Sequence record: SRR20825019_488 | DNA length: 64,000 nt | Reading direction: 5' to 3' (one strand) | In this document: positions 1 through 64,000 of the stretch, piece by piece | How the letters are laid out: every line of letters begins with the position of its first letter | How positions within the stretch are numbered: the stretch's first letter is position 1 | The notes under the pieces: generated by a model | Told to the model about the DNA's origin: nothing | Seen by the model: only the letters and a program-made list of their open reading frames with translations | The model's database searches: none | Program-made: the position numbers and the translations under genes

Positions 1-30
1 ACAGGGGTTCGAACCCCCTAGGGGACGCCA
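1..30 (+). tRNA. 3' end of tRNA-Glu (partial, cut by window start)
   Basis: ACAGGGGTTCGAACCCCCTAGGGGACGCCA gives a T-arm, acceptor strand and CCA like the proteobacterial tRNA-Glu 3' end; the anticodon lies outside the window. Confidence 0.85.
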
Positions 31-276
31 TTTTTTCAGCTTCTTTTTCTTTGCAGGTCCACCCTGCACTCCCACCTGATCAGTCCCGCATGCGCAGGCG
101 TTCAACGCCCCCGAACACTGCCCGCTCCCAAGACATTAACAAATCCTGAACAGTGACACATTTCTCCCGATTTTTCCTGTATTTGCGAGGCATTTGCAAG
201 AAACTGCTGCTATAGTCCTGAGAACACCGTCTGACCATGCTCATTGAAACCTGCCAGGGTGGCCGAAGTATAGGAC

Positions 277-2691
277 ATGCAAAAACTGTTGACTCGCCTG
301 CAACGATTTCGAACCGGGTCTCCCCTGTCCTTCAGGCTGCTCGCATACATCCTGTTGTTCAGCTCGTTGTTCACGCTCATCTCTTCAGCTATCCAGATAT
401 ACTCGGATTACCGGAAGGACCTGTCGCAGATCGACAGGCGCATGATGGTTGTCGAAACCGGCTATACCTCCAGTCTGGCCCGCAGCCTATGGGCGCTGGA
501 TCAGAAACTCCTACAGACCCAGCTCGAAGGCATACTCAGCCTGCCAGACATCGTTCACCTACGCCTCAAAATTGAACCGGATTCCGAACTGGTCATGGGC
601 GAAATCCCTCGCAACGCCCAGACAATCAGCCATACGTTCAAGCTCACCCACCAGGGTGATGAAATGTTCAGTTTGGGTCAGTTGACCATCACCGCCGATC
701 TGAAGCGGGTGTTCTCGGACATGCGCCAAAAAGTCGTAGTGGTGCTGACCACCCAGTTCCTGAAGACCTTTTTCGTTTCGATCCTGATCATCTGGATTTT
801 CCAGCACTTCATTGCGCGGCACCTGACCACCATGGCCAACTACGCCCGCAATTTCTCACTCAACAACCTGTCAGACCCGCTTGAACTGGACCGACCGGAC
901 ACCCAACTGAATCGAAATGACGAACTGGCCCAGGTCACCGTTGCCATCAACCAGATGCGGGAACGTCTCAACGATGACCTCGAGCGACAGGAGCGCGATG
1001 CCCAGGAAATCCGAAAGTTCTCCAAGGCGATTGAGCAAAGCCCGTCATCGGTGCTGATTTGTGATCGCCAGTGGCGTATCGAATACGCCAACCAGAAATT
1101 CAGCCAGCTCACCGGCTACGACGCTGCCACCATCGCCGGGAAACACCCGGGCGTGCTATCCGAGGATGCACAGGCCCATCGAGAAAACCGCCAACTGTGG
1201 CAATCCATCCGACTTCAGGTCCAACGCGTGGGGGTCTGGCAGGGGGAAATCAACAGCGTTCGCAAGAACGGTGAGCGCTTCTGGGAACAACTGATCGTAA
1301 CCCCCATCAAGAATTCCAAGGGCGAAGCCACCGGCTACCTGATTCTTGGCGAAGATATCAGCATTCGCAAGCGCTACGAGCAACAACTGCTCAGACAGGC
1401 TAACTACGACATCCTGACCGGGCTTCCCAACCGGATGCTCGCCCTGGATCGCCTGAAACTGGCCCTGGCCCAGGCAAGACGCGAAAGCTCCCTGGTTGGC
1501 GTGATGTTTCTCGACCTGGACAACTTCAAGCACATTAACGATACCCTTGGGCACGACGCCGGCGACAACCTCCTGATAGAGGCCGCACGACGGATTTCCA
1601 GCTGCCTTCGGGGTACCAGCACCGTCGCCAGGCTTGGTGGTGATGAGTTTCTGGTAATATTGCCCGGCCTGACGGGCCCCGAGGCGACGTCACAGGTGGC
1701 AGAGCGTATCCTCAAGACCTTTGCCCCTCCTTACCTGCTGAATGGCCAGGAAGTGTTCGTAACCACCAGTATCGGTATCTCCGTTTTCCCGAACGACTCC
1801 GATAACAGCGGCACCCTGCTTCAACACGCCGATGCCGCCATGTACCAGGCCAAACACAAGGGTAAAAGTGCCTATGCTCTCTTTGCTCCGGAAATGACGG
1901 AAGTCTCCCATGAACGGCTGCAGATGGAATCGCTGATGCGCCGGGCCCTGGAGCAAAAAGAGTTTGAGCTCTACTACCAGCCCATTGTTCGCACTGAGTC
2001 CGGACAACTGTGCTCTGCCGAAGCCCTGCTGCGCTGGAATAACCCCGGTATGGGTATGGTCATGCCCGACCGGTTTATACCCCTGGCGGAAGAAACCGGC
2101 CTGATAACGCCGATTGGTGAATGGGTGTTACGGGAAGCCTGCCTGGCGGCCATACGCTGGAAAGAGTCCACTGGTACGGACATCGGTATTTCAGTCAACG
2201 TATCTCCCAGGCAATTCAGGGATCCGGGCTTTGTCGACACCGTCATGAATGCTCTCAAAGCCAGCGGTTTGCCCCCCCAGCAACTGGAACTGGAAATCAC
2301 TGAGCGACTGATCCTTGATAACACCATAGAAACCGCCGATATCCTGCGGCAGCTCGATCAATCCGGCATTCGCCTGTCAGTTGATGACTTCGGTACCGGC
2401 TATTCGGCGCTCAGCTACCTCAAGAGCTACCCTTTCGATACTCTGAAAATCGACAAATCCTTTGTTCAGGACGTGATGAAGGAGCGGGAGGACGCCTCGC
2501 TGGTGAAGGCCATTATCAACATGGCCCACAGTCTTGGCTTGAGTGTAATTGCAGAAGGCGTGGAAGAAGAAGCCCAGACACACTTCCTGCAACAGGAAGG
2601 CTGTGACTATTCACAAGGCTATTTCTACAGCAGGCCGATGCCCGAAAACGAGTTTCAGGAGTGGCTAAAGACCAACCATCGCGCCCTTTGA
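277..2691 (+). CDS. Membrane sensor PAS-GGDEF-EAL diguanylate cyclase/phosphodiesterase
   Basis: Two hydrophobic segments, HAMP-like linker, PAS, ARLGGDEF, EALLRW and DDFGTGYS motifs. Confidence 0.93.
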   Translation: MQKLLTRLQRFRTGSPLSFRLLAYILLFSSLFTLISSAIQIYSDYRKDLSQIDRRMMVVETGYTSSLARSLWALDQKLLQTQLEGILSLPDIVHLRLKIEPDSELVMGEIPRNAQTISHTFKLTHQGDEMFSLGQLTITADLKRVFSDMRQKVVVVLTTQFLKTFFVSILIIWIFQHFIARHLTTMANYARNFSLNNLSDPLELDRPDTQLNRNDELAQVTVAINQMRERLNDDLERQERDAQEIRKFSKAIEQSPSSVLICDRQWRIEYANQKFSQLTGYDAATIAGKHPGVLSEDAQAHRENRQLWQSIRLQVQRVGVWQGEINSVRKNGERFWEQLIVTPIKNSKGEATGYLILGEDISIRKRYEQQLLRQANYDILTGLPNRMLALDRLKLALAQARRESSLVGVMFLDLDNFKHINDTLGHDAGDNLLIEAARRISSCLRGTSTVARLGGDEFLVILPGLTGPEATSQVAERILKTFAPPYLLNGQEVFVTTSIGISVFPNDSDNSGTLLQHADAAMYQAKHKGKSAYALFAPEMTEVSHERLQMESLMRRALEQKEFELYYQPIVRTESGQLCSAEALLRWNNPGMGMVMPDRFIPLAEETGLITPIGEWVLREACLAAIRWKESTGTDIGISVNVSPRQFRDPGFVDTVMNALKASGLPPQQLELEITERLILDNTIETADILRQLDQSGIRLSVDDFGTGYSALSYLKSYPFDTLKIDKSFVQDVMKEREDASLVKAIINMAHSLGLSVIAEGVEEEAQTHFLQQEGCDYSQGYFYSRPMPENEFQEWLKTNHRAL

Positions 2692-2734
2692 TGCAGCACC
2701 GACTGCCTGGCGCTGCCCCGACGGTCGGATCGTT

Positions 2735-4159
2735 TCAGCGTTTCTTGCTCTTCATTCGCGCTTTCTTCCGTACCGGCCGCCCTTTCTTCAGGTCATTGTC
2801 CTGTTTGACCTTCTGACGCGGCGTAAGCCGGCTAACCTTATTAGCGAACGGGTTTTCACTGGAACGGAACTCGAAGCGAATGGGAGAACCATTGACCTTC
2901 AGCACTTTACGGAAGGTATTCTCCAGATAGCGTTTGTAAGCCCCTGGCAACGCGTCAGTCTGATTTCCATGCACCACAATCACTGGAGGGTTGGACCCAC
3001 CCTGGTGGGCGTACCGCAGCTTTATTCGACGCCCCTGCACAAGCGGCGGCTGATGTTGGGCGGTAGCATCCTGGAGGATGGCCGTCAGGCGATTGGTCGG
3101 CCACTTGGCCATCGCTGACTCATAGCAGGCGTGAACCGAATCGTACATGACGCCCACACCGGAGCCGTGAAGGGCAGATATGTAGTGCTTGTCAGCATAA
3201 TCAAGAAAGTCCAGGCGGCGCTGAACCTGCTCTTTTACCTTGGCCCGGTCGTCCGGGTCCATGCCGTCCCATTTGTTGACCGCAATCACCAGGGAACGGC
3301 CGGCATCCAGAACAAAGCCAATCAGATGAAGATCCTGGTCCACCAGACCTTCCCGGGCGTCGATAACCAGGATGACCACATGGGCGTCGTCGATAGCCTG
3401 GAGGGTCTTGATGATGGAAAACTTCTCCACCACCTCACTGACATTCTTGCGCCGGCGCACACCGGCCGTATCGATCAGTGTGTACTGGTTATCCATGCGT
3501 TCAAACGGGATGTAAACGCTATCCCGGGTGGTGCCGGGCATGTCATAGACGATCACCCGGTCCTCTCCGAGCATGCGGTTGACCAATGTTGACTTGCCCA
3601 CGTTCGGTCGCCCGACAATACCAATGCGTATGCCCGGATAACGATCGGCACGGTCCTGTCCTTCACGCTCTTCCTCGGACGGCAGCAACTCTTCCAGCAT
3701 GGAGCGAATGCCCCGGTTGTGAGAGGCGGCAATCAGATAGGTGGACTCGAAGCCCAGGCCGTAGAAATCGGAAGCGGCGATGTCGGGGTCCTGGCCATCC
3801 GTCTTGTTGACCACCAGATGCGCCCGCTTGCCGGTTTTCCGAAGATGGGCAGCAATCAGTTCGTCGCCGCCATTGAGGCCGGCCTTGCCATCTACCAGAA
3901 ACAGGACAATGTCAGCTTCCTCGACAGCCTGCATGGACTGGCGGGCCATTTCAGCGTCCAGGCCTTCCTCACCCCCGGTCAGGCCACCGGTATCAATCAC
4001 GATAAAGCGCTGCCCTTCGTAATTGCCCTCACCGTATTTACGATCACGGGTTAAGCCGGGGAAATCCGCTACAAGCGCATCCCGGGACCGCGTCATTTGA
4101 TTAAACAGTGTCGATTTGCCCACGTTGGGGCGCCCGACAAGAGCAATTACAGGGGTCAT
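2735..4159 (-). CDS. der: Ribosome biogenesis GTPase Der (EngA)
   Basis: Two GRPNVGKS P-loops, DTGG/DTAG, NKxD, C-terminal KH-like domain. Confidence 0.98.
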
Positions 4160-4221
4160 AGTCTTTCGCTACACATTAAACAGGGCCCGCGCTTCACAGC
4201 GATAGGGCCGGAAAGGAGCAC

Positions 4222-5394
4222 TCAGTCGAGCGTCCGGAGTTTCAATACCGACAGTTTACCGCTATTGCCATACACAAGAAGGTTACCGTTCTGCAGGCGC
4301 TGGAAAGGCACCCGCAGGCCCTCGTCGTCAAATTCAAGCTGACCCACCAGGCTGCCGTCTTCCAACGACAACATATGAATGTAGCCCTCGAAATCACCTA
4401 TCAACAGGTAATCCTCATAGACAACCGGCTGCGTTGGCTGCCGCCAGGATAACCGGTCCTGAACCCACAGCTCGCGACGGTCGGAACCGCGGTAGGCCGT
4501 GATATCGCCGTTGGCACCCGCGACAAAAATATTACCGTTGCCGATCATTGGTGACTGCAGGCTGGAGGCGGGACGACTCCAGATTTCCTGTCCGGTTTGC
4601 AGGTCAACCAGCGCAAGCTTGCCCTGATAGCCCACAATCATCGCTGCGCTCTCTAGAATCAGCGGCTCACCGGCCACATCAACAAGCCGTTCAAGCTCGG
4701 TACGGCCCTGCGGCTGGCCGACTTCATACTGCCAAACGGGCTGGCCGGTCTCAGTGGAGATCGCCATGAGCTTGCCGTTGGCCAGTGAAGCCAGCACAAG
4801 GTCTGCCCCGACAAGCGGCGACGCCGCTGCACGTATTGACAGGACCGGGACATCACTGTCGTATTGCCATGCCTGCTCCCCGGAGGCGGTATCAAACGCC
4901 AGCACCTTGCCATCAATGGTCTGTGTCACCACCAGGCGCCCGTTGGACTGGGGGGATGCCAACACTTCGTTGGGCAATGGCTGCCGCCAAAGCGCAGAAC
5001 CATCTTCGCGCGACAGGGCCATCAGCTCAGCATCACGGGTGACCAGGTACAGGTTTCCCTGATCGCCACCAACGCCGGCACTGATTTCCTCGTCAAGATC
5101 CCGGAACCAGAATACCTCGCCGTTTTCGGAGCCGACGGCATAAACCTCGCCATCGGCTGATGCCGCATACAAACGGTCTCCGGTGTTCAGAGGGGCGAGG
5201 TACAGGAAGTTGTCATCATGCCCGTCCCCAACACCCATACTCCAGACAGGCTCAAGCCCGACACTGGATGAAATCTCCGGAACCGGTGCAGGTTGCTCAA
5301 AGGTGTCGCTGGTACTACATCCTGCAAGGACAGCCAGTGTCAGCATACCCGCAAGCGAAAAGAGTCTGGTATGCCCGTTAACCAACCAGGGCAT
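4222..5394 (-). CDS. bamB: Outer-membrane protein assembly lipoprotein BamB
   Basis: Lipobox LAGC, PQQ-like beta-propeller repeats, GRTELERLVDV motif, position between yfgM and der. Confidence 0.95.
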   Translation of the reverse strand: MPWLVNGHTRLFSLAGMLTLAVLAGCSTSDTFEQPAPVPEISSSVGLEPVWSMGVGDGHDDNFLYLAPLNTGDRLYAASADGEVYAVGSENGEVFWFRDLDEEISAGVGGDQGNLYLVTRDAELMALSREDGSALWRQPLPNEVLASPQSNGRLVVTQTIDGKVLAFDTASGEQAWQYDSDVPVLSIRAAASPLVGADLVLASLANGKLMAISTETGQPVWQYEVGQPQGRTELERLVDVAGEPLILESAAMIVGYQGKLALVDLQTGQEIWSRPASSLQSPMIGNGNIFVAGANGDITAYRGSDRRELWVQDRLSWRQPTQPVVYEDYLLIGDFEGYIHMLSLEDGSLVGQLEFDDEGLRVPFQRLQNGNLLVYGNSGKLSVLKLRTLD

Positions 5395-6050
5395 CAGGCT
5401 CCCTCCTCAACACCAAGGTCGGATAGCTTGAGCTCAAGAATGCCGCTACGACCCTGCTGGTTCATTTCACGGGCCGCCAGATACGCTTCACGAGCCCCCT
5501 CACGATTACCCTGGGCTAGCAGGATATCGCCTTTAAGCTCGGTAAAAATAGCGCCGAAACTGCCGGTATTGTCCGTACCCTCAATGGTTGCCAAAGCCTC
5601 TTCGTACTGCTCCGCCGCGAACTGGGCGCGGGCCAGGCGGTTGCGAATAACCATTGCCAACGCTCCGCTTTCGCCGGCTTTTTCCTGCGCCCAGGTCAGG
5701 GACTCGATCGCCCCTTCCGGATCGCCCTGGTCCATAACCTGTTGGCGAGCAAGCATCAACATGCCATAAACAGCGAAGGCGCTGTCGCTGTATTCTTCTC
5801 GCAGGTTCTCGGCCACGTAGGCAACGGTATCTGCGCGATTTTCATCTGTCTCATCGCTATAGGCATTGATCAGCTCGGCAAACTGGGAAGCCGCTTCCGT
5901 ACGCTGCTGCATTTGATGGTTCTGCCAGGCCTGCCACCCGAAAACAATCGCCAGCGCCGCACCGACGCCAATCAGGAGCGAGCTGCCATTCTTCTTCCAC
6001 CAGTCCTTGATTGCCTGGACCGTTTCTTCCTCAGTACGCATTTCAGCCAT
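5394..6050 (-). CDS. yfgM: YfgM-family ancillary SecYEG/TPR protein
   Basis: N-terminal TEEE..IKDWWKKNG, single TM, ELKGDILLAQG; synteny hisS-yfgM-bamB. Confidence 0.92.
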   Translation of the reverse strand: MAEMRTEEETVQAIKDWWKKNGSSLLIGVGAALAIVFGWQAWQNHQMQQRTEAASQFAELINAYSDETDENRADTVAYVAENLREEYSDSAFAVYGMLMLARQQVMDQGDPEGAIESLTWAQEKAGESGALAMVIRNRLARAQFAAEQYEEALATIEGTDNTGSFGAIFTELKGDILLAQGNREGAREAYLAAREMNQQGRSGILELKLSDLGVEEGA

Positions 6051-6100
6051 GATGACTCCTGCAATAGATGATTATTATGCTGTAACTCGTCGGCGCGCCA

Positions 6101-7381
6101 TCAGCGGCCAAGCAATTCTTCAAGCGTCGCGGCCAGATCACCCTGAGCAACGTCTAGTTGCCCCTCGTCTGACCGTAACGGCTTAAGGCCGACCGTCCCG
6201 TTGGCAACCTCATTCTCACCCAGAATGACCGCGTAACGGGCGCCACTGCGATCAGCCTTTTTCATCTGACTCTTGAAACTGCCGCCGCCACAGTGCCCCA
6301 TAACCGTTACGCCCGGCAAAGCGTTGCGAAGGGATTCACCCAGCGCCAACGCGGGTGCCACGGTGGATTCACCCATAGCCGCAACATACACATCGACATT
6401 GCCATTGGCACTGTCTGGCACAAGGTTAAGCGTTTCCAGCAGCAGGATCAGTCGTTCGAGCCCCATGGCGAAACCGACCGCAACCGTGGGCTTGCCTCCC
6501 AATTGCTCCACCAGCCCATCATAGCGACCACCGGCGCATATCGTCCCCTGGGCACCCAGGCTGTCGGTAATCCACTCGAATACAGTTTTGCCATAATAGT
6601 CGAGCCCGCGAACCAGCTTTGGATTCACCGTATACTCAATGCCAGCCGCGTCCAGCAACGAGCGCAGTTGCCGAAAATGATCCCGAGACTCGTCGTCGAG
6701 GTAATCATCCAGACGAGGCGCGTCCACCAGAAGTCTCTGGGTATCCGGGTTCTTGCTGTCCAGAATGCGTAGCGGGTTCGAGCCAAGACGCCGTTGGCTG
6801 TCTTCGTCCAACTGCTCCCGGTAATCCGAGAGGTACGCGACCAGCGCCTCGCGGTATTCCCGACGGGCAGCAGACGTACCTATGGAATTGATTTCCAGGC
6901 GGGTGTGTTCACTCAGTCCTAGCGCGCGCCAGAGCCTGGCCGTCAACACGAGGAGCTCAGCATCAATATCCGGGCCGGTCATGCCAAAACATTCCACGCC
7001 GATCTGGTGGAACTGACGGTAACGGCCTTTTTGGGGGCGCTCATGACGAAACATGGGGCCGGTGTACCAAAGCCGGCGGGTCTGATTAAAAAGCAGACCG
7101 TGTTCTTCGGCGGCACGCACGCAGCCGGCCGTACCTTCGGGGCGCAGGGTCAGGCTGTCACCGTTGCGATCCTCAAAGGTGTACATCTCTTTCTCAACGA
7201 TATCTGTCACTTCGCCAATAGAGCGCTTGAACAGGTCAGTCTGCTCAACCACCGGCATGCGAATTTCCTGATAACCGTACTGGGAAAGCACTTTCCTGAC
7301 CGTGTCTTCCACAAACTGCCACACCGGCGTCTGCTCTGGCAGGATATCGTTCATCCCGCGGATTGCCTGGATCTTAGCCAA
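6101..7381 (-). CDS. hisS: Histidine--tRNA ligase (TTG start)
   Basis: [35 protein letters not shown] motifs. Confidence 0.98.
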
Positions 7382-7421
7382 GTTACTACCTTATCTGTGT
7401 CGGTGATTTGACGATCTGCTC

Positions 7422-8540
7422 TCAGTCGGCCGAGCGGGTAATGATCGCTTCTTCCTTTTCCTTGCGACGCGCCACTTCCTCACGGATCAGCCGTTCCAGG
7501 TCGTCGGTCAGGTTGGCATTGTCGAGCTTCTGATTAGGCTTGCCCGACGCGTAGAACAGGTTCTTGGGGCTGCCGCCGGTCAAGCCCAGGTCAGCAACCT
7601 TGGCCTCGCCCGGCCCGTTTACAATACAGCCAATGATGGCAACATCCAGGGACTCGTTGACGTCCTCCAGACGAGCCTCAAGGTCATTCATGGTCTGGAT
7701 GACATCGAAATTCTGGCGTGAGCAGCTTGGGCACGCGACGAAGTTGATACCCCGGCTGCGCAGGCGCAAGCTTTTGAGAATATCGTAGCCGACCTTGATT
7801 TCCTGCACCGGGTCTGCCGCGAGCGATACTCTGATGGTATCCCCAATGCCGTCCATCAGCAGCATGCCCAGGCCAACAGAGGACTTCACTGTCCCGGAGC
7901 GAAGGCCACCGGCCTCGGTAATGCCCAAATGCAGGGGTTGTTCTATCTGTGCAGCAATCTGACGATATGCCGCCACCGTCATGAAGACCTCTGAGGCCTT
8001 CAGGCTCACCTTGAAGTCCTGAAAATCATGACGGTCGAGAATGTCGATATGGCGCATGGCCGACTCAACCAGAGCCTCGGGTGTCGGTTCCCCGTACTTA
8101 CGCTGCAGTGCCTTTTCCAGCGAGCCTGCGTTGACGCCAATACGAATCGGGATATTGCCATCCCGCGCGGCGCTGATCACGGCGCTGACACGGTCATCCC
8201 GACCGATATTACCCGGGTTGATACGAAGACAATCAACACCCAGTTCCGCCACCCGCAGAGCAATTCGGTGATCGAAATGGATGTCAGCCACCAATGGTAC
8301 CGACACCATTGAGCGAATCTTGCCGAACGCTTCCGCAGCATCCATTGTAGGCACGGATACCCGCACAATGTCCGCTCCAGCCTCCTGCAGGGCGCGGATC
8401 TGGCCAACGGTTGCATCCACGTCACAGGTGTTGGTGTTGGTCATGCTCTGGACAGCAATAGGCGCATCGCCACCCACGGGAACATCGCCTACCATTATCT
8501 GGCGTGATTTGCGTCTTTTGATCGGAGATTCGTGATTCAT
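7422..8540 (-). CDS. ispG: HMBPP synthase IspG
   Basis: [28 protein letters not shown] and GCIVNGPGE; start taken at MNHES. Confidence 0.97.
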
Positions 8541-8575
8541 ATAGCCTGCTAACCGCAAAAGAGGGTTCGAAACGT

Positions 8576-9634
8576 TCAGATATCCAGCGAGAATTCTGCT
8601 CGGTTGTTGACGACCCGATAACCGGAAAGGTCAATCGGTTGGCCATCAAATCTTATAGATTCGATGGCATCGACTGCGCCGACAACAACGTCGATGGGCA
8701 GCCTGCCTGATACATTAATCCTGTCACCATCCCGTTGCAGGGATCCCACCAGGCGATTGCCCGCCGAATCGGTTACCTGAACCCAGCACTCATCGCTGAA
8801 TGTCATTTCCAGGCGAGCGCTGCCGACGGCAGCCGTTGGCTGGGCGCTCTCCTGAAACGCTGGCTCCGGCTCACTGGTCACCACCGGAACCTGGCTCTCA
8901 TCAATCTCATCGACAGCAGGTTGCGCAGCCGGAGCGGAATCGTCTTCAACCGTCGGGGCCGGAGAGCCAGAGACCTGCTCATTCACCTGAGGGTCCTCAG
9001 GCAGCTCTGCCAACTCGCTATTGTCCTCAACGATCGACGCTTCATCAACCGGCGCGGATAGCCTATCGGCCTCTTCCTCGGTTCCAGGCTCGGCTAACTC
9101 GGTATCGACAGTGTCGTCCACCGACACCGTCTCTTCGGACGGTTCAGGCTGCGCGGGAGCAGCCGTTTCCGAGGACACAGCCGGTTCCGTCGTGTCGCCT
9201 GTTATACCGTCCAATTCGCCCATAAAGCGCAATGCGAGAAAGGCAATTACTGCTATGGCCAGCAGGAGAAGCAGAAACTTTGCAACGCGGCGCTTGCGAC
9301 GCCTGCGACGCTCGATATCAATCAGCGGATTCGCTTCTTCTGCCTGCACTTTTTGCTGTCGTAGCGGTTCGAGCTCCTCATCCAGCGTCGCGATCACCGC
9401 ATCCGGATCAAGGTCAACCTGTCGTGCGTAGGTTCTGACATAGCCTTTAAGGAACAGTTCACTGTCGATCTGTTCATAATGCCCGTCCTCTATCGCCTGT
9501 ATTATCGCCGGGCGAAGATGCTGGGCATCGGCCACGGCGGAAACACTGAGCCCCTTCTGCTCACGCGCACGTTTGAGCAACTGGCCCGTAGGCTCACTCA
9601 GGCCCGACGGTTGTTGTGCGTCATCACTGTCCAT
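8576..9634 (-). CDS. rodZ: Cytoskeleton protein RodZ
   Basis: N-terminal HTH ([10 protein letters not shown]), basic patch plus TM, acidic linker, C-terminal CWVQVTD domain; synteny. Confidence 0.93.
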
Positions 9635-10463
9635 TGGATGTCATCACCCTGTATTGTTGGTATTCGACAGAGTTTGGAAAATTGTTCTTCAGTTGGAGCG
9701 CAAGACTCGATTCCCGGTTCCTGTCGCCCTGATGCCGGGCAATGCGGATGCCGGTAAAAAGACTTTCAGGAGAATGGCGGAGATTCTGGTTCCGTTGCAT
9801 CAACGTCATCAGGCGGCCGTAGTGACGAGAGGCGGCCTGGAGCTCTCCGGATTCGACCAACGTCCGTGACAGCGCAAGCAGTGACTTTGCATCACCACGG
9901 GATAATTCAACGGCGCGCCGGTACGCCGTCGTGGCGCCCTCAAGGTTGCCAATTCTCTCTTCCGTCAATCCGAGGTTGAAAAACACGGATGCCCTGTCGT
10001 TGTAGGACGTATCCCTGGACGCGGCCAGAAACTGTTCACGGGAGTCCTCGAATCGGCCCGCACCGTACAGGAAGGCACCATAATAAACACGCCCGCGGGT
10101 ATAGCCCTGATCACTATCGAGTGACTCCCGGAACGACCGCTCAGCCAGTTCCGGTTCGCCCTCGGCGTTATAGATCAGCCCCATGGCTGCCAGCGCCCCG
10201 GGGTCATCGGGAGACAATTCTAGCGCTCGTTCAAGGTGATGCCGGGCTCTTTCGAGATTATTCTGGCCGATGTAGGCGGTACCCAACTGGACATAATTCC
10301 TGACGGCCTTGTCGCGATCTGCCTCGCGGGCAAACCGGCTATCGGTATTGGTCACACACCCTGCGACAAACATCGCCAGCAATACCACGACAAGCGCAGC
10401 TCGCATCCTTTTCACTGGAATAAATGTCACAGTCGGCAATTCCTCTTGAATTGGAAGGTGCAT
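9624..10463 (-). CDS. pilW: Type IV pilus biogenesis/stability TPR lipoprotein PilW/PilF (true start probably downstream, near MRAALVV)
   Basis: Lipobox VAGC, TPR repeats, position between rlmN and rodZ. Confidence 0.9.
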   Translation of the reverse strand: MHLPIQEELPTVTFIPVKRMRAALVVVLLAMFVAGCVTNTDSRFAREADRDKAVRNYVQLGTAYIGQNNLERARHHLERALELSPDDPGALAAMGLIYNAEGEPELAERSFRESLDSDQGYTRGRVYYGAFLYGAGRFEDSREQFLAASRDTSYNDRASVFFNLGLTEERIGNLEGATTAYRRAVELSRGDAKSLLALSRTLVESGELQAASRHYGRLMTLMQRNQNLRHSPESLFTGIRIARHQGDRNRESSLALQLKNNFPNSVEYQQYRVMTSNGQ

Positions 10464-10476
10464 ATCGGCACCGGGT

Positions 10477-11589
10477 TTACGGACTGACCTGCTGCACCTG
10501 GATATAACGCTGACTACGCTTGGTGCGGTCTTCCACCATCCCTACCAGCTGACCACAGGCTGCATCGATATCATCACCCCGAGTGGTTCTCACCGTGGCG
10601 ATAAAGCCGGCCTCGTTCAGGACTGCCTGGAAACGGCGGGTCGCGTTGTTACTGGGACGGCGAAAATCGCTCTCGGGAAACGGATTGAACGGAATCAGGT
10701 TAATCTTGCACGGCAGGCCGCGAAGAACAACAGCGAGTTCCCTGGCGTGCTCAGGCTGATCATTAACGCCTTCGATGACCGTGTACTCAATGGTTGCCTT
10801 CCGCTTGTCAGGCAGACGTGCAAGATAACGACGCGTCGCTGCCAGCAACTCCGCAATAGGGTACTTTTTATTCAACGGCACCAACTGGTTACGCAACTCA
10901 TCATTGGGCGCATGGAGCGAAATGGCCAGTGAAACATCGGTAACTTCACCCAATTTGTCCAGTGCCGGAACCACCCCAGAGGTGCTGACGGTGACACGTC
11001 GCTTGGAAATGCCGTACGCCAGGTCCTCCATCATCAGGTTCATGGCATCGACAACGTTGTCGAAGTTCAGCAACGGCTCACCCATCCCCATCATTACCAC
11101 ATTGGTAATCGGGCGGTCCGGGCCGGGTTCAAATGGCATGAACGCCTTACGCGCAACCCAGACCTGCCCGATGATTTCGGCAGCGGTAAGATTGCGGTTA
11201 AATCCACGCTTGCCCGTCGAACAAAACGTGCAATCGAGGCTGCAGCCAATCTGCGACGATACGCACAGCGTGCCGCGCTCGCCGTCAGGTATGAGCACGG
11301 TTTCAACACTGTTGCCGTTGTCCATGCGCATGACCCATTTGCGAGTACCGTCTTTGGAGGACTCGTCGTACACCACCTCCGGCCCACGAATTTCCGCAAC
11401 GGCCTTCAGCTTTTCCCGCAGCACCCGACTCATATTGGTCATTTGATCGAAGTCATCGGCCCCGCGCTGGTGAATCCATTGCAGCACCTGTGTTGCGCGG
11501 AAACGTTTCTCCCCCAGGGATTCAAAAAAGGCCTCCATTTTGGCCTTGGGCATTCCCAGAAGGTTGGTTTTCTCAGCAACAGCTGTCAT
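10477..11589 (-). CDS. rlmN: Dual-specificity rRNA/tRNA methyltransferase RlmN
   Basis: Radical [26 protein letters not shown]. Confidence 0.98.
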
Positions 11590-11651
11590 TTCATAACCTC
11601 AATCAAATAACCAATACGGGCCGGACGTATGTCCGGCCCGATACAGCCTGA

Positions 11652-12080
11652 TCAGCCGCGCGGGCAGATCTCACTATCATTAAAGAAATACGCAATTTCG
11701 CGCTCAGCTGACGCGGCGGAATCTGAACCATGAACAGCGTTTGCGTCAATTGAAGATGCAAAGTCGGCACGAATGGTGCCTGCTTCCGCTTCCTTGGGGT
11801 TGGTTGCTCCCATCAGGTCACGATTCTTCAGGATAGCACCATTGCCTTCCAGAACCTGAACAACCACAGGGCCGGAGGTCATGAACGCAACCAGATCATT
11901 GAAAAACGGGCGCTCCTTGTGCTCGGCGTAGAACCCTTCTGCCTGCTCCTGGGTCAGGTGCATCATTTTCGCAGCGACGATGGTCAGGTCCGCTTTTTCG
12001 AAGCGTGTGTAGATTTCGCCGATCACATTTTTTGCGACTGCATCGGGCTTGATAATCGAGAGCGTGCGCTCATTTGACAT
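11652..12080 (-). CDS. ndk: Nucleoside diphosphate kinase
   Basis: [20 protein letters not shown]. Confidence 0.98.
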
Positions 12081-12147
12081 GATCTATCTCCATTCAGGTT
12101 CAGAAAAATTTCAGGGTTGGGATTATACGCAGTCCGGAGGCAACTGC

Positions 12148-13296
12148 CTACCGCACTGAACGGAGACGGGTTACAACGTCAACGATTTGCGCCGCTGCGA
12201 AGTCTGCCTCCTCTTCCGTCGAAAAGCGTCCAAAGGAAAACCGGAGAGCTCGATGCGCCTGCTCATCATCCAGCCCAATGCCCTTGAGTACAAACGAAGG
12301 CTCAATAGTGGCCGAAGAACAGGCCGAACCAGACGAAACCGCCAATTCACGCAATCCCAGCATCAGGGATTCCGCATCGACACCGGCAAACGAGAGGTTG
12401 ATGATACCCGGCACCCGATGTTCGGCACTGCCGTTAAGCGTCACGCCCTCAAGACCTTCAAGGCCCGACATGAAACGCTTCCGCAGGGATTCCAGCCGCG
12501 TCTTCTCCTGCTCGAGTTTTTCGCCGGCCAGATCAAAGGCTTTGCCCATGCCGACGATTTGGTGCGTAGGTAGTGTGCCGGAACGCATGCCCCGCTCATG
12601 ACCACCGCCATGAATCTGCGATTCAATTCGCACGTCCGGAGAACGCCGCACATAGAGGGCGCCAATACCCTTGGGCCCGTATACCTTGTGCCCCGACAAG
12701 GACAACAGATCCACTGGCATGGCTCCCACATCCACCTCGGTCTTGCCAGCCGCCTGCGCCGCGTCCACATGAAACAGCACACCGCGTTCGCGAAGCATGG
12801 TACCGATGGCGGCGATATCCGTTTGGCTACCCAGTTCATTGTTGACCATCATCAGGCTGACCAAAGCGGTATTGTCCCGGAGCGCATCTTCAACCTGTTG
12901 ACAGGACACCCGCCCGTCCGCGCCCGGTTTCAGCCAGGTCACCTCAACACCCTGCCCTTCAAGCCACTTGCAGGTATCAAGCACCGCCTTGTGTTCAATC
13001 ATCGATGTCACAATGTGCGGATTGTTCTTGCCTGTAACAGCACCCTTGATGGCGAGGTTGTCGGACTCGGTAGCGCCGGACGTCCACACAATCTCACGTG
13101 GGTCTGCATGGATCAGACTGGCCACCTGACGGCGAGCACCTTCAACGGCGGCTTCGGCCTGCCAGCCAAAGCCATGGGAGCGTGAGGCAGGGTTGCCAAA
13201 CACACCATCAGGCGTCAGGTATTTGACCATTTCTTCGGCAACGGCAGGGTCTACGGGCGTGGTGGCCGCATAATCCAGATAGACGGGCTTTTTCAT
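12148..13296 (-). CDS. iscS: Cysteine desulfurase IscS (short C-terminus)
   Basis: [19 protein letters not shown] (PLP lysine), SSGSACS catalytic loop. Confidence 0.95.
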
Positions 13297-13316
13297 AGAA
13301 GTTTCAGGATAGTCGT

Positions 13317-13814
13317 TCAGGCCGGCGCCTGATCCGTAAGGCGCTCGGTGTTAATCGTCTGTGAGTCGCCGTCTGAATGGCGCCTGTTCTGCCGATCGGC
13401 AACCACCTGAATCTCCCGTTTGCGCATCAGGTCCCCAAGACTGATATCACTGAGGAACTGATGAATCTGATCACTGAGATCAGACCACAGGTGGTGGGTC
13501 AGGCATTTCTCGCCATTCTGGCAATCACCCTTGTTGCCGCAACGGGTGGTATCCAGGGATTCGCTGACCGCGTCGACAACTTCCGCAATAAAGACGGAGT
13601 CTGCCTCACGGCTCAGGCGATAACCACCGCCAGGGCCCCGGATACTCGTCACCAGTTTGTGACGGCGAAGGCGGGAAAATAACTGCTCGAGATACGAGAG
13701 GGAAATCTCCTGCCGGGCAGATATGTCAGCCAGACTCACCGGCCCCTGATCCCCATGAAGGGCGAGATCCAGCATTGCCGTCACCGCATAGCGGCCTTTG
13801 GTGGTCAGTCTCAT
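13317..13814 (-). CDS. iscR: Fe-S cluster regulator IscR
   Basis: [11 protein letters not shown] start, GPGGGY, C-x5-C-x5-C-x2-H ligands. Confidence 0.97.
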
Positions 13815-13858
13815 AACGTCAGCCCCGGTCAGGGATTGATTCGGCTTTAACAACGCCG

Positions 13859-13891
13859 AGTATGAATTGACCTACCAAAACAGTCAAGTAT
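13859..13891 (-). promoter_or_regulatory. Sigma70 promoter of iscR overlapped by a type-1 IscR-like site
   Basis: Minus strand ATACTTGACT-GTTTTGGTAGGTCAATT-CATACT gives TTGACT-17bp-CATACT; the ATACTTGACT half matches the IscR type-1 motif. Confidence 0.75.
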
Positions 13892-14665
13892 TCACCGTTG
13901 CGACGGCTCGTCGTCCCGCACGCAGTCAAAATCCTCCTCCTGCAGCGGCGGCAACTCGCCGTTCTGGTATTCACTGTTCACCTTGCGAAGCGCTTTGCAC
14001 ATATTCTCAATGCGGTCATCCACAGCATGCATATGATCCAGCAGGCTGCGCATGGCCCGGGCTACCGGGTCCGGCATTTCCTCGGTCACACCATAGGCAT
14101 CGAAGCCCATGCGTTCTTCCATTTCCTTGCGCCGGGCGTCATCTTCCCCTTTGCGCTTCACCACAACCCGACCAGGAATACCGACAACCGTCGCGCCAGG
14201 CGGAACCTCTTTGGTCACCACGGAGTTGGAGCCAATCTTGGCGCCCTCGCCCACCGTAAACGGCCCGAGGATCTTGGCACCGGCACCCACCACAACACCG
14301 TCACCCAGCGTCGGATGGCGCTTACCCTTGTTCCAACTGGTCCCTCCCAGGGTAACGCCCTGATAAAGCGTGACGTCGTCACCGATCACCGTGGTCTCAC
14401 CAATGACAACACCCATGCCGTGATCGATAAAGAAACGCCGCCCGATCGTGGCACCTGGATGAATTTCGATGCCAGTCAGCCAACGGGCGATCGAAGAAAA
14501 CGTTCGTGCAATCCACTTCAGGCCAAGACCCCAAAGCCAATGGGAGAACCGGTGGCACAGGAGCGCGTGCAAACCCGGGTAATTGGTCAGCACTTCGAAA
14601 GTATTGCGAGCGGCGGGATCACGATGAAACACGCTGTTCACATCTTCCCTTAGACGTTCAAACAT
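13892..14665 (-). CDS. cysE: Serine O-acetyltransferase
   Basis: [34 protein letters not shown]; start at MFERL. Confidence 0.96.
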
Positions 14666-14669
14666 AACC

Positions 14670-15524
14670 CTATTCCTGTTCACCGGCCGTTGAACCAGCC
14701 TTTGACGTATTTTTTGCGGTATCCGCAGCACCAGCCGATTTCTGTACGGCAGTCAGTATTCCCCGAAGAATATTGATCTCCATCTGATCCAGCCCGGCAC
14801 GCTGGAACAGCCGCCGCAGCCGCGTCATCAACTGACGGGGATTGTCCCGGCGGTGAAAGTCGACATCCACAAGCACCTGTTCAAGATGACTGAAAAAACC
14901 CTCAACATCGCGGACAGGCGCGGGCGGCACATCCCAACCTTCATCGCCGGGCACCATCATAGGCTTGAGATATGGGCTGCCGTCGCCACCTTCAAGGCCT
15001 TTTAGATAATGCATACGCAATTCATAGCACATTACCTGAACCGCCATGGCCAGATTCAGGGAACTGTAATCGGGATTTGACGGGATATGAATGTGGAAAT
15101 GACAACGCTGCAACTCTTCATTGCTCAGCCCATGGTTCTCACGCCCAAAGACCAGCGCCACCTGCCCCGCTTCTGACTGCTGCGAAGCCTTGGCCGCTGC
15201 GTCTGGTGGAGCGATAACCGGCCAGGGGACCTTTCGCCCTCTCGCGCTGGTACCCATAACGCACACACAATCGGCAATGGCTTCGTCCAGAGTCGCAACA
15301 ACCGTGGCCTTGTCGAGAATATCGGAAGCGCCCGCTGCACGGGCGTAGGAGGCCTCATCGGGAAAAGACACAGGATTTACCAGCCACAGGTTTCCCAGCC
15401 CCATGTTTTTCATGGCCCTGGCGACCGCACCGATGTTACCGGAATGGGACGTCTCAACCAGGACAATCCGGATCTGGTCGTTGTAGGTGTCAGGGCCCTC
15501 CAGGGGCTTAGCTGGCTTGTGCAT
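14670..15524 (-). CDS. trmJ: tRNA (C32/U32-2'-O)-methyltransferase TrmJ
   Basis: [34 protein letters not shown] motifs; synteny with suhB and cysE. Confidence 0.94.
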
Positions 15525-15708
15525 GGCGGTAGAATCTCTGTAAAAACTGGAAAGGTGCGCATGATAGCAGATCTACCCCCTTCCCCGCCTCTCCGGACAT
15601 GCCCTGATACAGCGCCATCCGTGACACTGCGGAGTGGAAAAACATACAAGGCGGGTCAGTTTTTGATATGCTATGCGGCCTTCACACACCCGGATAATGA
15701 ACACTCAG

Positions 15709-16506
15709 ATGCAACCAGCAATCAAAATGGCCCTGCGCGTCGCGCGTCAGGGGTCCGACTATCTGAAAGCACACTTCGAACGCCAGGAACCCAACGGCGA
15801 CAGCGAAGACCGCCGCAAGCAACTGGAGCGGGTCGAACAGTCCATTTACGACAATTTTTCCGAACAGCTCGACAAAGCCTACAAGGACCACGCCATCGCT
15901 CCTTTGAATGAGGCGGACGCCGACGGTAACGACAAGAGCTGGCACATTTTCCCGGTACTCGGACGTGAGAATTTTTTGCGCGGCATTCCTGACTTCGCCG
16001 TTGCGTTGCTGCAAAAGAAAAACAACCGCACCGAGAACCTGCTGCTGATCAATCCGGTCACCGGTGAGGAATACTCTGCCAGTCGCGGCCACGGTGCTGC
16101 ACTAAACAGTCGGCGGGTGCGTACCAGCGACGTCAAGCATGCCGACCGTGCAGCCGTGGTCAGCAATCTTCTCGACCAGACCCGCTCTTCTGACGACCCA
16201 CTGATGTGGGGCGAGATGGCATCCTTGCTGGCCCGTGACAGCAGCATGTTCCGAACCGCAGGTTGCGTGGCCCTTGATATCGCCCGGGTTGCTTCCGGCC
16301 ATCTGGACGCCGCTGTCATTTTCCGTCCTGAGCCGGCTGACCTGGCCATCGGCGTCACGCTGGCACTGGAGTCCGGCGCTCTGACCGGCGATTTCTCCGG
16401 CAACCCCTCAACGGAGAAAGCAAAGCAGTTGATCGTCGCAAACCCCAAGCTGTTCCGTGAAGTACTCAAGACACTTCACCCGTTCCGGGGCCGACTGCCT
16501 CGCTAG
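15709..16506 (+). CDS. suhB: SuhB-family inositol monophosphatase-fold protein, catalytic motifs degenerate
   Basis: Divergent from trmJ as suhB usually is; ASRGHGAALN, RTAGCVALDIARVASG and ESGALTGDFSG are colinear with SuhB; DPLDGT is replaced by FPVLGR. Confidence 0.85.
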   Translation: MQPAIKMALRVARQGSDYLKAHFERQEPNGDSEDRRKQLERVEQSIYDNFSEQLDKAYKDHAIAPLNEADADGNDKSWHIFPVLGRENFLRGIPDFAVALLQKKNNRTENLLLINPVTGEEYSASRGHGAALNSRRVRTSDVKHADRAAVVSNLLDQTRSSDDPLMWGEMASLLARDSSMFRTAGCVALDIARVASGHLDAAVIFRPEPADLAIGVTLALESGALTGDFSGNPSTEKAKQLIVANPKLFREVLKTLHPFRGRLPR

Positions 16507-16529
16507 GCATAAAGGCCAACGGCCAGGCA

Positions 16530-16569
16530 TAAAAAAAGCCGCAACCCCATTTGGTGTTGCGGCTTTTTT
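16530..16569. terminator. Bidirectional intrinsic terminator between suhB and secF
   Basis: AAAAAAAGCCGCAAC-loop-GTTGCGGCTTTTTT. Confidence 0.9.
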
Positions 16570-16582
16570 GTGGCTGACCGAC

Positions 16583-17539
16583 TTACATCCGGTTCAACCA
16601 CTCGGGCGGCTGCTCTTCTTCCTCTTCCTGCCCAGCAAGACCTTCCTTCGGCGGAACGATCAGGTCCTCCCGTGCCACACCCAGGGCAACCAGCAGGTTT
16701 GCTGACACATAGATGGATGAGTAGGTACCCACCACCACACCGATGATGAGAGCCAGTGCAAAGTTGTTGATCGCTTCACCACCAAGGAAGTACAGGGCGA
16801 ACAGCACCACCAATGTCGTACCAGACGTGTTGATGGTCCGGCTGATGGTCTGGTGAATGGACTCGTTGATGATGTGCTCGGAGCCCCCTTCACGCATCTT
16901 GCGGAAATTCTCGCGAATCCGGTCCGCCACCACGATGGTATCGTTAAGGGAATAACCGATAACCGCAAGCAACGCTGCAAGCACACTGAGGTCGAACGTC
17001 CACTGGAACAGGGCAAACACACCCAGAACAATGATGACGTCGTGGGCCAGTGGCACAACAGAGGCAATACCGAACTTGAACTGGAACCGCATACCGACGT
17101 AAATCAGCACAACTGCCAGCGCGATGAGCATTCCCAGACCACTGTCTTCCTTCAGCTCGTCGCCAACCTGGGAGCCGACAAATTCGGAGCTCACCAGTTC
17201 AAGCTCATTACCACCAGCCGACAACGCAGCCGTGACTTCAGCGGCCAACTTGTCGTTCTCGGACTCCGCCATCCGCACCAGCACTGTGGTGTCCGAACCA
17301 AAGTTCTGGACCACAAACTGCTCATATCCTGCACCCTCCAACGTCTGGCGAACATTGTCCAGAGCGGGCGCCTGCTGGTATTCCAGCTCAACGGAGGTAC
17401 CACCGGTAAAGTCCAGCCCGAGGTTCAGGCCGCGCACTGCCAGCAACGCAATGGAAGCAACAATCAGCGCAATGGACACAACGGAAGCAATCTTCCGAAA
17501 GCCCATAAAATCGATAGGTTTCTTCTCAACTTCAGACAT
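16583..17539 (-). CDS. secF: Protein translocase subunit SecF
   Basis: GLDFTGG, IGYSLNDTIVV, RIREN; start at MSEVEK. Confidence 0.97.
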   Translation of the reverse strand: MSEVEKKPIDFMGFRKIASVVSIALIVASIALLAVRGLNLGLDFTGGTSVELEYQQAPALDNVRQTLEGAGYEQFVVQNFGSDTTVLVRMAESENDKLAAEVTAALSAGGNELELVSSEFVGSQVGDELKEDSGLGMLIALAVVLIYVGMRFQFKFGIASVVPLAHDVIIVLGVFALFQWTFDLSVLAALLAVIGYSLNDTIVVADRIRENFRKMREGGSEHIINESIHQTISRTINTSGTTLVVLFALYFLGGEAINNFALALIIGVVVGTYSSIYVSANLLVALGVAREDLIVPPKEGLAGQEEEEEQPPEWLNRM

Positions 17540-19406
17540 TGGCCAGTTTCCCCCCAATCGACAGCTTTTCAACCTGTCGACCGCCGTATACAAGATTTAC
17601 GATGCTGCGACTGACCATCAGCCCGGAGAACATCGACGTAAGAATACCGATCGACAGTGTCACCGCGAACCCTTTCACCGGGCCGGACCCCATGGCGAAC
17701 AGGATCACCGCCACCAACAGGGTGGTGATATTGGCATCAAAAATCGAAACGAAGGCCCGGGAATAACCGGAGTTTATCGCCGACTGCGGCGGTATGCCCG
17801 ATTTCAACTCTTCCTTTATACGCTCGAAGATAAGCACGTTGGCGTCAACCGCCATACCCACCGTCAGCACGATACCGGCAATACCCGGCAGCGTCAGGGT
17901 TGCTGAGAGAATCGACATGCAGGCGATCAGCAGCATCAGGTTAAGCGTCAACGCAATGTTGGCGATCACACCAAAGCCACGGTAGTACACCACCATGTAG
18001 CAGAGAACCAACACAAAGCCGAGCAGGACCGACATCATGCCGGCATCAATGTTCTTCTGCCCAAGGCTGGGACCAATCGTCCGCTCTTGAACAAAGTACA
18101 TTGGCGCAGCCAACGAACCGGCTCGCAGCAGCAATGCCAACTCCGCCGCTTCCGGGATGGAATCCAGCCCGGTAATCCGGAAACTGCTTCCCAGCGCAGA
18201 CTGGATCGTCGCCAGGCTGATGATGCCCTTTTCGACAACGCGGTTGTCGACCGTGCGGGTTTCACCATCCACAACCACTTCTTCCGTCTCTGTCCGGTAT
18301 TCGATAAACAGGACCGCCATGCGACGCCCAATGGCGTTGCGGGTTGCACGGTTCATCAGATCGCCGCCCACGGAGTCCATGGTGATGTTGACCTGTGGCT
18401 GGCCGTTCTCGTCGAAGGCCTGCTGTGCGTTAGAGACATTGTCACCGGTGACGATCACTTCACGCTCAAGACGGGCTTCACGGTTAGGGTTGTCACGGAA
18501 CGGGAACGTCTCGATATCAGCTGATGACGCATCCTGGCGGGCCTCAAGACGGAACTCCAGATTGGCCGTAGCACCCAGTACACGCTTTGCCGCAGCGGTA
18601 TCCTGCACACCAGGCAATTCCACAATGATGCGGTCCGCACCCTGGCGCTGCACCAGAGGCTCCGCCACGCCAAGTTCGTTGACCCGGTTACGGATGGTGG
18701 TCAGGTTCTGCTCCAGTGCGTAGTCCTGTATGGACTTCACTTCGGCTTCCGACATAGACAGCACCAGCAGGTACTCACCTTCCTCTGTCTGCTCATCGAG
18801 CAGGAACTGGTTATACTGGTCACGGATCAGGTCAAATGCTTCGCTGCGGGAACTTTCGTCGCGGAAGCTCAGAACAATGGAACGGTTGCCTTCCACATCG
18901 CCACCGCGGTAGCGCACACGCTCTTCACGCAATTCGCGCTTGATCTGACCAGACATGGCTTCGAGGCGCTGGTCGACGGCGGTTTCCATATCCACTTCCA
19001 ACAGGAAGTGAACACCACCACGCAGGTCGAGGCCGAGCTTCATCGGGCCCGCACCCAGGCTTTCCAGCCATCCCGGTGTTGACGGCGCCATATTCAGGGC
19101 TACCAGATAATCCCTTCCAAGCGCCTCTTGCACTACCGGCCGAGCCCTCAGCTGGGATTCGGCGTCGTTCAGGCGAATCAGGGCGTCGCGCTCCTGCAAC
19201 TCGGATTCCTTGACCTGGATCCCCTTGGCTTCGAGTGCATCAACAGCCCTGTCGAGAATCCGCTGATCGACTTCGGTACTGCTCCGGGCACCGGTGATCT
19301 GTACGGCAAAGTCGTCAGGAAAGACGTTAGGCAAGGCATAGACGAACCCGATCACCAGCGCGATCACGATAACCAGGTTTTTCCAGAGCGGATACTTGTT
19401 CAGCAT
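17532..19406 (-). CDS. secD: Protein translocase subunit SecD
   Basis: LGLDLRGGVH, RVNELGVAEP, GMAVDANVLIFERI. Confidence 0.98.
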   Translation of the reverse strand: MLNKYPLWKNLVIVIALVIGFVYALPNVFPDDFAVQITGARSSTEVDQRILDRAVDALEAKGIQVKESELQERDALIRLNDAESQLRARPVVQEALGRDYLVALNMAPSTPGWLESLGAGPMKLGLDLRGGVHFLLEVDMETAVDQRLEAMSGQIKRELREERVRYRGGDVEGNRSIVLSFRDESSRSEAFDLIRDQYNQFLLDEQTEEGEYLLVLSMSEAEVKSIQDYALEQNLTTIRNRVNELGVAEPLVQRQGADRIIVELPGVQDTAAAKRVLGATANLEFRLEARQDASSADIETFPFRDNPNREARLEREVIVTGDNVSNAQQAFDENGQPQVNITMDSVGGDLMNRATRNAIGRRMAVLFIEYRTETEEVVVDGETRTVDNRVVEKGIISLATIQSALGSSFRITGLDSIPEAAELALLLRAGSLAAPMYFVQERTIGPSLGQKNIDAGMMSVLLGFVLVLCYMVVYYRGFGVIANIALTLNLMLLIACMSILSATLTLPGIAGIVLTVGMAVDANVLIFERIKEELKSGIPPQSAINSGYSRAFVSIFDANITTLLVAVILFAMGSGPVKGFAVTLSIGILTSMFSGLMVSRSIVNLVYGGRQVEKLSIGGKLANV

Positions 19407-19486
19407 GGGGTCCCTTTAAGCCGGCCAGTCGGCCGGCTGTGATGTTTCAGCTTGGCAAATTCAGACCTGAGTCGAAAACCGGTCGA

Positions 19487-19849
19487 TCAGATGTCCTTCA
19501 GAGTTCCTTTCGGAAGTGCCGCTGCAACAGCAACTTTCTGAACCTTGATCTCAACGTTGTCAGCGATTTCAACCACGATAAAGTCATCGGAAACCTTGGT
19601 GATCTTGCCGGCCACACCGCCGGAGGTAACCACTTCATCGCCTTTGTTCAGGCCAGCCATCAGCGCCTTGTGCTCTTTCGCACGCTTGGACTGGGGACGC
19701 CAGATCAGGAAATAGAAAATCAGGATAAAGCCGGCAAAGAAGATCACCTGCCCCATCACTCCCATACCCTGGGCACCCGCATCCTGTGCCATGGCCAGTG
19801 CCGGCATCGCAGCAAAGAGTGCAGCAACAAGTAACTTGATTGATTTCAT
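19487..19849 (-). CDS. yajC: Preprotein translocase subunit YajC
   Basis: FYFLIWRPQ, KGDEVVTSGG. Confidence 0.97.
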   Translation of the reverse strand: MKSIKLLVAALFAAMPALAMAQDAGAQGMGVMGQVIFFAGFILIFYFLIWRPQSKRAKEHKALMAGLNKGDEVVTSGGVAGKITKVSDDFIVVEIADNVEIKVQKVAVAAALPKGTLKDI

Positions 19850-19909
19850 TGACTATCTCCGTTTTTAAGAAAAGTTCAGGTAGCGGTTCAGAATCGGCTT
19901 ATCCCGCGG

Positions 19910-22133
<2,224 letters not shown>

Positions 22134-22171
22134 TGGATGGACTGTTTACACCGCACTGTGCGGATCGTAAA

Positions 22172-22258
22172 TGGTAGCGGCGGGCGGACTCGAACCGCCA
22201 CGGGTTTTACCCCAACGGATTTTGAATCCGTCGTGTCTACCAATTTCACCACGCCGCC
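22172..22258 (-). tRNA. tRNA-Leu (anticodon CAA)
   Basis: Minus strand GGCGGCGTGGTGAAATTGGTAGACACGACGGATTCAAAATCCGT...GGTTCGAGTCCGCCCGCCGCTACCA folds as a cloverleaf with long variable arm and encoded CCA. Confidence 0.97.
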
Positions 22259-22275
22259 ATCGGAGAGTGCTGGGG

Positions 22276-22303
22276 ATTATACTGAGGTTGAATCTGAAAG
22301 CAA
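22276..22303 (-). promoter_or_regulatory. Stable-RNA-type sigma70 promoter for tRNA-Leu (and possibly queA-tgt)
   Basis: TTGCTT-16bp-TATAAT followed by the C-rich discriminator CCCCAGC. Confidence 0.7.
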
Positions 22304-22339
22304 TAACAAGTGCCGGACTTCCTTGTTCCGGCAGGCTTT

Positions 22340-23551
22340 TTACAAGCGATCGAACAACGACAGCTGAGAGACCTGGGCAAATGATTGCTGTGCAGCCTGC
22401 AGCACGAAGCTCTGGAAGCTCAGGTTGCTGATAGCTTCGGCGTAGTCCACGTCACGCAGTTGCGAACGAATGTCCTCACTGTACACAGACGAGTCTTCCA
22501 GGAACGATTTGGTAGAGTCCACGGCGTTCAGGCGCCCGCCGATTTCCGTTTGCTTCTGCACAATGCTTTCCTGGGCATTGTCCAGATTCTGCAAAGACGC
22601 TGCGATCAGGTCGTCATAGGCCGCCTGCCCGGCCGGCGAACCTTTGTCGATGTTATCGAGGCCGTCAATCAGGTTTTCGATGGTAGCAAACACCGACTGC
22701 CTCTCCCCCGCGCGAAGGGTGAACTCATCGCCATCGCCCGCATCGGTAATCGTCGCCTGCACACCGGCAACTTCGAAGGACTCACCACTGGTATACGCCG
22801 CTGGAGTCACAGTCAGGGGATCGCCGGTGCGGCTATTCACAGCACTGACCGTTCCCGCAACGGTATCAACGGTAATGGTGATATCGTCCGGTGAAACCGC
22901 CGACAGTGCGCCATCATTGATCACCTGAATACCATCGATTCGAGCGGCGGCCGCATTGCCAGGGTCACTCTCGGCAAACACTGCTGCGGGAACCGAAGAG
23001 TAGATGCCTTTACCATGATCGCTGATAGGCACCGTTACGCCATCGTCGATCTCCAGCACCCGCTGACCCTCATCACCTTGGTACACCCAACTGCCGGATG
23101 CGTCTTTCCCAAAAGCCGCGGTGGAACCCTGAAAGCCACTGAAAATGTACTCGCCGGACGCATCACGGGTATTGGCGATGTTGGCCAGCTGCCCGATGCG
23201 CTCTTTCATTTCCGAGGAGATGGATTTGCGATCATTTGGTGACAGCGAGCCGTTACCAGCCTGGACGGTCAGCTCCCGTATCCGCTGGATAACATCCACC
23301 GAACTGGCCAACGCGCTTTCCTCCTGCTGCAACCGGTTTTCTGCGAGCCCAGCGTTGCGCTGATAGGTCTCGATCCGGGACAGCTCCTGATCAAGCTTCA
23401 GGATACGCGCCGCCGCAACCGGGTCGTCTGACGGTTTATTGACCCGCTTGCCCGTCGAAATCTGCTCCTGGGTCTGGTTCAGGCTGCTATTCAGTTCCTG
23501 CAGCCGGTTTATACCGCCGGAGAATATCTGTTGTGATGAAATTCTGATCAT
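22340..23551 (-). CDS. flgL: Flagellar hook-associated protein 3
   Basis: STGKRVNKPSDDP, flagellin-like termini, SLFDRL end. Confidence 0.96.
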   Translation of the reverse strand: MIRISSQQIFSGGINRLQELNSSLNQTQEQISTGKRVNKPSDDPVAAARILKLDQELSRIETYQRNAGLAENRLQQEESALASSVDVIQRIRELTVQAGNGSLSPNDRKSISSEMKERIGQLANIANTRDASGEYIFSGFQGSTAAFGKDASGSWVYQGDEGQRVLEIDDGVTVPISDHGKGIYSSVPAAVFAESDPGNAAAARIDGIQVINDGALSAVSPDDITITVDTVAGTVSAVNSRTGDPLTVTPAAYTSGESFEVAGVQATITDAGDGDEFTLRAGERQSVFATIENLIDGLDNIDKGSPAGQAAYDDLIAASLQNLDNAQESIVQKQTEIGGRLNAVDSTKSFLEDSSVYSEDIRSQLRDVDYAEAISNLSFQSFVLQAAQQSFAQVSQLSLFDRL

Positions 23552-23570
23552 GTCACATCACCTCGCACTG

Positions 23571-25619
23571 TTACCGGAAACTCTGCAACAGGGTATTGAA
23601 CAAATCCTGAGCCACGCTCACCACCTGGGCGGACGCGTTGTAAGCCGCCTGATACTGGATCAGCTTGCCGGCCTCTTCGTCCAGGTTGACGCCAGAGACG
23701 GATTCCCGCTGGTTGGTGGACTGCTCCAGCAGCGTGCTGCCGGCGTCTTTATCCAGCTGGCTCTGTCGGGTTTTCACACCAACAGCTTCCACCAACCCTG
23801 CGTAGCCTTCAGCAAAACTCTGGCTACCGCTGTTAAGGGTATTCTCGGTTCCCAACGCCGCCAGGAACTCAGCATTGCGGTTGTCCGATACACCGTTGGA
23901 GTTGTAATTGATGCTGAACGAATCCCCAGGCCTCGGGTTGCCGGAGATCTCGAACTGAAATCCGAGATAGTCCGGCGAACGCGGATCCTCAGTGAACAGC
24001 TTATTGGACTGACCTGACTGGAACACATTGACCGGAGGCACGGCCGCGGCATCACCGGCCTGCAGCACCGTGTTCGTATTGGCGTCGACAATGTCATAGA
24101 CCAACTGACCACCATCGTCACGGAACTGAATATCCAGCGGTGGGTCCAGTTGTCCGTCCTGTCGGAAGTTACTCAGCAGCGAATTGGTAAACGGATCCCT
24201 GACATCGAGCATCTTGCCCTGGTTGATAGTGGCATCGCCGGTATTGCTGGCAGAACCTTCCGCCCTTACCGGGCTTGCAAATGCAAGGTCCTCTTCACGA
24301 TCGAGTTCCAGGCCGATATTGGCCGCCGCGTTCCGGGTCGGCTCGATCAGGAAGCTGTCACCGGCATTGAAGGTGCCCCCTTCGATACGGATATTGAACC
24401 CCGGCATGGATATTTCGGACTGAACAGGGTCCGGCAGGCGGCCTTGGTTAACCACCTCACCCGTGGCACGATCCACCAACTCGAAATCCCGACCGTCGCC
24501 ACCAAACCGCAACGACCAACTGCCCGCGGGAAGCTGGGAACTGTCGATAATTTCGACCGCAAGCTGAGCGTCCCGGGGAGCTCCGTTACTGGTATTGGCA
24601 ATTACCCGGCCGCGTTGGGCCGCCTGGGAGTTGACGTCACTGAAAAACAGGCCACCCAGGTCACCCTCAAGGTCCATGCCAATTTCATGCTGATGATTGA
24701 GGGTTTCGGACAAGGCAATCGCAACCCGGCCGAGTTCGGCGAAGGCAGGCTGCAGGGCCTCTGACTCAAACCGTTGCAATCCGCCGAGTTTGCCACCGTT
24801 GATTTGGCTGTCCACGTTCAGGGTCCGGCCACCGGTCGTCAGGGTAAATTCCAATCTGGTCGGGTCTTCCGCGTTATCGCGTGTTCCCAGTTGTGCCGCC
24901 CTGTCACCAACCACCAACGCCTGCCCATTGCGCAGCGAGACATTCACCTGGCTACCTTCTGCTTGCACCACACTGATGTTGACCAGTTCAGACAACTCAC
25001 GCAGTTTTTCGTCGCGCTTGTCCAGCAGTTCGTTGGGTTCACGGCCCTGGGCCAAGCCGGGGGATTCGGAGATCGCCAGATTCAGCTGTGCAATGCTTTT
25101 CAACAGCGTATTGGCGTCCTTGACGCCCTGCTCCATCTGGGTCTTGACGGATTCCCGCTGTTGAATGAATTCCTGATTCAGGGCTTCAAATCGGTTCACC
25201 ACCTGTTGCGCCTCGCTCAACACCAATTGGCGCTGGGGCAACGAGGCCGGATCTTCTGCAGCATTCTGCAGGCTCGCGAAGAAATTGTTCAGGGCATTGC
25301 TCAAGCCGGTTGTTTCGCCGCCAAGCAGGTTGTCCAGGCGGGACAACTCCGAATTCAGTGCTTCCTGCTCACCGAACAAAGAGCTGTCTTCACGCACCTG
25401 TTGCGTCAGATATTCGTTCGCCAGGCGGCGGATGTTGGTGATGCTGACACCAGTGCCGACAGAGCCCGCGCCGGTGCGTTGCGCCGACTGGGTTTCAAAT
25501 TGCACCTCCTGACGGCTGTAGCCCGGCGTGTTGGCATTGGTGATGTTGTTACCGGTGGTGTTCAGCGCCGCCTGGTGTCCGAGGATACCGGTCAGACCAA
25601 TATTGATAAGCCCTGCCAT
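23571..25619 (-). CDS. flgK: Flagellar hook-associated protein 1
   Basis: NNITNANTPGYSRQ, SGVNLDEEA, YQAAYNASA. Confidence 0.97.
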   Translation of the reverse strand: MAGLINIGLTGILGHQAALNTTGNNITNANTPGYSRQEVQFETQSAQRTGAGSVGTGVSITNIRRLANEYLTQQVREDSSLFGEQEALNSELSRLDNLLGGETTGLSNALNNFFASLQNAAEDPASLPQRQLVLSEAQQVVNRFEALNQEFIQQRESVKTQMEQGVKDANTLLKSIAQLNLAISESPGLAQGREPNELLDKRDEKLRELSELVNISVVQAEGSQVNVSLRNGQALVVGDRAAQLGTRDNAEDPTRLEFTLTTGGRTLNVDSQINGGKLGGLQRFESEALQPAFAELGRVAIALSETLNHQHEIGMDLEGDLGGLFFSDVNSQAAQRGRVIANTSNGAPRDAQLAVEIIDSSQLPAGSWSLRFGGDGRDFELVDRATGEVVNQGRLPDPVQSEISMPGFNIRIEGGTFNAGDSFLIEPTRNAAANIGLELDREEDLAFASPVRAEGSASNTGDATINQGKMLDVRDPFTNSLLSNFRQDGQLDPPLDIQFRDDGGQLVYDIVDANTNTVLQAGDAAAVPPVNVFQSGQSNKLFTEDPRSPDYLGFQFEISGNPRPGDSFSINYNSNGVSDNRNAEFLAALGTENTLNSGSQSFAEGYAGLVEAVGVKTRQSQLDKDAGSTLLEQSTNQRESVSGVNLDEEAGKLIQYQAAYNASAQVVSVAQDLFNTLLQSFR

Positions 25620-25624
25620 AATGC

Positions 25625-26617
25625 TTACTCCTCAGCCCCACGCGTACCCATGGACAACGTTGCCATGGAGTCATTATTCATAATGCGGCGAATCTTGGCA
25701 CCGTAGTTCGGATCGGTGGCATAGCCCGCTTCCTGAAGCCGGTTTGCAAACAACTCGGGATCATCCGCGGCCGCCAGCACATCCCGATAACGGGGATTGG
25801 ATTCGAGGAACGAGACATAATCCCGGAAGCTGGATTCATAGTCCGGGTAGGCCCGGAACGCGGCCCGTTCGTTCATCGGCACGCCTTCGCGGAATTCCGT
25901 GGTGGCAATGTTCACTGATTCACCCTGCCAGCGGGTGTCTGCCTTGATACCGAACAGGTTAAAGCTGGGAGAACCACCGTCGCCTTCAATCATGTGTCTG
26001 CCCCAACCGGTCTCCAGTGCTGCCTGTGCAATCATCAACCTCGGGTTGATGCCGCTTTGCGCCGCTACCTTTTCCGCGACGGGCAGGAGCTCACGAACAA
26101 ACTGTTCCGGTGAGTCGAACCGGCTTGGCATGACGGTGCTGACTTCCTGTGCAGGCTCTTTTCGGGCGGTGTCAGCCACCTGATTTACCTTGTCCATCTG
26201 CTCAGGCAGGCGCGGCGAAAGTACCGGCATACTACGGTCATAATCCGCCAGCGCGGTCTTATGGGCCGCCATCGGCTCACCCTTCTCATCCATGCCAGGA
26301 ATCTGCCGGCTAAGCTGGCGCACCAGGGCATCGGATATACCGGTGCCCTGCTTTTGCGATAGCGTCAGGCTCAACTGGCTGTCGAACATCTCTCGATAGA
26401 ACTCCGACTGCTGGCTGTTGAGGTAGTTACCCTCCGCAAACACATCACCGGCCTTGCGCATCGCTTTGACCATTTCCGACAGGAACAGGCCTTCAAACTG
26501 CTTCGCCACTTCCTCAAGCGCCGCTTCCTTGTCGGTCCTGGCCTGGGCCTTCAACGCGTTCAGGCCGCCGAAGTCGGTATAAACCTGGGCCTTCTGGAGA
26601 CTGGAATCCTGCATCAC
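25625..26617 (-). CDS. flgJ: Flagellar rod assembly protein/peptidoglycan hydrolase
   Basis: Rod-binding AKQFE..MRKA; AQAALETGWG, NLFGIKA, GYATDP. Confidence 0.96.
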   Translation of the reverse strand: MMQDSSLQKAQVYTDFGGLNALKAQARTDKEAALEEVAKQFEGLFLSEMVKAMRKAGDVFAEGNYLNSQQSEFYREMFDSQLSLTLSQKQGTGISDALVRQLSRQIPGMDEKGEPMAAHKTALADYDRSMPVLSPRLPEQMDKVNQVADTARKEPAQEVSTVMPSRFDSPEQFVRELLPVAEKVAAQSGINPRLMIAQAALETGWGRHMIEGDGGSPSFNLFGIKADTRWQGESVNIATTEFREGVPMNERAAFRAYPDYESSFRDYVSFLESNPRYRDVLAAADDPELFANRLQEAGYATDPNYGAKIRRIMNNDSMATLSMGTRGAEE

Positions 26618-26622
26618 GCCCC

Positions 26623-27720
26623 CTAAATCACAATCAGCTCAGCGCGCAAGGCACCGGCCTGTTTGAGGGCTTCGAGCACCGCCATTACGTCACCGGGCGC
26701 CGCGCCTACCTGGTTCACAGCCTGGACAATTTCGTTCAGGGTGACCGCCGGGCCAAACTGGAACATCCGGGCCGGGTCTTCGGTAATGGCGATCTGGGTG
26801 TTGGGCTCGATCACCGTTTCACCATCGGTGAACGGGTTTGGCTGATTGGCTTCGGGATTCTCTTCAATGGTGACGGTCAGGTTACCGTGGGTCACCGCCG
26901 CCGGGCTGACCTTGACGTTCTGCCCCACCACAATGGTGCCGGTGCGGCTGTTGATCACCACCTTGGCGGCGTCTTCCGCCGGATTGACCTCAATGTTTTC
27001 CAGAATCGACAGGAAGCTCACTCGCTGGGATGGGTCTCTCGGCGCCTTTACGGAGACCGAGGTCGCATCGTGGGCATACGCCATGTCCGGGCCCAAATGA
27101 CCATTAATCGCTTCCACCACCCGGCGAGCGGTCGTGAAGTCAGCTCGCAACAGGTTGAAGGTGATGGTATCGCCACGGGTAAAGGGCGACATTACCTCCC
27201 GCTCGATGGTGGCGCCATTGGGAATCCGGCCAACGCTGGGAACGTTCACGGTAATCCGCGAACCATCGGCGCCCTGGGCACCGAAACCACCCACCACCAG
27301 GCTACCCTGAGCCATGGCATAGACCTGATTGTCGGCCCCCTTTAACGGCGACATCAACAGGGTACCGCCACGCAGGCTATCGGCATTGCCAATAGACGAC
27401 ACTGTGATGTCCAGTTCCTGGCCTGGCTTGGCGAAGGGCGGCAGATTCGCGGTAATGGTAACCGCAGCCACATTGGCAAGATTGGGGTTCACGCCCGGCG
27501 GCAGGGTAATGCCGAACTGGGTCATCATGTTGCGAAAGGTCTGGTTGGTAAACGGCGCTTTATCACCAGTACCGTCCAGGCCAACCACCAGCCCGTAGCC
27601 GACCAGTTGGTTGTTACGCACACCCTTGATGCGCGCCAGGTCCTTCAGGCGGTCCGCCAGCACCGGCGCTGCGATCACGGAGAGCGCAATCATCAGTATC
27701 CCAAACCTCAGCATTTTCAT
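26623..27720 (-). CDS. flgI: Flagellar P-ring protein
   Basis: [25 protein letters not shown]. Confidence 0.97.
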
Positions 27721-28424
27721 AGCGGGAACCACTCACTGTTGAAGAACCTCGCCAGCCAGCCCATCTGGTTAGCCTGGTCGAAATCACCGGTACCGCCGTA
27801 GGCAATACGGGCATCAGCAATACGATTGGACGCCACGGTGTTGTCCGGCGAGATATCCTCCGGGCGAACAAGACCGGTCAGGCGGATATACTCATCGCCG
27901 TTGGTCAGCGACAGCCATTTCTCGCCACGGATATGGAGAACGCCATTTGGCAGGACTTCCGTGACGGTTACGGTGATATTGCCGTTCAGGCTGTTGCTCT
28001 GATCCGCTTCCGCCTGGCCTTCAAAATCACGTTCCAGATCAATGTCGGTGCCCAGGTCAAGATTGCTTCGGCCCAGAATGCGCGGGTCCAGAATGGAAAT
28101 CTCATTGTCTTTGGTAATGCTGCTTTCAGCGTTCTTGCTGGCGCGGGTCGACTCTTCGAGGGTTACCGTAAGGATGTCACCGACGTTCAAAGCCACGGTA
28201 TCGCCATAGAGACTGTAGTTCCGCGAGGACTGGTAGATAGCGCCCGATTCCGGGTCCCGCTGCATCATCGCTTCCGCGCGGACTGGCGCGTATTGCGGAT
28301 CATCCGGAACAGCCCGTGGCCGGCTCATGGCGGTACACCCCTGAAGGACAACCAGGATCGCCACCAGCGCAAAGGTGCCGCCGTGATGTCTGGTCGTTCT
28401 GTTGTTGGTAATAATGGGTGTCAT
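27717..28424 (-). CDS. flgH: Flagellar L-ring lipoprotein
   Basis: Lipobox [26 protein letters not shown]. Confidence 0.96.
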
Positions 28425-28453
28425 GATTCCCCCTTCCTGCCGTCCGCTACCGG

Positions 28454-29242
28454 TTAACCAATGTTGTTGGTGATGAACTGCAGCATCTGGTCGGTTGCGG
28501 AGACCACTTTTGAGTTCATTTCATAGGCGCGCTGGGTGGTGATCATATTCACCAACTCTTCCACCACTTCCACGTTGGAGGCCTCCACCATGCCCTGCTC
28601 CAGAGTGCCCAGGCCGCCGATACCAGGCTCACCCTCGGCGGGATCACCACTGGCATTGGTTGCTTTGAACAGGTTGTTACCGATTGCCTGCAGGCCCTGG
28701 GGGTTAATGAAATCAACCAGAGTAATTTCGCCCAGGTTGACCGGGGCCGCCTGGTCATCGGTAACAGCCGTTACTGTGCCGTCCTTGCCGATGGTGATAT
28801 TGGTGGCGTTCTCCGGAACGTTGATGTTCGGCTCCAGGGTGTAACCATCGGGGTTAACGATGTCGCCGTTGGAGTTCAACTGGAACTGACCATCACGGGT
28901 ATAGGCAATCTGCCCGTCCGGGAGCAGGATCTGCATGAATCCGCGGCCGTTCACCGCCATGTCCAGGGGCTGCTCGGTGACTTCCAGGTTGCCCTGGGAA
29001 AACTGCTTGGAGGTGCCGACGATGCGAACACCGGTACCCAGCTGGAGACCGGACGGCAGCTCCGAGTTCTGGGTATTCAGACCACCGGGTTGCCGGTCGA
29101 TCTGGTACAGCAGATCCTGAAACACCGCGCGGTCGCGCTTGAAACCGGTGGTGTTCACGTTGGCCAGGTTGTTTGAGATCGTGGACATATTGGTGTCCTG
29201 CGCGCTCAACCCGGTTTTGCTGACCCAAAGTGCTGGATGCAT
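28454..29242 (-). CDS. flgG: Flagellar distal rod protein
   Basis: SNNLANVNTTGFK, YTRDGQF, SNVEVVEELV. Confidence 0.97.
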   Translation of the reverse strand: MHPALWVSKTGLSAQDTNMSTISNNLANVNTTGFKRDRAVFQDLLYQIDRQPGGLNTQNSELPSGLQLGTGVRIVGTSKQFSQGNLEVTEQPLDMAVNGRGFMQILLPDGQIAYTRDGQFQLNSNGDIVNPDGYTLEPNINVPENATNITIGKDGTVTAVTDDQAAPVNLGEITLVDFINPQGLQAIGNNLFKATNASGDPAEGEPGIGGLGTLEQGMVEASNVEVVEELVNMITTQRAYEMNSKVVSATDQMLQFITNNIG

Positions 29243-29327
29243 GTCGTCTACTCCTTGCCGGGGGCGTCTTCAATGCGGCCGATTTTTGCCGCTTCTGCGC
29301 TCACCCGGGCGATGTTCATAGGATTTA

Positions 29328-30080
29328 TCAAAGGTTCTGCAACAGTCGTGCCGACGCCTCGGCATTCTCGTTGGCGGTGGTCATTATCTTTACCTGCATC
29401 TCATACTGACGGGACAACTGCAGGTTGGAGATCATCTCCTCCACGGCGTTTACGTTAGAGCTTTCCAGAAACCCCGACGCGACGCGCATATTGGCATCAG
29501 GCGGCTCTGGACCATCCAGCGCCTGGTCCGCCTTGCGACGGATAAAGCCATCTGCACCTTTTTCCAGCGCGTCCCGGGGTGGGTTCACCAGCTTCAGTCG
29601 ATCCACCTCAACCAACTGGTCCGGCGGACCGCCAACAGGAACCACGGAAATGGTTCCGTCCGCGCCAATCTGCACGTTATCGAACGGCGGCAGTGCCACC
29701 GGTCCGCCATTACCCATGACCATCTCTCCGCTGGAGAGACGCATCAGGCCATTGACGTCGATCTGCATGCTGCCGGAACGGGTGAATACTTCCTCGCCCT
29801 GCTGATTCTGCACGGCCAGCCAGCCATCACCTTCAACGGCGACATCCAGCTTGCGGCCAGTGTCCATCAATGCACCGGCGGAAAGGTCTGTTCCAGGCCT
29901 CTCGGCCATGGCATAGGCACGGGTGGGATGATGCTCACCAAAAACCGGCATACTGCGGGCCTGGGCGAAATCCGCCTTGAAACCGGTGGTACTGACGTTT
30001 GCCAGGTTATTGGCGTGGGCGCGCTGGGACAGCATGTTCTGCTTGGCGCCGGACATTCCTATATAGAGGGCTTTGTCCAT
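29328..30080 (-). CDS. flgF: Flagellar proximal rod protein
   Basis: ANNLANVSTTGFK, LESSNVNAV. Confidence 0.96.
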   Translation of the reverse strand: MDKALYIGMSGAKQNMLSQRAHANNLANVSTTGFKADFAQARSMPVFGEHHPTRAYAMAERPGTDLSAGALMDTGRKLDVAVEGDGWLAVQNQQGEEVFTRSGSMQIDVNGLMRLSSGEMVMGNGGPVALPPFDNVQIGADGTISVVPVGGPPDQLVEVDRLKLVNPPRDALEKGADGFIRRKADQALDGPEPPDANMRVASGFLESSNVNAVEEMISNLQLSRQYEMQVKIMTTANENAEASARLLQNL

Positions 30081-30130
30081 GGGAAAACTCCTGCCGGAAT
30101 ATTGACTGTTTCCAGTCTTTCCTATGTTCT

Positions 30131-30146
30131 AGCAGGAGTTGTGCCA
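30131..30146 (-). promoter_or_regulatory. Sigma54 -24/-12 promoter for flgFGHIJKL
   Basis: Minus strand TGGCACAACTCCTGCT upstream of flgF. Confidence 0.8.
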
Positions 30147-30162
30147 TGTTCACATTTCAGGA

Positions 30163-32061
30163 TTAGCGGAGGTTGATCACCGTCTGGGTAACGGCGTCGG
30201 AGGTCTCGATCGTCTTGGCGTTGGCCTGGTAATTACGCTGGGCAATGATCAGGTTTACCAGTTCCGCCGACAGGTCCACGTTGGACTCCTCGATGGAGCT
30301 GGCTTTGATCGACCCCAGGGTTCCGGTATCAGGCGCACCGATAATCGGCTGGCCGGACTCGAAGGTTTCAACCCAGGTGGTTTCGCCCACCGGCGACAGA
30401 CCGTTGGTATTGTTGAATGAAGCCAACGCTACCTGTCCCAGGGACTGGGATTGACCGTTGGTGTACCGGGCAAACAGAACACCCTGGTCCGACACATCCA
30501 GACCCGACAGCCTGCCGGTGGCATACCCGTTCTGACGCTGGTCGTTTACCCCAAAGTTACTCCCGTACTGGGTGGTATTGCCAAGGTCCAGCACGAAGGC
30601 CGAAGTGGTCGGGGGCTCTGGAATTGGCGTGGTGATATTATCACCCGGTCCTGGAGGGCCATCTGCGCCGTTCGGAGTGCCGTCGGCATCTTTCGGCGTC
30701 CAGTCACTGATCAGAATCTCGCCGTTGGGATCACCGTTCACGGACTGCAACTCGCCGTCCTGATCAAAGCGAGCCTGGTACGGGTTCTGATCGGTTCCGG
30801 CCACGAACTCACCGTCGATCTGCAGGTATACGGACCATTCACTCACACCCACACCATTACCTGGGGCGGGTTGCTTCACATAGAACTGGGTCATCTCGTG
30901 AGAGTTGCCCAGGCTGTCGTAAACGGTGGTCGATGTTGCGTGATTGTAGGTACGCTGATCCAACGGATTGAACTGGTTGGTGATCTCAATGTTGCGCGCG
31001 TTCCATGAATCCGTGAGGTTCGTGGCACCGCTGGTTGACGCAATATCGGTAATCTCACGATCGGCCTGTGGCCTCACCGTGCCAACGGTTGTCTCCGGCG
31101 CCTGGTTCGGGCCGTCGCTGGTAAAACCGGCGGTGACGTTGTTGCCGCGGTTGTCGATCAGCCTCAGGTTACCGCCTGTGAGTGACGCCGAGATTGTCGG
31201 CGCCTGGGCGTTGTTGATCGCACTGACCAGCGAAGCGGCATCGGTCACACCCGTCGTATCCACGGGCACAGTAACCCCGCCTACCGCAAGGTCAAAGCTG
31301 AAGTTGCCAGCCGCAATGGCGGCGTTCAAATCCGCTTCGGACATCCCCTCATAGGTGGTGGTTGCGGAGGCAGAGAGGCCGTCCTGCCCATTGAGCACAT
31401 CCACGACGTCAGCCGCTGAGAAATCAGTCGATCCCGCTGCGTTGATGGGCACGCTCACCACGCTGCCATCTGCGTAGGTGATTTCGAAGGTTTCAGACGG
31501 AAAGCCGGTGGACCCGGCGGGAGCCGTGTAATCACCCATATCGGCAACTCGGCGTTCCAACACGGTTTCCCGGGAATCCAGGTTCAGGTCCGAGCGCAGG
31601 TTGGTCGTACGGCGGGGTGCCAGGTTATCGGTTTCAATCTGCAGGTCACCACGAATACCGGAGAGATTACCGTCATCATCGGCGACGAAACCCTGAACCC
31701 GCATGTTCTGGTTGTTGGTGACAAAGCCGTCCTTGTCGATACCGAACTGGCCGGCACGGGAATACCGCACTTCACCGCCGTTGTTCAGCACAAAGAAGCC
31801 GTCACCGTTGATGGCAAGGTCAAGGCCGTTATCGGTGAAACTGATATTGCCCTGCCCAAAATTCTGTTTCACATCCTGTACCCGTACACCGTCCCCGATC
31901 GGATTGGTGCCGGCACTCAGGAATCCACTGGCATACAAGTCGCCAAACTGCGCCTGGCTGCTCTTGAAGCCTACTGTGCTCGCATTGGCAATGTTGTTAC
32001 CGGTGACATCCAGATCAACCGATGACGCCCTTAAGCCGCTAAGACCTGTATTGAAAGCCAT
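30163..32061 (-). CDS. flgE: Flagellar hook protein (long form, 632 aa)
   Basis: GNNIANASTVGFK, YSRAGQF, YDSLGNSH, SNVDLSAELVNLI. Confidence 0.96.
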   Translation of the reverse strand: MAFNTGLSGLRASSVDLDVTGNNIANASTVGFKSSQAQFGDLYASGFLSAGTNPIGDGVRVQDVKQNFGQGNISFTDNGLDLAINGDGFFVLNNGGEVRYSRAGQFGIDKDGFVTNNQNMRVQGFVADDDGNLSGIRGDLQIETDNLAPRRTTNLRSDLNLDSRETVLERRVADMGDYTAPAGSTGFPSETFEITYADGSVVSVPINAAGSTDFSAADVVDVLNGQDGLSASATTTYEGMSEADLNAAIAAGNFSFDLAVGGVTVPVDTTGVTDAASLVSAINNAQAPTISASLTGGNLRLIDNRGNNVTAGFTSDGPNQAPETTVGTVRPQADREITDIASTSGATNLTDSWNARNIEITNQFNPLDQRTYNHATSTTVYDSLGNSHEMTQFYVKQPAPGNGVGVSEWSVYLQIDGEFVAGTDQNPYQARFDQDGELQSVNGDPNGEILISDWTPKDADGTPNGADGPPGPGDNITTPIPEPPTTSAFVLDLGNTTQYGSNFGVNDQRQNGYATGRLSGLDVSDQGVLFARYTNGQSQSLGQVALASFNNTNGLSPVGETTWVETFESGQPIIGAPDTGTLGSIKASSIEESNVDLSAELVNLIIAQRNYQANAKTIETSDAVTQTVINLR

Positions 32062-32088
32062 ACTTCACCTCTTACTGTTTCACCGGTT

Positions 32089-32766
32089 TCAATTAATTTG
32101 CTGAACATCTTGCAGAGCGATCGAGCCCATCCCCGCCAGGTTCAGGGTAATGCTGCCACCCTGCCCCAACGACACACTGTCGACATTGGCGCTGACCATG
32201 GTGCCCAATTGTTCAAGCCCGCCCGGGTATGAAGCCTCTGCCACCACCTTGTAGCGTCCGGGTGGCAAACTGTTGCCGTTGCCATCCTTGCCGTCCCAGC
32301 TGAACGCTGTCTGGCCAGGCTGCTGCTCACCCATATCAATCTGCCGAACCTGCTCACCGGACTCATTCTCAATGGTGATTCTCAGCCCGGATGTGGTTGC
32401 CGGAACGGAAACGTTGCCGGATATCTCACCGTCCGCGCCAAGCACGCCAATGGATGAAGGTGCCAAGACCGTACGCCCGACCATTGCAGAGGCCTGCAGC
32501 GCCTGGGTGGATCGGAACTGGCTGGCCATATCGTCGACACTGCCGGACAGGCTCTGCATTTCCTCCAGGGAGCTGAACTGCGCCAGCTGGGAGATGAATT
32601 CGCCATTGTCCTGAGGTTCGAGAGGGTTCTGGTTTTTGAGCTGAGCGATCATCAATTCCATGAACTCGTTCTTGCCCAGCTCACTTCCGCTCTTGGCCTG
32701 GTCCTGCTGCACTCGATACTGGCTCAGCACATCCGAAGCGTCTGTCGTGTTATTCACTACGCTCAT
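32089..32766 (-). CDS. flgD: Flagellar hook capping protein
   Basis: QLKNQNPLEP, SQLAQFS, WDGKDGNG. Confidence 0.96.
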   Translation of the reverse strand: MSVVNNTTDASDVLSQYRVQQDQAKSGSELGKNEFMELMIAQLKNQNPLEPQDNGEFISQLAQFSSLEEMQSLSGSVDDMASQFRSTQALQASAMVGRTVLAPSSIGVLGADGEISGNVSVPATTSGLRITIENESGEQVRQIDMGEQQPGQTAFSWDGKDGNGNSLPPGRYKVVAEASYPGGLEQLGTMVSANVDSVSLGQGGSITLNLAGMGSIALQDVQQIN

Positions 32767-32784
32767 GATTCAATCCTCGCTCGG

Positions 32785-33234
32785 TTACTGCTGACCCAGG
32801 GTCAGGATACGCTGCATCATGGATTTGGCGCTGTTCATAATGTCCACATTCATCTGGAAGCTGCGCGACGACGACATCATGTCCGCCATTTCTTCAACCA
32901 CGTTGACGTTGGGGTAGAACACGTACCCATCTTCGTTCGCAGCGGGATGATCAGGCTCGTAGCGCATCTGCAACTCGGCGTCACTCTCGACGATGCCTTC
33001 AACCCGAACGCCTGCCCCCGGGCCGTTGTCGCTGCCAAACCCCATGCTCTGCTGAGACGGATTCAGCATGGACTGCTGTATCGCCGCGAAAACAGGCTTG
33101 CGTGCACGATAGGTCTGATCCGTACTGGAACTGGCCGTCTCGGCATTGGCGATGTTGGACGCAGTGGTGTTCAGCCGCAGCGACTGGGCTGTCATACCGG
33201 AACCGGCGATGTCGAAAATATTACCCAGAGACAT
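32785..33234 (-). CDS. flgC: Flagellar basal-body rod protein
   Basis: ASNIANA, YEPDHPAA, PNVNVVEEM. Confidence 0.97.
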   Translation of the reverse strand: MSLGNIFDIAGSGMTAQSLRLNTTASNIANAETASSSTDQTYRARKPVFAAIQQSMLNPSQQSMGFGSDNGPGAGVRVEGIVESDAELQMRYEPDHPAANEDGYVFYPNVNVVEEMADMMSSSRSFQMNVDIMNSAKSMMQRILTLGQQ

Positions 33235-33268
33235 GATGGTGCTCCTCAATTAATGGCTGCGCCCAGTT

Positions 33269-33667
33269 TTACTGGCCAGAGAGTGCCTTTTTGATGCCTG
33301 AAACCTTTCCGTCCAGGAACTGGAAACTGGCCTGGTAATCCATGGCATTACGCATGAAACGGGTTTGCTCCTGCTGGGCATCCACCGTGTTGCCGTCCAC
33401 GGACGGCTGGTGCGGTACCCGATAGAGCAATTCGCTGTCCGCGCCCATGGGCGAGGTGTCCATATGGGACTCGTGGGTACGGGTCATGCCGAAACCACTC
33501 ATGCTGTCCTGGGCCTTCTGCATCATCGCCTGAAAGTCCACATCCCGCGCCTTATAGCCCGGGGTATCTGCGTTCGCGAGGTTGTTGGCCAACACCTCCG
33601 CACGCTTTACCCTGCCTTCCAGGGCGTGCTGATGAATGCCTAATGCTTTGTCCAGGGAAATTGCCAT
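33269..33667 (-). CDS. flgB: Flagellar basal-body rod protein
   Basis: ANNLANADTPGYKARD, DGNTVD. Confidence 0.97.
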   Translation of the reverse strand: MAISLDKALGIHQHALEGRVKRAEVLANNLANADTPGYKARDVDFQAMMQKAQDSMSGFGMTRTHESHMDTSPMGADSELLYRVPHQPSVDGNTVDAQQEQTRFMRNAMDYQASFQFLDGKVSGIKKALSGQ

Positions 33668-33732
33668 AGTGCCTCCGATTCCTGCACACGGCGTTGGTCG
33701 TTTTGCCGTTTGTGCGTTCTTGCAGAGGTAAA

Positions 33733-33748
33733 AGCAATCGCGATGCCA
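33733..33748 (-). promoter_or_regulatory. Sigma54 -24/-12 promoter for flgBCDE
   Basis: Minus strand TGGCATCGCGATTGCT. Confidence 0.85.
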
Positions 33749-33871
33749 GTTTTCAGGAGGTGTTGCGGTGTGCGGGCTGAGGCAGGTATTGGCTTATCCG
33801 GATCGTAAATTGAGGGCGGAAAGCGGCAAGGGATTTCCCCCGCGCCGGGGGCGGGGGCAACGGGGCGGCAA

Positions 33872-34429
33872 CTAGTGGGGCCAGCGCCTGACAAACTCTT
33901 TGGGTTCAGGCCTGGGTATGCTGGGCTTGTTCGCACTGACACTGCCGGTATACAGGAACCCGGTTATGATCTCATTGTCCTGCAGCCCCAAGCCTCGCTT
34001 GATAGCTGGGTCGTGCGCCATGGCACCGGTACGCCACATGCCTCCAAACCCGGCGGACTCCAGAGCCAACAACAAATACCCCATCCCCACCGCGGCCGAC
34101 ATGGACTGCTCGATCTCCGGTACCTTGGGATGGGACTGGTAAGACGCAATGCCAACGATCACCATAGGCGCCCGCAGTGCCTTCTTGCAGCGTTTTTCCC
34201 GCTCCTTTTCCGAGGCGCCGTCGCCACAGGTGGCGGCAAACAATTCACCCAGGGCGTTCAATGCCTCGCCTCCCTCAATAATCAGGTACCGCCAGGGCCG
34301 AAGCAGCGCATGGTCCGGCGCCCTCGCGGCGCAGGCAAAGGCATTTTCAAGCGTTGCCGGGTCCGGTGCTGGCGCCTCCAGGCGTGGCTCTGAAGATCGT
34401 TTTAACAGGGCTTCCATTACTGCTGTCAT
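33872..34429 (-). CDS. Nitroreductase family protein (YdjA-like)
   Basis: RSS start region, RAPDHALLRPWR, WRTG motifs. Confidence 0.88.
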   Translation of the reverse strand: MTAVMEALLKRSSEPRLEAPAPDPATLENAFACAARAPDHALLRPWRYLIIEGGEALNALGELFAATCGDGASEKEREKRCKKALRAPMVIVGIASYQSHPKVPEIEQSMSAAVGMGYLLLALESAGFGGMWRTGAMAHDPAIKRGLGLQDNEIITGFLYTGSVSANKPSIPRPEPKEFVRRWPH

Positions 34430-34587
34430 ATCGCCTCGCTGTGGTTGATTTCAATACGTCAGTTCGGGCCAAACGACCGTATGAATTGTGGGACAGATGG
34501 TTTACTGTTAGTCTTTAGTCTAAGTACTTTCCACTATCAGACAGTACTATCTACCTTAAAAACGATAAGCGAGCCGGTAGACGCCCT

Positions 34588-34899
34588 ATGAGCCAACAGC
34601 AAACATTCCGCAATTTCGCGGACTTCTATCCGTACTACCTTGAAGAACATAGCGATGTAAACTGCCGCAGGCTTCACTTCGTCGGCAGCCTACTGGTTAT
34701 CCTCGTTACACTCTACGCCATTGTAACGGCCAAGTTCCTCTATCTGTTGCTCCTGCCCGTCATCGGATACGGCTTTGCCTGGGTTGGCCACTATGGTTTT
34801 GAGAAAAACCGGCCAGCCACGTTCAAGTACCCACTGTACAGCCTGATGGGCGACTGGGTGATGTTCAGGGATGTACTCATCGGGCGGATCCGTTTCTGA
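34588..34899 (+). CDS. DUF962/Mpo1-like small membrane protein
   Basis: FYPYYL.EH, RRLHFVG, AWVGH..FEKNRPATF. Confidence 0.88.
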   Translation: MSQQQTFRNFADFYPYYLEEHSDVNCRRLHFVGSLLVILVTLYAIVTAKFLYLLLLPVIGYGFAWVGHYGFEKNRPATFKYPLYSLMGDWVMFRDVLIGRIRF

Positions 34900-36336
34900 A
34901 TGATGAGCGCACCGATCGACCTGCGTAACGCCAGCACCAGTGCCAGCAAGGCCGCCGTGCTTGACGCGCAGAACCATCCGATTGCCATCCCGCCCATGCC
35001 GGATTACAACGGCAGGATACTGGCGTATACGGCGACTGCCGGCATTATTGTGTCAGGCGTACTGCAAGACGTCTTCGGCCTGTGGATGCTGTGGCTGCTT
35101 TCAGGCGCCCTGACCTGGCCACACATTGCCCATCAACTTACCCGACGAACGTTTCTCCGTAACTCATCCCGTATTCGCCAGAAAATGCTGTTAACGGATT
35201 GCGCCATCGGGGGTGGATTCGTCGGCTGCATTGGATTGATTGCGATACCCTCGGTCGCCGTGGCACTGATGCTGATGTTCAGTTGCCTGATTGTGGGCGG
35301 CATCCGCCAGTGGCTGCTAGGCACCATGATCATGGCCGCCTGCGGCGCCATCGGCGTTGCCATCGTGGGCCCCGCCGAGTCACTGCAGTCGCCGATGATC
35401 ACCAGCATTATCGCGATCAGTGCCACCGGCCTTTATATCTGTGTGACTGCGTTCTATTCCCATCAGCAGGCCCGCGCGCTGATGATGGCAAAAACCCAGA
35501 TCCAGAATCAGCGGGAACAATCCATTGCCCTGTCCCACAAACTCTCCAAGTACCTGTCACCGCAGGTGTGGCAGTCCATCTTTACCGGTGAAAGGGACGT
35601 GCGGCTGGAAACACAACGCAAGAAACTGGCCGTCTTCTTCTCCGACATCAAGGGTTTTACAGAACTGTCCGAAGAGATGGAGCCGGAAGCACTGACGGAA
35701 CTGCTGAACCACTACTTCAACGAAATGTCGGAAGTGGCCCTCAAATACGGTGGCACCATCGATAAGTTCGTTGGCGATTCCATCATGATTTTCTTCGGTG
35801 ATCCCACCAGCCGGGGCCAGAAAGAAGACGCCTTCGCCTGCGTGTCCATGGCGGTGGAAATGCGCAAACACATGAAAATCATGCGGCAGAAATGGCGCAG
35901 CCAGGGTATCAAGACACCGCTGGAAATCCGCATGGGCATCAGCACAGGCTACACCACCGTTGGCAACTTCGGCGCCGAGAACCGCATGGACTACACCATC
36001 ATCGGCAAGGAAGTGAACCTGGCCAGCCGCCTGGAATCCCTGGCTGAACCCGGTGAAATCCTGATCTCCTACGAAACCTTCTCGCTGATCAAGGACCGCA
36101 TCATGTGCCGCGACAAGGGCGAGATCACCGTGAAAGGCTTCGGCCGCCCGGTCTCCATCTACGAAGTGGTGGATTTCCGTCGCGACATGGGCCCCAACCG
36201 CAGTTTCCTTGAGCACGAACGCAGCGGCTTTGCCATGTACCTGGATTCGGAAAAAATCACCGAACGGGAACGGGAGTCCATCCTGTCTGCGCTCGAGGAT
36301 GCCGCTGAGCGACTGCGCCAGGAAGAGGATTCCTGA
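34900..36336 (+). CDS. cyaB: Class III adenylate cyclase with N-terminal membrane (MASE2-like) domain, CyaB-like
   Basis: FFSDIKGFT, DKFVGD, DYTIIGKEVNLASRLE, VKG; the Lys/Asp specificity pair indicates ATP. Confidence 0.88.
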   Translation: MMSAPIDLRNASTSASKAAVLDAQNHPIAIPPMPDYNGRILAYTATAGIIVSGVLQDVFGLWMLWLLSGALTWPHIAHQLTRRTFLRNSSRIRQKMLLTDCAIGGGFVGCIGLIAIPSVAVALMLMFSCLIVGGIRQWLLGTMIMAACGAIGVAIVGPAESLQSPMITSIIAISATGLYICVTAFYSHQQARALMMAKTQIQNQREQSIALSHKLSKYLSPQVWQSIFTGERDVRLETQRKKLAVFFSDIKGFTELSEEMEPEALTELLNHYFNEMSEVALKYGGTIDKFVGDSIMIFFGDPTSRGQKEDAFACVSMAVEMRKHMKIMRQKWRSQGIKTPLEIRMGISTGYTTVGNFGAENRMDYTIIGKEVNLASRLESLAEPGEILISYETFSLIKDRIMCRDKGEITVKGFGRPVSIYEVVDFRRDMGPNRSFLEHERSGFAMYLDSEKITERERESILSALEDAAERLRQEEDS

Positions 36337-36354
36337 CCGTTCCCGCCTTTACAC

Positions 36355-37173
36355 CTACTGCCTGATCAACCGTGGCCCTACCGCCTCTTCCGGGTCGGTA
36401 CTGCGCCAGGGGTTGATATCCAAACCACCCCTTCGGGTATAACGGGCGCAAACCGACAGCTTCTGCGGCTGACAACGGGCCATCAGGTCGGTAAACATCG
36501 TTTCCACACAATGCTCATGAAAGTCCTGCTTCTGGCGAAAACTCACGATGTATTGCAGCAGCCCTGCCCGGCCCATCGCCGGGCCGGTGTAATCGATCAG
36601 CACCGTTGCCCAGTCCGGTTGGCCGGTGACGGGGCAATTGCTTTTCAGCAGGTGGGAGCACAGTTTCTCCGACACCACATCACCCGTCGCCTTTAGGCTG
36701 TCCGGGTTGTAGTCGTAGCCCACGGATTCCACATCCTCGTCGTCGATCAGCACGAAGCCTTCCGGCCGACCGACCGCTCTCGCTCCCTGATCAACACTGT
36801 GCAGGTCTACATTGACCGCCGCACCGCTTGCGCTCGACAGGTCACGGGCAATCACATCCCGAACCTGATCGGCGGAGGAAAACACCGTCTGGTTCAGGGA
36901 ATTCAGGTACAGCTTGAGAGACTTGGACTCAACAATGGAGGGCGACGCCGAAGGCACCCGAATTTCCGCCCAGGCGACTGCGGGCACGCCCCCGGTGCGC
37001 AACCAGGAAATTTCCCAGGCCTGCCACAAGTCTTCCCCGAACCAGGGCCAGCGGCCATCCTCCAGGCCGATGCGGCGACGGTTTTCCTCCCGTGCCACGG
37101 GAAACAACAATTGCGGATCGTAGGCATCCGGGTAGTCGCTGGATTTGCCCAGCGGGGCATCATTAAGGGCCAT
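36355..37173 (-). CDS. queF: NADPH-dependent 7-cyano-7-deazaguanine reductase
   Basis: ESKSLKLYLNS, CPVTGQPD, FHEHC, YTRRGGLDINP. Confidence 0.97.
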   Translation of the reverse strand: MALNDAPLGKSSDYPDAYDPQLLFPVAREENRRRIGLEDGRWPWFGEDLWQAWEISWLRTGGVPAVAWAEIRVPSASPSIVESKSLKLYLNSLNQTVFSSADQVRDVIARDLSSASGAAVNVDLHSVDQGARAVGRPEGFVLIDDEDVESVGYDYNPDSLKATGDVVSEKLCSHLLKSNCPVTGQPDWATVLIDYTGPAMGRAGLLQYIVSFRQKQDFHEHCVETMFTDLMARCQPQKLSVCARYTRRGGLDINPWRSTDPEEAVGPRLIRQ

Positions 37174-37195
37174 GATCAATCCTGGGAAACGTTCA

Positions 37196-37969
37196 TCAGT
37201 GACGTATGCCCTTACCGCGCGCCAACATGCGCAGGGAAATGGCAGACAGAATGGCAATAAACAGCAGAATCATACCAAGGGCAACGTATGGATTAACATC
37301 CGACACGCCCAGAATACCGTAGCGGAAGGCATTCACCATGTAGAGTATCGGGTTGATCATCGACACCCCTTGCCAGAACCCCGGCAGCATGTCGATCGAG
37401 TAGAACACCCCGCCCAGGTAAGTCAGTGGTGTCAGAACAAAGGTCGGCACAATGGAAATATCATCAAACTTGGTCGCCAGCATGGCGTTGATGAAACCAC
37501 CCAACGAAAACAGCGCCGATGTCAGGAACACCGTCAGGATCACCATCGGCAGATGATGGATCGACAACTGCGTAAAGCCCAGTGACAGCAGCGTTACGAT
37601 CAACCCGATGCCCAATCCCCGGGACATACCACCTGTCACATAGCCGGCGAGGATCACCCAGTTGGGCACAGGTGACACCAGCAACTCCTCAATGCTGCGC
37701 TGGAACTTCATGGAGAAAAACGACGACACCACGTTGGCGTAGGAACTGGTGATCACCGACATCATGATCAGACCTGGAACAATGAACGCCATATAATCGA
37801 AGCCGCCCATCACCCCAATGCGCGAGCCAATAAGGTTGCCGAAAATAATAAAGTACAGCGTCATGGTGACCGCCGGTGGCAACAGAGTTTGTGGCCATAT
37901 CCGCATGAAGCGACGGATTTCACGGGTGACGATGGTTTTATACGCGGTCAGCATCGCATCCGTTCTCAT
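37196..37969 (-). CDS. yadH: ABC-2 type transporter permease (YadH-like)
   Basis: RIWPQTLLPP, FIVPGLIMMS, NPILYMVNAFRYG. Confidence 0.9.
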   Translation of the reverse strand: MRTDAMLTAYKTIVTREIRRFMRIWPQTLLPPAVTMTLYFIIFGNLIGSRIGVMGGFDYMAFIVPGLIMMSVITSSYANVVSSFFSMKFQRSIEELLVSPVPNWVILAGYVTGGMSRGLGIGLIVTLLSLGFTQLSIHHLPMVILTVFLTSALFSLGGFINAMLATKFDDISIVPTFVLTPLTYLGGVFYSIDMLPGFWQGVSMINPILYMVNAFRYGILGVSDVNPYVALGMILLFIAILSAISLRMLARGKGIRH

Positions 37970-38913
37970 GCGGTTTCTCCCTGGGTGGCGTTACGGGGGT
38001 TGTTGTCCTCAACCATGCGGATAAACAGCTCTTCGAGTCGGTTGGCTTTGGTGCGCATGCTGACCACCCGAACGCCCTGCTGTTCCAGCTGGATGAACAT
38101 GCCGTTCAGACTCTGGCCCTTTTCCACATCCACCACCAGGGCGCCCTCGTCATCCATGTGACTGAAGAAACCGTCGAGCACCGGTGCTTCCGTCAACGGC
38201 TCGGCGGTGTCAAGCACGAAGGTTTCAGAGCTCAACTGCTGCAACAACGCTCGCTTGCTGGTGTGACGCAGGATCTTGCCGTGGTCGATGATGGCAATAT
38301 TGCGGCACAGGGCTTCCGCTTCCTCCAGGTAGTGGGTGGTCAGGATGATGGTGGTGCCCTGTCGGTTCATCTCTTCCAGGAACGTCCACATGGAGCGGCG
38401 CAACTCGATATCCACCCCGGCCGTGGGCTCATCCAGAATTAGCAGCTTGGGTTCATGCACCAGCGCCCGGGCAATCATCAGCCGCCGCTTCATGCCCCCC
38501 GACAGCATCATGGCCGGCGTATTGCGCTTGTCCCAGAGCCCAAGCTGGCGCAGGTACTTTTCTGCGGACTCCGATGCCTTCTTCAGAGGAATACCGTAAT
38601 AGCCCGCCTGGGTGGTCACAATGTCGAACACCTTCTCAAACTGGTTAAAGTTGAACTCCTGGGGCACAACACCCAGGTTCAGTTTGGCGTCCGATAGATG
38701 GGTGTCGATGTCAGATCCGAATACGCGAACCTTGCCCGCGCTTTTATTCACCAGTGAGCAAACAATGCCAAGGGTGGTGGACTTCCCCGCCCCGTTGGGT
38801 CCTAGCAAGGCAAAAAAGTCACCTTCGGCGACATGCAGGTCAATCCCTTTCAGGGCCTGGAAGCCGTCGCCATAGGTCTTGACCAGACCTTCGATTTCAA
38901 GTGCGTTGGTCAT
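37966..38913 (-). CDS. yadG: ABC transporter ATP-binding protein (YadG-like)
   Basis: GPNGAGKST, LSGGMKRR, LDEPTAGVD. Confidence 0.92.
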   Translation of the reverse strand: MTNALEIEGLVKTYGDGFQALKGIDLHVAEGDFFALLGPNGAGKSTTLGIVCSLVNKSAGKVRVFGSDIDTHLSDAKLNLGVVPQEFNFNQFEKVFDIVTTQAGYYGIPLKKASESAEKYLRQLGLWDKRNTPAMMLSGGMKRRLMIARALVHEPKLLILDEPTAGVDIELRRSMWTFLEEMNRQGTTIILTTHYLEEAEALCRNIAIIDHGKILRHTSKRALLQQLSSETFVLDTAEPLTEAPVLDGFFSHMDDEGALVVDVEKGQSLNGMFIQLEQQGVRVVSMRTKANRLEELFIRMVEDNNPRNATQGETA

Positions 38914-39171
38914 AGTGAATCCAGAGCTGCAGGGGCCACCGACAATGCTGCTGCCGCGCCCAATTAGTGGAATAGAAAAAACAAAAGCTATAACTGGAGG
39001 CCCGGAAAGTGAAATTCAAGTAGTTCGGCGCAATCCCCCCACACCGACTAAAACCCCAAACTGCGACAGGATTCCCGATATGGCACCAGTGCCGTCCTTA
39101 TAATGCCGGTTACAACAACTTACAAAAGGTCTTGCACCACCGACCGAACGCCAGGGAATGTACGCGCCACC

Positions 39172-40308
39172 ATGAGATCCGTTCACTTCACATCTGTATT
39201 ACCGTCTCTGATTTGCCCGCTCGCATTAACGGTCCTACTGGCCGGGTGCTTCGGTGGCGACGGCAGCGGCGGAGATGACGGTTCACGCACGGGGCAGCTC
39301 ATGCCGGCGGGTATCTCCGGGCTTACCTATTCCACAGCCAGCCGCAACGGCACCACTGACGCCAACGGACGCTTCAACTACTACCCCGGCGAACGGATCA
39401 GCCTTCGCGTCGGCAACCTGCAACTGGCGGATGGGATTCCCGCGCGGTCCATTGTCACCCCTCTGGAATTCTTCCCGGACCTGCGAACTGCGCTGGAGAT
39501 ACCAGGCACCACCGACGAAGGACTGCAGAACCACCGACTGACAGAACAGCAACTGATCCAGGATGAAGTTACCCTGATCAACATGACGCGGTTTCTACTG
39601 GCGCTCAACTGGAGCCTGAACCTCTCCAATGGCCAGGGCATCGACATACGGGAGCGGGTTATTACGCAACTGAATGCCGCGCTACCCGACCTGGACGCGC
39701 CGATCGACTTCAATGTTCCTGAAAGCGACTTCGCCGAAGGCGGCAACTCGCCGTCTCCCGCCAACCAGTTGCTGCAAAGCATCTGCTTCTACCCAGCCGA
39801 CGATGAGCTTTGTGAAGACCCACCCACCGAAGAGGAAATCGCCAACGCGGACCCTCGCCCGGACGAAGAAGAGGACCGTGACGAAGACGCCGAGTATCGG
39901 GAGGACCTGCAAAGCAAGCGTGATCGCATCCTCAACGCCGTTCGCAGCCTGGAGGATGTGGATGTCGAGGACGCCGAGGGTTATCTCACGCGGGAACTGG
40001 ACACCATCAGCACCCAACTGGCCAACCGTTATTACCTGGACGATTATGTGGCGGAATTCCCCGCATCGGACACCGCCATCAAAACCGTGCGGGTACGCAA
40101 GATAGCCGATCAGCCGCAATTGGATACCATTGAAGCCATCAGCACCCGCGATCAGGATGTGGTGGTGCACTCTTTCGATTGGCAGTCAGCGTCTGTGGAG
40201 TATTTTGTCGCGGGTGAATCCGGAGGAGAATCCGAGCTGTTGGTGAACTTCCGCCCCGAAGGTACCTACCGATGGGTGAAGAAACAGCTCAGGGTACTTA
40301 TTCAATAA
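39172..40308 (+). CDS. Acidic lipoprotein of unknown function
   Basis: Signal peptide with LAGC lipobox, Gly-rich linker, long open frame with host-like codon usage. Confidence 0.8.
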   Translation: MRSVHFTSVLPSLICPLALTVLLAGCFGGDGSGGDDGSRTGQLMPAGISGLTYSTASRNGTTDANGRFNYYPGERISLRVGNLQLADGIPARSIVTPLEFFPDLRTALEIPGTTDEGLQNHRLTEQQLIQDEVTLINMTRFLLALNWSLNLSNGQGIDIRERVITQLNAALPDLDAPIDFNVPESDFAEGGNSPSPANQLLQSICFYPADDELCEDPPTEEEIANADPRPDEEEDRDEDAEYREDLQSKRDRILNAVRSLEDVDVEDAEGYLTRELDTISTQLANRYYLDDYVAEFPASDTAIKTVRVRKIADQPQLDTIEAISTRDQDVVVHSFDWQSASVEYFVAGESGGESELLVNFRPEGTYRWVKKQLRVLIQ

Positions 40309-40330
40309 TTGCTCGATAACCCGAGCCGTA

Positions 40331-41638
40331 TCAGGCGCCGACAATGCGTGACAGGTTCCAGCGGGACTCCGCACCAGTGACGTCGTAGTGCTCCGGGTTC
40401 AACCCTTCCGTGCCATGGGGCAGGCACTCGGCCACTGTCAGGGTGTCATGCGCGCCACGCCCTTCATTGTATTTTGCAAGGTCCACGATCCGGGCGGACT
40501 TCAACGGCCGGTGATAGCAGTCCGTCATCACCATAACCTTCGGCCACAACCGACGCTCCGGCGCATGGGAAACCACAATACCGCGCTGGCCATCGTTAAG
40601 CTCAACCAGGCTGCCGGTGGGGTAAATGCCAATGGCCTGGATAAACTGCTCCACCAGGTCCTCCTGGAATTCAATGTTGCGCATTTCATACAACAGCGTC
40701 ACCGCGCGGGCCGGCGTCATGGGCTCCGCCGAAGTCCGCGGGCCAATCAGTGTCTCGAAATATTCTGACAGCCCCGCCACCTTGGCCAGCAGTGGAATCC
40801 GGTCGCCCCGGACACCTTCCGGGAAACCGGATCCGTTATGCCGTTCGCGGTGGCCCTGCACAACACTGAGAACCGCACGGGATAAACCGCTGTCCGCAAG
40901 CTTCGCAACACCGCGCTCCACGTAAGTGCGGTACACGGAGAAGTCCTCGGAATCCAGCTTACCCTCATTGGCAAGAATGCGTGCAGGAAGGTCCAGCTTG
41001 CCAACCTGAGACAGCAGGCAGCCCAGCCCAAGGTGATTGAGAAGGCCTTCATTCAGGCCCAACTGACGACCACAGACCAGCGCCCATACTGCCGTATTCA
41101 GGGAGTGCCGATACGTATAGCTGTCATGGTGACGGGTGCGGCTGAGCCACAGCATGGCATCGGGATTGCGAACAACGCTGGAAACCATTTTCTGGGTGAC
41201 GACAGCCACCCCTCTAAGGTCCGGCGTTTCATGCTGACGAATGGCCTCGAAAACCTGATTCAGCGACGCTTCCGCATCGATCATCAGCTTCTTGGACACC
41301 TTCAGTTCTCTGCGCATGGTCGTTACGGAGTCGTACTTGACCGGCTCCTTGATATTGAGAGGCGGCAACTGTACCGAATCTCGCTCATGCCCTGAGCGTT
41401 TGCTCGGGCGCCTGAAGATGCGTTTTCCGGGTTTGCTCTGATCGATGGCCTCGCGAACCTCGGCCTCATCGATAATCACCCATTTGCAGTGCGTAACCAG
41501 CGAACGCACGTCGTTCTGGGAGCGGATGTGAAAGCCCTGGATGGGGAAAGGCGTCTGATGCCACGGGCGATCGAGATCGGACACAAACATGCCAATCTCC
41601 AGATCGTGTACAGCAATTTTCTTTTGACGGACTCCCAC
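40331..41638 (-). CDS. DUF3391 + HD-GYP domain protein, active site degenerate
   Basis: LEIGMFV..LDRPW..TPFPIQGF N-terminus, YTYRHS, ERHNGSGFPEG; HD replaced by SQ. Confidence 0.88.
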   Translation of the reverse strand: MGVRQKKIAVHDLEIGMFVSDLDRPWHQTPFPIQGFHIRSQNDVRSLVTHCKWVIIDEAEVREAIDQSKPGKRIFRRPSKRSGHERDSVQLPPLNIKEPVKYDSVTTMRRELKVSKKLMIDAEASLNQVFEAIRQHETPDLRGVAVVTQKMVSSVVRNPDAMLWLSRTRHHDSYTYRHSLNTAVWALVCGRQLGLNEGLLNHLGLGCLLSQVGKLDLPARILANEGKLDSEDFSVYRTYVERGVAKLADSGLSRAVLSVVQGHRERHNGSGFPEGVRGDRIPLLAKVAGLSEYFETLIGPRTSAEPMTPARAVTLLYEMRNIEFQEDLVEQFIQAIGIYPTGSLVELNDGQRGIVVSHAPERRLWPKVMVMTDCYHRPLKSARIVDLAKYNEGRGAHDTLTVAECLPHGTEGLNPEHYDVTGAESRWNLSRIVGA

Positions 41639-41778
41639 GGGACACCTCTAACACGTGCACGAATCGATAATCACTATTGTGACGCCCGCTCAGAAAGAGT
41701 CCATTACATTTTTGTAGTGTGAAGTAACCGGAACGCGACAGGGAGTAACCGAAACTATCATCAGGAAACAAAATGTAG

Positions 41779-41800
41779 CAACGTGACACCATTCACATTA
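41779..41800. promoter_or_regulatory. CRP/Vfr-like binding site upstream of the HD-GYP gene
   Basis: Minus strand TAATGTGA-ATGGTG-TCACGTTG matches TGTGA-N6-TCACA with one mismatch. Confidence 0.65.
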
Positions 41801-41819
41801 CTGACAGGTCGCTGCCCTG

Positions 41820-42419
41820 CTATTCGTCGTCACAAACCGAATCATCCAGTTCCGGCGGCCGGGCGTGAAGTGATCCACGGGGGGATTTGCGGCTATAGAT
41901 AGTGTAAGGCACCGTTGAAGCCCGGATATAGTCGATGTTGTCGGCATCATCGCCACTACCCCGAACGGTCTTGACCGGCTCACAGGACACCAGCAGATCC
42001 AGTGACGAACCAATATCGGTGACGCGTGCCGCCGGATCGTCCGCATTTATCGTCATGCAGCGCTTGCCAGCTGCCGACGCGCCCGTGCGGGCAACACGGT
42101 CCAGCCCTTCGTTACCGCAGGCCCGGATACCCTCCCCGCAGGATTGGTTGGCGGCGTCTTCATGGCTGTCATCCACCAGACGCCATTCACGGGCGCTACA
42201 TTGGGTTTCGACGGTAATGGGTGTGGACCGGTTATCCGCCACCCACCAGCCGGGGTATTCGGCAGTCTGCCACGTCAATTTTACCTGGCGATCTTCGCCA
42301 GCCGAATTCTCAGCGGGAAACACCGCGTAGTGGGTGTAATAGGATGCGCACCCACTCAGGACAAATGGCAGAACGGCGACGATAAGCCGCATAGGGAAGA
42401 AAAATCTGTTGAATATCAT
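41820..42419 (-). CDS. Cys-rich lipoprotein of unknown function
   Basis: LSGC lipobox, six further Cys. Confidence 0.78.
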   Translation of the reverse strand: MIFNRFFFPMRLIVAVLPFVLSGCASYYTHYAVFPAENSAGEDRQVKLTWQTAEYPGWWVADNRSTPITVETQCSAREWRLVDDSHEDAANQSCGEGIRACGNEGLDRVARTGASAAGKRCMTINADDPAARVTDIGSSLDLLVSCEPVKTVRGSGDDADNIDYIRASTVPYTIYSRKSPRGSLHARPPELDDSVCDDE

Positions 42420-42434
42420 TCAGGTGAGCACCGT

Positions 42435-42707
42435 CTATTGATCCGCAAACTGTAGACCAAAACCGTCGTTGGTCTTACGTACCACCACCATATCCAGCAC
42501 GGGGGCGGGCACCGGAAGGCCCTGCACCTGGACCTGAACACTGTCACCGATCGACGGTGCGAAAGGTTCGGTGTCGACGACTATAAAAACGCCGCCATCG
42601 GAAATGTCCCTGGTTGAGAACACGAATTCACCCAGTTCTTCATGGGTAACCCGAACCTTCGCACTCATTGCTGTGCGACCGTGCACTCTTCGATCATTCC
42701 CAACCAT
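42435..42707 (-). CDS. Stand-alone PilZ domain protein
   Basis: RRVHGR (RxxxR), DISDGG (DxSxxG), GFGLQF. Confidence 0.9.
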   Translation of the reverse strand: MVGNDRRVHGRTAMSAKVRVTHEELGEFVFSTRDISDGGVFIVVDTEPFAPSIGDSVQVQVQGLPVPAPVLDMVVVRKTNDGFGLQFADQ

Positions 42708-42792
42708 AGTCTGTATGCCCACCACTTTTTACATAGTTTTTATAGTCTTCCGAAGCATAACACCATTTCCGCGATAAGTTGGCAACGGTGTA

Positions 42793-42831
42793 TTGACACT
42801 CAGTGCAACACAAATGAGAATAGTTGGCATT
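42793..42831 (+). promoter_or_regulatory. Sigma70 promoter overlapped by a Fur-box-like site
   Basis: TTGACA-17bp-GAGAAT; AAATGAGAATAGTTGGCATT resembles a Fur box, upstream of an Fe(III)-binding protein. Confidence 0.75.
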
Positions 42832-42904
42832 GTTAACTACCATTACGTCTCACTACACGTATAAAGATCACCCCTTACCCAAAACCAAAAAAGGAATACC
42901 TGCC

Positions 42905-43918
42905 ATGAAAATGAAACTTGCGGCGACCGCCATCGCAGCAGCCTGCGCGCTGCCCCTGCAGGCCAGCGCTGACGGCGAGGTCAACATCTACTCCTACCGC
43001 CAGGCTTACCTGCTGGAACCGCTGCTGAATGCGTTCCAGGAAGAAACCGGTATCGAAACCAACGTCGTCTTCGCCAAGAAAGGCCTGGCAGAGCGACTGG
43101 AGCGTGAAGGACGCAACAGCCCCGCGGACCTGGTGATGACGGTGGATATCTCCCGCATCAACGAGCTGGTTGAGCGCGACCTCGTTGAAGGCATTGAAAA
43201 CGAAACCCTGCAGAGCAACGTCCCGCAGAACCTTCGTCATCCTGACGGCAAGTGGTTCGCCCTCACCACCCGCGGCCGGCTGATCTATGCCTCAAAGGAA
43301 CGTGTTGAAGAAGGCGAGATCACGACCTACGAGCAACTGGCGGATGAAAAGTGGGATGACCGCATCTGTACCCGCAGTGGCAAGCACCCTTACAACATTG
43401 CCCTGTTCTCCTCCATGATCGCCCACCATGGCGAAGAAGCCACTGAAGAGTGGCTGGAAGGCCTGAAAGACAACCTGGCACGCAAGCCCCAGGGCGGTGA
43501 CCGTGACCAGATCAAGGCCATCCATGCCGGCGAGTGCGACATTGCCATCGGTAACAGCTATTACTACGGCAACATGCTGAACGACGAGAACCAGCGCGAG
43601 GCCGCCGAGTCCGTACGCCTGGTATTCCCCAACGCAGCTGGCCGTGGCACTCACATCAACATCAGCGGTATCGCCCTGACCAAAAGTGCGCCCAACCGTG
43701 ACAACGCCATCCGCCTGATGGAGTTCCTGTCAGAGCCCAAGGCACAGCAGATTTACGCCGAGGCCAACACCGAATACCCGGCCAACCCCGACGTAAAGCC
43801 CTCCGGCATGGTGGCCGAATGGGGTGAGATTAACCCGGACGACCTGTCTCTCCAGGAAATCGCGGAGAACCGCAGCGCAGCGGTGAAGATGGTTGATCGC
43901 GTCGATTACGACAACTAA
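42905..43918 (+). CDS. Fe(III) ABC transporter substrate-binding protein (FbpA/FutA)
   Basis: VNIYSYR, SPADL, GGDRDQIKAI, NSYY Tyr ligands. Confidence 0.93.
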   Translation: MKMKLAATAIAAACALPLQASADGEVNIYSYRQAYLLEPLLNAFQEETGIETNVVFAKKGLAERLEREGRNSPADLVMTVDISRINELVERDLVEGIENETLQSNVPQNLRHPDGKWFALTTRGRLIYASKERVEEGEITTYEQLADEKWDDRICTRSGKHPYNIALFSSMIAHHGEEATEEWLEGLKDNLARKPQGGDRDQIKAIHAGECDIAIGNSYYYGNMLNDENQREAAESVRLVFPNAAGRGTHINISGIALTKSAPNRDNAIRLMEFLSEPKAQQIYAEANTEYPANPDVKPSGMVAEWGEINPDDLSLQEIAENRSAAVKMVDRVDYDN

Positions 43919-43933
43919 ACCATCCTTGTATTG

Positions 43934-43964
43934 AAAAAGCCGGGACTCAGGTCCCGGCTTTTTT
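43934..43964 (+). terminator. Intrinsic terminator-like hairpin between Fe(III)-binding protein and permease
   Basis: AAAAAGCCGGGAC-TCAG-GTCCCGGCTTTTTT. Confidence 0.8.
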
Positions 43965-44006
43965 GTACAATCCGCACCCTATTCCCAATTCACCCAAAGG
44001 AAACCT

Positions 44007-45689
44007 ATGTCCGAGGCCATTGAACAGACCGGGGCGAGATACCCCCTGCTGGCAAAACGGACCTCGAAACGCTGGCTGATCACCGCCGCAGTGACCACCG
44101 CCATCGTGGCGCTTCCGGTACTGTCGGTGCTTATCCTGGCGCTGTTTCCGGAAGAGAATATCTGGCCTCACCTGCTGGACACCACGCTTCCCCGCTATCT
44201 GGTTACCACACTCCAACTCATGGCCGGCGTGGCTTTCATCACGCTGGTTATCGGCCTCGCCAGCGCCTGGGCGGTCACCATGTGCGACTTCCCCGGTCGC
44301 AAGTTTTTTGAATGGGCCATGCTGCTACCCTTTGCGGTGCCTGCCTATGTCATCGCTTATGTCTATACCAGCCTTCTGGATTACGCCGGGCCGGTTCAGA
44401 CCGCCATGCGGGACTGGTTTGGCTGGCACAACGCCGCCGACTACTGGTTCCCCGAAATCCGCAGCCTGGAAGGCGCCACCCTGATGATCGGCCTGGTGCT
44501 CTACCCTTATGTGTACCTGCTGGCACGGGCCGCGTTCCTGGAGCAATCCCCCTCCCTGTTTGCGGTCAGCCGTAGCCTGGGGCATTCCGCCATCAGCACC
44601 TTCTTCCGGGTGGTGCTGCCGATTGCCCGGCCTGCCGTAGCGGTTGGCCTGTCGCTGGTACTGATGGAAACCCTGAACGACTTCGGTACGGTGGATTTCT
44701 TTGCGGTACAAACCCTGACCGCCGGCCTGTTCGACACCTGGATGAACCTGGGGAATCTGGGAGGCGCCGCGCAGATTGCCACCACCATGCTGGCCTTCGT
44801 CGTTATCCTCGTTACCCTGGAGCGCTATTCCCGGCGCAAACAGCAACAGTTTGCGGCGCGGGACAACCGCGAGCCAATCCGCCGCTTCACCCTGTCACGC
44901 CCGCGCCAGTGGGTGTGCGTGGCCGTGTGCGCCGTACCAGTGATCTTCGGTTTCCTGCTGCCGGCCGCCACCCTTGGTCACTATGCCTGGGAGTACTTCG
45001 ACGAAAGCTGGAACCCGGACTTCGTCCGCAATACGCTCAACAGCCTGTTTCTCTCGGGAACCGCCGCGCTGACCACGCTGATCATTGGCGTCACCCTCGC
45101 CTACAGCCGCCGCCTGCACAACACCCGGGGCATGCGCGTGATGATGCGGCTGTCCAGTCTGGGCTACGCCATGCCCGGGGCCGTGCTCGCAGTGGGTGTG
45201 ATTGTGCCGCTGGCCGGTTTTGACAACTGGGTGGATGGCATCCTGAGGGACAACTTCGGGGTCAGCAGTGGGCTGCTGCTTAGTGGTACCGCCTTTGCGC
45301 TGGTGTTCGCCTATACCGTTCGCTTCCTGGCAGTCTCCGCAGGCAGCGTGGAAAGTGCCCTGCAGAAAATCACGCCCAGTATGGACATGGCCTCCCGGTC
45401 CCTGGGCCATACACCGGGCAACACACTGCTGAAGGTTCACCTGCCGATGTTGCGGGGCACCCTGATTACAGCGGCGTTGGTGGTGTTCGTGGACTGTATG
45501 AAAGAACTGCCGGCGACGTTAATCCTGCGGCCCTTTAATTTTGAAACCCTGGCCACCTACGTGTACCAGTTTGCCTCGGACGAGAAGCTCGCCCACAGCG
45601 CCCTGCCGGCATTGATTATCGTGCTGGCCGGCATCATTCCGATCATCCTCATGAGCAAGTCCATTTCCGACACCCGCGCCATTAGCTGA
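44007..45689 (+). CDS. Fe(III) ABC transporter permease (FbpB/FutB)
   Basis: Duplicated permease repeats, METLNDFG, KELPATLILRPFNFETLA. Confidence 0.93.
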   Translation: MSEAIEQTGARYPLLAKRTSKRWLITAAVTTAIVALPVLSVLILALFPEENIWPHLLDTTLPRYLVTTLQLMAGVAFITLVIGLASAWAVTMCDFPGRKFFEWAMLLPFAVPAYVIAYVYTSLLDYAGPVQTAMRDWFGWHNAADYWFPEIRSLEGATLMIGLVLYPYVYLLARAAFLEQSPSLFAVSRSLGHSAISTFFRVVLPIARPAVAVGLSLVLMETLNDFGTVDFFAVQTLTAGLFDTWMNLGNLGGAAQIATTMLAFVVILVTLERYSRRKQQQFAARDNREPIRRFTLSRPRQWVCVAVCAVPVIFGFLLPAATLGHYAWEYFDESWNPDFVRNTLNSLFLSGTAALTTLIIGVTLAYSRRLHNTRGMRVMMRLSSLGYAMPGAVLAVGVIVPLAGFDNWVDGILRDNFGVSSGLLLSGTAFALVFAYTVRFLAVSAGSVESALQKITPSMDMASRSLGHTPGNTLLKVHLPMLRGTLITAALVVFVDCMKELPATLILRPFNFETLATYVYQFASDEKLAHSALPALIIVLAGIIPIILMSKSISDTRAIS

Positions 45690-45725
45690 CGTTCGCCGCC
45701 TTCAAGCAGCAGCCGGGAATTCCGT

Positions 45726-46211
45726 CTAGATCACCGAACGGGAATGCGCGCCCTGAACCACAAAACGGCCCTGGAAAACCGCAACGGGTTCTCTGACGGG
45801 TTCCGTGGTGGGTTCGCCGCAGTACACTTCAGCAATCAGGGAAAGCCGGCCCTTGCCATGGCGGGCCAGGCTTTTTCGGAATCGGTCAGGGACTTCACCG
45901 CCGGGGAGGCGGCACAGGGCGAAGAAGTTCGTGTCTACCGGTTCAATGTGCTCAATTTCACCTACCTGGATCACCACCTTTCCGGCCAATCCCAGGTCGG
46001 TCAATACCAGCTCAACCAACCCCCAGGCGGAAATCACTGCAACCGAGTAGACACTCCCCCCGAAGCCAGTCCCCTGGTGGTTGTGGTTGGGGGCCAGCGG
46101 AGCACTGACCAACAACGCATGGCCGTCATAGGAAACCAGCTCCACACCCAATGCTTCCGAGAGCGGAATCATGTCATAAATGCGTTTCTGAAACCGGGCT
46201 AACTGAGTCAT
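45726..46211 (-). CDS. YiiD C-terminal-like hot-dog thioesterase
   Basis: IPLSEALG, APLAPNHNHQGTGFGGS. Confidence 0.85.
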   Translation of the reverse strand: MTQLARFQKRIYDMIPLSEALGVELVSYDGHALLVSAPLAPNHNHQGTGFGGSVYSVAVISAWGLVELVLTDLGLAGKVVIQVGEIEHIEPVDTNFFALCRLPGGEVPDRFRKSLARHGKGRLSLIAEVYCGEPTTEPVREPVAVFQGRFVVQGAHSRSVI

Positions 46212-46283
46212 ATTCCCTCCTGAATATGTCTTCAGTTTATGCCCGTTTCAGCGCTTTCCCTATGCGACTTACGTCGGTTTTCT

Positions 46284-47951
46284 CTACTGCCAGATGACCG
46301 GCTCACGTTTTGCGTACCAGGAGTCCACATTTTCCTGATACGCATCCTCCACCACATTACGCTTCAGCTTCAGTGTCGGGGTCAGGAAACTGTTCTCGAT
46401 GGACCATTCATCGCTGACCACGGTAATGAACGCCAGTTGCTCGTGAGGGTCCACGGTCTTGTTGACGTCCGTAATCAACTGCTTGAAGCTGGCCTCGATG
46501 TCCTTGCGGAATGCTTCATCAGCCATCTTCGGACGAATCTCCTCGCCCAGCATCACCAGCGCGTGGGGTTGCGTCTGGTTGGCCCCGGAAACACACACCA
46601 TTTCGATGGCCTCGTGAGACATCAGGCGGTTCTCGATCGGTGCTGGGGCGATGTACTTACCCTTGCTGGTCTTGAAGATTTCCTTGATGCGGCCGGTCAA
46701 CTTCAGGCGTCCCATCTCGTCGATTTCGCCTTTGTCGCCGGTTTTCAGGAAACCGTCCTCTGAGAAGGTTTCGCGGGTTTTCTCTTCATCCTTGTAGTAC
46801 CCCATCATGGTGGCCGGGCTTTTCACCAGCACTTCGCCCTCGTCGCTGATCTTCATTTCCACGCCGGGCAGTGCTTCACCCACGTAGCCGGTGCGGGAAC
46901 GGCCAGGCTTGTTCATGTGGGAATAGGCAAAGTTCTCGGACATGCCGTAGCCTTCCAGCAGTTCCAGCCCCAGGTTGCGGTACCAGTCCAGCACATCGTT
47001 GGAAAGAGGTGCGGAGCCACTGCCAGCCAGTTTGACCTTGTTCAGGCCCAGCCCTTTGAGCACCTTCTTCTTGATCACCTTGTTCAGTAGCGGAACCTTC
47101 AGCAGCTTTTCCAGCTTCTCCTTGGGCAGCTTCTGCAAAACGCCGTGCTGGAATTTCACCCACAGGCGGGGCACTGACAGGAACAGCGTCGGCTGTGCCC
47201 GCTGCAGATCCTGGACAAAGGTATCCAGCGACTCGGCAAAGAACAGCTGAAAACCGGAGTACAGCGAGCCCAGCTCCACAAACGTGCGCTCGAAAACGTG
47301 CGCCAGCGGCAGGTAGGACAGCATGCGCTCTTCCGCGCCAACGCCCAGCACCTGGGTGCCACCGGCGGCCGCAAATGCCATATTACGGAAGCTCAGCATA
47401 ACGCCCTTCGGCCGGCCGGTGCTGCCAGAGGTGTACACAATGGTGGCCAGTTCATCCGCATCCCGCTGGGTGTTCTCTTCCAGTGGCGGGTACTTGCCCA
47501 CAAGGTCGTCCCAGGTTTCAAAATCGTTGGGCGGGCTCAGTGGGTAGGAAATACAACGCACGGACTCCGGCACGCCGGACTTCATCTGATCCCAGTCGTC
47601 CAGCTTACCGACAAACAGAACGTCGCATTCGCTGTGGTTAAGGATGTAGTTCACCGTATCCGCGTTCAGGGTCGGGTACAGCGGCACGGAGATGTGGCCC
47701 GCCATCCAGATGGCCCAGTCCGACATGATCCACTGCGCGCAGTTCTTGGATATGATCCCGACCCGGCTCTTCTCCGGCAGGTTCAGGGATTTCAGGTACG
47801 AGGCCATCCGGCGGGCTTCATCCACCGCACGCTTCCAGGTGTATTCGACAACCTTGCCGTCGCCAATGGGCTGAGTCATGTACAGGGAATCCGCCTTGGC
47901 GTGTTCCCAGTGATAAACCATATCCAGGGGGAGTTTGTCAGTAGTGTCCAT
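46284..47951 (-). CDS. Long-chain acyl-CoA synthetase (AMP-binding)
   Basis: YTSGSTGRPKG, EGYGMSE, TGDKG, GRIKEIFKTSKGKY. Confidence 0.93.
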   Translation of the reverse strand: MDTTDKLPLDMVYHWEHAKADSLYMTQPIGDGKVVEYTWKRAVDEARRMASYLKSLNLPEKSRVGIISKNCAQWIMSDWAIWMAGHISVPLYPTLNADTVNYILNHSECDVLFVGKLDDWDQMKSGVPESVRCISYPLSPPNDFETWDDLVGKYPPLEENTQRDADELATIVYTSGSTGRPKGVMLSFRNMAFAAAGGTQVLGVGAEERMLSYLPLAHVFERTFVELGSLYSGFQLFFAESLDTFVQDLQRAQPTLFLSVPRLWVKFQHGVLQKLPKEKLEKLLKVPLLNKVIKKKVLKGLGLNKVKLAGSGSAPLSNDVLDWYRNLGLELLEGYGMSENFAYSHMNKPGRSRTGYVGEALPGVEMKISDEGEVLVKSPATMMGYYKDEEKTRETFSEDGFLKTGDKGEIDEMGRLKLTGRIKEIFKTSKGKYIAPAPIENRLMSHEAIEMVCVSGANQTQPHALVMLGEEIRPKMADEAFRKDIEASFKQLITDVNKTVDPHEQLAFITVVSDEWSIENSFLTPTLKLKRNVVEDAYQENVDSWYAKREPVIWQ

Positions 47952-48251
47952 GGACCTTCCTTGCGTTGTGTTATTTTTGAGTTATCGGTGTTTTTATTAT
48001 GTAAGGGCTGCACTGCATTAGACTTTAGTAGCCTATTTCACCACAGCCGTCACCGTCAAAACGTGACGGAACTAAAACTATTCCACTTCACATGTACTTT
48101 TGGCCGGCCTACTGCCGCGCAAATCCCTGTAAAAGGTACCTTCCCTTACCCATCAATCCAATAGCCTGTGATAAACTCCCGCCCCATTATAAAACGCGCG
48201 TTCGATCTCCCGGCGCGCCCAAACAGTCTGAACAGACCCGGAGACCGGTTT

Positions 48252-49238
48252 ATGGCCAACAAGATTCTGCGTACGCTGATCGGCACCGCCCTACTGGCAA
48301 TGGCGGCCATTGCACCCGCCATGGCACAGAGCGACGAACAGCGAGTAGTCGCCATCACCCAGATTGTGGAGCATCCGGCACTGGATGCTGTCTACCAGGG
48401 CATCAGGGACGAACTGGAAGCACAGGGATATAACGACGGCGAACAGGTTCGTATCATGCACGAAAGCGCCCAGGGCAACGCCGCCATCGCGTCACAGATT
48501 GCCCGCAAATTCGTGGGTGAAGGCCCGGACGTGATCGTCGCCATCGCCACGCCGTCGGCCCAGACCATGGCCGCCGCCGCTCGCCAGACTCCAGTCGTCT
48601 TCTCAGCGGTAACCGACCCAGTCGGCGCCAAGCTGGTGAAAAGCCTGAAGGCTCCGGGAGCCAACATCACCGGCGTGACCGACATGCTGCCCATCGAACG
48701 CCACCTCGACCTGCTCGAGCGGGTGGTGCCAGACGCCAAACGCATCGGCACCGTCTACAACCCCGGCGAAGCCAACGCAGTGGCTCTGGTGGAGCTGCTT
48801 GAAGAGCGACTGCAGGCCCGTGACATGGAACTGGTTAAAGCCGCCGCCACCAAGACCTCGGAAGTGCTCGGTGCTGCCCGCTCCCTGGTGGGCAAAGCAG
48901 ACGCCATCTACCTGACCACCGATAACACCGTGATCAGCGCCGTGGAAGCCGTCATCTCCGTGGGCGAGCGTGCCAGCATTCCGGTCTTCGCTGCTGACAC
49001 CGCCACCGTCGGCCGTGGCGCCGTTGCTGCCCTTGGCTTCGACTACTACGACCACGGCCGCCAGACCGGCGCCATGGTGGCCCGCATCCTGGAAGGTGCC
49101 AACCCCGGTGACATGGATGTGGAATCCGTGGACACCCTGGAACTGTTCGTGAACCCCGCTGCCGCAGAGCGTATGGGCATTACCCTGTCCGACGACCTGA
49201 TCAGCGACGCGAAAAAAGTCGTAAACAGCGACAAGTAA
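48252..49238 (+). CDS. ABC transporter substrate-binding protein (putative aromatic amino acid type)
   Basis: Signal peptide, QIVEHPALD, AIATPSAQ, AVTDPV, TDNTV. Confidence 0.88.
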   Translation: MANKILRTLIGTALLAMAAIAPAMAQSDEQRVVAITQIVEHPALDAVYQGIRDELEAQGYNDGEQVRIMHESAQGNAAIASQIARKFVGEGPDVIVAIATPSAQTMAAAARQTPVVFSAVTDPVGAKLVKSLKAPGANITGVTDMLPIERHLDLLERVVPDAKRIGTVYNPGEANAVALVELLEERLQARDMELVKAAATKTSEVLGAARSLVGKADAIYLTTDNTVISAVEAVISVGERASIPVFAADTATVGRGAVAALGFDYYDHGRQTGAMVARILEGANPGDMDVESVDTLELFVNPAAAERMGITLSDDLISDAKKVVNSDK

Positions 49239-49299
49239 CCCACTGTTAGCGGGCGGCCTCACAAGGGCTGCCCGTTTTCATTTACGGTGACCCTATCCC

Positions 49300-50202
49300 A
49301 TGCTTAGTAACATTGCCTTTTATGGCGCCATCGAAACCGGCCTGATCTACGGGCTGGTCGCCTTCGGTATCTACCTTTCGTTTCGCGTACTGGACTTCCC
49401 GGACCTGACCGTGGACGGCAGTTTTCCCCTGGGCGCCGCCGTGGCAGCCGTCCTTATCATTGAAGGCGTTAACCCCTGGCTGGCCACCGGCGCCGCCGTT
49501 ATCGCCGGCATGGGTGCCGGTGCGGTAACCGCATTGCTGAACGTCAAACTCAACATTCTCAACCTGCTGGCGTCCATCCTCACGATGATCGCGCTGTATT
49601 CCGTGAACCTGCGCATCATGGGCCGGCCCAACATTGCCCTGCTCACCGAGGAAACCGTGCTCACACCCTGGTACGACCTTGGCCTTGCCTACCATCAGGT
49701 GCCGGTACTGTTGTTTATCATCGTGGTGATGGTAAGCCTGTTGTTGCTGTGGCGTTTCATGAAATCCGAAACCGGGCTGGCCATGCGCGCCACCGGCGCC
49801 AACCCGCGAATGGCCCGTGCACAAGGTATTGCCACCGGTGCCATGATTGTTCTGGGGGTTGCCGTCTCTAACGGCTTGGTAGGCCTCGCCGGTGCCCTGT
49901 TCGCCCAGAGCCAGGGCGCTGCAGACGTCACCATGGGTGTGGGCGTGATCGTGATTGGCCTGGCCTCACTGATCGGTGGTGAAGCCGTGCTTACGCCGTC
50001 TACGGTTCTCCGAGCCCTGATTGCCTGTGTGATCGGCGCCATCGTCTACCGCCTGGCCATTGCCCTGGCACTGAACGCTGACTTCCTGGGGCTACAGGCC
50101 CAGGACCTGAACCTGATCACCGCCGTGCTGGTCACCCTGGCCATTGTGCTGCCCGGTGTTCGCACGTCCGTTGCCGCGCGGCTTACCCGCAAAAAGGCCT
50201 GA
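49300..50202 (+). CDS. ABC transporter permease
   Basis: DFPDLTVDGSFPLG, GLAMRATG, multiple TMs. Confidence 0.9.
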   Translation: MLSNIAFYGAIETGLIYGLVAFGIYLSFRVLDFPDLTVDGSFPLGAAVAAVLIIEGVNPWLATGAAVIAGMGAGAVTALLNVKLNILNLLASILTMIALYSVNLRIMGRPNIALLTEETVLTPWYDLGLAYHQVPVLLFIIVVMVSLLLLWRFMKSETGLAMRATGANPRMARAQGIATGAMIVLGVAVSNGLVGLAGALFAQSQGAADVTMGVGVIVIGLASLIGGEAVLTPSTVLRALIACVIGAIVYRLAIALALNADFLGLQAQDLNLITAVLVTLAIVLPGVRTSVAARLTRKKA

Positions 50203-50211
50203 GGAGGAAGC

Positions 50212-51006
50212 ATGATTACAGCAACCGACCTGACCCTCACCTTCGGCAAGGGCACGCCGCTGGAAAACCCGGCCCTTCGAGGCATGAGCCTGACCGTCAA
50301 CCAGGGCGAATTCGTCACCGTGATTGGCAGCAACGGCGCCGGCAAATCCACCTTCCTCAACGCCCTCGCCGGTGAGGTCATGGTGGACAGTGGCAACATC
50401 ATCGTCGACAACCAGGACGTAACAAAGCTGCCCACCCACAAACGCGCCGGCCGGGTAGCCCGCGTATTCCAGGACCCGCTGGCGGGCACCTGTGAAGGCC
50501 TGACCATCGAGGAAAACCTGGCCCTGGCCATCAAACGTGGCCAGCGCCGTGGGCTGAGCGCTGCCGTAAAAGCCCGCTACATGGACCAGTTCAAATCCAG
50601 CCTGGCCTCCCTCAACCTGGGCCTGGAAAATCGTCTGGGCGACAAGATGGGCCTGCTTTCCGGCGGCCAACGCCAGGCCGTCAGCCTGTTGATGGCCAGC
50701 CTGACACCCTCCGCCATCCTGTTGCTGGACGAACACACCGCCGCGCTGGACCCGAAAACCGCCTCCTTCGTGCTGGACCTGACCACACAGATCATCAAAG
50801 AACAGAAGCTCACCGCGCTGATGGTCACCCACAGCATGAAACAGGCGCTGGAAGTGGGCGACCGCACAGTGATGCTGCATCAGGGCCAGGTGGTGTTCGA
50901 CATCGCCGGCCAGGACCGGGAAGGACTGGAAGTGAAAGACCTGCTGGAACTGTTCGAGAAGCAGCGCGGGCTGGAAGTGGACGACGACAGTTTGTTGTTG
51001 GGCTGA
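50212..51006 (+). CDS. ABC transporter ATP-binding protein
   Basis: GSNGAGKST, LSGGQRQ, LLDEHTAALDP. Confidence 0.93.
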   Translation: MITATDLTLTFGKGTPLENPALRGMSLTVNQGEFVTVIGSNGAGKSTFLNALAGEVMVDSGNIIVDNQDVTKLPTHKRAGRVARVFQDPLAGTCEGLTIEENLALAIKRGQRRGLSAAVKARYMDQFKSSLASLNLGLENRLGDKMGLLSGGQRQAVSLLMASLTPSAILLLDEHTAALDPKTASFVLDLTTQIIKEQKLTALMVTHSMKQALEVGDRTVMLHQGQVVFDIAGQDREGLEVKDLLELFEKQRGLEVDDDSLLLG

Positions 51007-51026
51007 TCACGCTCGCCGGCAAACTC

Positions 51027-51058
51027 GTCTACGGGGCACCTTGCATGCCCCGTAGACC
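51027..51058. terminator. Hairpin between convergent genes
   Basis: GTCTACGGGGCA-loop-TGCCCCGTAGAC. Confidence 0.7.
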
Positions 51059-51067
51059 GTTTGGTCA

Positions 51068-51877
51068 CTAGTGACCGTACACCCGCATCTGGGTATTGGT
51101 GATCGCCAGATCATCAATGAAGATCTGGCCGATCGAGGCCTGCCCCACAATCACCTCCTGCATTCCGATGTCCGCCGCAAAGCTGGGCATATCGATCGCC
51201 AGGGAGGAACCACCGTCTGCACGCTGGCCGTTGTAGATATACAGGTCCACTTCCGCGAACAGGTCCAACACGCTCGGGAAGGTCTGGTCGTAGTCCGCAC
51301 CGGTCAATGAAAGACCACGAATGCCCACGGCCGCAAACGGCACATCGAAATCCATTACCTCAATGGCAAACGCAGAACGTAGCCGCATGACGTCGGTGTC
51401 TGTATCAATGTGAATAGAGCCACGCCCCAACACACCTTCAATGAACAGGTTGTCCATCAGCGCCGTGTTCTGGCCGCCCTGCCCCCACAATTCCCACGCA
51501 CCGGAGGTCACACGGAAATCTATGGCATTGAAGAATTGCGGGCGGATATTGATGGCCGCATCGCCGTCGGCGAGCACATCAATATCGATACGGATGTTGT
51601 CCAGCAGATCATTGGAATCTGGCCCACCCAGGCCATTGAAGCCAAAGAAGTCTGTCCGTTCCGCACCGCCGATGCTGATATCGCTGATCGTCAGCGACCC
51701 TTCATCGGTATAGATAAAGCGGTCCATATTGATCTTGGTTTCCAGCTCAATGGACACACCGGCCTGGCCGGTAATGTTTCCCATTGCGCTATCCTCCAGC
51801 ATCACAATGTCTGCCATTGCGGCAGCAGGCAACCCTGCGACGCCCAGCGCAAGCAGTGTTCGTTTCAGGCCTTTCAT
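51068..51877 (-). CDS. Secreted DUF6160/FilA-like protein
   Basis: Signal peptide, LEDSAMGNITGQAGVSI N-terminal motif, C-terminal ..YGH. Confidence 0.72.
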   Translation of the reverse strand: MKGLKRTLLALGVAGLPAAAMADIVMLEDSAMGNITGQAGVSIELETKINMDRFIYTDEGSLTISDISIGGAERTDFFGFNGLGGPDSNDLLDNIRIDIDVLADGDAAINIRPQFFNAIDFRVTSGAWELWGQGGQNTALMDNLFIEGVLGRGSIHIDTDTDVMRLRSAFAIEVMDFDVPFAAVGIRGLSLTGADYDQTFPSVLDLFAEVDLYIYNGQRADGGSSLAIDMPSFAADIGMQEVIVGQASIGQIFIDDLAITNTQMRVYGH

Positions 51878-52038
51878 TATTATGTTCCTTTTATAGTAGT
51901 TTTCACTTCCTGTGGGCCACTACCTCTTACGACTCCACATCACTACTTTAGCGACAGGTACAAAACGGGTACGTGCATCGGTCACATTTAACTGACTTTA
52001 TGAACCTTTTTTCAGATTTTTCGCTGCGCACTTTTTGA

Positions 52039-52344
52039 CCACAACATCTAGTGGTTTCCAGTAAAATGCCTCAACGCGGCGTTTCTGCGGGCATTTCAGG
52101 ATATTCAAGCATTCATCCATTGATTTTCTTTCGCTATGAGCCGCAATCTATAGTTGTCTTCTTATTCACAGACCACTATATCCTGTTATACTCATCTCAT
52201 ATTCACCCATATATAGGGTTTGCTCGGCCCGCTCACCACAAACGGCGCGCCAGTAAACCACGCGGGTGACCATCTTTCCTGAAAACCCGCTGTTACGCCC
52301 TTTCCAAGGCGGGCAGCAGGTTAGAAAAACACCAGATCTAGTGT
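52039..52344. promoter_or_regulatory. Cluster of NrdR-box-like sites upstream of nrdJ
   Basis: 16-mers CCACAACATCTAGTGG (52039), CCGCAATCTATAGTTG (52141), CCACTATATCCTGTTA (52173), CACCCATATATAGGGT (52204) and ACACCAGATCTAGTGT (52329) resemble acaCwAtATaTwGtgt. Confidence 0.75.
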
Positions 52345-52463
52345 TTCACCGGATCTGAAGCATAACGGCCTTCCAGGCTGAGACATCTTAACGACACATG
52401 GGGTATGGCCGGCTGCGGTTTGCAACGGCCATCAAAAGACATACCGGACATCCGAGGGTGGCA

Positions 52464-54602
52464 ATGAACGCTAAAGCACAGGCAGTGATAACAACAATTC
52501 CAATGCAGGAAGCTTCGCTGGACATCTGGAACAGCAAGTACCAACTCAAAACCAAGACCGGCGAACCCGTCGATAAGGACATCGAAGCAACCTACGAGCG
52601 TGTTGCCACTGCCCTTGCCGAAGTGGAAAACAAAGCCAACCGCGCCAAGCACAAGAAAGAATTCGTCTGGGCCCTGCGCCACGGTGCCATCCCCGCTGGC
52701 CGCATTACCTCCAACGCCGGTGCGGAAGCCCACAAACCAGCCACGTCCACCATCAACTGCACCGTGTCTGGCTCCGTTCAGGACTCCATGAACGACATCC
52801 TGGAAAAAAACCACGAAGCCGGCCTCACCCTCAAAGCCGGTTGTGGTATTGGTTATGAATTCTCCACCCTGCGCCCCCGCGGCGCCTACGTTGCCGGTGC
52901 GGGTGCCACCACCTCCGGCCCGCTGTCGTTCATGGATATCTTCGACCGCATGTGCTTCACCGTGTCTTCCGCCGGTGGCCGCCGTGGCGCGCAGATGGCC
53001 ACCTTCGACGTACACCACCCGGACGTCATCGACTTCATCCAGGCCAAGCGTGAAGACGGCCGCCTGCGCCAGTTCAACCTGTCGCTGCTGATCACCGAAG
53101 ACTTCATCGAAGCCGTGCGCAACGGCGACGACTGGCACCTGTCGTTCCCCGTCACTGAAAAAGAAGTGGAAGACGAAGGCCTGGACCTGTCCGACGAAAC
53201 CCAGTTCGTGTACCGCGACTTCCCGATCCAGAAGGGTTACGTGGTCAATGGCGAAGGCAAGGTTGCGTGCCGCATCTACCGCACCCTGAAAGCCCAGTTC
53301 ATCTGGGACACCATCATGACCAGCACCTACGACTACGCCGAGCCAGGGTTCATCCTGATCGACAAGGTCAACCAGATGAACAACAACTGGTTCTGCGAAG
53401 ACATCCGCGCCACCAACCCCTGTGGCGAACAGCCCCTGCCCCCGTACGGCAGCTGCCTGCTGGGCTCTGTGAACCTGACCATGTTCGTGGACTACCCGTT
53501 CACCGACAAGGCCAGCTTCAACTATGAGAAGTACCGCAAAGTCGTGGGCATCTTTACCCGCATGCTGGACAACGTAGTGGAAATCAACGGCCTGCCGCTG
53601 GAAGAGCAGCGCCACGAAATTACCTACAAGCGCCGCCACGGCATGGGCATCCTCGGCCTGGGCTCCACCCTCGCCATGCTGCGTATGCCGTACGGCTCGT
53701 CCGAATCCGTGCAGTTTACCGAAGAAGTCGTACGTGAAATGGCCGTGGAAGGCTGGCGCCAGTCCCTGGCCCTGGCCGACGAAAAAGGCCCGGCGCCGAT
53801 CATGAACGACGAGTTTGAAGTCACCCCCAAGATGCTGACCAAGTGCCCGCAGCTGTCCCAGGACGGCTACAAACTGGGCGACAAGCTCAAGGGCAAGGTA
53901 CTGCACGCCAAGTACAGCAAGTACATGCAGCAGATCGCCGGCGTAGAGCCGGAGCTGATCGAGCAGCTGGCCGAGAAAGGTGGCCGCTTCACGCACCACA
54001 CCTCCATCGCGCCCACCGGCACCATCAGCCTGTCACTGGCCAACAACGCCAGTAACGGCATCGAGCCGAGCTTCTCGCACCACTACGCGCGTAACATCAT
54101 TCGCGAAGGGCGCAAGACCAAGGAAAAAGTCGACGTATTCTCCTTCGAGCTGCTGGCTTACCGCCACCTGGTTAACCCCGGTGCCATGCCCTTCTCCGAA
54201 GAAGAAGACAAGCGCCTGCCCCATTACTTCACCACGTCTGAAGACGTGACGCCGGCGCAGCACGTGGACATCCAGGCCGCGGCCCAACTGTGGGTGGACT
54301 CGTCCATCTCCAAGACCGCCAACGTGCCCCAGGACTTCGCGTATCCGGACTTCAAAGACATCTACATGTACGCCTACGACAAGGGCCTGAAGGGTTGCAC
54401 CACCTTCCGCTTTAACCCGGAAGCCTTCCAGGGCGTGCTGGTTCAGGAGAAAGACCTGGAAAACACACTGTACGAATTCACCCTGGACGACGGCAGCAAG
54501 GTGACCCTCAAGGGCAACGAACAGGTGGAGTACGACGGTGAGCTCCATAACGCCGCCAACCTGTTTGATGCGCTTAAAGAAGGCACCTACGGCAAATACT
54601 GA
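52464..54602 (+). CDS. nrdJa: Class II (B12-dependent) ribonucleotide reductase, large part
   Basis: PAGRI, TINC, GGRRGAQM, ATNPCGEQ, IAPTGTIS, KGCTTFR; no radical subunit adjacent; followed by nrdJb. Confidence 0.95.
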   Translation: MNAKAQAVITTIPMQEASLDIWNSKYQLKTKTGEPVDKDIEATYERVATALAEVENKANRAKHKKEFVWALRHGAIPAGRITSNAGAEAHKPATSTINCTVSGSVQDSMNDILEKNHEAGLTLKAGCGIGYEFSTLRPRGAYVAGAGATTSGPLSFMDIFDRMCFTVSSAGGRRGAQMATFDVHHPDVIDFIQAKREDGRLRQFNLSLLITEDFIEAVRNGDDWHLSFPVTEKEVEDEGLDLSDETQFVYRDFPIQKGYVVNGEGKVACRIYRTLKAQFIWDTIMTSTYDYAEPGFILIDKVNQMNNNWFCEDIRATNPCGEQPLPPYGSCLLGSVNLTMFVDYPFTDKASFNYEKYRKVVGIFTRMLDNVVEINGLPLEEQRHEITYKRRHGMGILGLGSTLAMLRMPYGSSESVQFTEEVVREMAVEGWRQSLALADEKGPAPIMNDEFEVTPKMLTKCPQLSQDGYKLGDKLKGKVLHAKYSKYMQQIAGVEPELIEQLAEKGGRFTHHTSIAPTGTISLSLANNASNGIEPSFSHHYARNIIREGRKTKEKVDVFSFELLAYRHLVNPGAMPFSEEEDKRLPHYFTTSEDVTPAQHVDIQAAAQLWVDSSISKTANVPQDFAYPDFKDIYMYAYDKGLKGCTTFRFNPEAFQGVLVQEKDLENTLYEFTLDDGSKVTLKGNEQVEYDGELHNAANLFDALKEGTYGKY

Positions 54603-54630
54603 TCCCGGGAACCGACACAGGACAACGAAC

Positions 54631-55320
54631 ATGACCGTTAAAATCAGCAACAAAATCGTCGGCTACCGCGTAAAGAAAGCCGACCCAGAAGCAGCACAAC
54701 CAGCCGCGCAGCCGGAAAACAAACCGGTTGAGATGAACGAATACATCGAGCGGCCGGACTTTCTGCTGGGCACCACCTACAAGATCAAGCCGCCGGTGGC
54801 CGAGCACGCGATGTACATCACCATCAATGACATCCTGCTCAACGAAGGCACCGACCACGAAAGCCGGCAGCCGTACGAAGTATTCATCAACTCCAAGTCG
54901 ATGGAACACTTCCAGTGGGTTATCGCCCTCACCCGCGTTGTCTCCGCCGTGTTCCGCAAAGGCGGCGACGTAACCTTCCTGGTGGAAGAACTGCGCAGCG
55001 TGTACGACCCCAACGGCGGCTACTTCAAGAAAGGCGGCGTATTCATGCCCTCACTTGTCGCCGAAATCGGCGCCGTGATCGAGAAGCACCTCAAGGCCAT
55101 CGGCCTGATTGAAAGCGAGGAAATGAGCGAAGTCACCAAACGCATCCTCGCCGAAAAACGCGCCGAATTCGAAGCCAGCCACACCACGGCCACGAACGAC
55201 GACAAAGCCGGCGACTACCCACCCAACGCCACCATGTGCGGCAAGTGCAGCACCAAGGCGGTGATTGTGATGGATGGGTGCGCGACTTGCCTGTCTTGTG
55301 GCGATAGTAAGTGCGGTTGA
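54631..55320 (+). CDS. nrdJb: Class II ribonucleotide reductase, small part (TSCPD-like plus C-terminal Cys cluster)
   Basis: GTTYKIK, YITIND, PYEVFIN; ends CGKC...GCATCLSCGDSKCG. Confidence 0.92.
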   Translation: MTVKISNKIVGYRVKKADPEAAQPAAQPENKPVEMNEYIERPDFLLGTTYKIKPPVAEHAMYITINDILLNEGTDHESRQPYEVFINSKSMEHFQWVIALTRVVSAVFRKGGDVTFLVEELRSVYDPNGGYFKKGGVFMPSLVAEIGAVIEKHLKAIGLIESEEMSEVTKRILAEKRAEFEASHTTATNDDKAGDYPPNATMCGKCSTKAVIVMDGCATCLSCGDSKCG

Positions 55321-55346
55321 GGTGATTGACTGCGATGTGTGATGAG

Positions 55347-55385
55347 AAGGCCTGGAGTGTGAAAGCTTCGGGCCTTTTTTGTTTT
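55347..55385 (+). terminator. Intrinsic terminator after nrdJb
   Basis: AAGGCCTGGAG-loop-CTTCGGGCCTTTTTTGTTTT. Confidence 0.85.
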
Positions 55386-55490
55386 CGCTCGGATGTAATC
55401 GCCTGACCGCTTCGTTATTACGTGGCGATATTACGACAGAGCTAGGCATCCGACTCGCAACATCTTGAAATATTGGCGGCTTTTAGGCGT

Positions 55491-55581
55491 GCGTTCTATA
55501 TTTTTGCGGAATAACGACGCGCAGTAATGCCGAAGTCACGTTTTGGAATATTGAAGCGTTCTATCAAGTACGCAGTTAGGT
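55491..55581 (+). other. Putative attI-like (or eroded attC) site; crossover G/TTAGGT at 55575-55581
   Basis: GTTAGGT is the exact complement of ACCTAAC (56980) closing cassette 1; no clear attC hairpin upstream; direct repeat GCGTTCTAT at 55491 and 55556. Confidence 0.6.
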
Positions 55582-55632
55582 ATAGGCGCTGATCGAAAAA
55601 TATCTTTATTTTTCAATAACAAGGAGAACGAA

Positions 55633-56574
55633 ATGCCAAATGTTGTAAGTATGATTAATTGGAAGGGTGGCGTGGGGAAAACATCACTTACGCTACATCT
55701 CGCGTCAGGTTTAGCTACACGGCATAGTAAGCGCGTTCTCCTGATTGACCTGGATGCTCAGTGCAACCTATCTTTTTTAGCTGTCGGCCTCTCTCCTTAT
55801 GTTGACCACACCTATAAGCGTAACGGGCCAACATTGAAAACGATTTTTGATGCATACTTTGATCGTAGTTCTCTGAATCCAAAAGATGTGATCTTGGAGA
55901 AGCAGGTTCGTGCGCGTGCCGGAAAGATATACACCCAAGTCGGTATCATCTTGTCTCACCAAGAACTCACCTTGCTAGATATGAAGCTTGCTCGTGAAAA
56001 GAGGTCGGGGAAGGACCATAGAGAGGAAACCCGATTTGAGATAGAAAAGCTTTCTGTAATTAAAAATATAATAGACTCAGTTTCGGATGAATACGATTAT
56101 GTACTTCTAGATTGCCCACCAAACGTCAATCTGGTTACCCAAAATGCTTTTTTTGCAAGCGACTACTATGTTGTTCCGGCGATTCCAGATTTTTTATCAA
56201 CCGTTGGTATCTCTTTGATTACAAAATACATGGATCAGTTCAATAAAGATTATAGTTCGATGTGGAGTTATGCAGGGCTTCCTGGAAGTTACAACGATAC
56301 AAAGTTTGGTGGAATTATTTTCAACATGGTTGACGAGTACGGTGGTGGTCCTAAGGACGGTCATCAGCAAATCATTAACTCCACTGCGTCGCAACTTGGC
56401 AAAGGAGCAGTTTTTGATAAATATGTTACGGATGGTGATGGCATGTCAGCGGCAGCACAAGTAAATCTTCCTGTATTTGCTTTTGCTGACCTACCACGAT
56501 CCCAGCAAAACGCCCAAAAGCAAGCTACGTATCTTGAGGGCGTGGTCGATGAGTTTATCACGCGAATTATATAA
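55633..56574 (+). CDS. ParA/Soj-family ATPase (cassette 1, gene 1)
   Basis: Deviant Walker A KGGVGKT, VLLIDLDAQCNLS, Walker B YVLLDCPP; RBS AAGGAG. Confidence 0.92.
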   Translation: MPNVVSMINWKGGVGKTSLTLHLASGLATRHSKRVLLIDLDAQCNLSFLAVGLSPYVDHTYKRNGPTLKTIFDAYFDRSSLNPKDVILEKQVRARAGKIYTQVGIILSHQELTLLDMKLAREKRSGKDHREETRFEIEKLSVIKNIIDSVSDEYDYVLLDCPPNVNLVTQNAFFASDYYVVPAIPDFLSTVGISLITKYMDQFNKDYSSMWSYAGLPGSYNDTKFGGIIFNMVDEYGGGPKDGHQQIINSTASQLGKGAVFDKYVTDGDGMSAAAQVNLPVFAFADLPRSQQNAQKQATYLEGVVDEFITRII

Positions 56575-56586
56575 GGTGGCTAATCT

Positions 56587-56985
56587 ATGAAGACACATGA
56601 GCTAGCCAACCAACTTGAATTGTTGGCAAAATTACTCAGAAGTATGCCAGACACTGAGTTTAGTGAAGCAAGTGGAGAGCAAGTGCAGCACTCTCTACAA
56701 CTATTTGAGAGCAAAACTACTAAGCCTTCTTCTCGTGCCAACAAATCATTGCCAAAAGGAATAGAAGAAAGCCTCTCAGGGAAATCTCCGGCTGAAATTG
56801 AAAAATTCCTTAGTTCCGAGGATGAGAACTTTTCCCTTAATAATCTCTTAGAGTTTGCGGAGCGTTTAGGTATTTCTACTTCAAAGCGGCAAAGCAAAAG
56901 TGCAGTAATAAACCTCATTACTAGGCATTTTGAGGCAAAGCAAATGCATTCGATAATTCGCAACACTAAGCCCGATGATACCTAA
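56587..56985 (+). CDS. Small hypothetical protein with C-terminal Rho-N/HeH-like motif (cassette 1, gene 2)
   Basis: 12 bp after the ParA stop; its stop TAA lies in the attC inverse core; SLNNLLEFAERLGI...SKSAVINLI pattern. Confidence 0.75.
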   Translation: MKTHELANQLELLAKLLRSMPDTEFSEASGEQVQHSLQLFESKTTKPSSRANKSLPKGIEESLSGKSPAEIEKFLSSEDENFSLNNLLEFAERLGISTSKRQSKSAVINLITRHFEAKQMHSIIRNTKPDDT

Positions 56986-57063
56986 CCAAAACAGGCACGG
57001 CGACGGCTACTCCACTGCGGCTGCGCCTCCATTCCGTAGCCGCGCGTGCTGTTGGCGTTAACG
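56980..57063 (+). repeat. attC site 1 (84 bp)
   Basis: ACCTAAC...GTTAACG; arms ACAG(G)CACG/CGTGCTGT and GCG(A)CGGCTAC/GTAGCCGCGC with typical extrahelical bases. Confidence 0.93.
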
Positions 57064-57085
57064 TTTTATCTATCAGAAGGAGTTC

Positions 57086-57733
57086 GTGTTGTCTCTGAAA
57101 GGTTTGATTGAAGAAGGTGCTGTAGCGAAACGTCTACTGAAGCCCGTTTTTTCGTGGGGTAGAGGCTCCTGGTTCAAAAGGCTTTTGGTTTTAAGTCTGT
57201 TTGGTCTGATTTTTATCACTGGTTACTACCTATTACTTCAGTCACTGCTTTCAGAGGTCAGAAAGCATGATGATCAGGTGTCAAAAGAAAGGAATCGGAT
57301 TGTAGACGCAAGTCTCTACCAAGCAACGATTGGTTTTGCGGAGCTGTGTCTTAAACCGGCAACGATAGATAAAGAGAACGCCTCTTGGTATTGCGAAAAG
57401 GCTTTGCAGTTGTATAAGAACAACAACAAAGGAACGCCACCTGAATTAAGGAATGAGATTGTCGAACGTAAGGCGTACGGGGCTATGGTTGCCGACATGG
57501 AATCTCAACTTAGAGGTATCAAGCTAGATCGACTTGATCAGACGTCCCCTGCTCTTGATTGGCTTGATCAGATATTGAGCAAAACTGGTATGTTTTTAAC
57601 ATTGTCCTTGGCTCTCTTCGGTATTTTGGCTTTGGTGTACGGCCTATATTTACACCGTGACAATTCGGAATCTGATGAGCCAGAAGGGGGTTCCAGTAAT
57701 TCTCAAAACACGTTAACAAGTGGGTCAAGCTGA
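57086..57733 (+). CDS. Two-TM membrane protein of unknown function (cassette 2)
   Basis: GTG start after AAGGAG, two hydrophobic segments flanking a helical domain with two Cys; stop falls inside attC2. Confidence 0.78.
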   Translation: MLSLKGLIEEGAVAKRLLKPVFSWGRGSWFKRLLVLSLFGLIFITGYYLLLQSLLSEVRKHDDQVSKERNRIVDASLYQATIGFAELCLKPATIDKENASWYCEKALQLYKNNNKGTPPELRNEIVERKAYGAMVADMESQLRGIKLDRLDQTSPALDWLDQILSKTGMFLTLSLALFGILALVYGLYLHRDNSESDEPEGGSSNSQNTLTSGSS

Positions 57734-57788
57734 CCGGGGTAAGTCCAACAATGTGCTTCGCACGTTGCCCCTTCGCAAAGCGTTAGGC
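57711..57788 (+). repeat. attC site 2 (78 bp, different family, damaged L' arm)
   Basis: CGTTAAC (complement of GTTAACG at 57057) ... GTTAGGC; central GTGC-TTC-GCAC hairpin; L'' GGGTCAAG lacks a matching partner. Confidence 0.78.
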
Positions 57789-57799
57789 ATGAGGGAGTT

Positions 57800-58291
57800 A
57801 TGGATAATTCTGACTACATAGCACTTGGATCGGCTGTAATTGCTTTGGCGGCTTTTGGAGTCGCCATATGGCAGGGACATATAAGCCGACGGCACAATAT
57901 TTTGTCAGTTAAGCCACGCTTTCATATTGATAAGAGCTATATCGAAGGCCTTCACTATCGGCTGGAGAGTCAGGGGCTAGGTCCTGGAGTAGTGAGAGAA
58001 TTTTCCATTCTTGTGAATGAGCAAGAAATTACCGACCCTACAGAAGATCCATGGCCCGACATATTCAAAGCTCTAGGGGTAACCGGGATCAATTATGATT
58101 TTCACATCCCGGCGGTTGGATCAACCCACGCACCCAACACCTCAAGGCAGCTGCTAAGCGTTACCTTTGCCAATATTTCAACTGACCCCAAAGTGATTGA
58201 GACGATTGATCAAGCAATAAACTTTAGGATTAAATTCAAATCACTGTATGAGAATGAGATGTTCTCTTACAAAGGGGGGGAGGATGCCTAA
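57800..58291 (+). CDS. N-terminally anchored membrane protein of unknown function (cassette 3)
   Basis: RBS GAGGGAG, one N-terminal TM, stop TAA inside GCCTAAC. Confidence 0.8.
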   Translation: MDNSDYIALGSAVIALAAFGVAIWQGHISRRHNILSVKPRFHIDKSYIEGLHYRLESQGLGPGVVREFSILVNEQEITDPTEDPWPDIFKALGVTGINYDFHIPAVGSTHAPNTSRQLLSVTFANISTDPKVIETIDQAINFRIKFKSLYENEMFSYKGGEDA

Positions 58292-58370
58292 CCATCGCAG
58301 GCACAGCGACGGCTTCTCCATTGCAGCTTCGCCTCCCCTCCATTCCAAAGCCGCGCATGCTGCAGGCGTT
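58286..58370 (+). repeat. attC site 3 (same family as attC1), interrupted after GTT by a MITE
   Basis: GCCTAAC complementary to GTTAGGC (57782); aligns with attC1 apart from a CCTCC duplication. Confidence 0.92.
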
Positions 58371-58538
58371 GAGGCTGTAGAAAATGTCCCGAGGTATTCT
58401 GGGGTGGCGCTCATACGTGAAATTTGAAGGATTTTTCGGAGCAAAATATGCCTCAGATTTTATGAAAAGGCGCTATTTTTAGTGCGAAATTTAAACAACT
58501 CGAGGCTTCGAAATAACTCTGGGGTTTTCTACAGCCTC
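58371..58538. mobile_element. 168-bp non-coding MITE with 14-bp perfect terminal inverted repeats
   Basis: GAGGCTGTAGAAAA ... TTTTCTACAGCCTC, flanked by GTT on both sides (58368-58370 and 58539-58541). Confidence 0.88.
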
Positions 58539-58554
58539 GTTAGGCGAGAATCGA

Positions 58555-59049
58555 ATGAGCATACTAGCCACACATGCACAGGATTTCCTGAATGCCTACG
58601 AGATCTTAAGGGAGAGCAACGACTCGTTCGTTAAACAGAACATACCTGATGCAGATGAACGGTGTATCGGAAAAACTTTTGGTACTCGTCCTGCAATGGG
58701 TGTCGATATCGTTTGCTTGGCATTTTCGGTCGAATTGCATTTGAAGGAACTGCATCGGGTGTCTTATGGCAAGATCCCTCGAGGACACAAGATCATTGAG
58801 CTTTTCAAGGCTTTGTCGGGAGCAGAACAGGAAGGAGTCGTTTCTCACCATTCCATAGCACGATACGGTTGGGATTGCGCACAATTGAAATGTGAGCTAC
58901 TTGCCATCAGCGACAGTTTCGAAAAGTGGAGATACGCCTACGAGAGCACAGCCCTCCGGTACAACATTTATTTCGCGAAGGCTCTAATAGAGGCTCTGCA
59001 ATTCGTAGCAGCAAGAAAAGGAGGCGTGCATGAGGCAAGGCGCACCTAG
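58555..59049 (+). CDS. HEPN-superfamily-like protein (cassette 4)
   Basis: AFSVELHLK, RGHKIIELFKAL and FEKWRYAYE resemble the HEPN E..LK / H.L..L / RY motifs. Confidence 0.68.
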   Translation: MSILATHAQDFLNAYEILRESNDSFVKQNIPDADERCIGKTFGTRPAMGVDIVCLAFSVELHLKELHRVSYGKIPRGHKIIELFKALSGAEQEGVVSHHSIARYGWDCAQLKCELLAISDSFEKWRYAYESTALRYNIYFAKALIEALQFVAARKGGVHEARRT

Positions 59050-59127
59050 CAAGCGCAGACATCGCGACGGCTTTTTCATTGCGGCTTCGCCTTCATTTCA
59101 AAGCCGCGCATGCTGCGGTCGTTATAT
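59044..59127 (+). repeat. attC site 4 (84 bp, attC1 family; inverse core AAC changed to AGC)
   Basis: ACCTAGC...GTTATAT; aligns with attC1 and attC3 (GCGACGGCT...AAAGCCGCGCATGCTGC). Confidence 0.9.
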
Positions 59128-59143
59128 TTTACAGGGAGGTTGA

Positions 59144-59704
59144 ATGGACACCCAGCAGTTACTTGAGGCTGCGCAGACAATCGACATTCTTCGATCAATG
59201 TTCGCCGATGATAAAAACGAATGGTTGCCGGTCATTGCAGCAATTGGGGGTGCATTCGTAGGCGGTATCTCGACCTTCGTCCCTAGCTATCTTCTGGAAA
59301 AGAGGAAGTTAAAGCAGGAGGCGCGCTCCGTAGAAACCGCCCTTGTTTCCGAAGTATCAGCCTTGCTCGAGGTTATTGAGCATCGAAGGTACGTCTACGG
59401 ATTGGAGGAGTCGGTTCACTATCTCAAGCAGAATCCTGGTAAGAAAAAGGTTTTTGCGACAAAAATACCTGAGCACTACTCACGTATTTATCAAGAGCAC
59501 ATCTCCAAGATTGGTCTGCTTCACCCCGACCTGTCTGCAAAAATCATCCGGTTTCATCAACTGATAGATTCGGGAGTCCAAGACATCTCTACAGGAGGCT
59601 TTATCGCAGAAACTGGTGGTGGCATTGAAGCTTTCGAAGAGTTACTCGAAATATTCTATTCGGCAGTGAAGATCGGCCGAGAGATTGTCGGAACAGAAAT
59701 ATAA
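59144..59704 (+). CDS. Single-TM helical protein of unknown function (cassette 5)
   Basis: RBS GGAGG, hydrophobic segment WLPVIAAIGGAFVGG, stop TAA inside ATATAAC. Confidence 0.8.
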   Translation: MDTQQLLEAAQTIDILRSMFADDKNEWLPVIAAIGGAFVGGISTFVPSYLLEKRKLKQEARSVETALVSEVSALLEVIEHRRYVYGLEESVHYLKQNPGKKKVFATKIPEHYSRIYQEHISKIGLLHPDLSAKIIRFHQLIDSGVQDISTGGFIAETGGGIEAFEELLEIFYSAVKIGREIVGTEI

Positions 59705-59759
59705 CCAGTCGCTGTAGTACGCGGTGCACTTACCCCAGTGAGAGAGGCTGCCGTTGATG
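59699..59759 (+). repeat. Truncated attC site 5 (left arm only)
   Basis: ATATAAC is the exact complement of GTTATAT (59121); CAGTCGCTGTAG follows but there is no complementary right arm. Confidence 0.7.
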
Positions 59760-60320
59760 GACGAAGAGGAATCCCTAAACAGAGCAATTCACGAAGATGT
59801 GAAGCTCTACCAATACAACCCCAACTGGCCAGCAATGTTCCAGGATGAGCGGGACCGCCTCCTTCATTTGTTTCCGGGTGAGTTTCTGGCGATCGAACAT
59901 ATCGGCAGCACCGCAGTACCCGGCCTATCGGCCAAGCCGATCATCGATATCCTGGCGGGGGTAGATTCGATGTCACGGGCCGATGAGTTAATGGAACCGT
60001 TGTGCCAGTCAAAATACGCTACCTCAATGGATTTCAATGCCTCGTTAGTGGATCGGCGTTGGCTTATGCGATGGGCCGAGGGGCGCAGGACACATCACCT
60101 GCATCTTATGGTGTTCGGTAGTCAGGAGTGGGATCGGCGCCTGGCCTTTCGGAACATACTTCGTGCCAATACGGAACTGGCACAACGGTATGAGCAAAAT
60201 AAGCGGATGTGGGTGGCGGAATTCCGTTCGGATAGAGAGGCCTATACTGCGGCTAAAGCAGATTTTATACGGGAGGCATTGAACCACTGCAACCCAGCTT
60301 CAGGACACAAGATCAGATGA
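59757..60320 (+). CDS. GrpB-family (nucleotidyltransferase-fold) protein
   Basis: YNPNWP..F..E, IEHIGSTAVPGLSAKPIIDI, HHLHL, FRNILR, YTAAK. Confidence 0.9.
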   Translation: MDEEESLNRAIHEDVKLYQYNPNWPAMFQDERDRLLHLFPGEFLAIEHIGSTAVPGLSAKPIIDILAGVDSMSRADELMEPLCQSKYATSMDFNASLVDRRWLMRWAEGRRTHHLHLMVFGSQEWDRRLAFRNILRANTELAQRYEQNKRMWVAEFRSDREAYTAAKADFIREALNHCNPASGHKIR

Positions 60321-60670
60321 GCGAATTCGTCGATAACCTCAATGATGTATTTTGCCAGTTCGGCCCGGTTTCCGTTCGGCGTATGTTCGGTGGCTATGGT
60401 GTGTACCACGATGGCGTGATGTTTGGCCTTGTTGCGGATGATGTTCTGTATCTGAAGGTCGATGGGGAATCGATGGGGCGGTTTACAGAGCTGGATTTGG
60501 AGCCGTTCGAATACGAGAAAAATGGCGCTAAGATTAAGATGTCTTACTACATGGCACCGGAGAGCATTTTCGAGGATTCTGAAGAGGCAAAAGAATGGGC
60601 AGAGCTGGCATTCAATGCGGCGCTCCGGGCCAGGAAACCAGCAGCAAGAACCAAGGCAAACAAGAAATGA
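60317..60670 (+). CDS. TfoX/Sxy N-terminal domain protein
   Basis: RRMFGGYGVY, MFGLV, LYLKVD, MSYY; ATGA overlap with the GrpB gene. Confidence 0.9.
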   Translation: MSEFVDNLNDVFCQFGPVSVRRMFGGYGVYHDGVMFGLVADDVLYLKVDGESMGRFTELDLEPFEYEKNGAKIKMSYYMAPESIFEDSEEAKEWAELAFNAALRARKPAARTKANKK

Positions 60671-60750
60671 CCGCCTACGTAATCGTCCATGGACTTACCC
60701 CGGTACAGTAGGCGCTCCTAGCCTTTGATCGGAGCATAAGAGGAATTTTC

Positions 60751-61491
60751 ATGAGAGTAGGCTTGCTGATCATCGTCGCATTCTGGTGCCTTCCAGTTTC
60801 TTCCCAAACGCTCGAAATTATGGGGTCGGACGAGGGTTTTCTGCCGTTTTATTACGGTGACAACCTTAACAAGGGCATTCTGGTTGAGGTGATCAATGAG
60901 TTCAGCCTGGAGGCCGGTATTACAGCCGGTTTTCGCCCGATGCCGCGCAAGCGCCAGGCCTGGGCCCTGGAAAAAGGACAAGCCAACGCGGTTTTTGCCA
61001 ACCCGTTGTGGATGCCGCTACCAAGCCGGATGCACGCCGTCGGACCGGTGTTAACCTGGCGAGATCGTCTGTTCGCACAACCTGGCCGACAACCGGCCTC
61101 CTTCGATGATCTTGATGGCAGCATCTGTCTGCGAAAATGGTTTGTCTACAGTGATCAACTTGAGCGGCGGATTGGTACCAACCTGGCCCGCCATGACTCT
61201 TATAATGCCCAACAGATGCTGGGCATGTTTCTGAACAAACGCTGCGATTACGCCGTCATGAACGAAATGGAGTTCCGGTTTCTGGCAAAGTTGGTGGAAG
61301 TCGATCCGAATTTTTACAGCACGGAACTGATCGACGCCGAATGGCCGGTCTATCTTGGTATCCTCAAAACCGAGGCGGCTCTGATTGAAGCGGCGGAAGC
61401 TTTTTTCGCTACCCGCACGGTTGATGCGGAAGCCATGCTACCCAAACTGCCGCCGCCGGACCGGCACATCTCGATTCAGCCGGACAAGTAA
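60751..61491 (+). CDS. Orphan periplasmic substrate-binding protein (family 3-like)
   Basis: Signal peptide, PFY..GILVEVI, PRKR, RCDYAV. Confidence 0.8.
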   Translation: MRVGLLIIVAFWCLPVSSQTLEIMGSDEGFLPFYYGDNLNKGILVEVINEFSLEAGITAGFRPMPRKRQAWALEKGQANAVFANPLWMPLPSRMHAVGPVLTWRDRLFAQPGRQPASFDDLDGSICLRKWFVYSDQLERRIGTNLARHDSYNAQQMLGMFLNKRCDYAVMNEMEFRFLAKLVEVDPNFYSTELIDAEWPVYLGILKTEAALIEAAEAFFATRTVDAEAMLPKLPPPDRHISIQPDK

Positions 61492-61505
61492 GGCAACTGA
61501 TTACT

Positions 61506-62609
61506 ATGACCGCTACCCTCACCATGGATCATTTGCGCCGCTACGCCATCTCGCGCAGTCTCTTCAAGCCGACCACTTTGGCACGTGCGATCAATAAACT
61601 GGGTTTTGTCCAGCTCGACCCAATACGAGCGCCGGCACGGGCGCAGGATTTGACGCTCCGCCATCGTGTTATCGACTACCAGGCGGGTGACCTGGAGGCT
61701 CGCTACCCGCGCCTGGCGGTCGAGGAAGATTTCTTTATCAACTACGGGGTTCTGCCCCGCACCACGCAGCGCCTTATGCACCCGCGCACGGCGCGCACCG
61801 AGTGGCCACGCTCACGCTGGGAACAGGCGCAGGCGGTGCAGGAATTTGTGCAAAGCCGTGGTGTCGTTCACCCGCGCGAGGTGGACTCAGCCTTCGAGCA
61901 TGGCACCACCAAGAATTGGTTCGGCGGTAATAGCCGTGCCAGTACGCAGCTCCTGGACGGCATGCATTATCGTGGGCTGCTGCGTGTGGCGAAGCGCGAA
62001 GGCGGGGTACGCCTGTATGCGCCGCCGCTCGCTGATGAGCTCGACGCGGTGAACCCGGATACCACTCTGGACGCATTGGTCGACGTCGCAGTCGCAAAGT
62101 ATGCCCCGCTGCCTGCGGCTACGCTCAGCCGCCTGGTAACGAGCGTGAGTTCTTCAGCGGTCCCGCAGTGGCGCGAGCGTCGTCGTGAAGCACTCGCGCG
62201 TGCAAAGGCTCGCCTGCCCCAGGCGACAGTTGATGGCTGTCGCTGGTTTTGGCCCATCGGCGAGAATCCTGGCAGTCGCCGCTTTGCGAGTGACAATGTG
62301 CTGGATGACCGCCTGCGCCTACTGGCGCCCTTCGATCCTTTAGTTTGGGACCGCGATCGCTTTGAGCGTTTCTGGGGCTGGGCCTACCGTTTTGAGGCCT
62401 ACACTCCGGCACCAAAGCGGGTGCGTGGTTACTATGCACTACCTATGCTGTGGCGCGGTCATGTCATAGGCTGGGCTAATGCCGCCGTACGTAATGGGCA
62501 ACTGGAGCTAGAGCCAGGGTACGTGCGCGGACATGCCCCAGACGACACCGCGTTCAAGCCAGCGTTGCAGGACGAGCGGGTACGCCTCGAGCGCTTTCTT
62601 TCGCTGTGA
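61506..62609 (+). CDS. YcaQ/AlkZ-family (HTH_42) DNA glycosylase
   Basis: VQLDPI (QxD), LAPFDPLVWDRDR, YRFEAYTPAPKR.RGYYALP. Confidence 0.88.
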   Translation: MTATLTMDHLRRYAISRSLFKPTTLARAINKLGFVQLDPIRAPARAQDLTLRHRVIDYQAGDLEARYPRLAVEEDFFINYGVLPRTTQRLMHPRTARTEWPRSRWEQAQAVQEFVQSRGVVHPREVDSAFEHGTTKNWFGGNSRASTQLLDGMHYRGLLRVAKREGGVRLYAPPLADELDAVNPDTTLDALVDVAVAKYAPLPAATLSRLVTSVSSSAVPQWRERRREALARAKARLPQATVDGCRWFWPIGENPGSRRFASDNVLDDRLRLLAPFDPLVWDRDRFERFWGWAYRFEAYTPAPKRVRGYYALPMLWRGHVIGWANAAVRNGQLELEPGYVRGHAPDDTAFKPALQDERVRLERFLSL

Positions 62610-62679
62610 GGCTCGGTGTGCGTGCGTAAAATGAGAGCAGTGTACTTGAAGTGACACCCTCCACCAGGGAGAAGCCCGG

Positions 62680-63222
62680 ATGGGTCTGAAAGAACATTTC
62701 CAATTATTGGCCGCTTACAATCAGTGGATGAACGCAAAGGTCTACGAAGCGGCCGGTCGCCTCTCCGCCTCGGAGTTAGCCAAGGACCGTGGGGCCTTCT
62801 TCGGCTCCATTCTGGGAACGCTCAATCACATCGTTGTGGCGGACACCGTGTGGCTCAAACGGTTTGTGACCCATCCATCCTGCGTGGACACGTTTCAGAC
62901 GGTCGCTGAGCTCGACAATCCTGCCAGCCTGGATCAGATCCTCTTTGACGATCTCGGGCGTTTAAAAGAACACCGGATCTGGCTGGATCGCCAGATTATC
63001 GACTGGATATCCCATCCCTCCGAAGGCGACCTGGATGTTGTTCTCAGTTATCACAACATGAAAGGTGTTTCCGCCAACAAGCGGTATTCGAGCCTGGTTC
63101 TCCATTTCTTTAACCATCAAACCCACCACCGCGGGCAAGTTTCAACGTTGCTGTCGCAGGCAGGCGTGGATGTTGGCGTTACCGACCTGTTGGAACGGAT
63201 TCCGGATGAAACGCAGGTATAA
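62680..63222 (+). CDS. DinB-family protein
   Basis: YNQWMN, FFGSILGTLNHI, HFFNHQTHHRGQ. Confidence 0.92.
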   Translation: MGLKEHFQLLAAYNQWMNAKVYEAAGRLSASELAKDRGAFFGSILGTLNHIVVADTVWLKRFVTHPSCVDTFQTVAELDNPASLDQILFDDLGRLKEHRIWLDRQIIDWISHPSEGDLDVVLSYHNMKGVSANKRYSSLVLHFFNHQTHHRGQVSTLLSQAGVDVGVTDLLERIPDETQV

Positions 63223-63300
63223 CACGACAAACAACCTCATCCGGTCCTTTTTACCTACGGGTTGGGAGGTAACGATGAACTCTGGTAGCAGGTCTTTTGA

Positions 63301-63753
63301 ATGAATATGGATATCTCGATCCAGCAAGGAACAGCTGAACACCTCTCGGGCATACACCACCTTGTTCTGGAATGGGGGTATTCCTCCAACGAATCTCAGA
63401 CTGGGGCATGGCTAGAGGCGTTGTTGGAATCCCCGAGCCATCAGATATGGGTGGCTATTTCAGATGCCGCAGTGGTTGGGTGGGCGGTCGCCGAGAGGCG
63501 TATTTCTATCCGTGAGCTGTTTACCTCTGAGATCACTGGGCTGGTCGTGAGCGCCAATGTTCGACGGGCGGGTGTTGGGCGCTTGCTCGTTCAGGCTGTT
63601 GAAGACTGGTCCCGCGCCAAAGGGCTCTCACGGGTTGTGGTACGATCCAATGTGAGTCGTTCGGAGTCCCATGGGTTTTACCCGTCTATCGGTTTCGAGC
63701 ATGCAAAGACGACTCATGTTTATGTGAAAGATCTGGATGGGTCCACGCTATGA
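63301..63753 (+). CDS. GNAT-family N-acetyltransferase
   Basis: LVVSANVRRAGVGRLL acetyl-CoA motif, HGFYPSIGF. Confidence 0.9.
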   Translation: MNMDISIQQGTAEHLSGIHHLVLEWGYSSNESQTGAWLEALLESPSHQIWVAISDAAVVGWAVAERRISIRELFTSEITGLVVSANVRRAGVGRLLVQAVEDWSRAKGLSRVVVRSNVSRSESHGFYPSIGFEHAKTTHVYVKDLDGSTL

Positions 63754-64000
63754 AGTGCATTTTCACCATACTTTTGGTCATAGGCCTTATTGGTTGTGCT
63801 TCGCAGCAATCAGCCGTCGACCTGAAGAACTCGGATTCTGCCATCATTGGTGAAAAGCCTGAAGGTTATCCAAAAACCTTTATCAAGCGCCTGCCTGATT
63901 TGCCCGGCTTTTGTATTGAAGTGACAGAAGACTGGAGAAAACATCCGTATCAGGGTGAGACGATCTGGCTGAAGGAAAAGACGATAAAGAGCCTGAACTG
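63750..64000 (+). CDS. Putative lipoprotein, partial (cut by window end; not in the ORF track)
   Basis: ATGA overlap with the GNAT stop; MKCIFTILLVIGLIGCASQQ... with LIGC lipobox; open to the end. Confidence 0.72.
   Translation, partial: MKCIFTILLVIGLIGCASQQSAVDLKNSDSAIIGEKPEGYPKTFIKRLPDLPGFCIEVTEDWRKHPYQGETIWLKEKTIKSLN

Follow-up and report, generated by a model that had tools for sequence, protein, structure and literature searches.

A mobile two-gene integron cassette that probably encodes a minimal ParA-HeH conflict system

The two genes at 55576-57060 of the window (the whole 64,000-nucleotide stretch of DNA analysed, from record SRR20825019_488) form a mobile integron cassette that is probably a minimal, effector-less ParA-HeH conflict system, acting most likely against phages or plasmids. 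A defence role is likely in our analysis, given the relatives of the pair in the int-psu hotspot of P4-like satellites and the gpQ-side hotspot of P2-like phages and the near-constant co-occurrence of the two genes. Defence or conflict had been put forward in the first-pass annotation of this DNA, and it was the best-supported reading here as well. That annotation had also presented the system as undescribed. The pair can no longer be called so, because the minimal two-gene subtype (subtype 1) of ParA-HeH systems, whose HeH (helix-extension-helix) proteins are placed in 22 PHeH clusters, is already defined in a preprint built on computation alone (Li, Burroughs and Aravind, bioRxiv 10.64898/2026.10.19.760177, 22 October 2026; hereafter the preprint).

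Results

Cassette structure and mobility

The cassette (1,485 bp, + strand) runs from the GTT core upstream of the pair to the GTT core of its own attC. These limits were set by the match to a metagenome contig and by a drop in GC content (41-49% in the cassette versus 57-60% in the flanks). The contig, L041, was 94.8% identical to the window over 55575-57060 only and carried other DNA on either side, the cassette thus being part of another array there. Since the match is confined to this interval and the flanks differ, the two genes form a genuine cassette and have been transferred together, with no attC between them, as the first-pass annotation had described; the match also confirms the cassette ends that it had placed at 55576 and 57057. 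An AT-rich leader of 57 nt (55576-55632, + strand), which starts with the core GTTAGGT and is conserved in L041, precedes parA; the window, L041, L045, and L046 each have a GTTRRRY core 55-58 nt ahead of the start of this gene.

The parA ORF (55633-56574, + strand) and the partner ORF (56587-56985, + strand), both starting with ATG, are separated by a 12-bp spacer (56575-56586, + strand) that contains a GGTGG ribosome-binding motif and no attC; they encode the 313-aa ATPase and the 132-aa protein of the earlier description. The attC of the cassette (ca. 56981-57061, + strand) has an R'' core, ACCTAAC, that overlaps the partner stop codon and an R' core, GTTAACG, and it folds as an imperfect hairpin (-19 kcal/mol, z -1.27). 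It belongs to an attC-like repeat family with three copies in the window, the other two being at 58286 and 59044. A copy with 94% identity is located next to the integrase gene (intI) of genome G001, the nearest genome, which was used for synteny comparison. RNA-library contigs carried this attC with other flanks, and their breaks fell exactly at 56981 and 57061. Because the attC starts at the stop codon of the partner and closes the cassette at 57060, there is no linked third gene that could encode an effector.

Metatranscriptome contigs from two libraries of different studies matched 56445-56711 and 56591-56758 with zero differences, and the former bridges parA and the partner gene, spacer included. 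These matches are a weak hint that both cassette genes are transcribed; transcription is unproven by them since RNA-library contigs can contain DNA, and the fact that they leave most of parA uncovered is not evidence of silence. A promoter scan returned four sites versus 3.0 expected by chance, none of them within the cassette leader.

Array setting and upstream junction

The cassette of the pair is the first in the array of the window. The first-pass annotation had taken this as the first and usually best-expressed position, a claim that did not hold up: no intI, Pc, or attI was found in the 64-kb window (best tblastn match to an integrase, E 0.38), and the array sits downstream of nrdJ, behind a terminator-like hairpin (55344-55379, + strand) that follows the second reductase ORF (54538-55320), taken as nrdJb. 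With no integrase in the window and nrdJ upstream, the array is therefore regarded as an integrase-less attC cluster. The window is chromosomal, its flanks being syntenic with G001, where the integrase is ca. 2 Mb away. The cassette site is variable in G001, and the pair is absent from it there. Homology of the window to G001 stops at 55387, and the junction that links the nrdJ terminator to the cassette (55388-55575, no strand assigned) is absent from G001. A 9-bp direct repeat, GCGTTCTAT, occurs twice in this junction, which is not an attC; its fold z-scores were +0.31 and -0.65, and there was no attC-like hairpin upstream of the cassette.

The ParA-type ATPase

The 313-aa protein is a ParA-clade ATPase that matched the Pfam families AAA_31 (E 2.8e-35) and CbiA (E 3.7e-14). 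Its AF2 model (pLDDT 85.9) gave ParA/Soj 8ray as the top Foldseek match (E 4e-15, target TM 0.87), and the delta protein of pSM19035 (2oze) was a further structural match (E 5.9e-12). Read directly from the sequence, the deviant Walker A motif is N9-W-K11-G-G-V-G-K16-T, the A' motif is D39-L-D41, and Walker B is V-L-L-D160. All three are intact, as first annotated, and K11, K16, D39, D41, and D160 were unchanged across 25 homologues. Judged from these residues, the ATPase lacks none of the catalytic motifs expected of a dimerising, DNA-associated switch of the ParA type. It also carries the PriB1/ConB1 marks, namely N9 at the start of Walker A, V14 within Walker A, and Q43 at position +2 of DxD, by the criteria given in section 12 of the preprint, marks that are not exclusive to this clade.

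Between beta2 and the Walker B strand, the AF2 model has an enlarged region of ca. 110 residues (46-155); the Soj chains aligned to ParA by Foldseek have 243-264 aa in total. Identity within the enlarged region was 62-65% at residues 61-100 and 94% at residues 101-140. Over seven paired loci, the mean pairwise identity was 82% for ParA versus 52% for the partner. The strong conservation of ParA and of most of its insert in this sub-lineage does not fit the arms-race variability of the insert that is stressed in the preprint.

The partner protein

Residues 1-22 of the partner (56587-56652, + strand) form an N-terminal amphipathic helix according to the alignment and the AF2 model (helix 3-18). 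M1, K2, T3, H4, L10, L17, and P21 are invariant, E5 and R18 are present in at least 90% of the aligned rows, and this segment is proposed as a candidate peptide for docking on ParA and regulating it. An MKTHE-type start was also present in partners that had been located via ParA alone (L017, L096, and L097), and two others located in this way had a slightly changed motif (IKTHE in L098, MKSHD in L095). The apparent conservation of the N-terminus is in part a retrieval effect, as distant partners were fetched by the MKTHE pattern itself. A disordered, fast-evolving linker follows at residues 23-58 (56653-56760, + strand), as seen from the AF2 pLDDT, which was below 50 at residues 23-32 and 37-52, and from the identity profile, in which the mean pairwise identity was 18-34% at residues 31-60, whereas the N-terminal helix and the HeH blocks of highest conservation reached 63-78%.

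The alignment, the AF2 model, and Rho_N matches define residues 59-127 (56761-56967, + strand) as a helical domain ending in a Rho-N/SAP-type HeH, in which R101, Q102, A106, N109, R113, and E116 are invariant. In Pfam, distant partners passed the Rho_N cut-off (L014, E 9.9e-11; L013, E 3.4e-10; L011, E 2.8e-7), and the Pantoea homologue gave E 6.7e-4. Residues 70-121 of the AF2 model aligned with the Rho N-terminal domain 1a62 (Z 5.2, rmsd 2.3, 48 residues), and several SAP and LEM domains aligned to the model at Z 3.5-4.3, Z values that are weak taken alone. The nearest named Atlas cluster (score 0.80), which serves as a lead only, has Rho_N on 68% of its members. These matches bear out the HeH that the first-pass annotation had recognised in the C-terminus. 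Family searches with the partner gave no match to ParB, HTH, or RHH (ribbon-helix-helix) families, and the AF2 model is all-helical, with neither the N-terminal strand that an RHH protein would have nor a ParB domain. The sequence and the model thus support a putative HeH nucleic-acid-binding adaptor that is neither ParB, as had been noted at first, nor the RHH protein considered there as an alternative.

The Foldseek check that had been suggested for the partner model gave no match in the PDB at E <= 0.001. Its alignment profile matched designed coiled coils alone among PDB sequences (E 0.04), and searches of PADLOC, NCBIfam, and PHROGs yielded weak sub-threshold matches only, none of them interpretable. 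A HEPN (RiboL-PSP) nuclease was considered for the partner and rejected, as the match reached 19.1 bits versus a cut-off of 28.4; there is no Rx4-6H in the invariant columns, a spacing of 7 residues separating R113 from H121, and position 121 is H or D. A literature search pairing 'RiboL-PSP' with 'ParA' returned only an unrelated paper. A complex prediction with two ParA, two ATP, and the partner, in which alignments were not used and no controls were run, scored 0.01 and carries no weight either way.

Distribution of the pair

A scan of the genome contigs with the single partner sequence gave no match, and a profile scan of them gave 16 partner loci. A ParA homologue was directly upstream of the partner at all 16, including L002, where only the C-terminal 134 ParA residues match. 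The same arrangement was found at 37 of 45 metagenome and viral loci and at 17 of 17 in the close family; three metagenome loci had the partner without an upstream ParA. The co-occurrence elsewhere on which the first-pass reading depended was thus observed in genomes and metagenomes.

No partner was found in the 401 genomes sampled from the phylum. A tblastn search with the window's partner at E 1e-3 gave no match in 72,556 plasmid or 50,697 phage records, a scan of viral contigs with the Pantoea-type partner gave none, and blastn of the Klebsiella copy of the pair against 5,426 complete E. coli genomes gave none. The plasmid records with a ParA of >50% identity were two equal-length Pantoea plasmids and one 5.4-Mb Klebsiella record, which is evidently a chromosome.

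Many loci were lone islets amid housekeeping genes (pilD/coaE, trpE/pilS, petA, icmF) with no defence neighbours, and at L003 the neighbours were putAbiC, DUF4145, and PIN. At L084, the pair comes directly after a Rep_3 initiator and is followed by a resolvase, and the Pantoea plasmid copy (L017) lies ca. 3.6 kb from repA. Homologues beside plasmid rep genes, which had been named in the first-pass annotation as a sign against its reading, therefore exist, but the two plasmid-like carriers among the loci with neighbours examined each have a second, canonical ParA, of type Ib and accompanied by a small partner in G402 and 402 aa long on the Pantoea plasmid, which argues that the pair is not the partition system of its carrier. 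At eight loci, the 300 nt ahead of the pair and the 250 nt behind it were scanned for k-mers, a method that could miss degenerate sites; it detected no iterated repeats, only two-copy 8-9-mers.

Relatives in phage and satellite hotspots

All three P4-like satellites that were found carried an intact copy, with a ParA (52-53% identity) and the partner between int and psu, and one of them had an AbiA-like gene in the hotspot. A decayed copy of the pair was located in the P4 int-psu slot in K. pneumoniae. In a P2-like phage, ParA (77% identity) and the partner lay beside the portal gene gpQ, in the P2 old/tin hotspot. The intact copies from P4-like and P2-like elements are L095-L098. Since the P4 int-psu and P2 gpA-gpQ loci are known from experiments to hold anti-phage systems (Rousset et al. 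2022, PMC9122126), the relatives of the pair fill exactly the slots of such systems.

Rousset et al. (PMC9122126), an integron-defence preprint, a 2026 paper on P2/P4 hotspots, and an integron function survey do not use 'ParA' as a whole word in their main texts, and a cassette-screen preprint uses it a single time; the supplementary tables of all of these may still list such systems. A literature search for 'ParA-like ATPase' with 'anti-phage' returned no paper, and PADLOC (2023) contained no matching model, the best being PDC-M28B (E 2e-4) over the Walker A region only.

Discussion

As far as its sequence can tell, the pair fits the minimal ParA-HeH subtype of the preprint: it has two genes, the PriB1/ConB1 marks, an enlarged region after beta2, and an adjacent, fast-evolving HeH protein with an N-terminal helical extension, and it has no third gene for an effector. 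Unlike the ParA-HeH systems of the preprint, in the main text of which the words 'integron' and 'satellite' do not occur, the pair is borne on an integron cassette. It also differs from the preprint's account in that, within this sub-lineage, conservation is strong across ParA and most of its insert and variation lies in the partner linker, and in that the N-terminal helix of the partner is invariant, not variable. Experiments on ParA-HeH systems, as given in section 14 of the preprint, concern a three-gene subtype only, which was antiviral. RemAIN of the Salmonella prophage Gifsy-1 is, we infer, the validated subtype-4 example of the preprint (its reference 98); the RemA ATPase, the RemI immunity protein, and the RemN HEPN nuclease are described as one functional unit (PMC13043305). 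By this description, RemAIN resembles the pair in that its ATPase and small 'immunity' protein form a unit, which in RemAIN acts in phage defence and prophage competition. RemAIN, however, has as its effector a third gene product, the HEPN anticodon nuclease RemN, whereas the cassette in the window is without an effector.

If the pair is such a conflict system, the N-terminal helix of the partner (K2, R18) would dock on ParA and control its ATP cycle, in the way that ParB, ParG, and MinE use N-terminal peptides to control their ATPases. The HeH domain would recognise invader DNA or a DNA structure, upon which ParA-ATP would be released or recruited and would assemble on the foreign DNA or the nucleoid, blocking replication, segregation, or packaging of the invader. 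These steps follow the model proposed in the preprint, in which negative regulation of ParA by the HeH protein is also posited. A more specific form of the mechanism, which we offer tentatively, is 'partition in reverse': the HeH may mark phage or plasmid DNA, the MKTHE helix may recruit and gate ParA, and ParA-ATP may immobilise or mis-sort the marked DNA. Such DNA could perhaps no longer replicate, segregate, or be packaged, and this would involve no nuclease and no cell death.

It is unlikely that the pair is instead an accessory partition or maintenance module, in which a HeH centromere-binder replaces an RHH or HTH one and stabilises plasmids and the plasmid state of P4-like satellites, and which an integron captured by chance, leaving it with no role in this chromosome. 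The architecture is indeed that of a ParA-adaptor pair (N-terminal peptide, linker, DNA-binding domain), the nearest solved structures to ParA are segregation ParA/Soj proteins, and the combination of a Walker-type ParA with a small, putatively DNA-binding partner recalls type Ib partition pairs (ParF-ParG of TP228, delta-omega of pSM19035), whose partners stimulate the ATPase with an N-terminal tail. P4 is able to maintain itself as a plasmid and has the pair in its int-psu slot, and the positions of L084, between the Rep_3 initiator and the resolvase, and of the Pantoea plasmid copy near repA would also suit partition. Unlike type Ib pairs, however, this one has a HeH partner instead of an RHH protein, with neither an RHH strand nor a ParB domain in the partner model, and no iterated centromere-like repeats detected beside it by the k-mer scan of eight loci. 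There is no replicon in the window, and most loci are chromosomal islets or cassettes without one. The partner is unmatched in the plasmid and phage records searched, and G402 and the Pantoea plasmid own another canonical ParA.

A toxin-antitoxin-like addiction module seems quite improbable. In such a module, ParA left unrestrained would be toxic, for example by binding the nucleoid and so halting replication or division, and the small partner would neutralise it. The main outcome would be more stable cassette arrays and mobile elements, with any phage defence secondary to it. Two-gene cassettes of chromosomal integrons are often array-stabilising toxin-antitoxin modules (PMC13108822, PMC11023631), and the strict linkage and patchy distribution of the pair would agree with addiction, as would the negative regulation of ParA posited in the preprint and the name immunity protein given to the small protein of RemAIN (PMC13043305), the subtype-4 example by inference. 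Against this, the pair has no known toxin domain, the putative antitoxin is encoded second, and ParA is the more conserved member, with the intact catalytic motifs typical of a working switch; the DNA-binding HeH and long linker of the partner are also unlike simple sequestering antitoxins. Very improbable, finally, is a cellular system that positions a host structure or cargo, like McdAB, ParC/ParP, or PomXYZ, and has no role in conflict. ParA/MinD ATPases with small adaptors that have N-terminal activating peptides do position many kinds of cargo, but the pair has no conserved cargo genes, its neighbours differ at every locus, it is absent from the equivalent site of G001 and from the 401 sampled genomes of the phylum, and it is borne on cassettes, phages, and satellites. 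PriB1, as described in the preprint, does include ParAs that localise chemotaxis receptors and carboxysomes.

Several observations speak against the reading of the pair as a minimal ParA-HeH conflict system. There is no effector domain, and the family rests on a computational preprint. Lone housekeeping islets have no defence neighbours, and two relatives are near plasmid replication genes. PADLOC has no model for the pair, three metagenome partners are without ParA upstream, and most of the ParA insert is conserved in this sub-lineage.

What is new here is the carriage on an integron cassette, the relatives in P2/P4 hotspots, and a ParA that is far more conserved than its partner. Integron cassettes thereby join the vehicles of the ParA-HeH family; the present one, at 1,485 bp, is compact and mobile and has natural boundaries. 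ParA/MinD proteins are textbook positioning ATPases, and a role for them in immunity had been put forward, by computation alone, just weeks ahead of this analysis. Because close relatives occupy P2/P4 hotspots, for which laboratory E. coli offers routine plaque assays, a direct test of the question is feasible, and the invariant N-terminal helix of the partner offers the first residues worth mutating. If the effector-less two-gene form defends, its mechanism would be unlike those of nuclease, NADase, or membrane effectors.

The pair forms a mobile two-gene cassette

The ORF calls placed the ParA gene at 55633-56574 (plus strand, 313 aa) and the partner gene at 56587-56985 (plus strand, 132 aa), in the same orientation with a 12-bp gap and a GGTGG motif preceding the partner start. 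The pair opens a low-GC tract (ca. 55.4-60.7 kb, 41-50% GC) within DNA of 55-62% GC. Directly 3' of the partner stop lies an 81-nt repeat (56980-57060), an attC with the cores ACCTAAC ... GTTAACG, whose bottom strand forms an imperfect hairpin; more copies are present at 58286 and 59044, and no attC-like sequence was found between the two genes. A metagenome contig, L041, shares a single block with the window, 55575-57060, at 94.8% identity. On the 5' side of the shared block, L041 carries another attC, ending GTTAGGT, and on the 3' side unlike DNA; the two sequences thus part at GTT cores, as expected from cassette exchange by an integrase. ParA and the partner are, thus, a mobile two-gene cassette. 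The first-pass annotation had proposed such a unit, with the 12-bp gap and no internal attC, at 55576-57057; the ORFs, the repeats and L041 confirmed the unit, and the L041 match limits with their breaks at GTT cores showed the coordinates to be essentially exact. The attC alone was also found with other flanks in two metatranscriptome libraries, with breaks at 56981 and 57061.

Among 22 loci examined, strict cassette cores were present on both sides of the pair in the window, L045 and L046, and at a single end in L042 and L050. In L041, the upstream core was present and the downstream attC aligned with that of the window through 57060, its R'' core being ACCTGAC and hence outside the strict core pattern. 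A relaxed GTTAGCT core was seen by eye upstream of the pair in L003, L004 and L044, and the core scan found no cassette ends in the remaining loci of the 22. Since these remaining loci lack cassette ends, the pair also moves outside integrons. Two metatranscriptome contigs showed no differences from the cassette, one of them bridging the ParA-partner junction, which is a weak hint that the pair is transcribed, DNA carry-over being possible.

The cassette lies in a variable array

A tblastn search with the IntI of G001, the nearest genome (64% of words shared with the window), found no integron integrase in the 64-kb window (best E 0.38). Homology to G001 ends at 55387 and picks up again at ca. 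60691; at the cassette site G001 has ca. 2.6 kb of different, cassette-like DNA, and its integrase lies ca. 2 Mb from the site, adjoining a 94% identical copy of the window attC. Based on the missing integrase, the variable site and the distant intI, the low-GC block (55388-60690), which adjoins nrdJ, is an integrase-less, variable cluster of attC sites. The ORFs at 52398-54602 and 54538-55320 upstream of the cassette are presumably a split class II ribonucleotide reductase (nrdJ). The latter ORF is followed by a terminator-like hairpin (55344-55379), and the 188 nt from this hairpin to the cassette showed no attC-like folding. With no integrase in the window, and nrdJ and the hairpin upstream, the suggestion that the pair holds the first, best-expressed position has no basis.

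Four ORFs in the array (57086-57733, 57800-58291, 58555-59049 and 59144-59704) matched no Pfam or NCBIfam family, and their PADLOC matches were weak at most (E ca. 0.03). A GrpB-family ORF (59754-60320) and a TfoX_N ORF (60317-60670) overlap by 4 nt and look like a second two-gene cassette. The segment 58373-58545, flanked by attC-like cores, has no fully contained ORF of at least 40 aa and is enclosed by perfect 14-nt inverted repeats (58371-58384 and 58525-58538) with GTTAGGC next; it could represent either a cassette without an ORF or an attC of unusual length. The short repeat ACCGGGGTAAGTCCA, separate from the main attC family, occurs close to cassette boundaries (57733-57747, 59725-59742 and 60690-60704), with one copy in one orientation and two in the other. 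An AlkZ-like DNA glycosylase ORF (61506-62609; Pfam E 2.1e-39) lies just past the array in DNA common to G001.

Properties of ParA and its partner

ParA matched Pfam AAA_31 (E 2.8e-35) and the PHROG ParA-like partition protein (E 9e-43), and its AF2 model (pLDDT 85.9, pTM 0.89) was closest in Foldseek to the chromosomal ParA/Soj structures 8ray, 2bek and 6iub (E ca. 1e-14, target TM 0.84-0.88, identity 17-21%). The motif residues are intact and invariant (Walker A K11 and K16; A' D39 and D41; Walker B D160), and the protein was, thus, the 313-aa ParA with intact Walker motifs that had been claimed. In the model, strand beta2 and the Walker B strand are ca. 110 residues apart. The family (881 clusters at E <=1e-20) is unusually uniform, nearly all members having 307-317 aa and 60-88% identity, and its hosts include Xanthomonas, Pseudomonas, Burkholderia, Aeromonas, Yersinia, Azospirillum and even Paenibacillus and Oscillibacter.

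Homologues of the partner numbered 64 in a set of 5.8 billion proteins and 91 representative clusters among 1.84 billion; they have ca. 130-160 aa and are named 'hypothetical protein' at most. The alignment of homologues (A1) and the AF2 model (pLDDT 72) divided the partner into an N-terminal helix, a disordered linker and a helical C-terminal domain. In A1, M1, K2, T3, H4, L10, L17 and P21 of the helix are invariant, with E5 and R18 in at least 90% of the rows, as are R101, Q102, A106, N109, R113 and E116 of the C-terminal domain. Distant family members matched Pfam Rho_N above the cut-off, with weaker HeH and SAP matches. Structural alignment of the model gave Z 5.2 with the Rho N-terminal domain and Z 3.5-4.3 with several SAP and LEM domains, each score being weak alone, and the nearest named cluster in the Atlas is 68% Rho_N. 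These matches, alignments and the cluster support a helix-extension-helix (HeH) C-terminal domain, as the first-pass annotation had read it. The partner was also considered as a HEPN protein, for which the family match was sub-threshold; the absence of an Rx4-6H motif led to rejection of this reading.

The two genes are also adjacent elsewhere. A ParA homologue lay immediately upstream of the partner at all 16 genome loci, at one of them only as a C-terminal remnant, and at 37 of 45 further loci, these counts including the same contigs from two collections (L047 = L003, L048 = L004 and L094 = L084). Five of the 45 had upstream DNA too short for judging, and three near-identical loci (L064-L066) truly lacked ParA upstream. 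Within the close partner family, ParA was upstream in 17/17 loci. The partner homologue at L064-L066 is of Chloroflexi type (MKTHELADML...), its reading frame begins 12 codons earlier, and the 4 kb upstream contain no ParA gene; these partners may be orphan or re-wired. Across seven paired loci, mean pairwise identity was 82% for ParA versus 52% for the partner, within which the linker showed 18-34% and the best-conserved HeH blocks 66-78%. Since distant partners were collected via the MKTHE pattern, their N-terminal conservation is partly a retrieval effect. Partners located via ParA alone also start with MKTHEL (a Pantoea plasmid and two P4-like satellites), IKTHEL (a third satellite) or MKSHDL (a P2-like phage).

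Relation to the ParA-HeH family

According to a preprint (Li, Burroughs and Aravind, 22 Oct 2026, bioRxiv 10.64898/2026.10.19.760177), the ParA-HeH system belongs to ConB1, an immunity-associated ParA branch, and its two-gene core comprises a ParA with a post-beta2 insert and a fast-evolving variant-HeH protein with helical extensions. Four subtypes are defined, the minimal one being the two genes alone, and a member of subtype 4, carrying a HEPN nuclease, is cited as a demonstrated antiphage system. The cited example is, we infer, RemA-RemI-RemN, an ATPase, immunity protein and nuclease described as one unit in PMC13043305. The window ParA has all stated PriB1/ConB1 sequence marks, whereas its post-beta2 insert is conserved in its sub-lineage and variable in the preprint. 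Based on the two-gene core and these marks, the pair is filed, by sequence, as a putative member of this computationally predicted family, and the claim of an 'undescribed' system is superseded by the preprint, minimal subtype included. The words 'integron' and 'satellite' are absent from the preprint's main text, and no discussion of ParA was found in the main texts of four integron-defence or hotspot papers and one integron function survey.

Genomic surroundings and possible role

In three IMG/VR P4-like satellite contigs, the order is int, ParA (52-53% identity), partner, psu and a sid-like gene, with an AbiA-like gene added to the slot in one contig and two unknown genes in another; a K. 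pneumoniae record has a decayed copy of the pair in the same int-psu slot. In a P2-like phage, ParA (77% identity) and the partner adjoin the portal gene gpQ, on P2's old/tin side. Rousset et al. 2022 (PMC9122126) showed both loci to be reservoirs of anti-phage systems. At L003, the pair neighbours putAbiC, DUF4145 and PIN genes; at other loci, it is a lone islet amid housekeeping genes. Sampling of 401 genomes from the phylum revealed no copy of the partner, and tblastn (E 1e-3) returned no match in plasmid or phage collections. Salmonella phage ST160 (L093, 2521-4074) encodes a distant, 357-aa ParA-like protein (27% identity) and a DUF3024 protein. Their genes are flanked by those for the c2 repressor and the gene 24 antiterminator known from P22-like phages, which we take to be the position of rexAB in lambda.

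Two copies lie close to replication genes. L084 (IMG/VR, 37,957 nt; 1621-6154) has a type Ib ParA with a 96-aa partner, Rep_3, the ParA-HeH pair and a serine resolvase in this order, so that two ParA systems lie side by side; the contig, classed as 'viral', resembles a plasmid or a phage-plasmid. On a 204-kb Pantoea agglomerans plasmid (L017, 3302-9339), which encodes an additional 402-aa ParA elsewhere, the pair lies 3.6 kb from repA and near a CDI toxin-immunity pair. The flanking genes there encode a divergent 763-aa AAA ATPase and, as the toxin-immunity pair, an RNase A-like toxin with a contact-dependent-inhibition immunity protein, which makes this a conflict-gene neighbourhood. An accessory partition module is an unlikely reading of the pair, a toxin-antitoxin-like addiction module a less probable one, and a cellular positioning system is very improbable.

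A defence-type role is best supported and unproven. Directly established were the intact ATPase motifs, the three-part partner, the strict linkage, mobility as a unit and residence in anti-phage hotspots. The N-termini of ParB, ParG and MinE regulate their ATPases, and by analogy the N-terminal helix of the partner may bind and regulate ParA. The HeH domain would bind nucleic acid, and activation would lead ParA to assemble on foreign DNA. In the model proposed in the preprint, HeH senses invader DNA, and once its inhibition is relieved, ParA forms polymers on DNA or blocks the invader ParB (bioRxiv 10.64898/2026.10.19.760177). Of the first-pass annotation, the two-gene cassette is confirmed and the defence-type reading stays the best supported; 'undescribed' and 'best-expressed position' lack support. 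What is new is a cassette-borne member of the just-predicted ParA-HeH kind, and the cassette pair is a convenient minimal test case for ParA-HeH.

Follow-up and report, generated by a model that had tools for sequence, protein, structure and literature searches.

A 168-bp MITE at the GTT triplet of a Marinobacter attC site and its candidate IS1182-family partner

A gene-less MITE of 168 bp lies at positions 58371-58538 of the 64-kb stretch of DNA analysed here (the window), where inspection of the sequence finds it flanked left and right by GTT at the 3' end of an integron recombination site (attC) on a Marinobacter chromosome. With a probability of about 0.9, judged from comparison with related genomes, this MITE would owe its mobility to the DDE transposase, acting in trans, of an IS1182-family insertion sequence (IS) of ~1.83 kb that homes to the 3' ends of attC sites. 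The transposase of an IS carrying the same terminal inverted repeat (GAGGCTGTAGAAAA...) would mobilise the gene-less element in trans, the element would enter the attC 3' end at GTT, the triplet of the integrase crossover, and repair of a cut staggered by 3 bp, made by the DDE enzyme, would leave GTT on both sides.

The split attC site and its cassette array

The array is a series of short co-directional ORFs parted by imperfect palindromes of ~80 nt, with GTT triplets at 57057, 57782, 58368 and 59121 (Table 1). At 47.8%, the GC content of the array is lower than that of the window (56.4%). Located upstream are ribonucleotide reductase, a TSCPD-domain ORF and a ParA-like ATPase gene. The nearest genome examined (G001) is syntenic with window positions 54000-55388 and 60691-63224 at 95-97%, and the intervening DNA differs, the 5.3 kb of window 55388-60691 being wholly unlike the 2.6 kb at the syntenic place. 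Among the ORFs and domain matches of the window no integrase gene was found beside the array, which thus looks like an attC cluster away from the integron proper. In G001 the integron integrase gene is located at 3426967-3427905 (TIGR02249, 415 bits against a cut-off of 265), with copies of window attC1 and attC3 (94% and 85% identical) lying 1.6 and 2.6 kb away; in G001 coordinates the window array stands ~2 Mb from this integrase. Sites of the attC3 type were found in 127 of the 191 genomes searched in the genus. The cassette 3 ORF was found in none of these 191 genomes, its attC alone being matched.

The first array unit (window 55633-56985) contains two genes before attC1, encoding a ParA/AAA_31-type ATPase (313 aa) and a 132-aa ORF, and no attC was seen upstream of the ATPase gene. 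The 132-aa ORF (56587-56985) gave a sub-threshold match to HEPN_RiboL-PSP, of 19 bits against a cut-off of 28, and is not cassette 4. The original prediction had called the cassette 4 product HEPN-like; Pfam and PADLOC searches with the proteins of cassettes 2-5 returned no match, so that this label found no support and the weak HEPN similarity belongs to another ORF. Further downstream, window 59700-59760 contains a short possible attC (ATATAAC ... GCCGTTGATG), and window 59754-60670 carries a GrpB-family ORF (PF04229) and a 117-aa ORF overlapping its end, with no clear attC between them.

Table 1. Coordinates in the window of the attC sites, neighbouring cassettes and parts of the MITE
Feature	Position	Strand	Remarks
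attC1	56980..57063	+	GTT at 57057; 94% identical to G001:3429469-3429547
attC2	57711..57788	+	CGTTAAC ... GCGTTAGGC; GTT at 57782
Cassette 3 ORF, 163 aa	57800..58291	+	Without family match
attC3 body, R'' GCCTAAC (58286-58292) to GTT	58286..58370	+	attC type also found beside intI in G001
Left GTT of putative target duplication, final 3 bases of attC3 body	58368..58370	+	GTT here in 88-89 of 89 unique sites
MITE (non-autonomous transposon), orientation class B	58371..58538	+	Inverted repeats, related copies, ends in common with the IS
Left terminal inverted repeat GAGGCTGTAGAAAA	58371..58384	+	Same 14-mer terminates full-length IS copies
Right terminal inverted repeat TTTTCTACAGCCTC	58525..58538	+	Repeat search
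Right GTT of putative target duplication	58539..58541	+	Empty sites have one GTT; AGGC at 58542-58545 is the rest of the R' core
Cassette 4 ORF, 164 aa	58555..59049	+	Without family match; ATG 16 nt past the MITE
attC4	59043..59127	+	GTT at 59121; same sequence family as attC3

The third attC ends ...CAGGCGTT at 58370, GTTAGGC occupies 58539-58545, and the next ORF begins with an ATG at 58555, the order at the junctions being ...CAGGC-GTT (58368-58370) / GAGGCTGTAGAAAA...TTTTCTACAGCCTC / GTT (58539-58541)-AGGC. The arms of the element are 14 nt long and 100% complementary, are separated by 140 nt and lie exactly at the tips. When the element and one GTT were deleted in silico, GTTAGGC was obtained, the exact complement of the GCCTAAC heptamer (58286-58292) that overlaps the stop codon of the upstream ORF. 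Both cores of the split site are thus present at the cassette boundary (GCCTAAC ... GTT / element / GTTAGGC), and the reconstructed site is predicted to fold with the two cores paired. The repeat upstream of the element is an attC proper, of a family found again at the other boundaries between cassettes of the window. The original prediction, of a 168-bp element with perfect 14-bp inverted ends (58371-58384 and 58525-58538), inserted precisely at the attC GTT crossover and leaving a normal core when removed with one GTT, proved correct to the base.

No ORF of at least 50 aa lies wholly within 58371-58538, and the MITE is thus without a transposase gene. The window contains only one complete copy, and the best tblastn match of the partner transposase (see below) in the 64 kb has an E value of 3.5. 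The GC content of the MITE is 42%, compared with 56% for the window, and a single strand is predicted to fold as a long hairpin (-60.8 kcal/mol, z -5.7). No Rfam match was obtained in 58000-59200 at E<=1, a simple scan of 58200-58700 gave no promoter-like or terminator-like site, and a plasmid collection searched with the 168-bp MITE gave no match. Allowing up to two mismatches, the terminal 14-mer occurs in the window only at the two tips, where 0.28 matches would be expected by chance, and at least two matches were obtained in 3 of 100 shuffles. On the comparative sequence evidence the feature is not due to chance, a question settled by the family because of the copies in relatives and the target pattern of the pooled sites.

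The insertion would have parted the attC3 body, which now ends in GTTGAGG, from its old R' core GTTAGGC, left with cassette 4. The new end would pair poorly with R'' beyond the AAC/GTT triplet. If transcribed, the self-pairing 168-nt hairpin would stand 16 nt ahead of the start codon of cassette 4. As the original prediction suggested, the split attC may still recombine, the MITE might then travel with cassette 4, and it could affect expression.

Related copies, the partner IS and their distribution

Matches to the MITE (E<=0.01) were found in 23 of 201 genomes of the bacterial family, where 24 copies have paired end motifs; with that of the window, 25 paired copies of 157-168 bp with differing flanks are available. 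Every copy is flanked on both sides by GTT (AAC when read on the opposite strand), apart from a single mutated triplet in each of four copies. Their flanks resemble attC 3' ends, for example ...GCGCATGCTGCAAGCGTT / element / GTTAGGC, as anticipated by the original prediction, and the copies stand ahead of unrelated cassettes. The closest other copy is 78% identical to that of the window, and the window insertion is therefore old. The same MITE and cassette pair placed behind different attC sites, a sign of hitchhiking, was not seen among the 25 copies. One truncated MITE, of approximately the first 60 nt, is present in G001 directly after the attC sequence CAGGCGTT, in the variable region syntenic to the window array (G001:C1:1396080-1396150; L001 ~1480-1550, minus strand), with the orientation of the window copy.

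Some further features of the copies may be mentioned. The interior of the MITE (window 58403-58480) includes a core kept across copies otherwise 70-80% alike, with a consensus of approximately GCGCTCCTACGTAAAATCTGG ... CCAGATTTTAAGAATAGGCGCTATTTTTAG, and this core contains the inverted repeat AAATCTGG/CCAGATTT. The string GTATGGATAATTT... recurs by MITE ends or attC starts in several genomes (flanks of L025 and L027; upstream flanks of L041 and L053). In both L025 and L027 the cassette-side triplet is GTA and the tip of the element is ...CCTT, that is, two changes at one junction.

An autonomous partner with the same ends was identified in the family genomes. Single ends located at contig edges read GCGTT / GAGGCTGTAGAAAAAGTCCCG..., followed ~90 nt on by an ATG and the N-terminus of a transposase, and the left 350 bp of this IS are present in 91 of the 201 genomes. 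In 22 of the 28 loci kept the IS is complete, with a length of 1,813-1,842 bp, ends reading GAGGCTGTAGAAAAA... and one open frame bounded by the terminal inverted repeats; the transposase frame, of 505-549 aa, is intact in all 22 full-length copies. The MITEs and the IS have only their terminal 18-22 bp in common, and these are identical. The 535-aa ORF of locus L065 matches the NCBIfam model of the IS1182 family (NF033551; 278 bits against a cut-off of 270, covering residues 23-529), the family that had been guessed from the termini, and scores 44 bits against a cut-off of 140 with the IS5 model. It also matches PF13751 (DDE_Tnp_1_6), PF05598 (DUF772) and PF01609 (DDE_Tnp_1).

The names given to relatives of this transposase at the source are generic ('IS1182 family transposase', 'transposase', 'IS4 family transposase'), and the ISMaq elements of the literature, considered as a named match, belong to other families. 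The IS copy of locus L046 (G114:C10:1-895) resembles other copies only in its first 350 bp and has a transposase frame ending after 134 aa; this copy is probably interrupted by other DNA. In G001 the left 350 bp of the partner IS gave no match. Since no transposase is present in the window or in G001, the MITE copy of the window may be stranded.

The lineage extends well beyond Marinobacter. Among GTDB species genomes (one genome per species) 546 relatives of the transposase were found, the best 79 of which come from Marinobacter, Halomonas, Vreelandella, Billgrantia, Marinospirillum, Oleiphilus, Hahellaceae, Cellvibrionaceae and others. At least 7,638 proteins, among 8,000 candidates scored, matched at E<=1e-50, indicating a large transposase clade. 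The best relatives found in the plasmid collection are 42-43% identical and come from Pseudoalteromonas. The IS of P. piscicida has the ends GAGGCTGTAGAATTAC / GTTATTCTACAGGCTC and is inserted at ...ACGGCGTT / IS / GTTATAT, so that in Pseudoalteromonas, at 42% identity, the ends are still the same and the target reads GGCGTT/.../GTTATAT. An exact search of all species genomes with a 15-mer of the end gave at least 127 matches at no fewer than 120 loci; among the 127 matches listed, GTT precedes 31 and AAC 33, with no other triplet more than 4 times. The flanked loci listed come from Thiothrix, Hydrogenophilales, Steroidobacteraceae, Desulfuromonadaceae, Paraglaciecola and others, and include 17 pairs of MITE size (108-338 bp) and 6 of IS size, all of the form ...GTT / GTT....

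Target choice, orientation and alternative explanations

When all sets were pooled and duplicates removed, 89 unique sites with sufficient flanking sequence (63 IS and 26 MITE) were available, with GTT at both sides in 84 and at one side in 5. A GTT on both sides fits a target duplication and a GTT-carrying mobile unit alike. We infer that the transposase, rather than IntI, performs the integration, and that the GTT is probably a true target duplication.

The orientation of the insertions bears on this question. In all 22 full-length IS copies from family genomes the transposase gene runs along the attC top strand, in the direction of the cassettes (in L059 as judged from a single complete flank). 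The 79 GTDB loci, 11 of which were cut by contig ends, yielded 68 end pairs, and after removal of three spurious left matches (L101, L108, L153) all 65 true gene-oriented pairs, a set that overlaps with the 22 copies, read ...GTT / IS / GTT..., with GCT on the right side of L158 as the lone exception. In the MITEs, 22 of the 25 Marinobacteraceae copies lie one way with respect to attC; those of the window, L025 and L048 are homologous over their full length yet inverted relative to the other 22, as is the G001 remnant. Comparison of the 43 MITEs of all sets gave 265 homologous pairs with the same orientation and 46 inverted pairs, every one of the latter involving the window, L025 or L048. Either small differences at the tips set the orientation and an internal flip took place in the lineage of the window copy, or orientation is inherited together with the GTT. 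In L089 (M. nauticus ABH-585), L066, L069 and L107, IS copies are arranged head to tail as IS-GTT-IS-GTT-IS, with a single GTT common to neighbours, and the junctions of an inserted copy therefore become targets again.

Inherited orientation is a feature of one alternative, in which the transposase would only excise or circularise the element, and integration would be site-specific at the GTT of the circle junction (IRR-GTT-IRL), carried out by IntI or templated by the GTT. The triplet would then be no target duplication, and orientation would not be read from the ends. Recombination at G/TT would also produce attC...G/TT-element-G/TT-RRRY, and the abutted ends would make a perfect inverted repeat around the GTT. 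Orientation is uniform within lineages, with the same MITE interior found in both orientations, and the attC-side and cassette-side ends are not clearly told apart by their terminal 20 nt. It is nevertheless very unlikely. DDE enzymes normally carry out integration themselves, and the conservation of an intact DDE frame in every full-length copy argues against a transposase confined to excision. In addition, the element lacks an attC-like fold with a paired AAC/GTT, and the inverted copies might also stem from a flip of the element in place, through its inverted repeats, with the ends determining the targeting thereafter.

A broader proposal, doubtful at present, is that of a deep, multi-phylum clade of IS1182-family DDE elements specialised on the attC crossover triplet, in which orientation is inherited with the GTT and transposition and integron recombination are mechanistically coupled. 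The GTT spacer of the circular junction would then pair with the staggered target, or IntI would be borrowed for integration, and gene-less MITEs would spread between arrays as leader sequences of the cassettes downstream of them.

As to the target sequence, base counts at the 89 unique sites showed G at -5 in 81, C at -4 in 87 and A at +4 in 79, and, at a fixed distance in the L' region, C at -17 in 75 and T at -13 in 62. The preferred target is thus GCGTT^A plus the fixed-distance conservation in the L' region, and the consensus of the inserted elements is GCGTT / element / GTTA. Conservation is strongest at these six bases, and the IS and MITE might simply prefer GCGTTA, with no specificity for attC as such, attC merely carrying the hexamer. 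A few flanks do appear to be non-attC, for example CACGTT/.../GTTGCCG in L052. Against this, 169 GCGTT sites occur in the 64-kb window outside the array, so that attC sites are a small minority and a pure hexamer preference would place few insertions in them. Flanks homologous to window attC1, attC3 or attC4, of one attC sequence family, nevertheless amount to 22 of 92. The predicted hairpin energy of the reconstructed sites has a median of -18.8 kcal/mol (n=88), compared with -13.5 at the 169 control GCGTT sites of the window (p 9e-14), which together with the conserved -17 and -13 positions argues for recognition of more than the hexamer. Collapsed 1.8-kb contigs terminate in GCGTT and GTTA, and the strict orientation requires an asymmetric target larger than six bases. 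Simple preference for the hexamer is accordingly highly improbable, and we infer that recognition of attC involves both its hairpin and its sequence. For the remaining 70 of the 92 flanks the label of attC is a putative one, resting on GCGTTA, the fixed-distance conservation and the energy shift rather than on a formal attC model.

Several classifiers of attC structure were tried and set aside. Strict 7/7 complementarity of R'' and R' was passed by 9 of 42 sites, and was dropped because the four bases after the GTT belong to the next cassette. The other two failed to part targets from controls, a result in keeping with a mere hexamer preference. The best constrained hairpin over upstream AAC positions gave medians of -16.1 for targets and -9.6 for controls, with overlapping tails, as longer spans are favoured; values under the 5th percentile were obtained for 12 of 85 targets and for 9 of 168 controls. 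A pairing score combining R-box and L-box reached at least 9 in 50 of 87 targets and in 197 of 1,984 control GTTs, and was abandoned since window attC1 scored 8, attC2 scored 7 and attC4 had no score.

Empty sites, also expected by the original prediction, were found in relatives. A cassette-4 homologue in M. sediminicola (64% aa identity) is preceded by ...CGCCGCTAAACAAAAGCGTTAGGCGAGATTCATATG, with a single GTT and without the element, and its cassette begins as that of the window does; the sequence ahead of this homologue reads ...AAAGCGTTAGGCGAGATTCATATG. The homologue of Alcanivorax limicola (67% aa) has no MITE upstream. These are the two close homologues covered by the comparison, two further matches being only 29-36% identical. 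In addition, all 13 sites of the attC3 type examined, in 10 loci, run from GCGTT/A into unique sequence with no element. Because both close homologues and the 13 sites are without it, the MITE is, on this comparison of sequences, not part of cassette 4, and its second GTT arrived with the insertion.

GTT on either side and a place directly before the cassette 4 start codon might suggest that the segment is an integron cassette without an ORF, or a 5' leader fixed to cassette 4. The probability of this is practically negligible, since the two ends of the segment are inverted repeats of each other without a paired AAC/GTT (hence no attC of its own), these repeats are common with the IS, neither close cassette-4 homologue carries it, and copies precede unrelated cassettes.

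Relation to other attC-targeting elements

The attC-targeting mobile elements met in the literature, in the portions of the papers cited below, are of two kinds only, the RNA-guided IS of the IS1111-attC group and the group IIC-attC introns. The former (ISKpn4, ISPst6 and ISPa21, of the IS110/IS1111 families) are described in PMC11187229 as targeting one attC end at a specific location (Tetu & Holmes 2008 and Post & Hall 2009, as cited elsewhere), with a DEDD transposase guided by a seekRNA and with subterminal inverted repeats; a passage of PMC11089894 also names the IS1111 group as an example of attC targeting. The lineage described here has in common with them a site- and orientation-specific insertion into attC, a shared behaviour and not membership, and differs in its IS1182-family DDE transposase (only DDE and IS1182 models match), its terminal repeats and the GTT on both sides. 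To our knowledge, IS1111-attC elements make no target duplication. Since the partner transposase is of the DDE and not of the DEDD type of IS1111-attC elements, the lineage is a separate one, in agreement with the original prediction of a possibly distinct attC-targeting non-autonomous family.

Within the IS1182 family, IS1272 was described, in part of PMC5678879, as targeting inverted-repeat structures without target duplications. It belongs to the same transposase family (NF033551) as the partner IS, and in that portion of the paper IS1272 is not reported in attC and makes no duplications (PMC5678879), whereas the insertions described here have a fixed GCGTT^A in putative attC sites, a 3-bp repeat and a strict orientation. 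The identity of the partner transposase with the staphylococcal IS1182 enzyme is ~26%. Group IIC-attC introns are likewise reported to insert into attC sites (PMC3001079). Those introns are retroelements with a ribozyme and a reverse transcriptase, whereas the element of the window is a 168-bp inverted-repeat DNA transposon with no ORF and no Rfam match. Bacterial MITEs derived from IS, such as the Correia elements, are short and gene-less, with the ends of an autonomous IS, a short target repeat and many copies. The MITEs described here differ from bacterial MITEs in general in that they enter a single class of recombination site at a specific position and in a specific orientation. Full-text searches of the literature brought up no paper that deals, by its title or abstract, with an IS1182-family element or MITE targeting attC, and an ISfinder entry for such an element could exist.

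A third, unrelated lineage of attC-targeting elements, if true, would mark the attC 3' end as a safe harbour that has been exploited repeatedly. This lineage would be an ordinary family of DDE transposons, with a 3-bp GTT repeat, a strict orientation and many MITE derivatives, and would offer a simple, protein-only system for the study of how a transposase reads a recombination hairpin. Each insertion would split the R' core from the body of its attC, and may thus freeze or re-pair cassettes. The elements also break assemblies and cassette calling in marine Gammaproteobacteria, in which many 1.8-kb contigs have just these GCGTT and GTTA ends.
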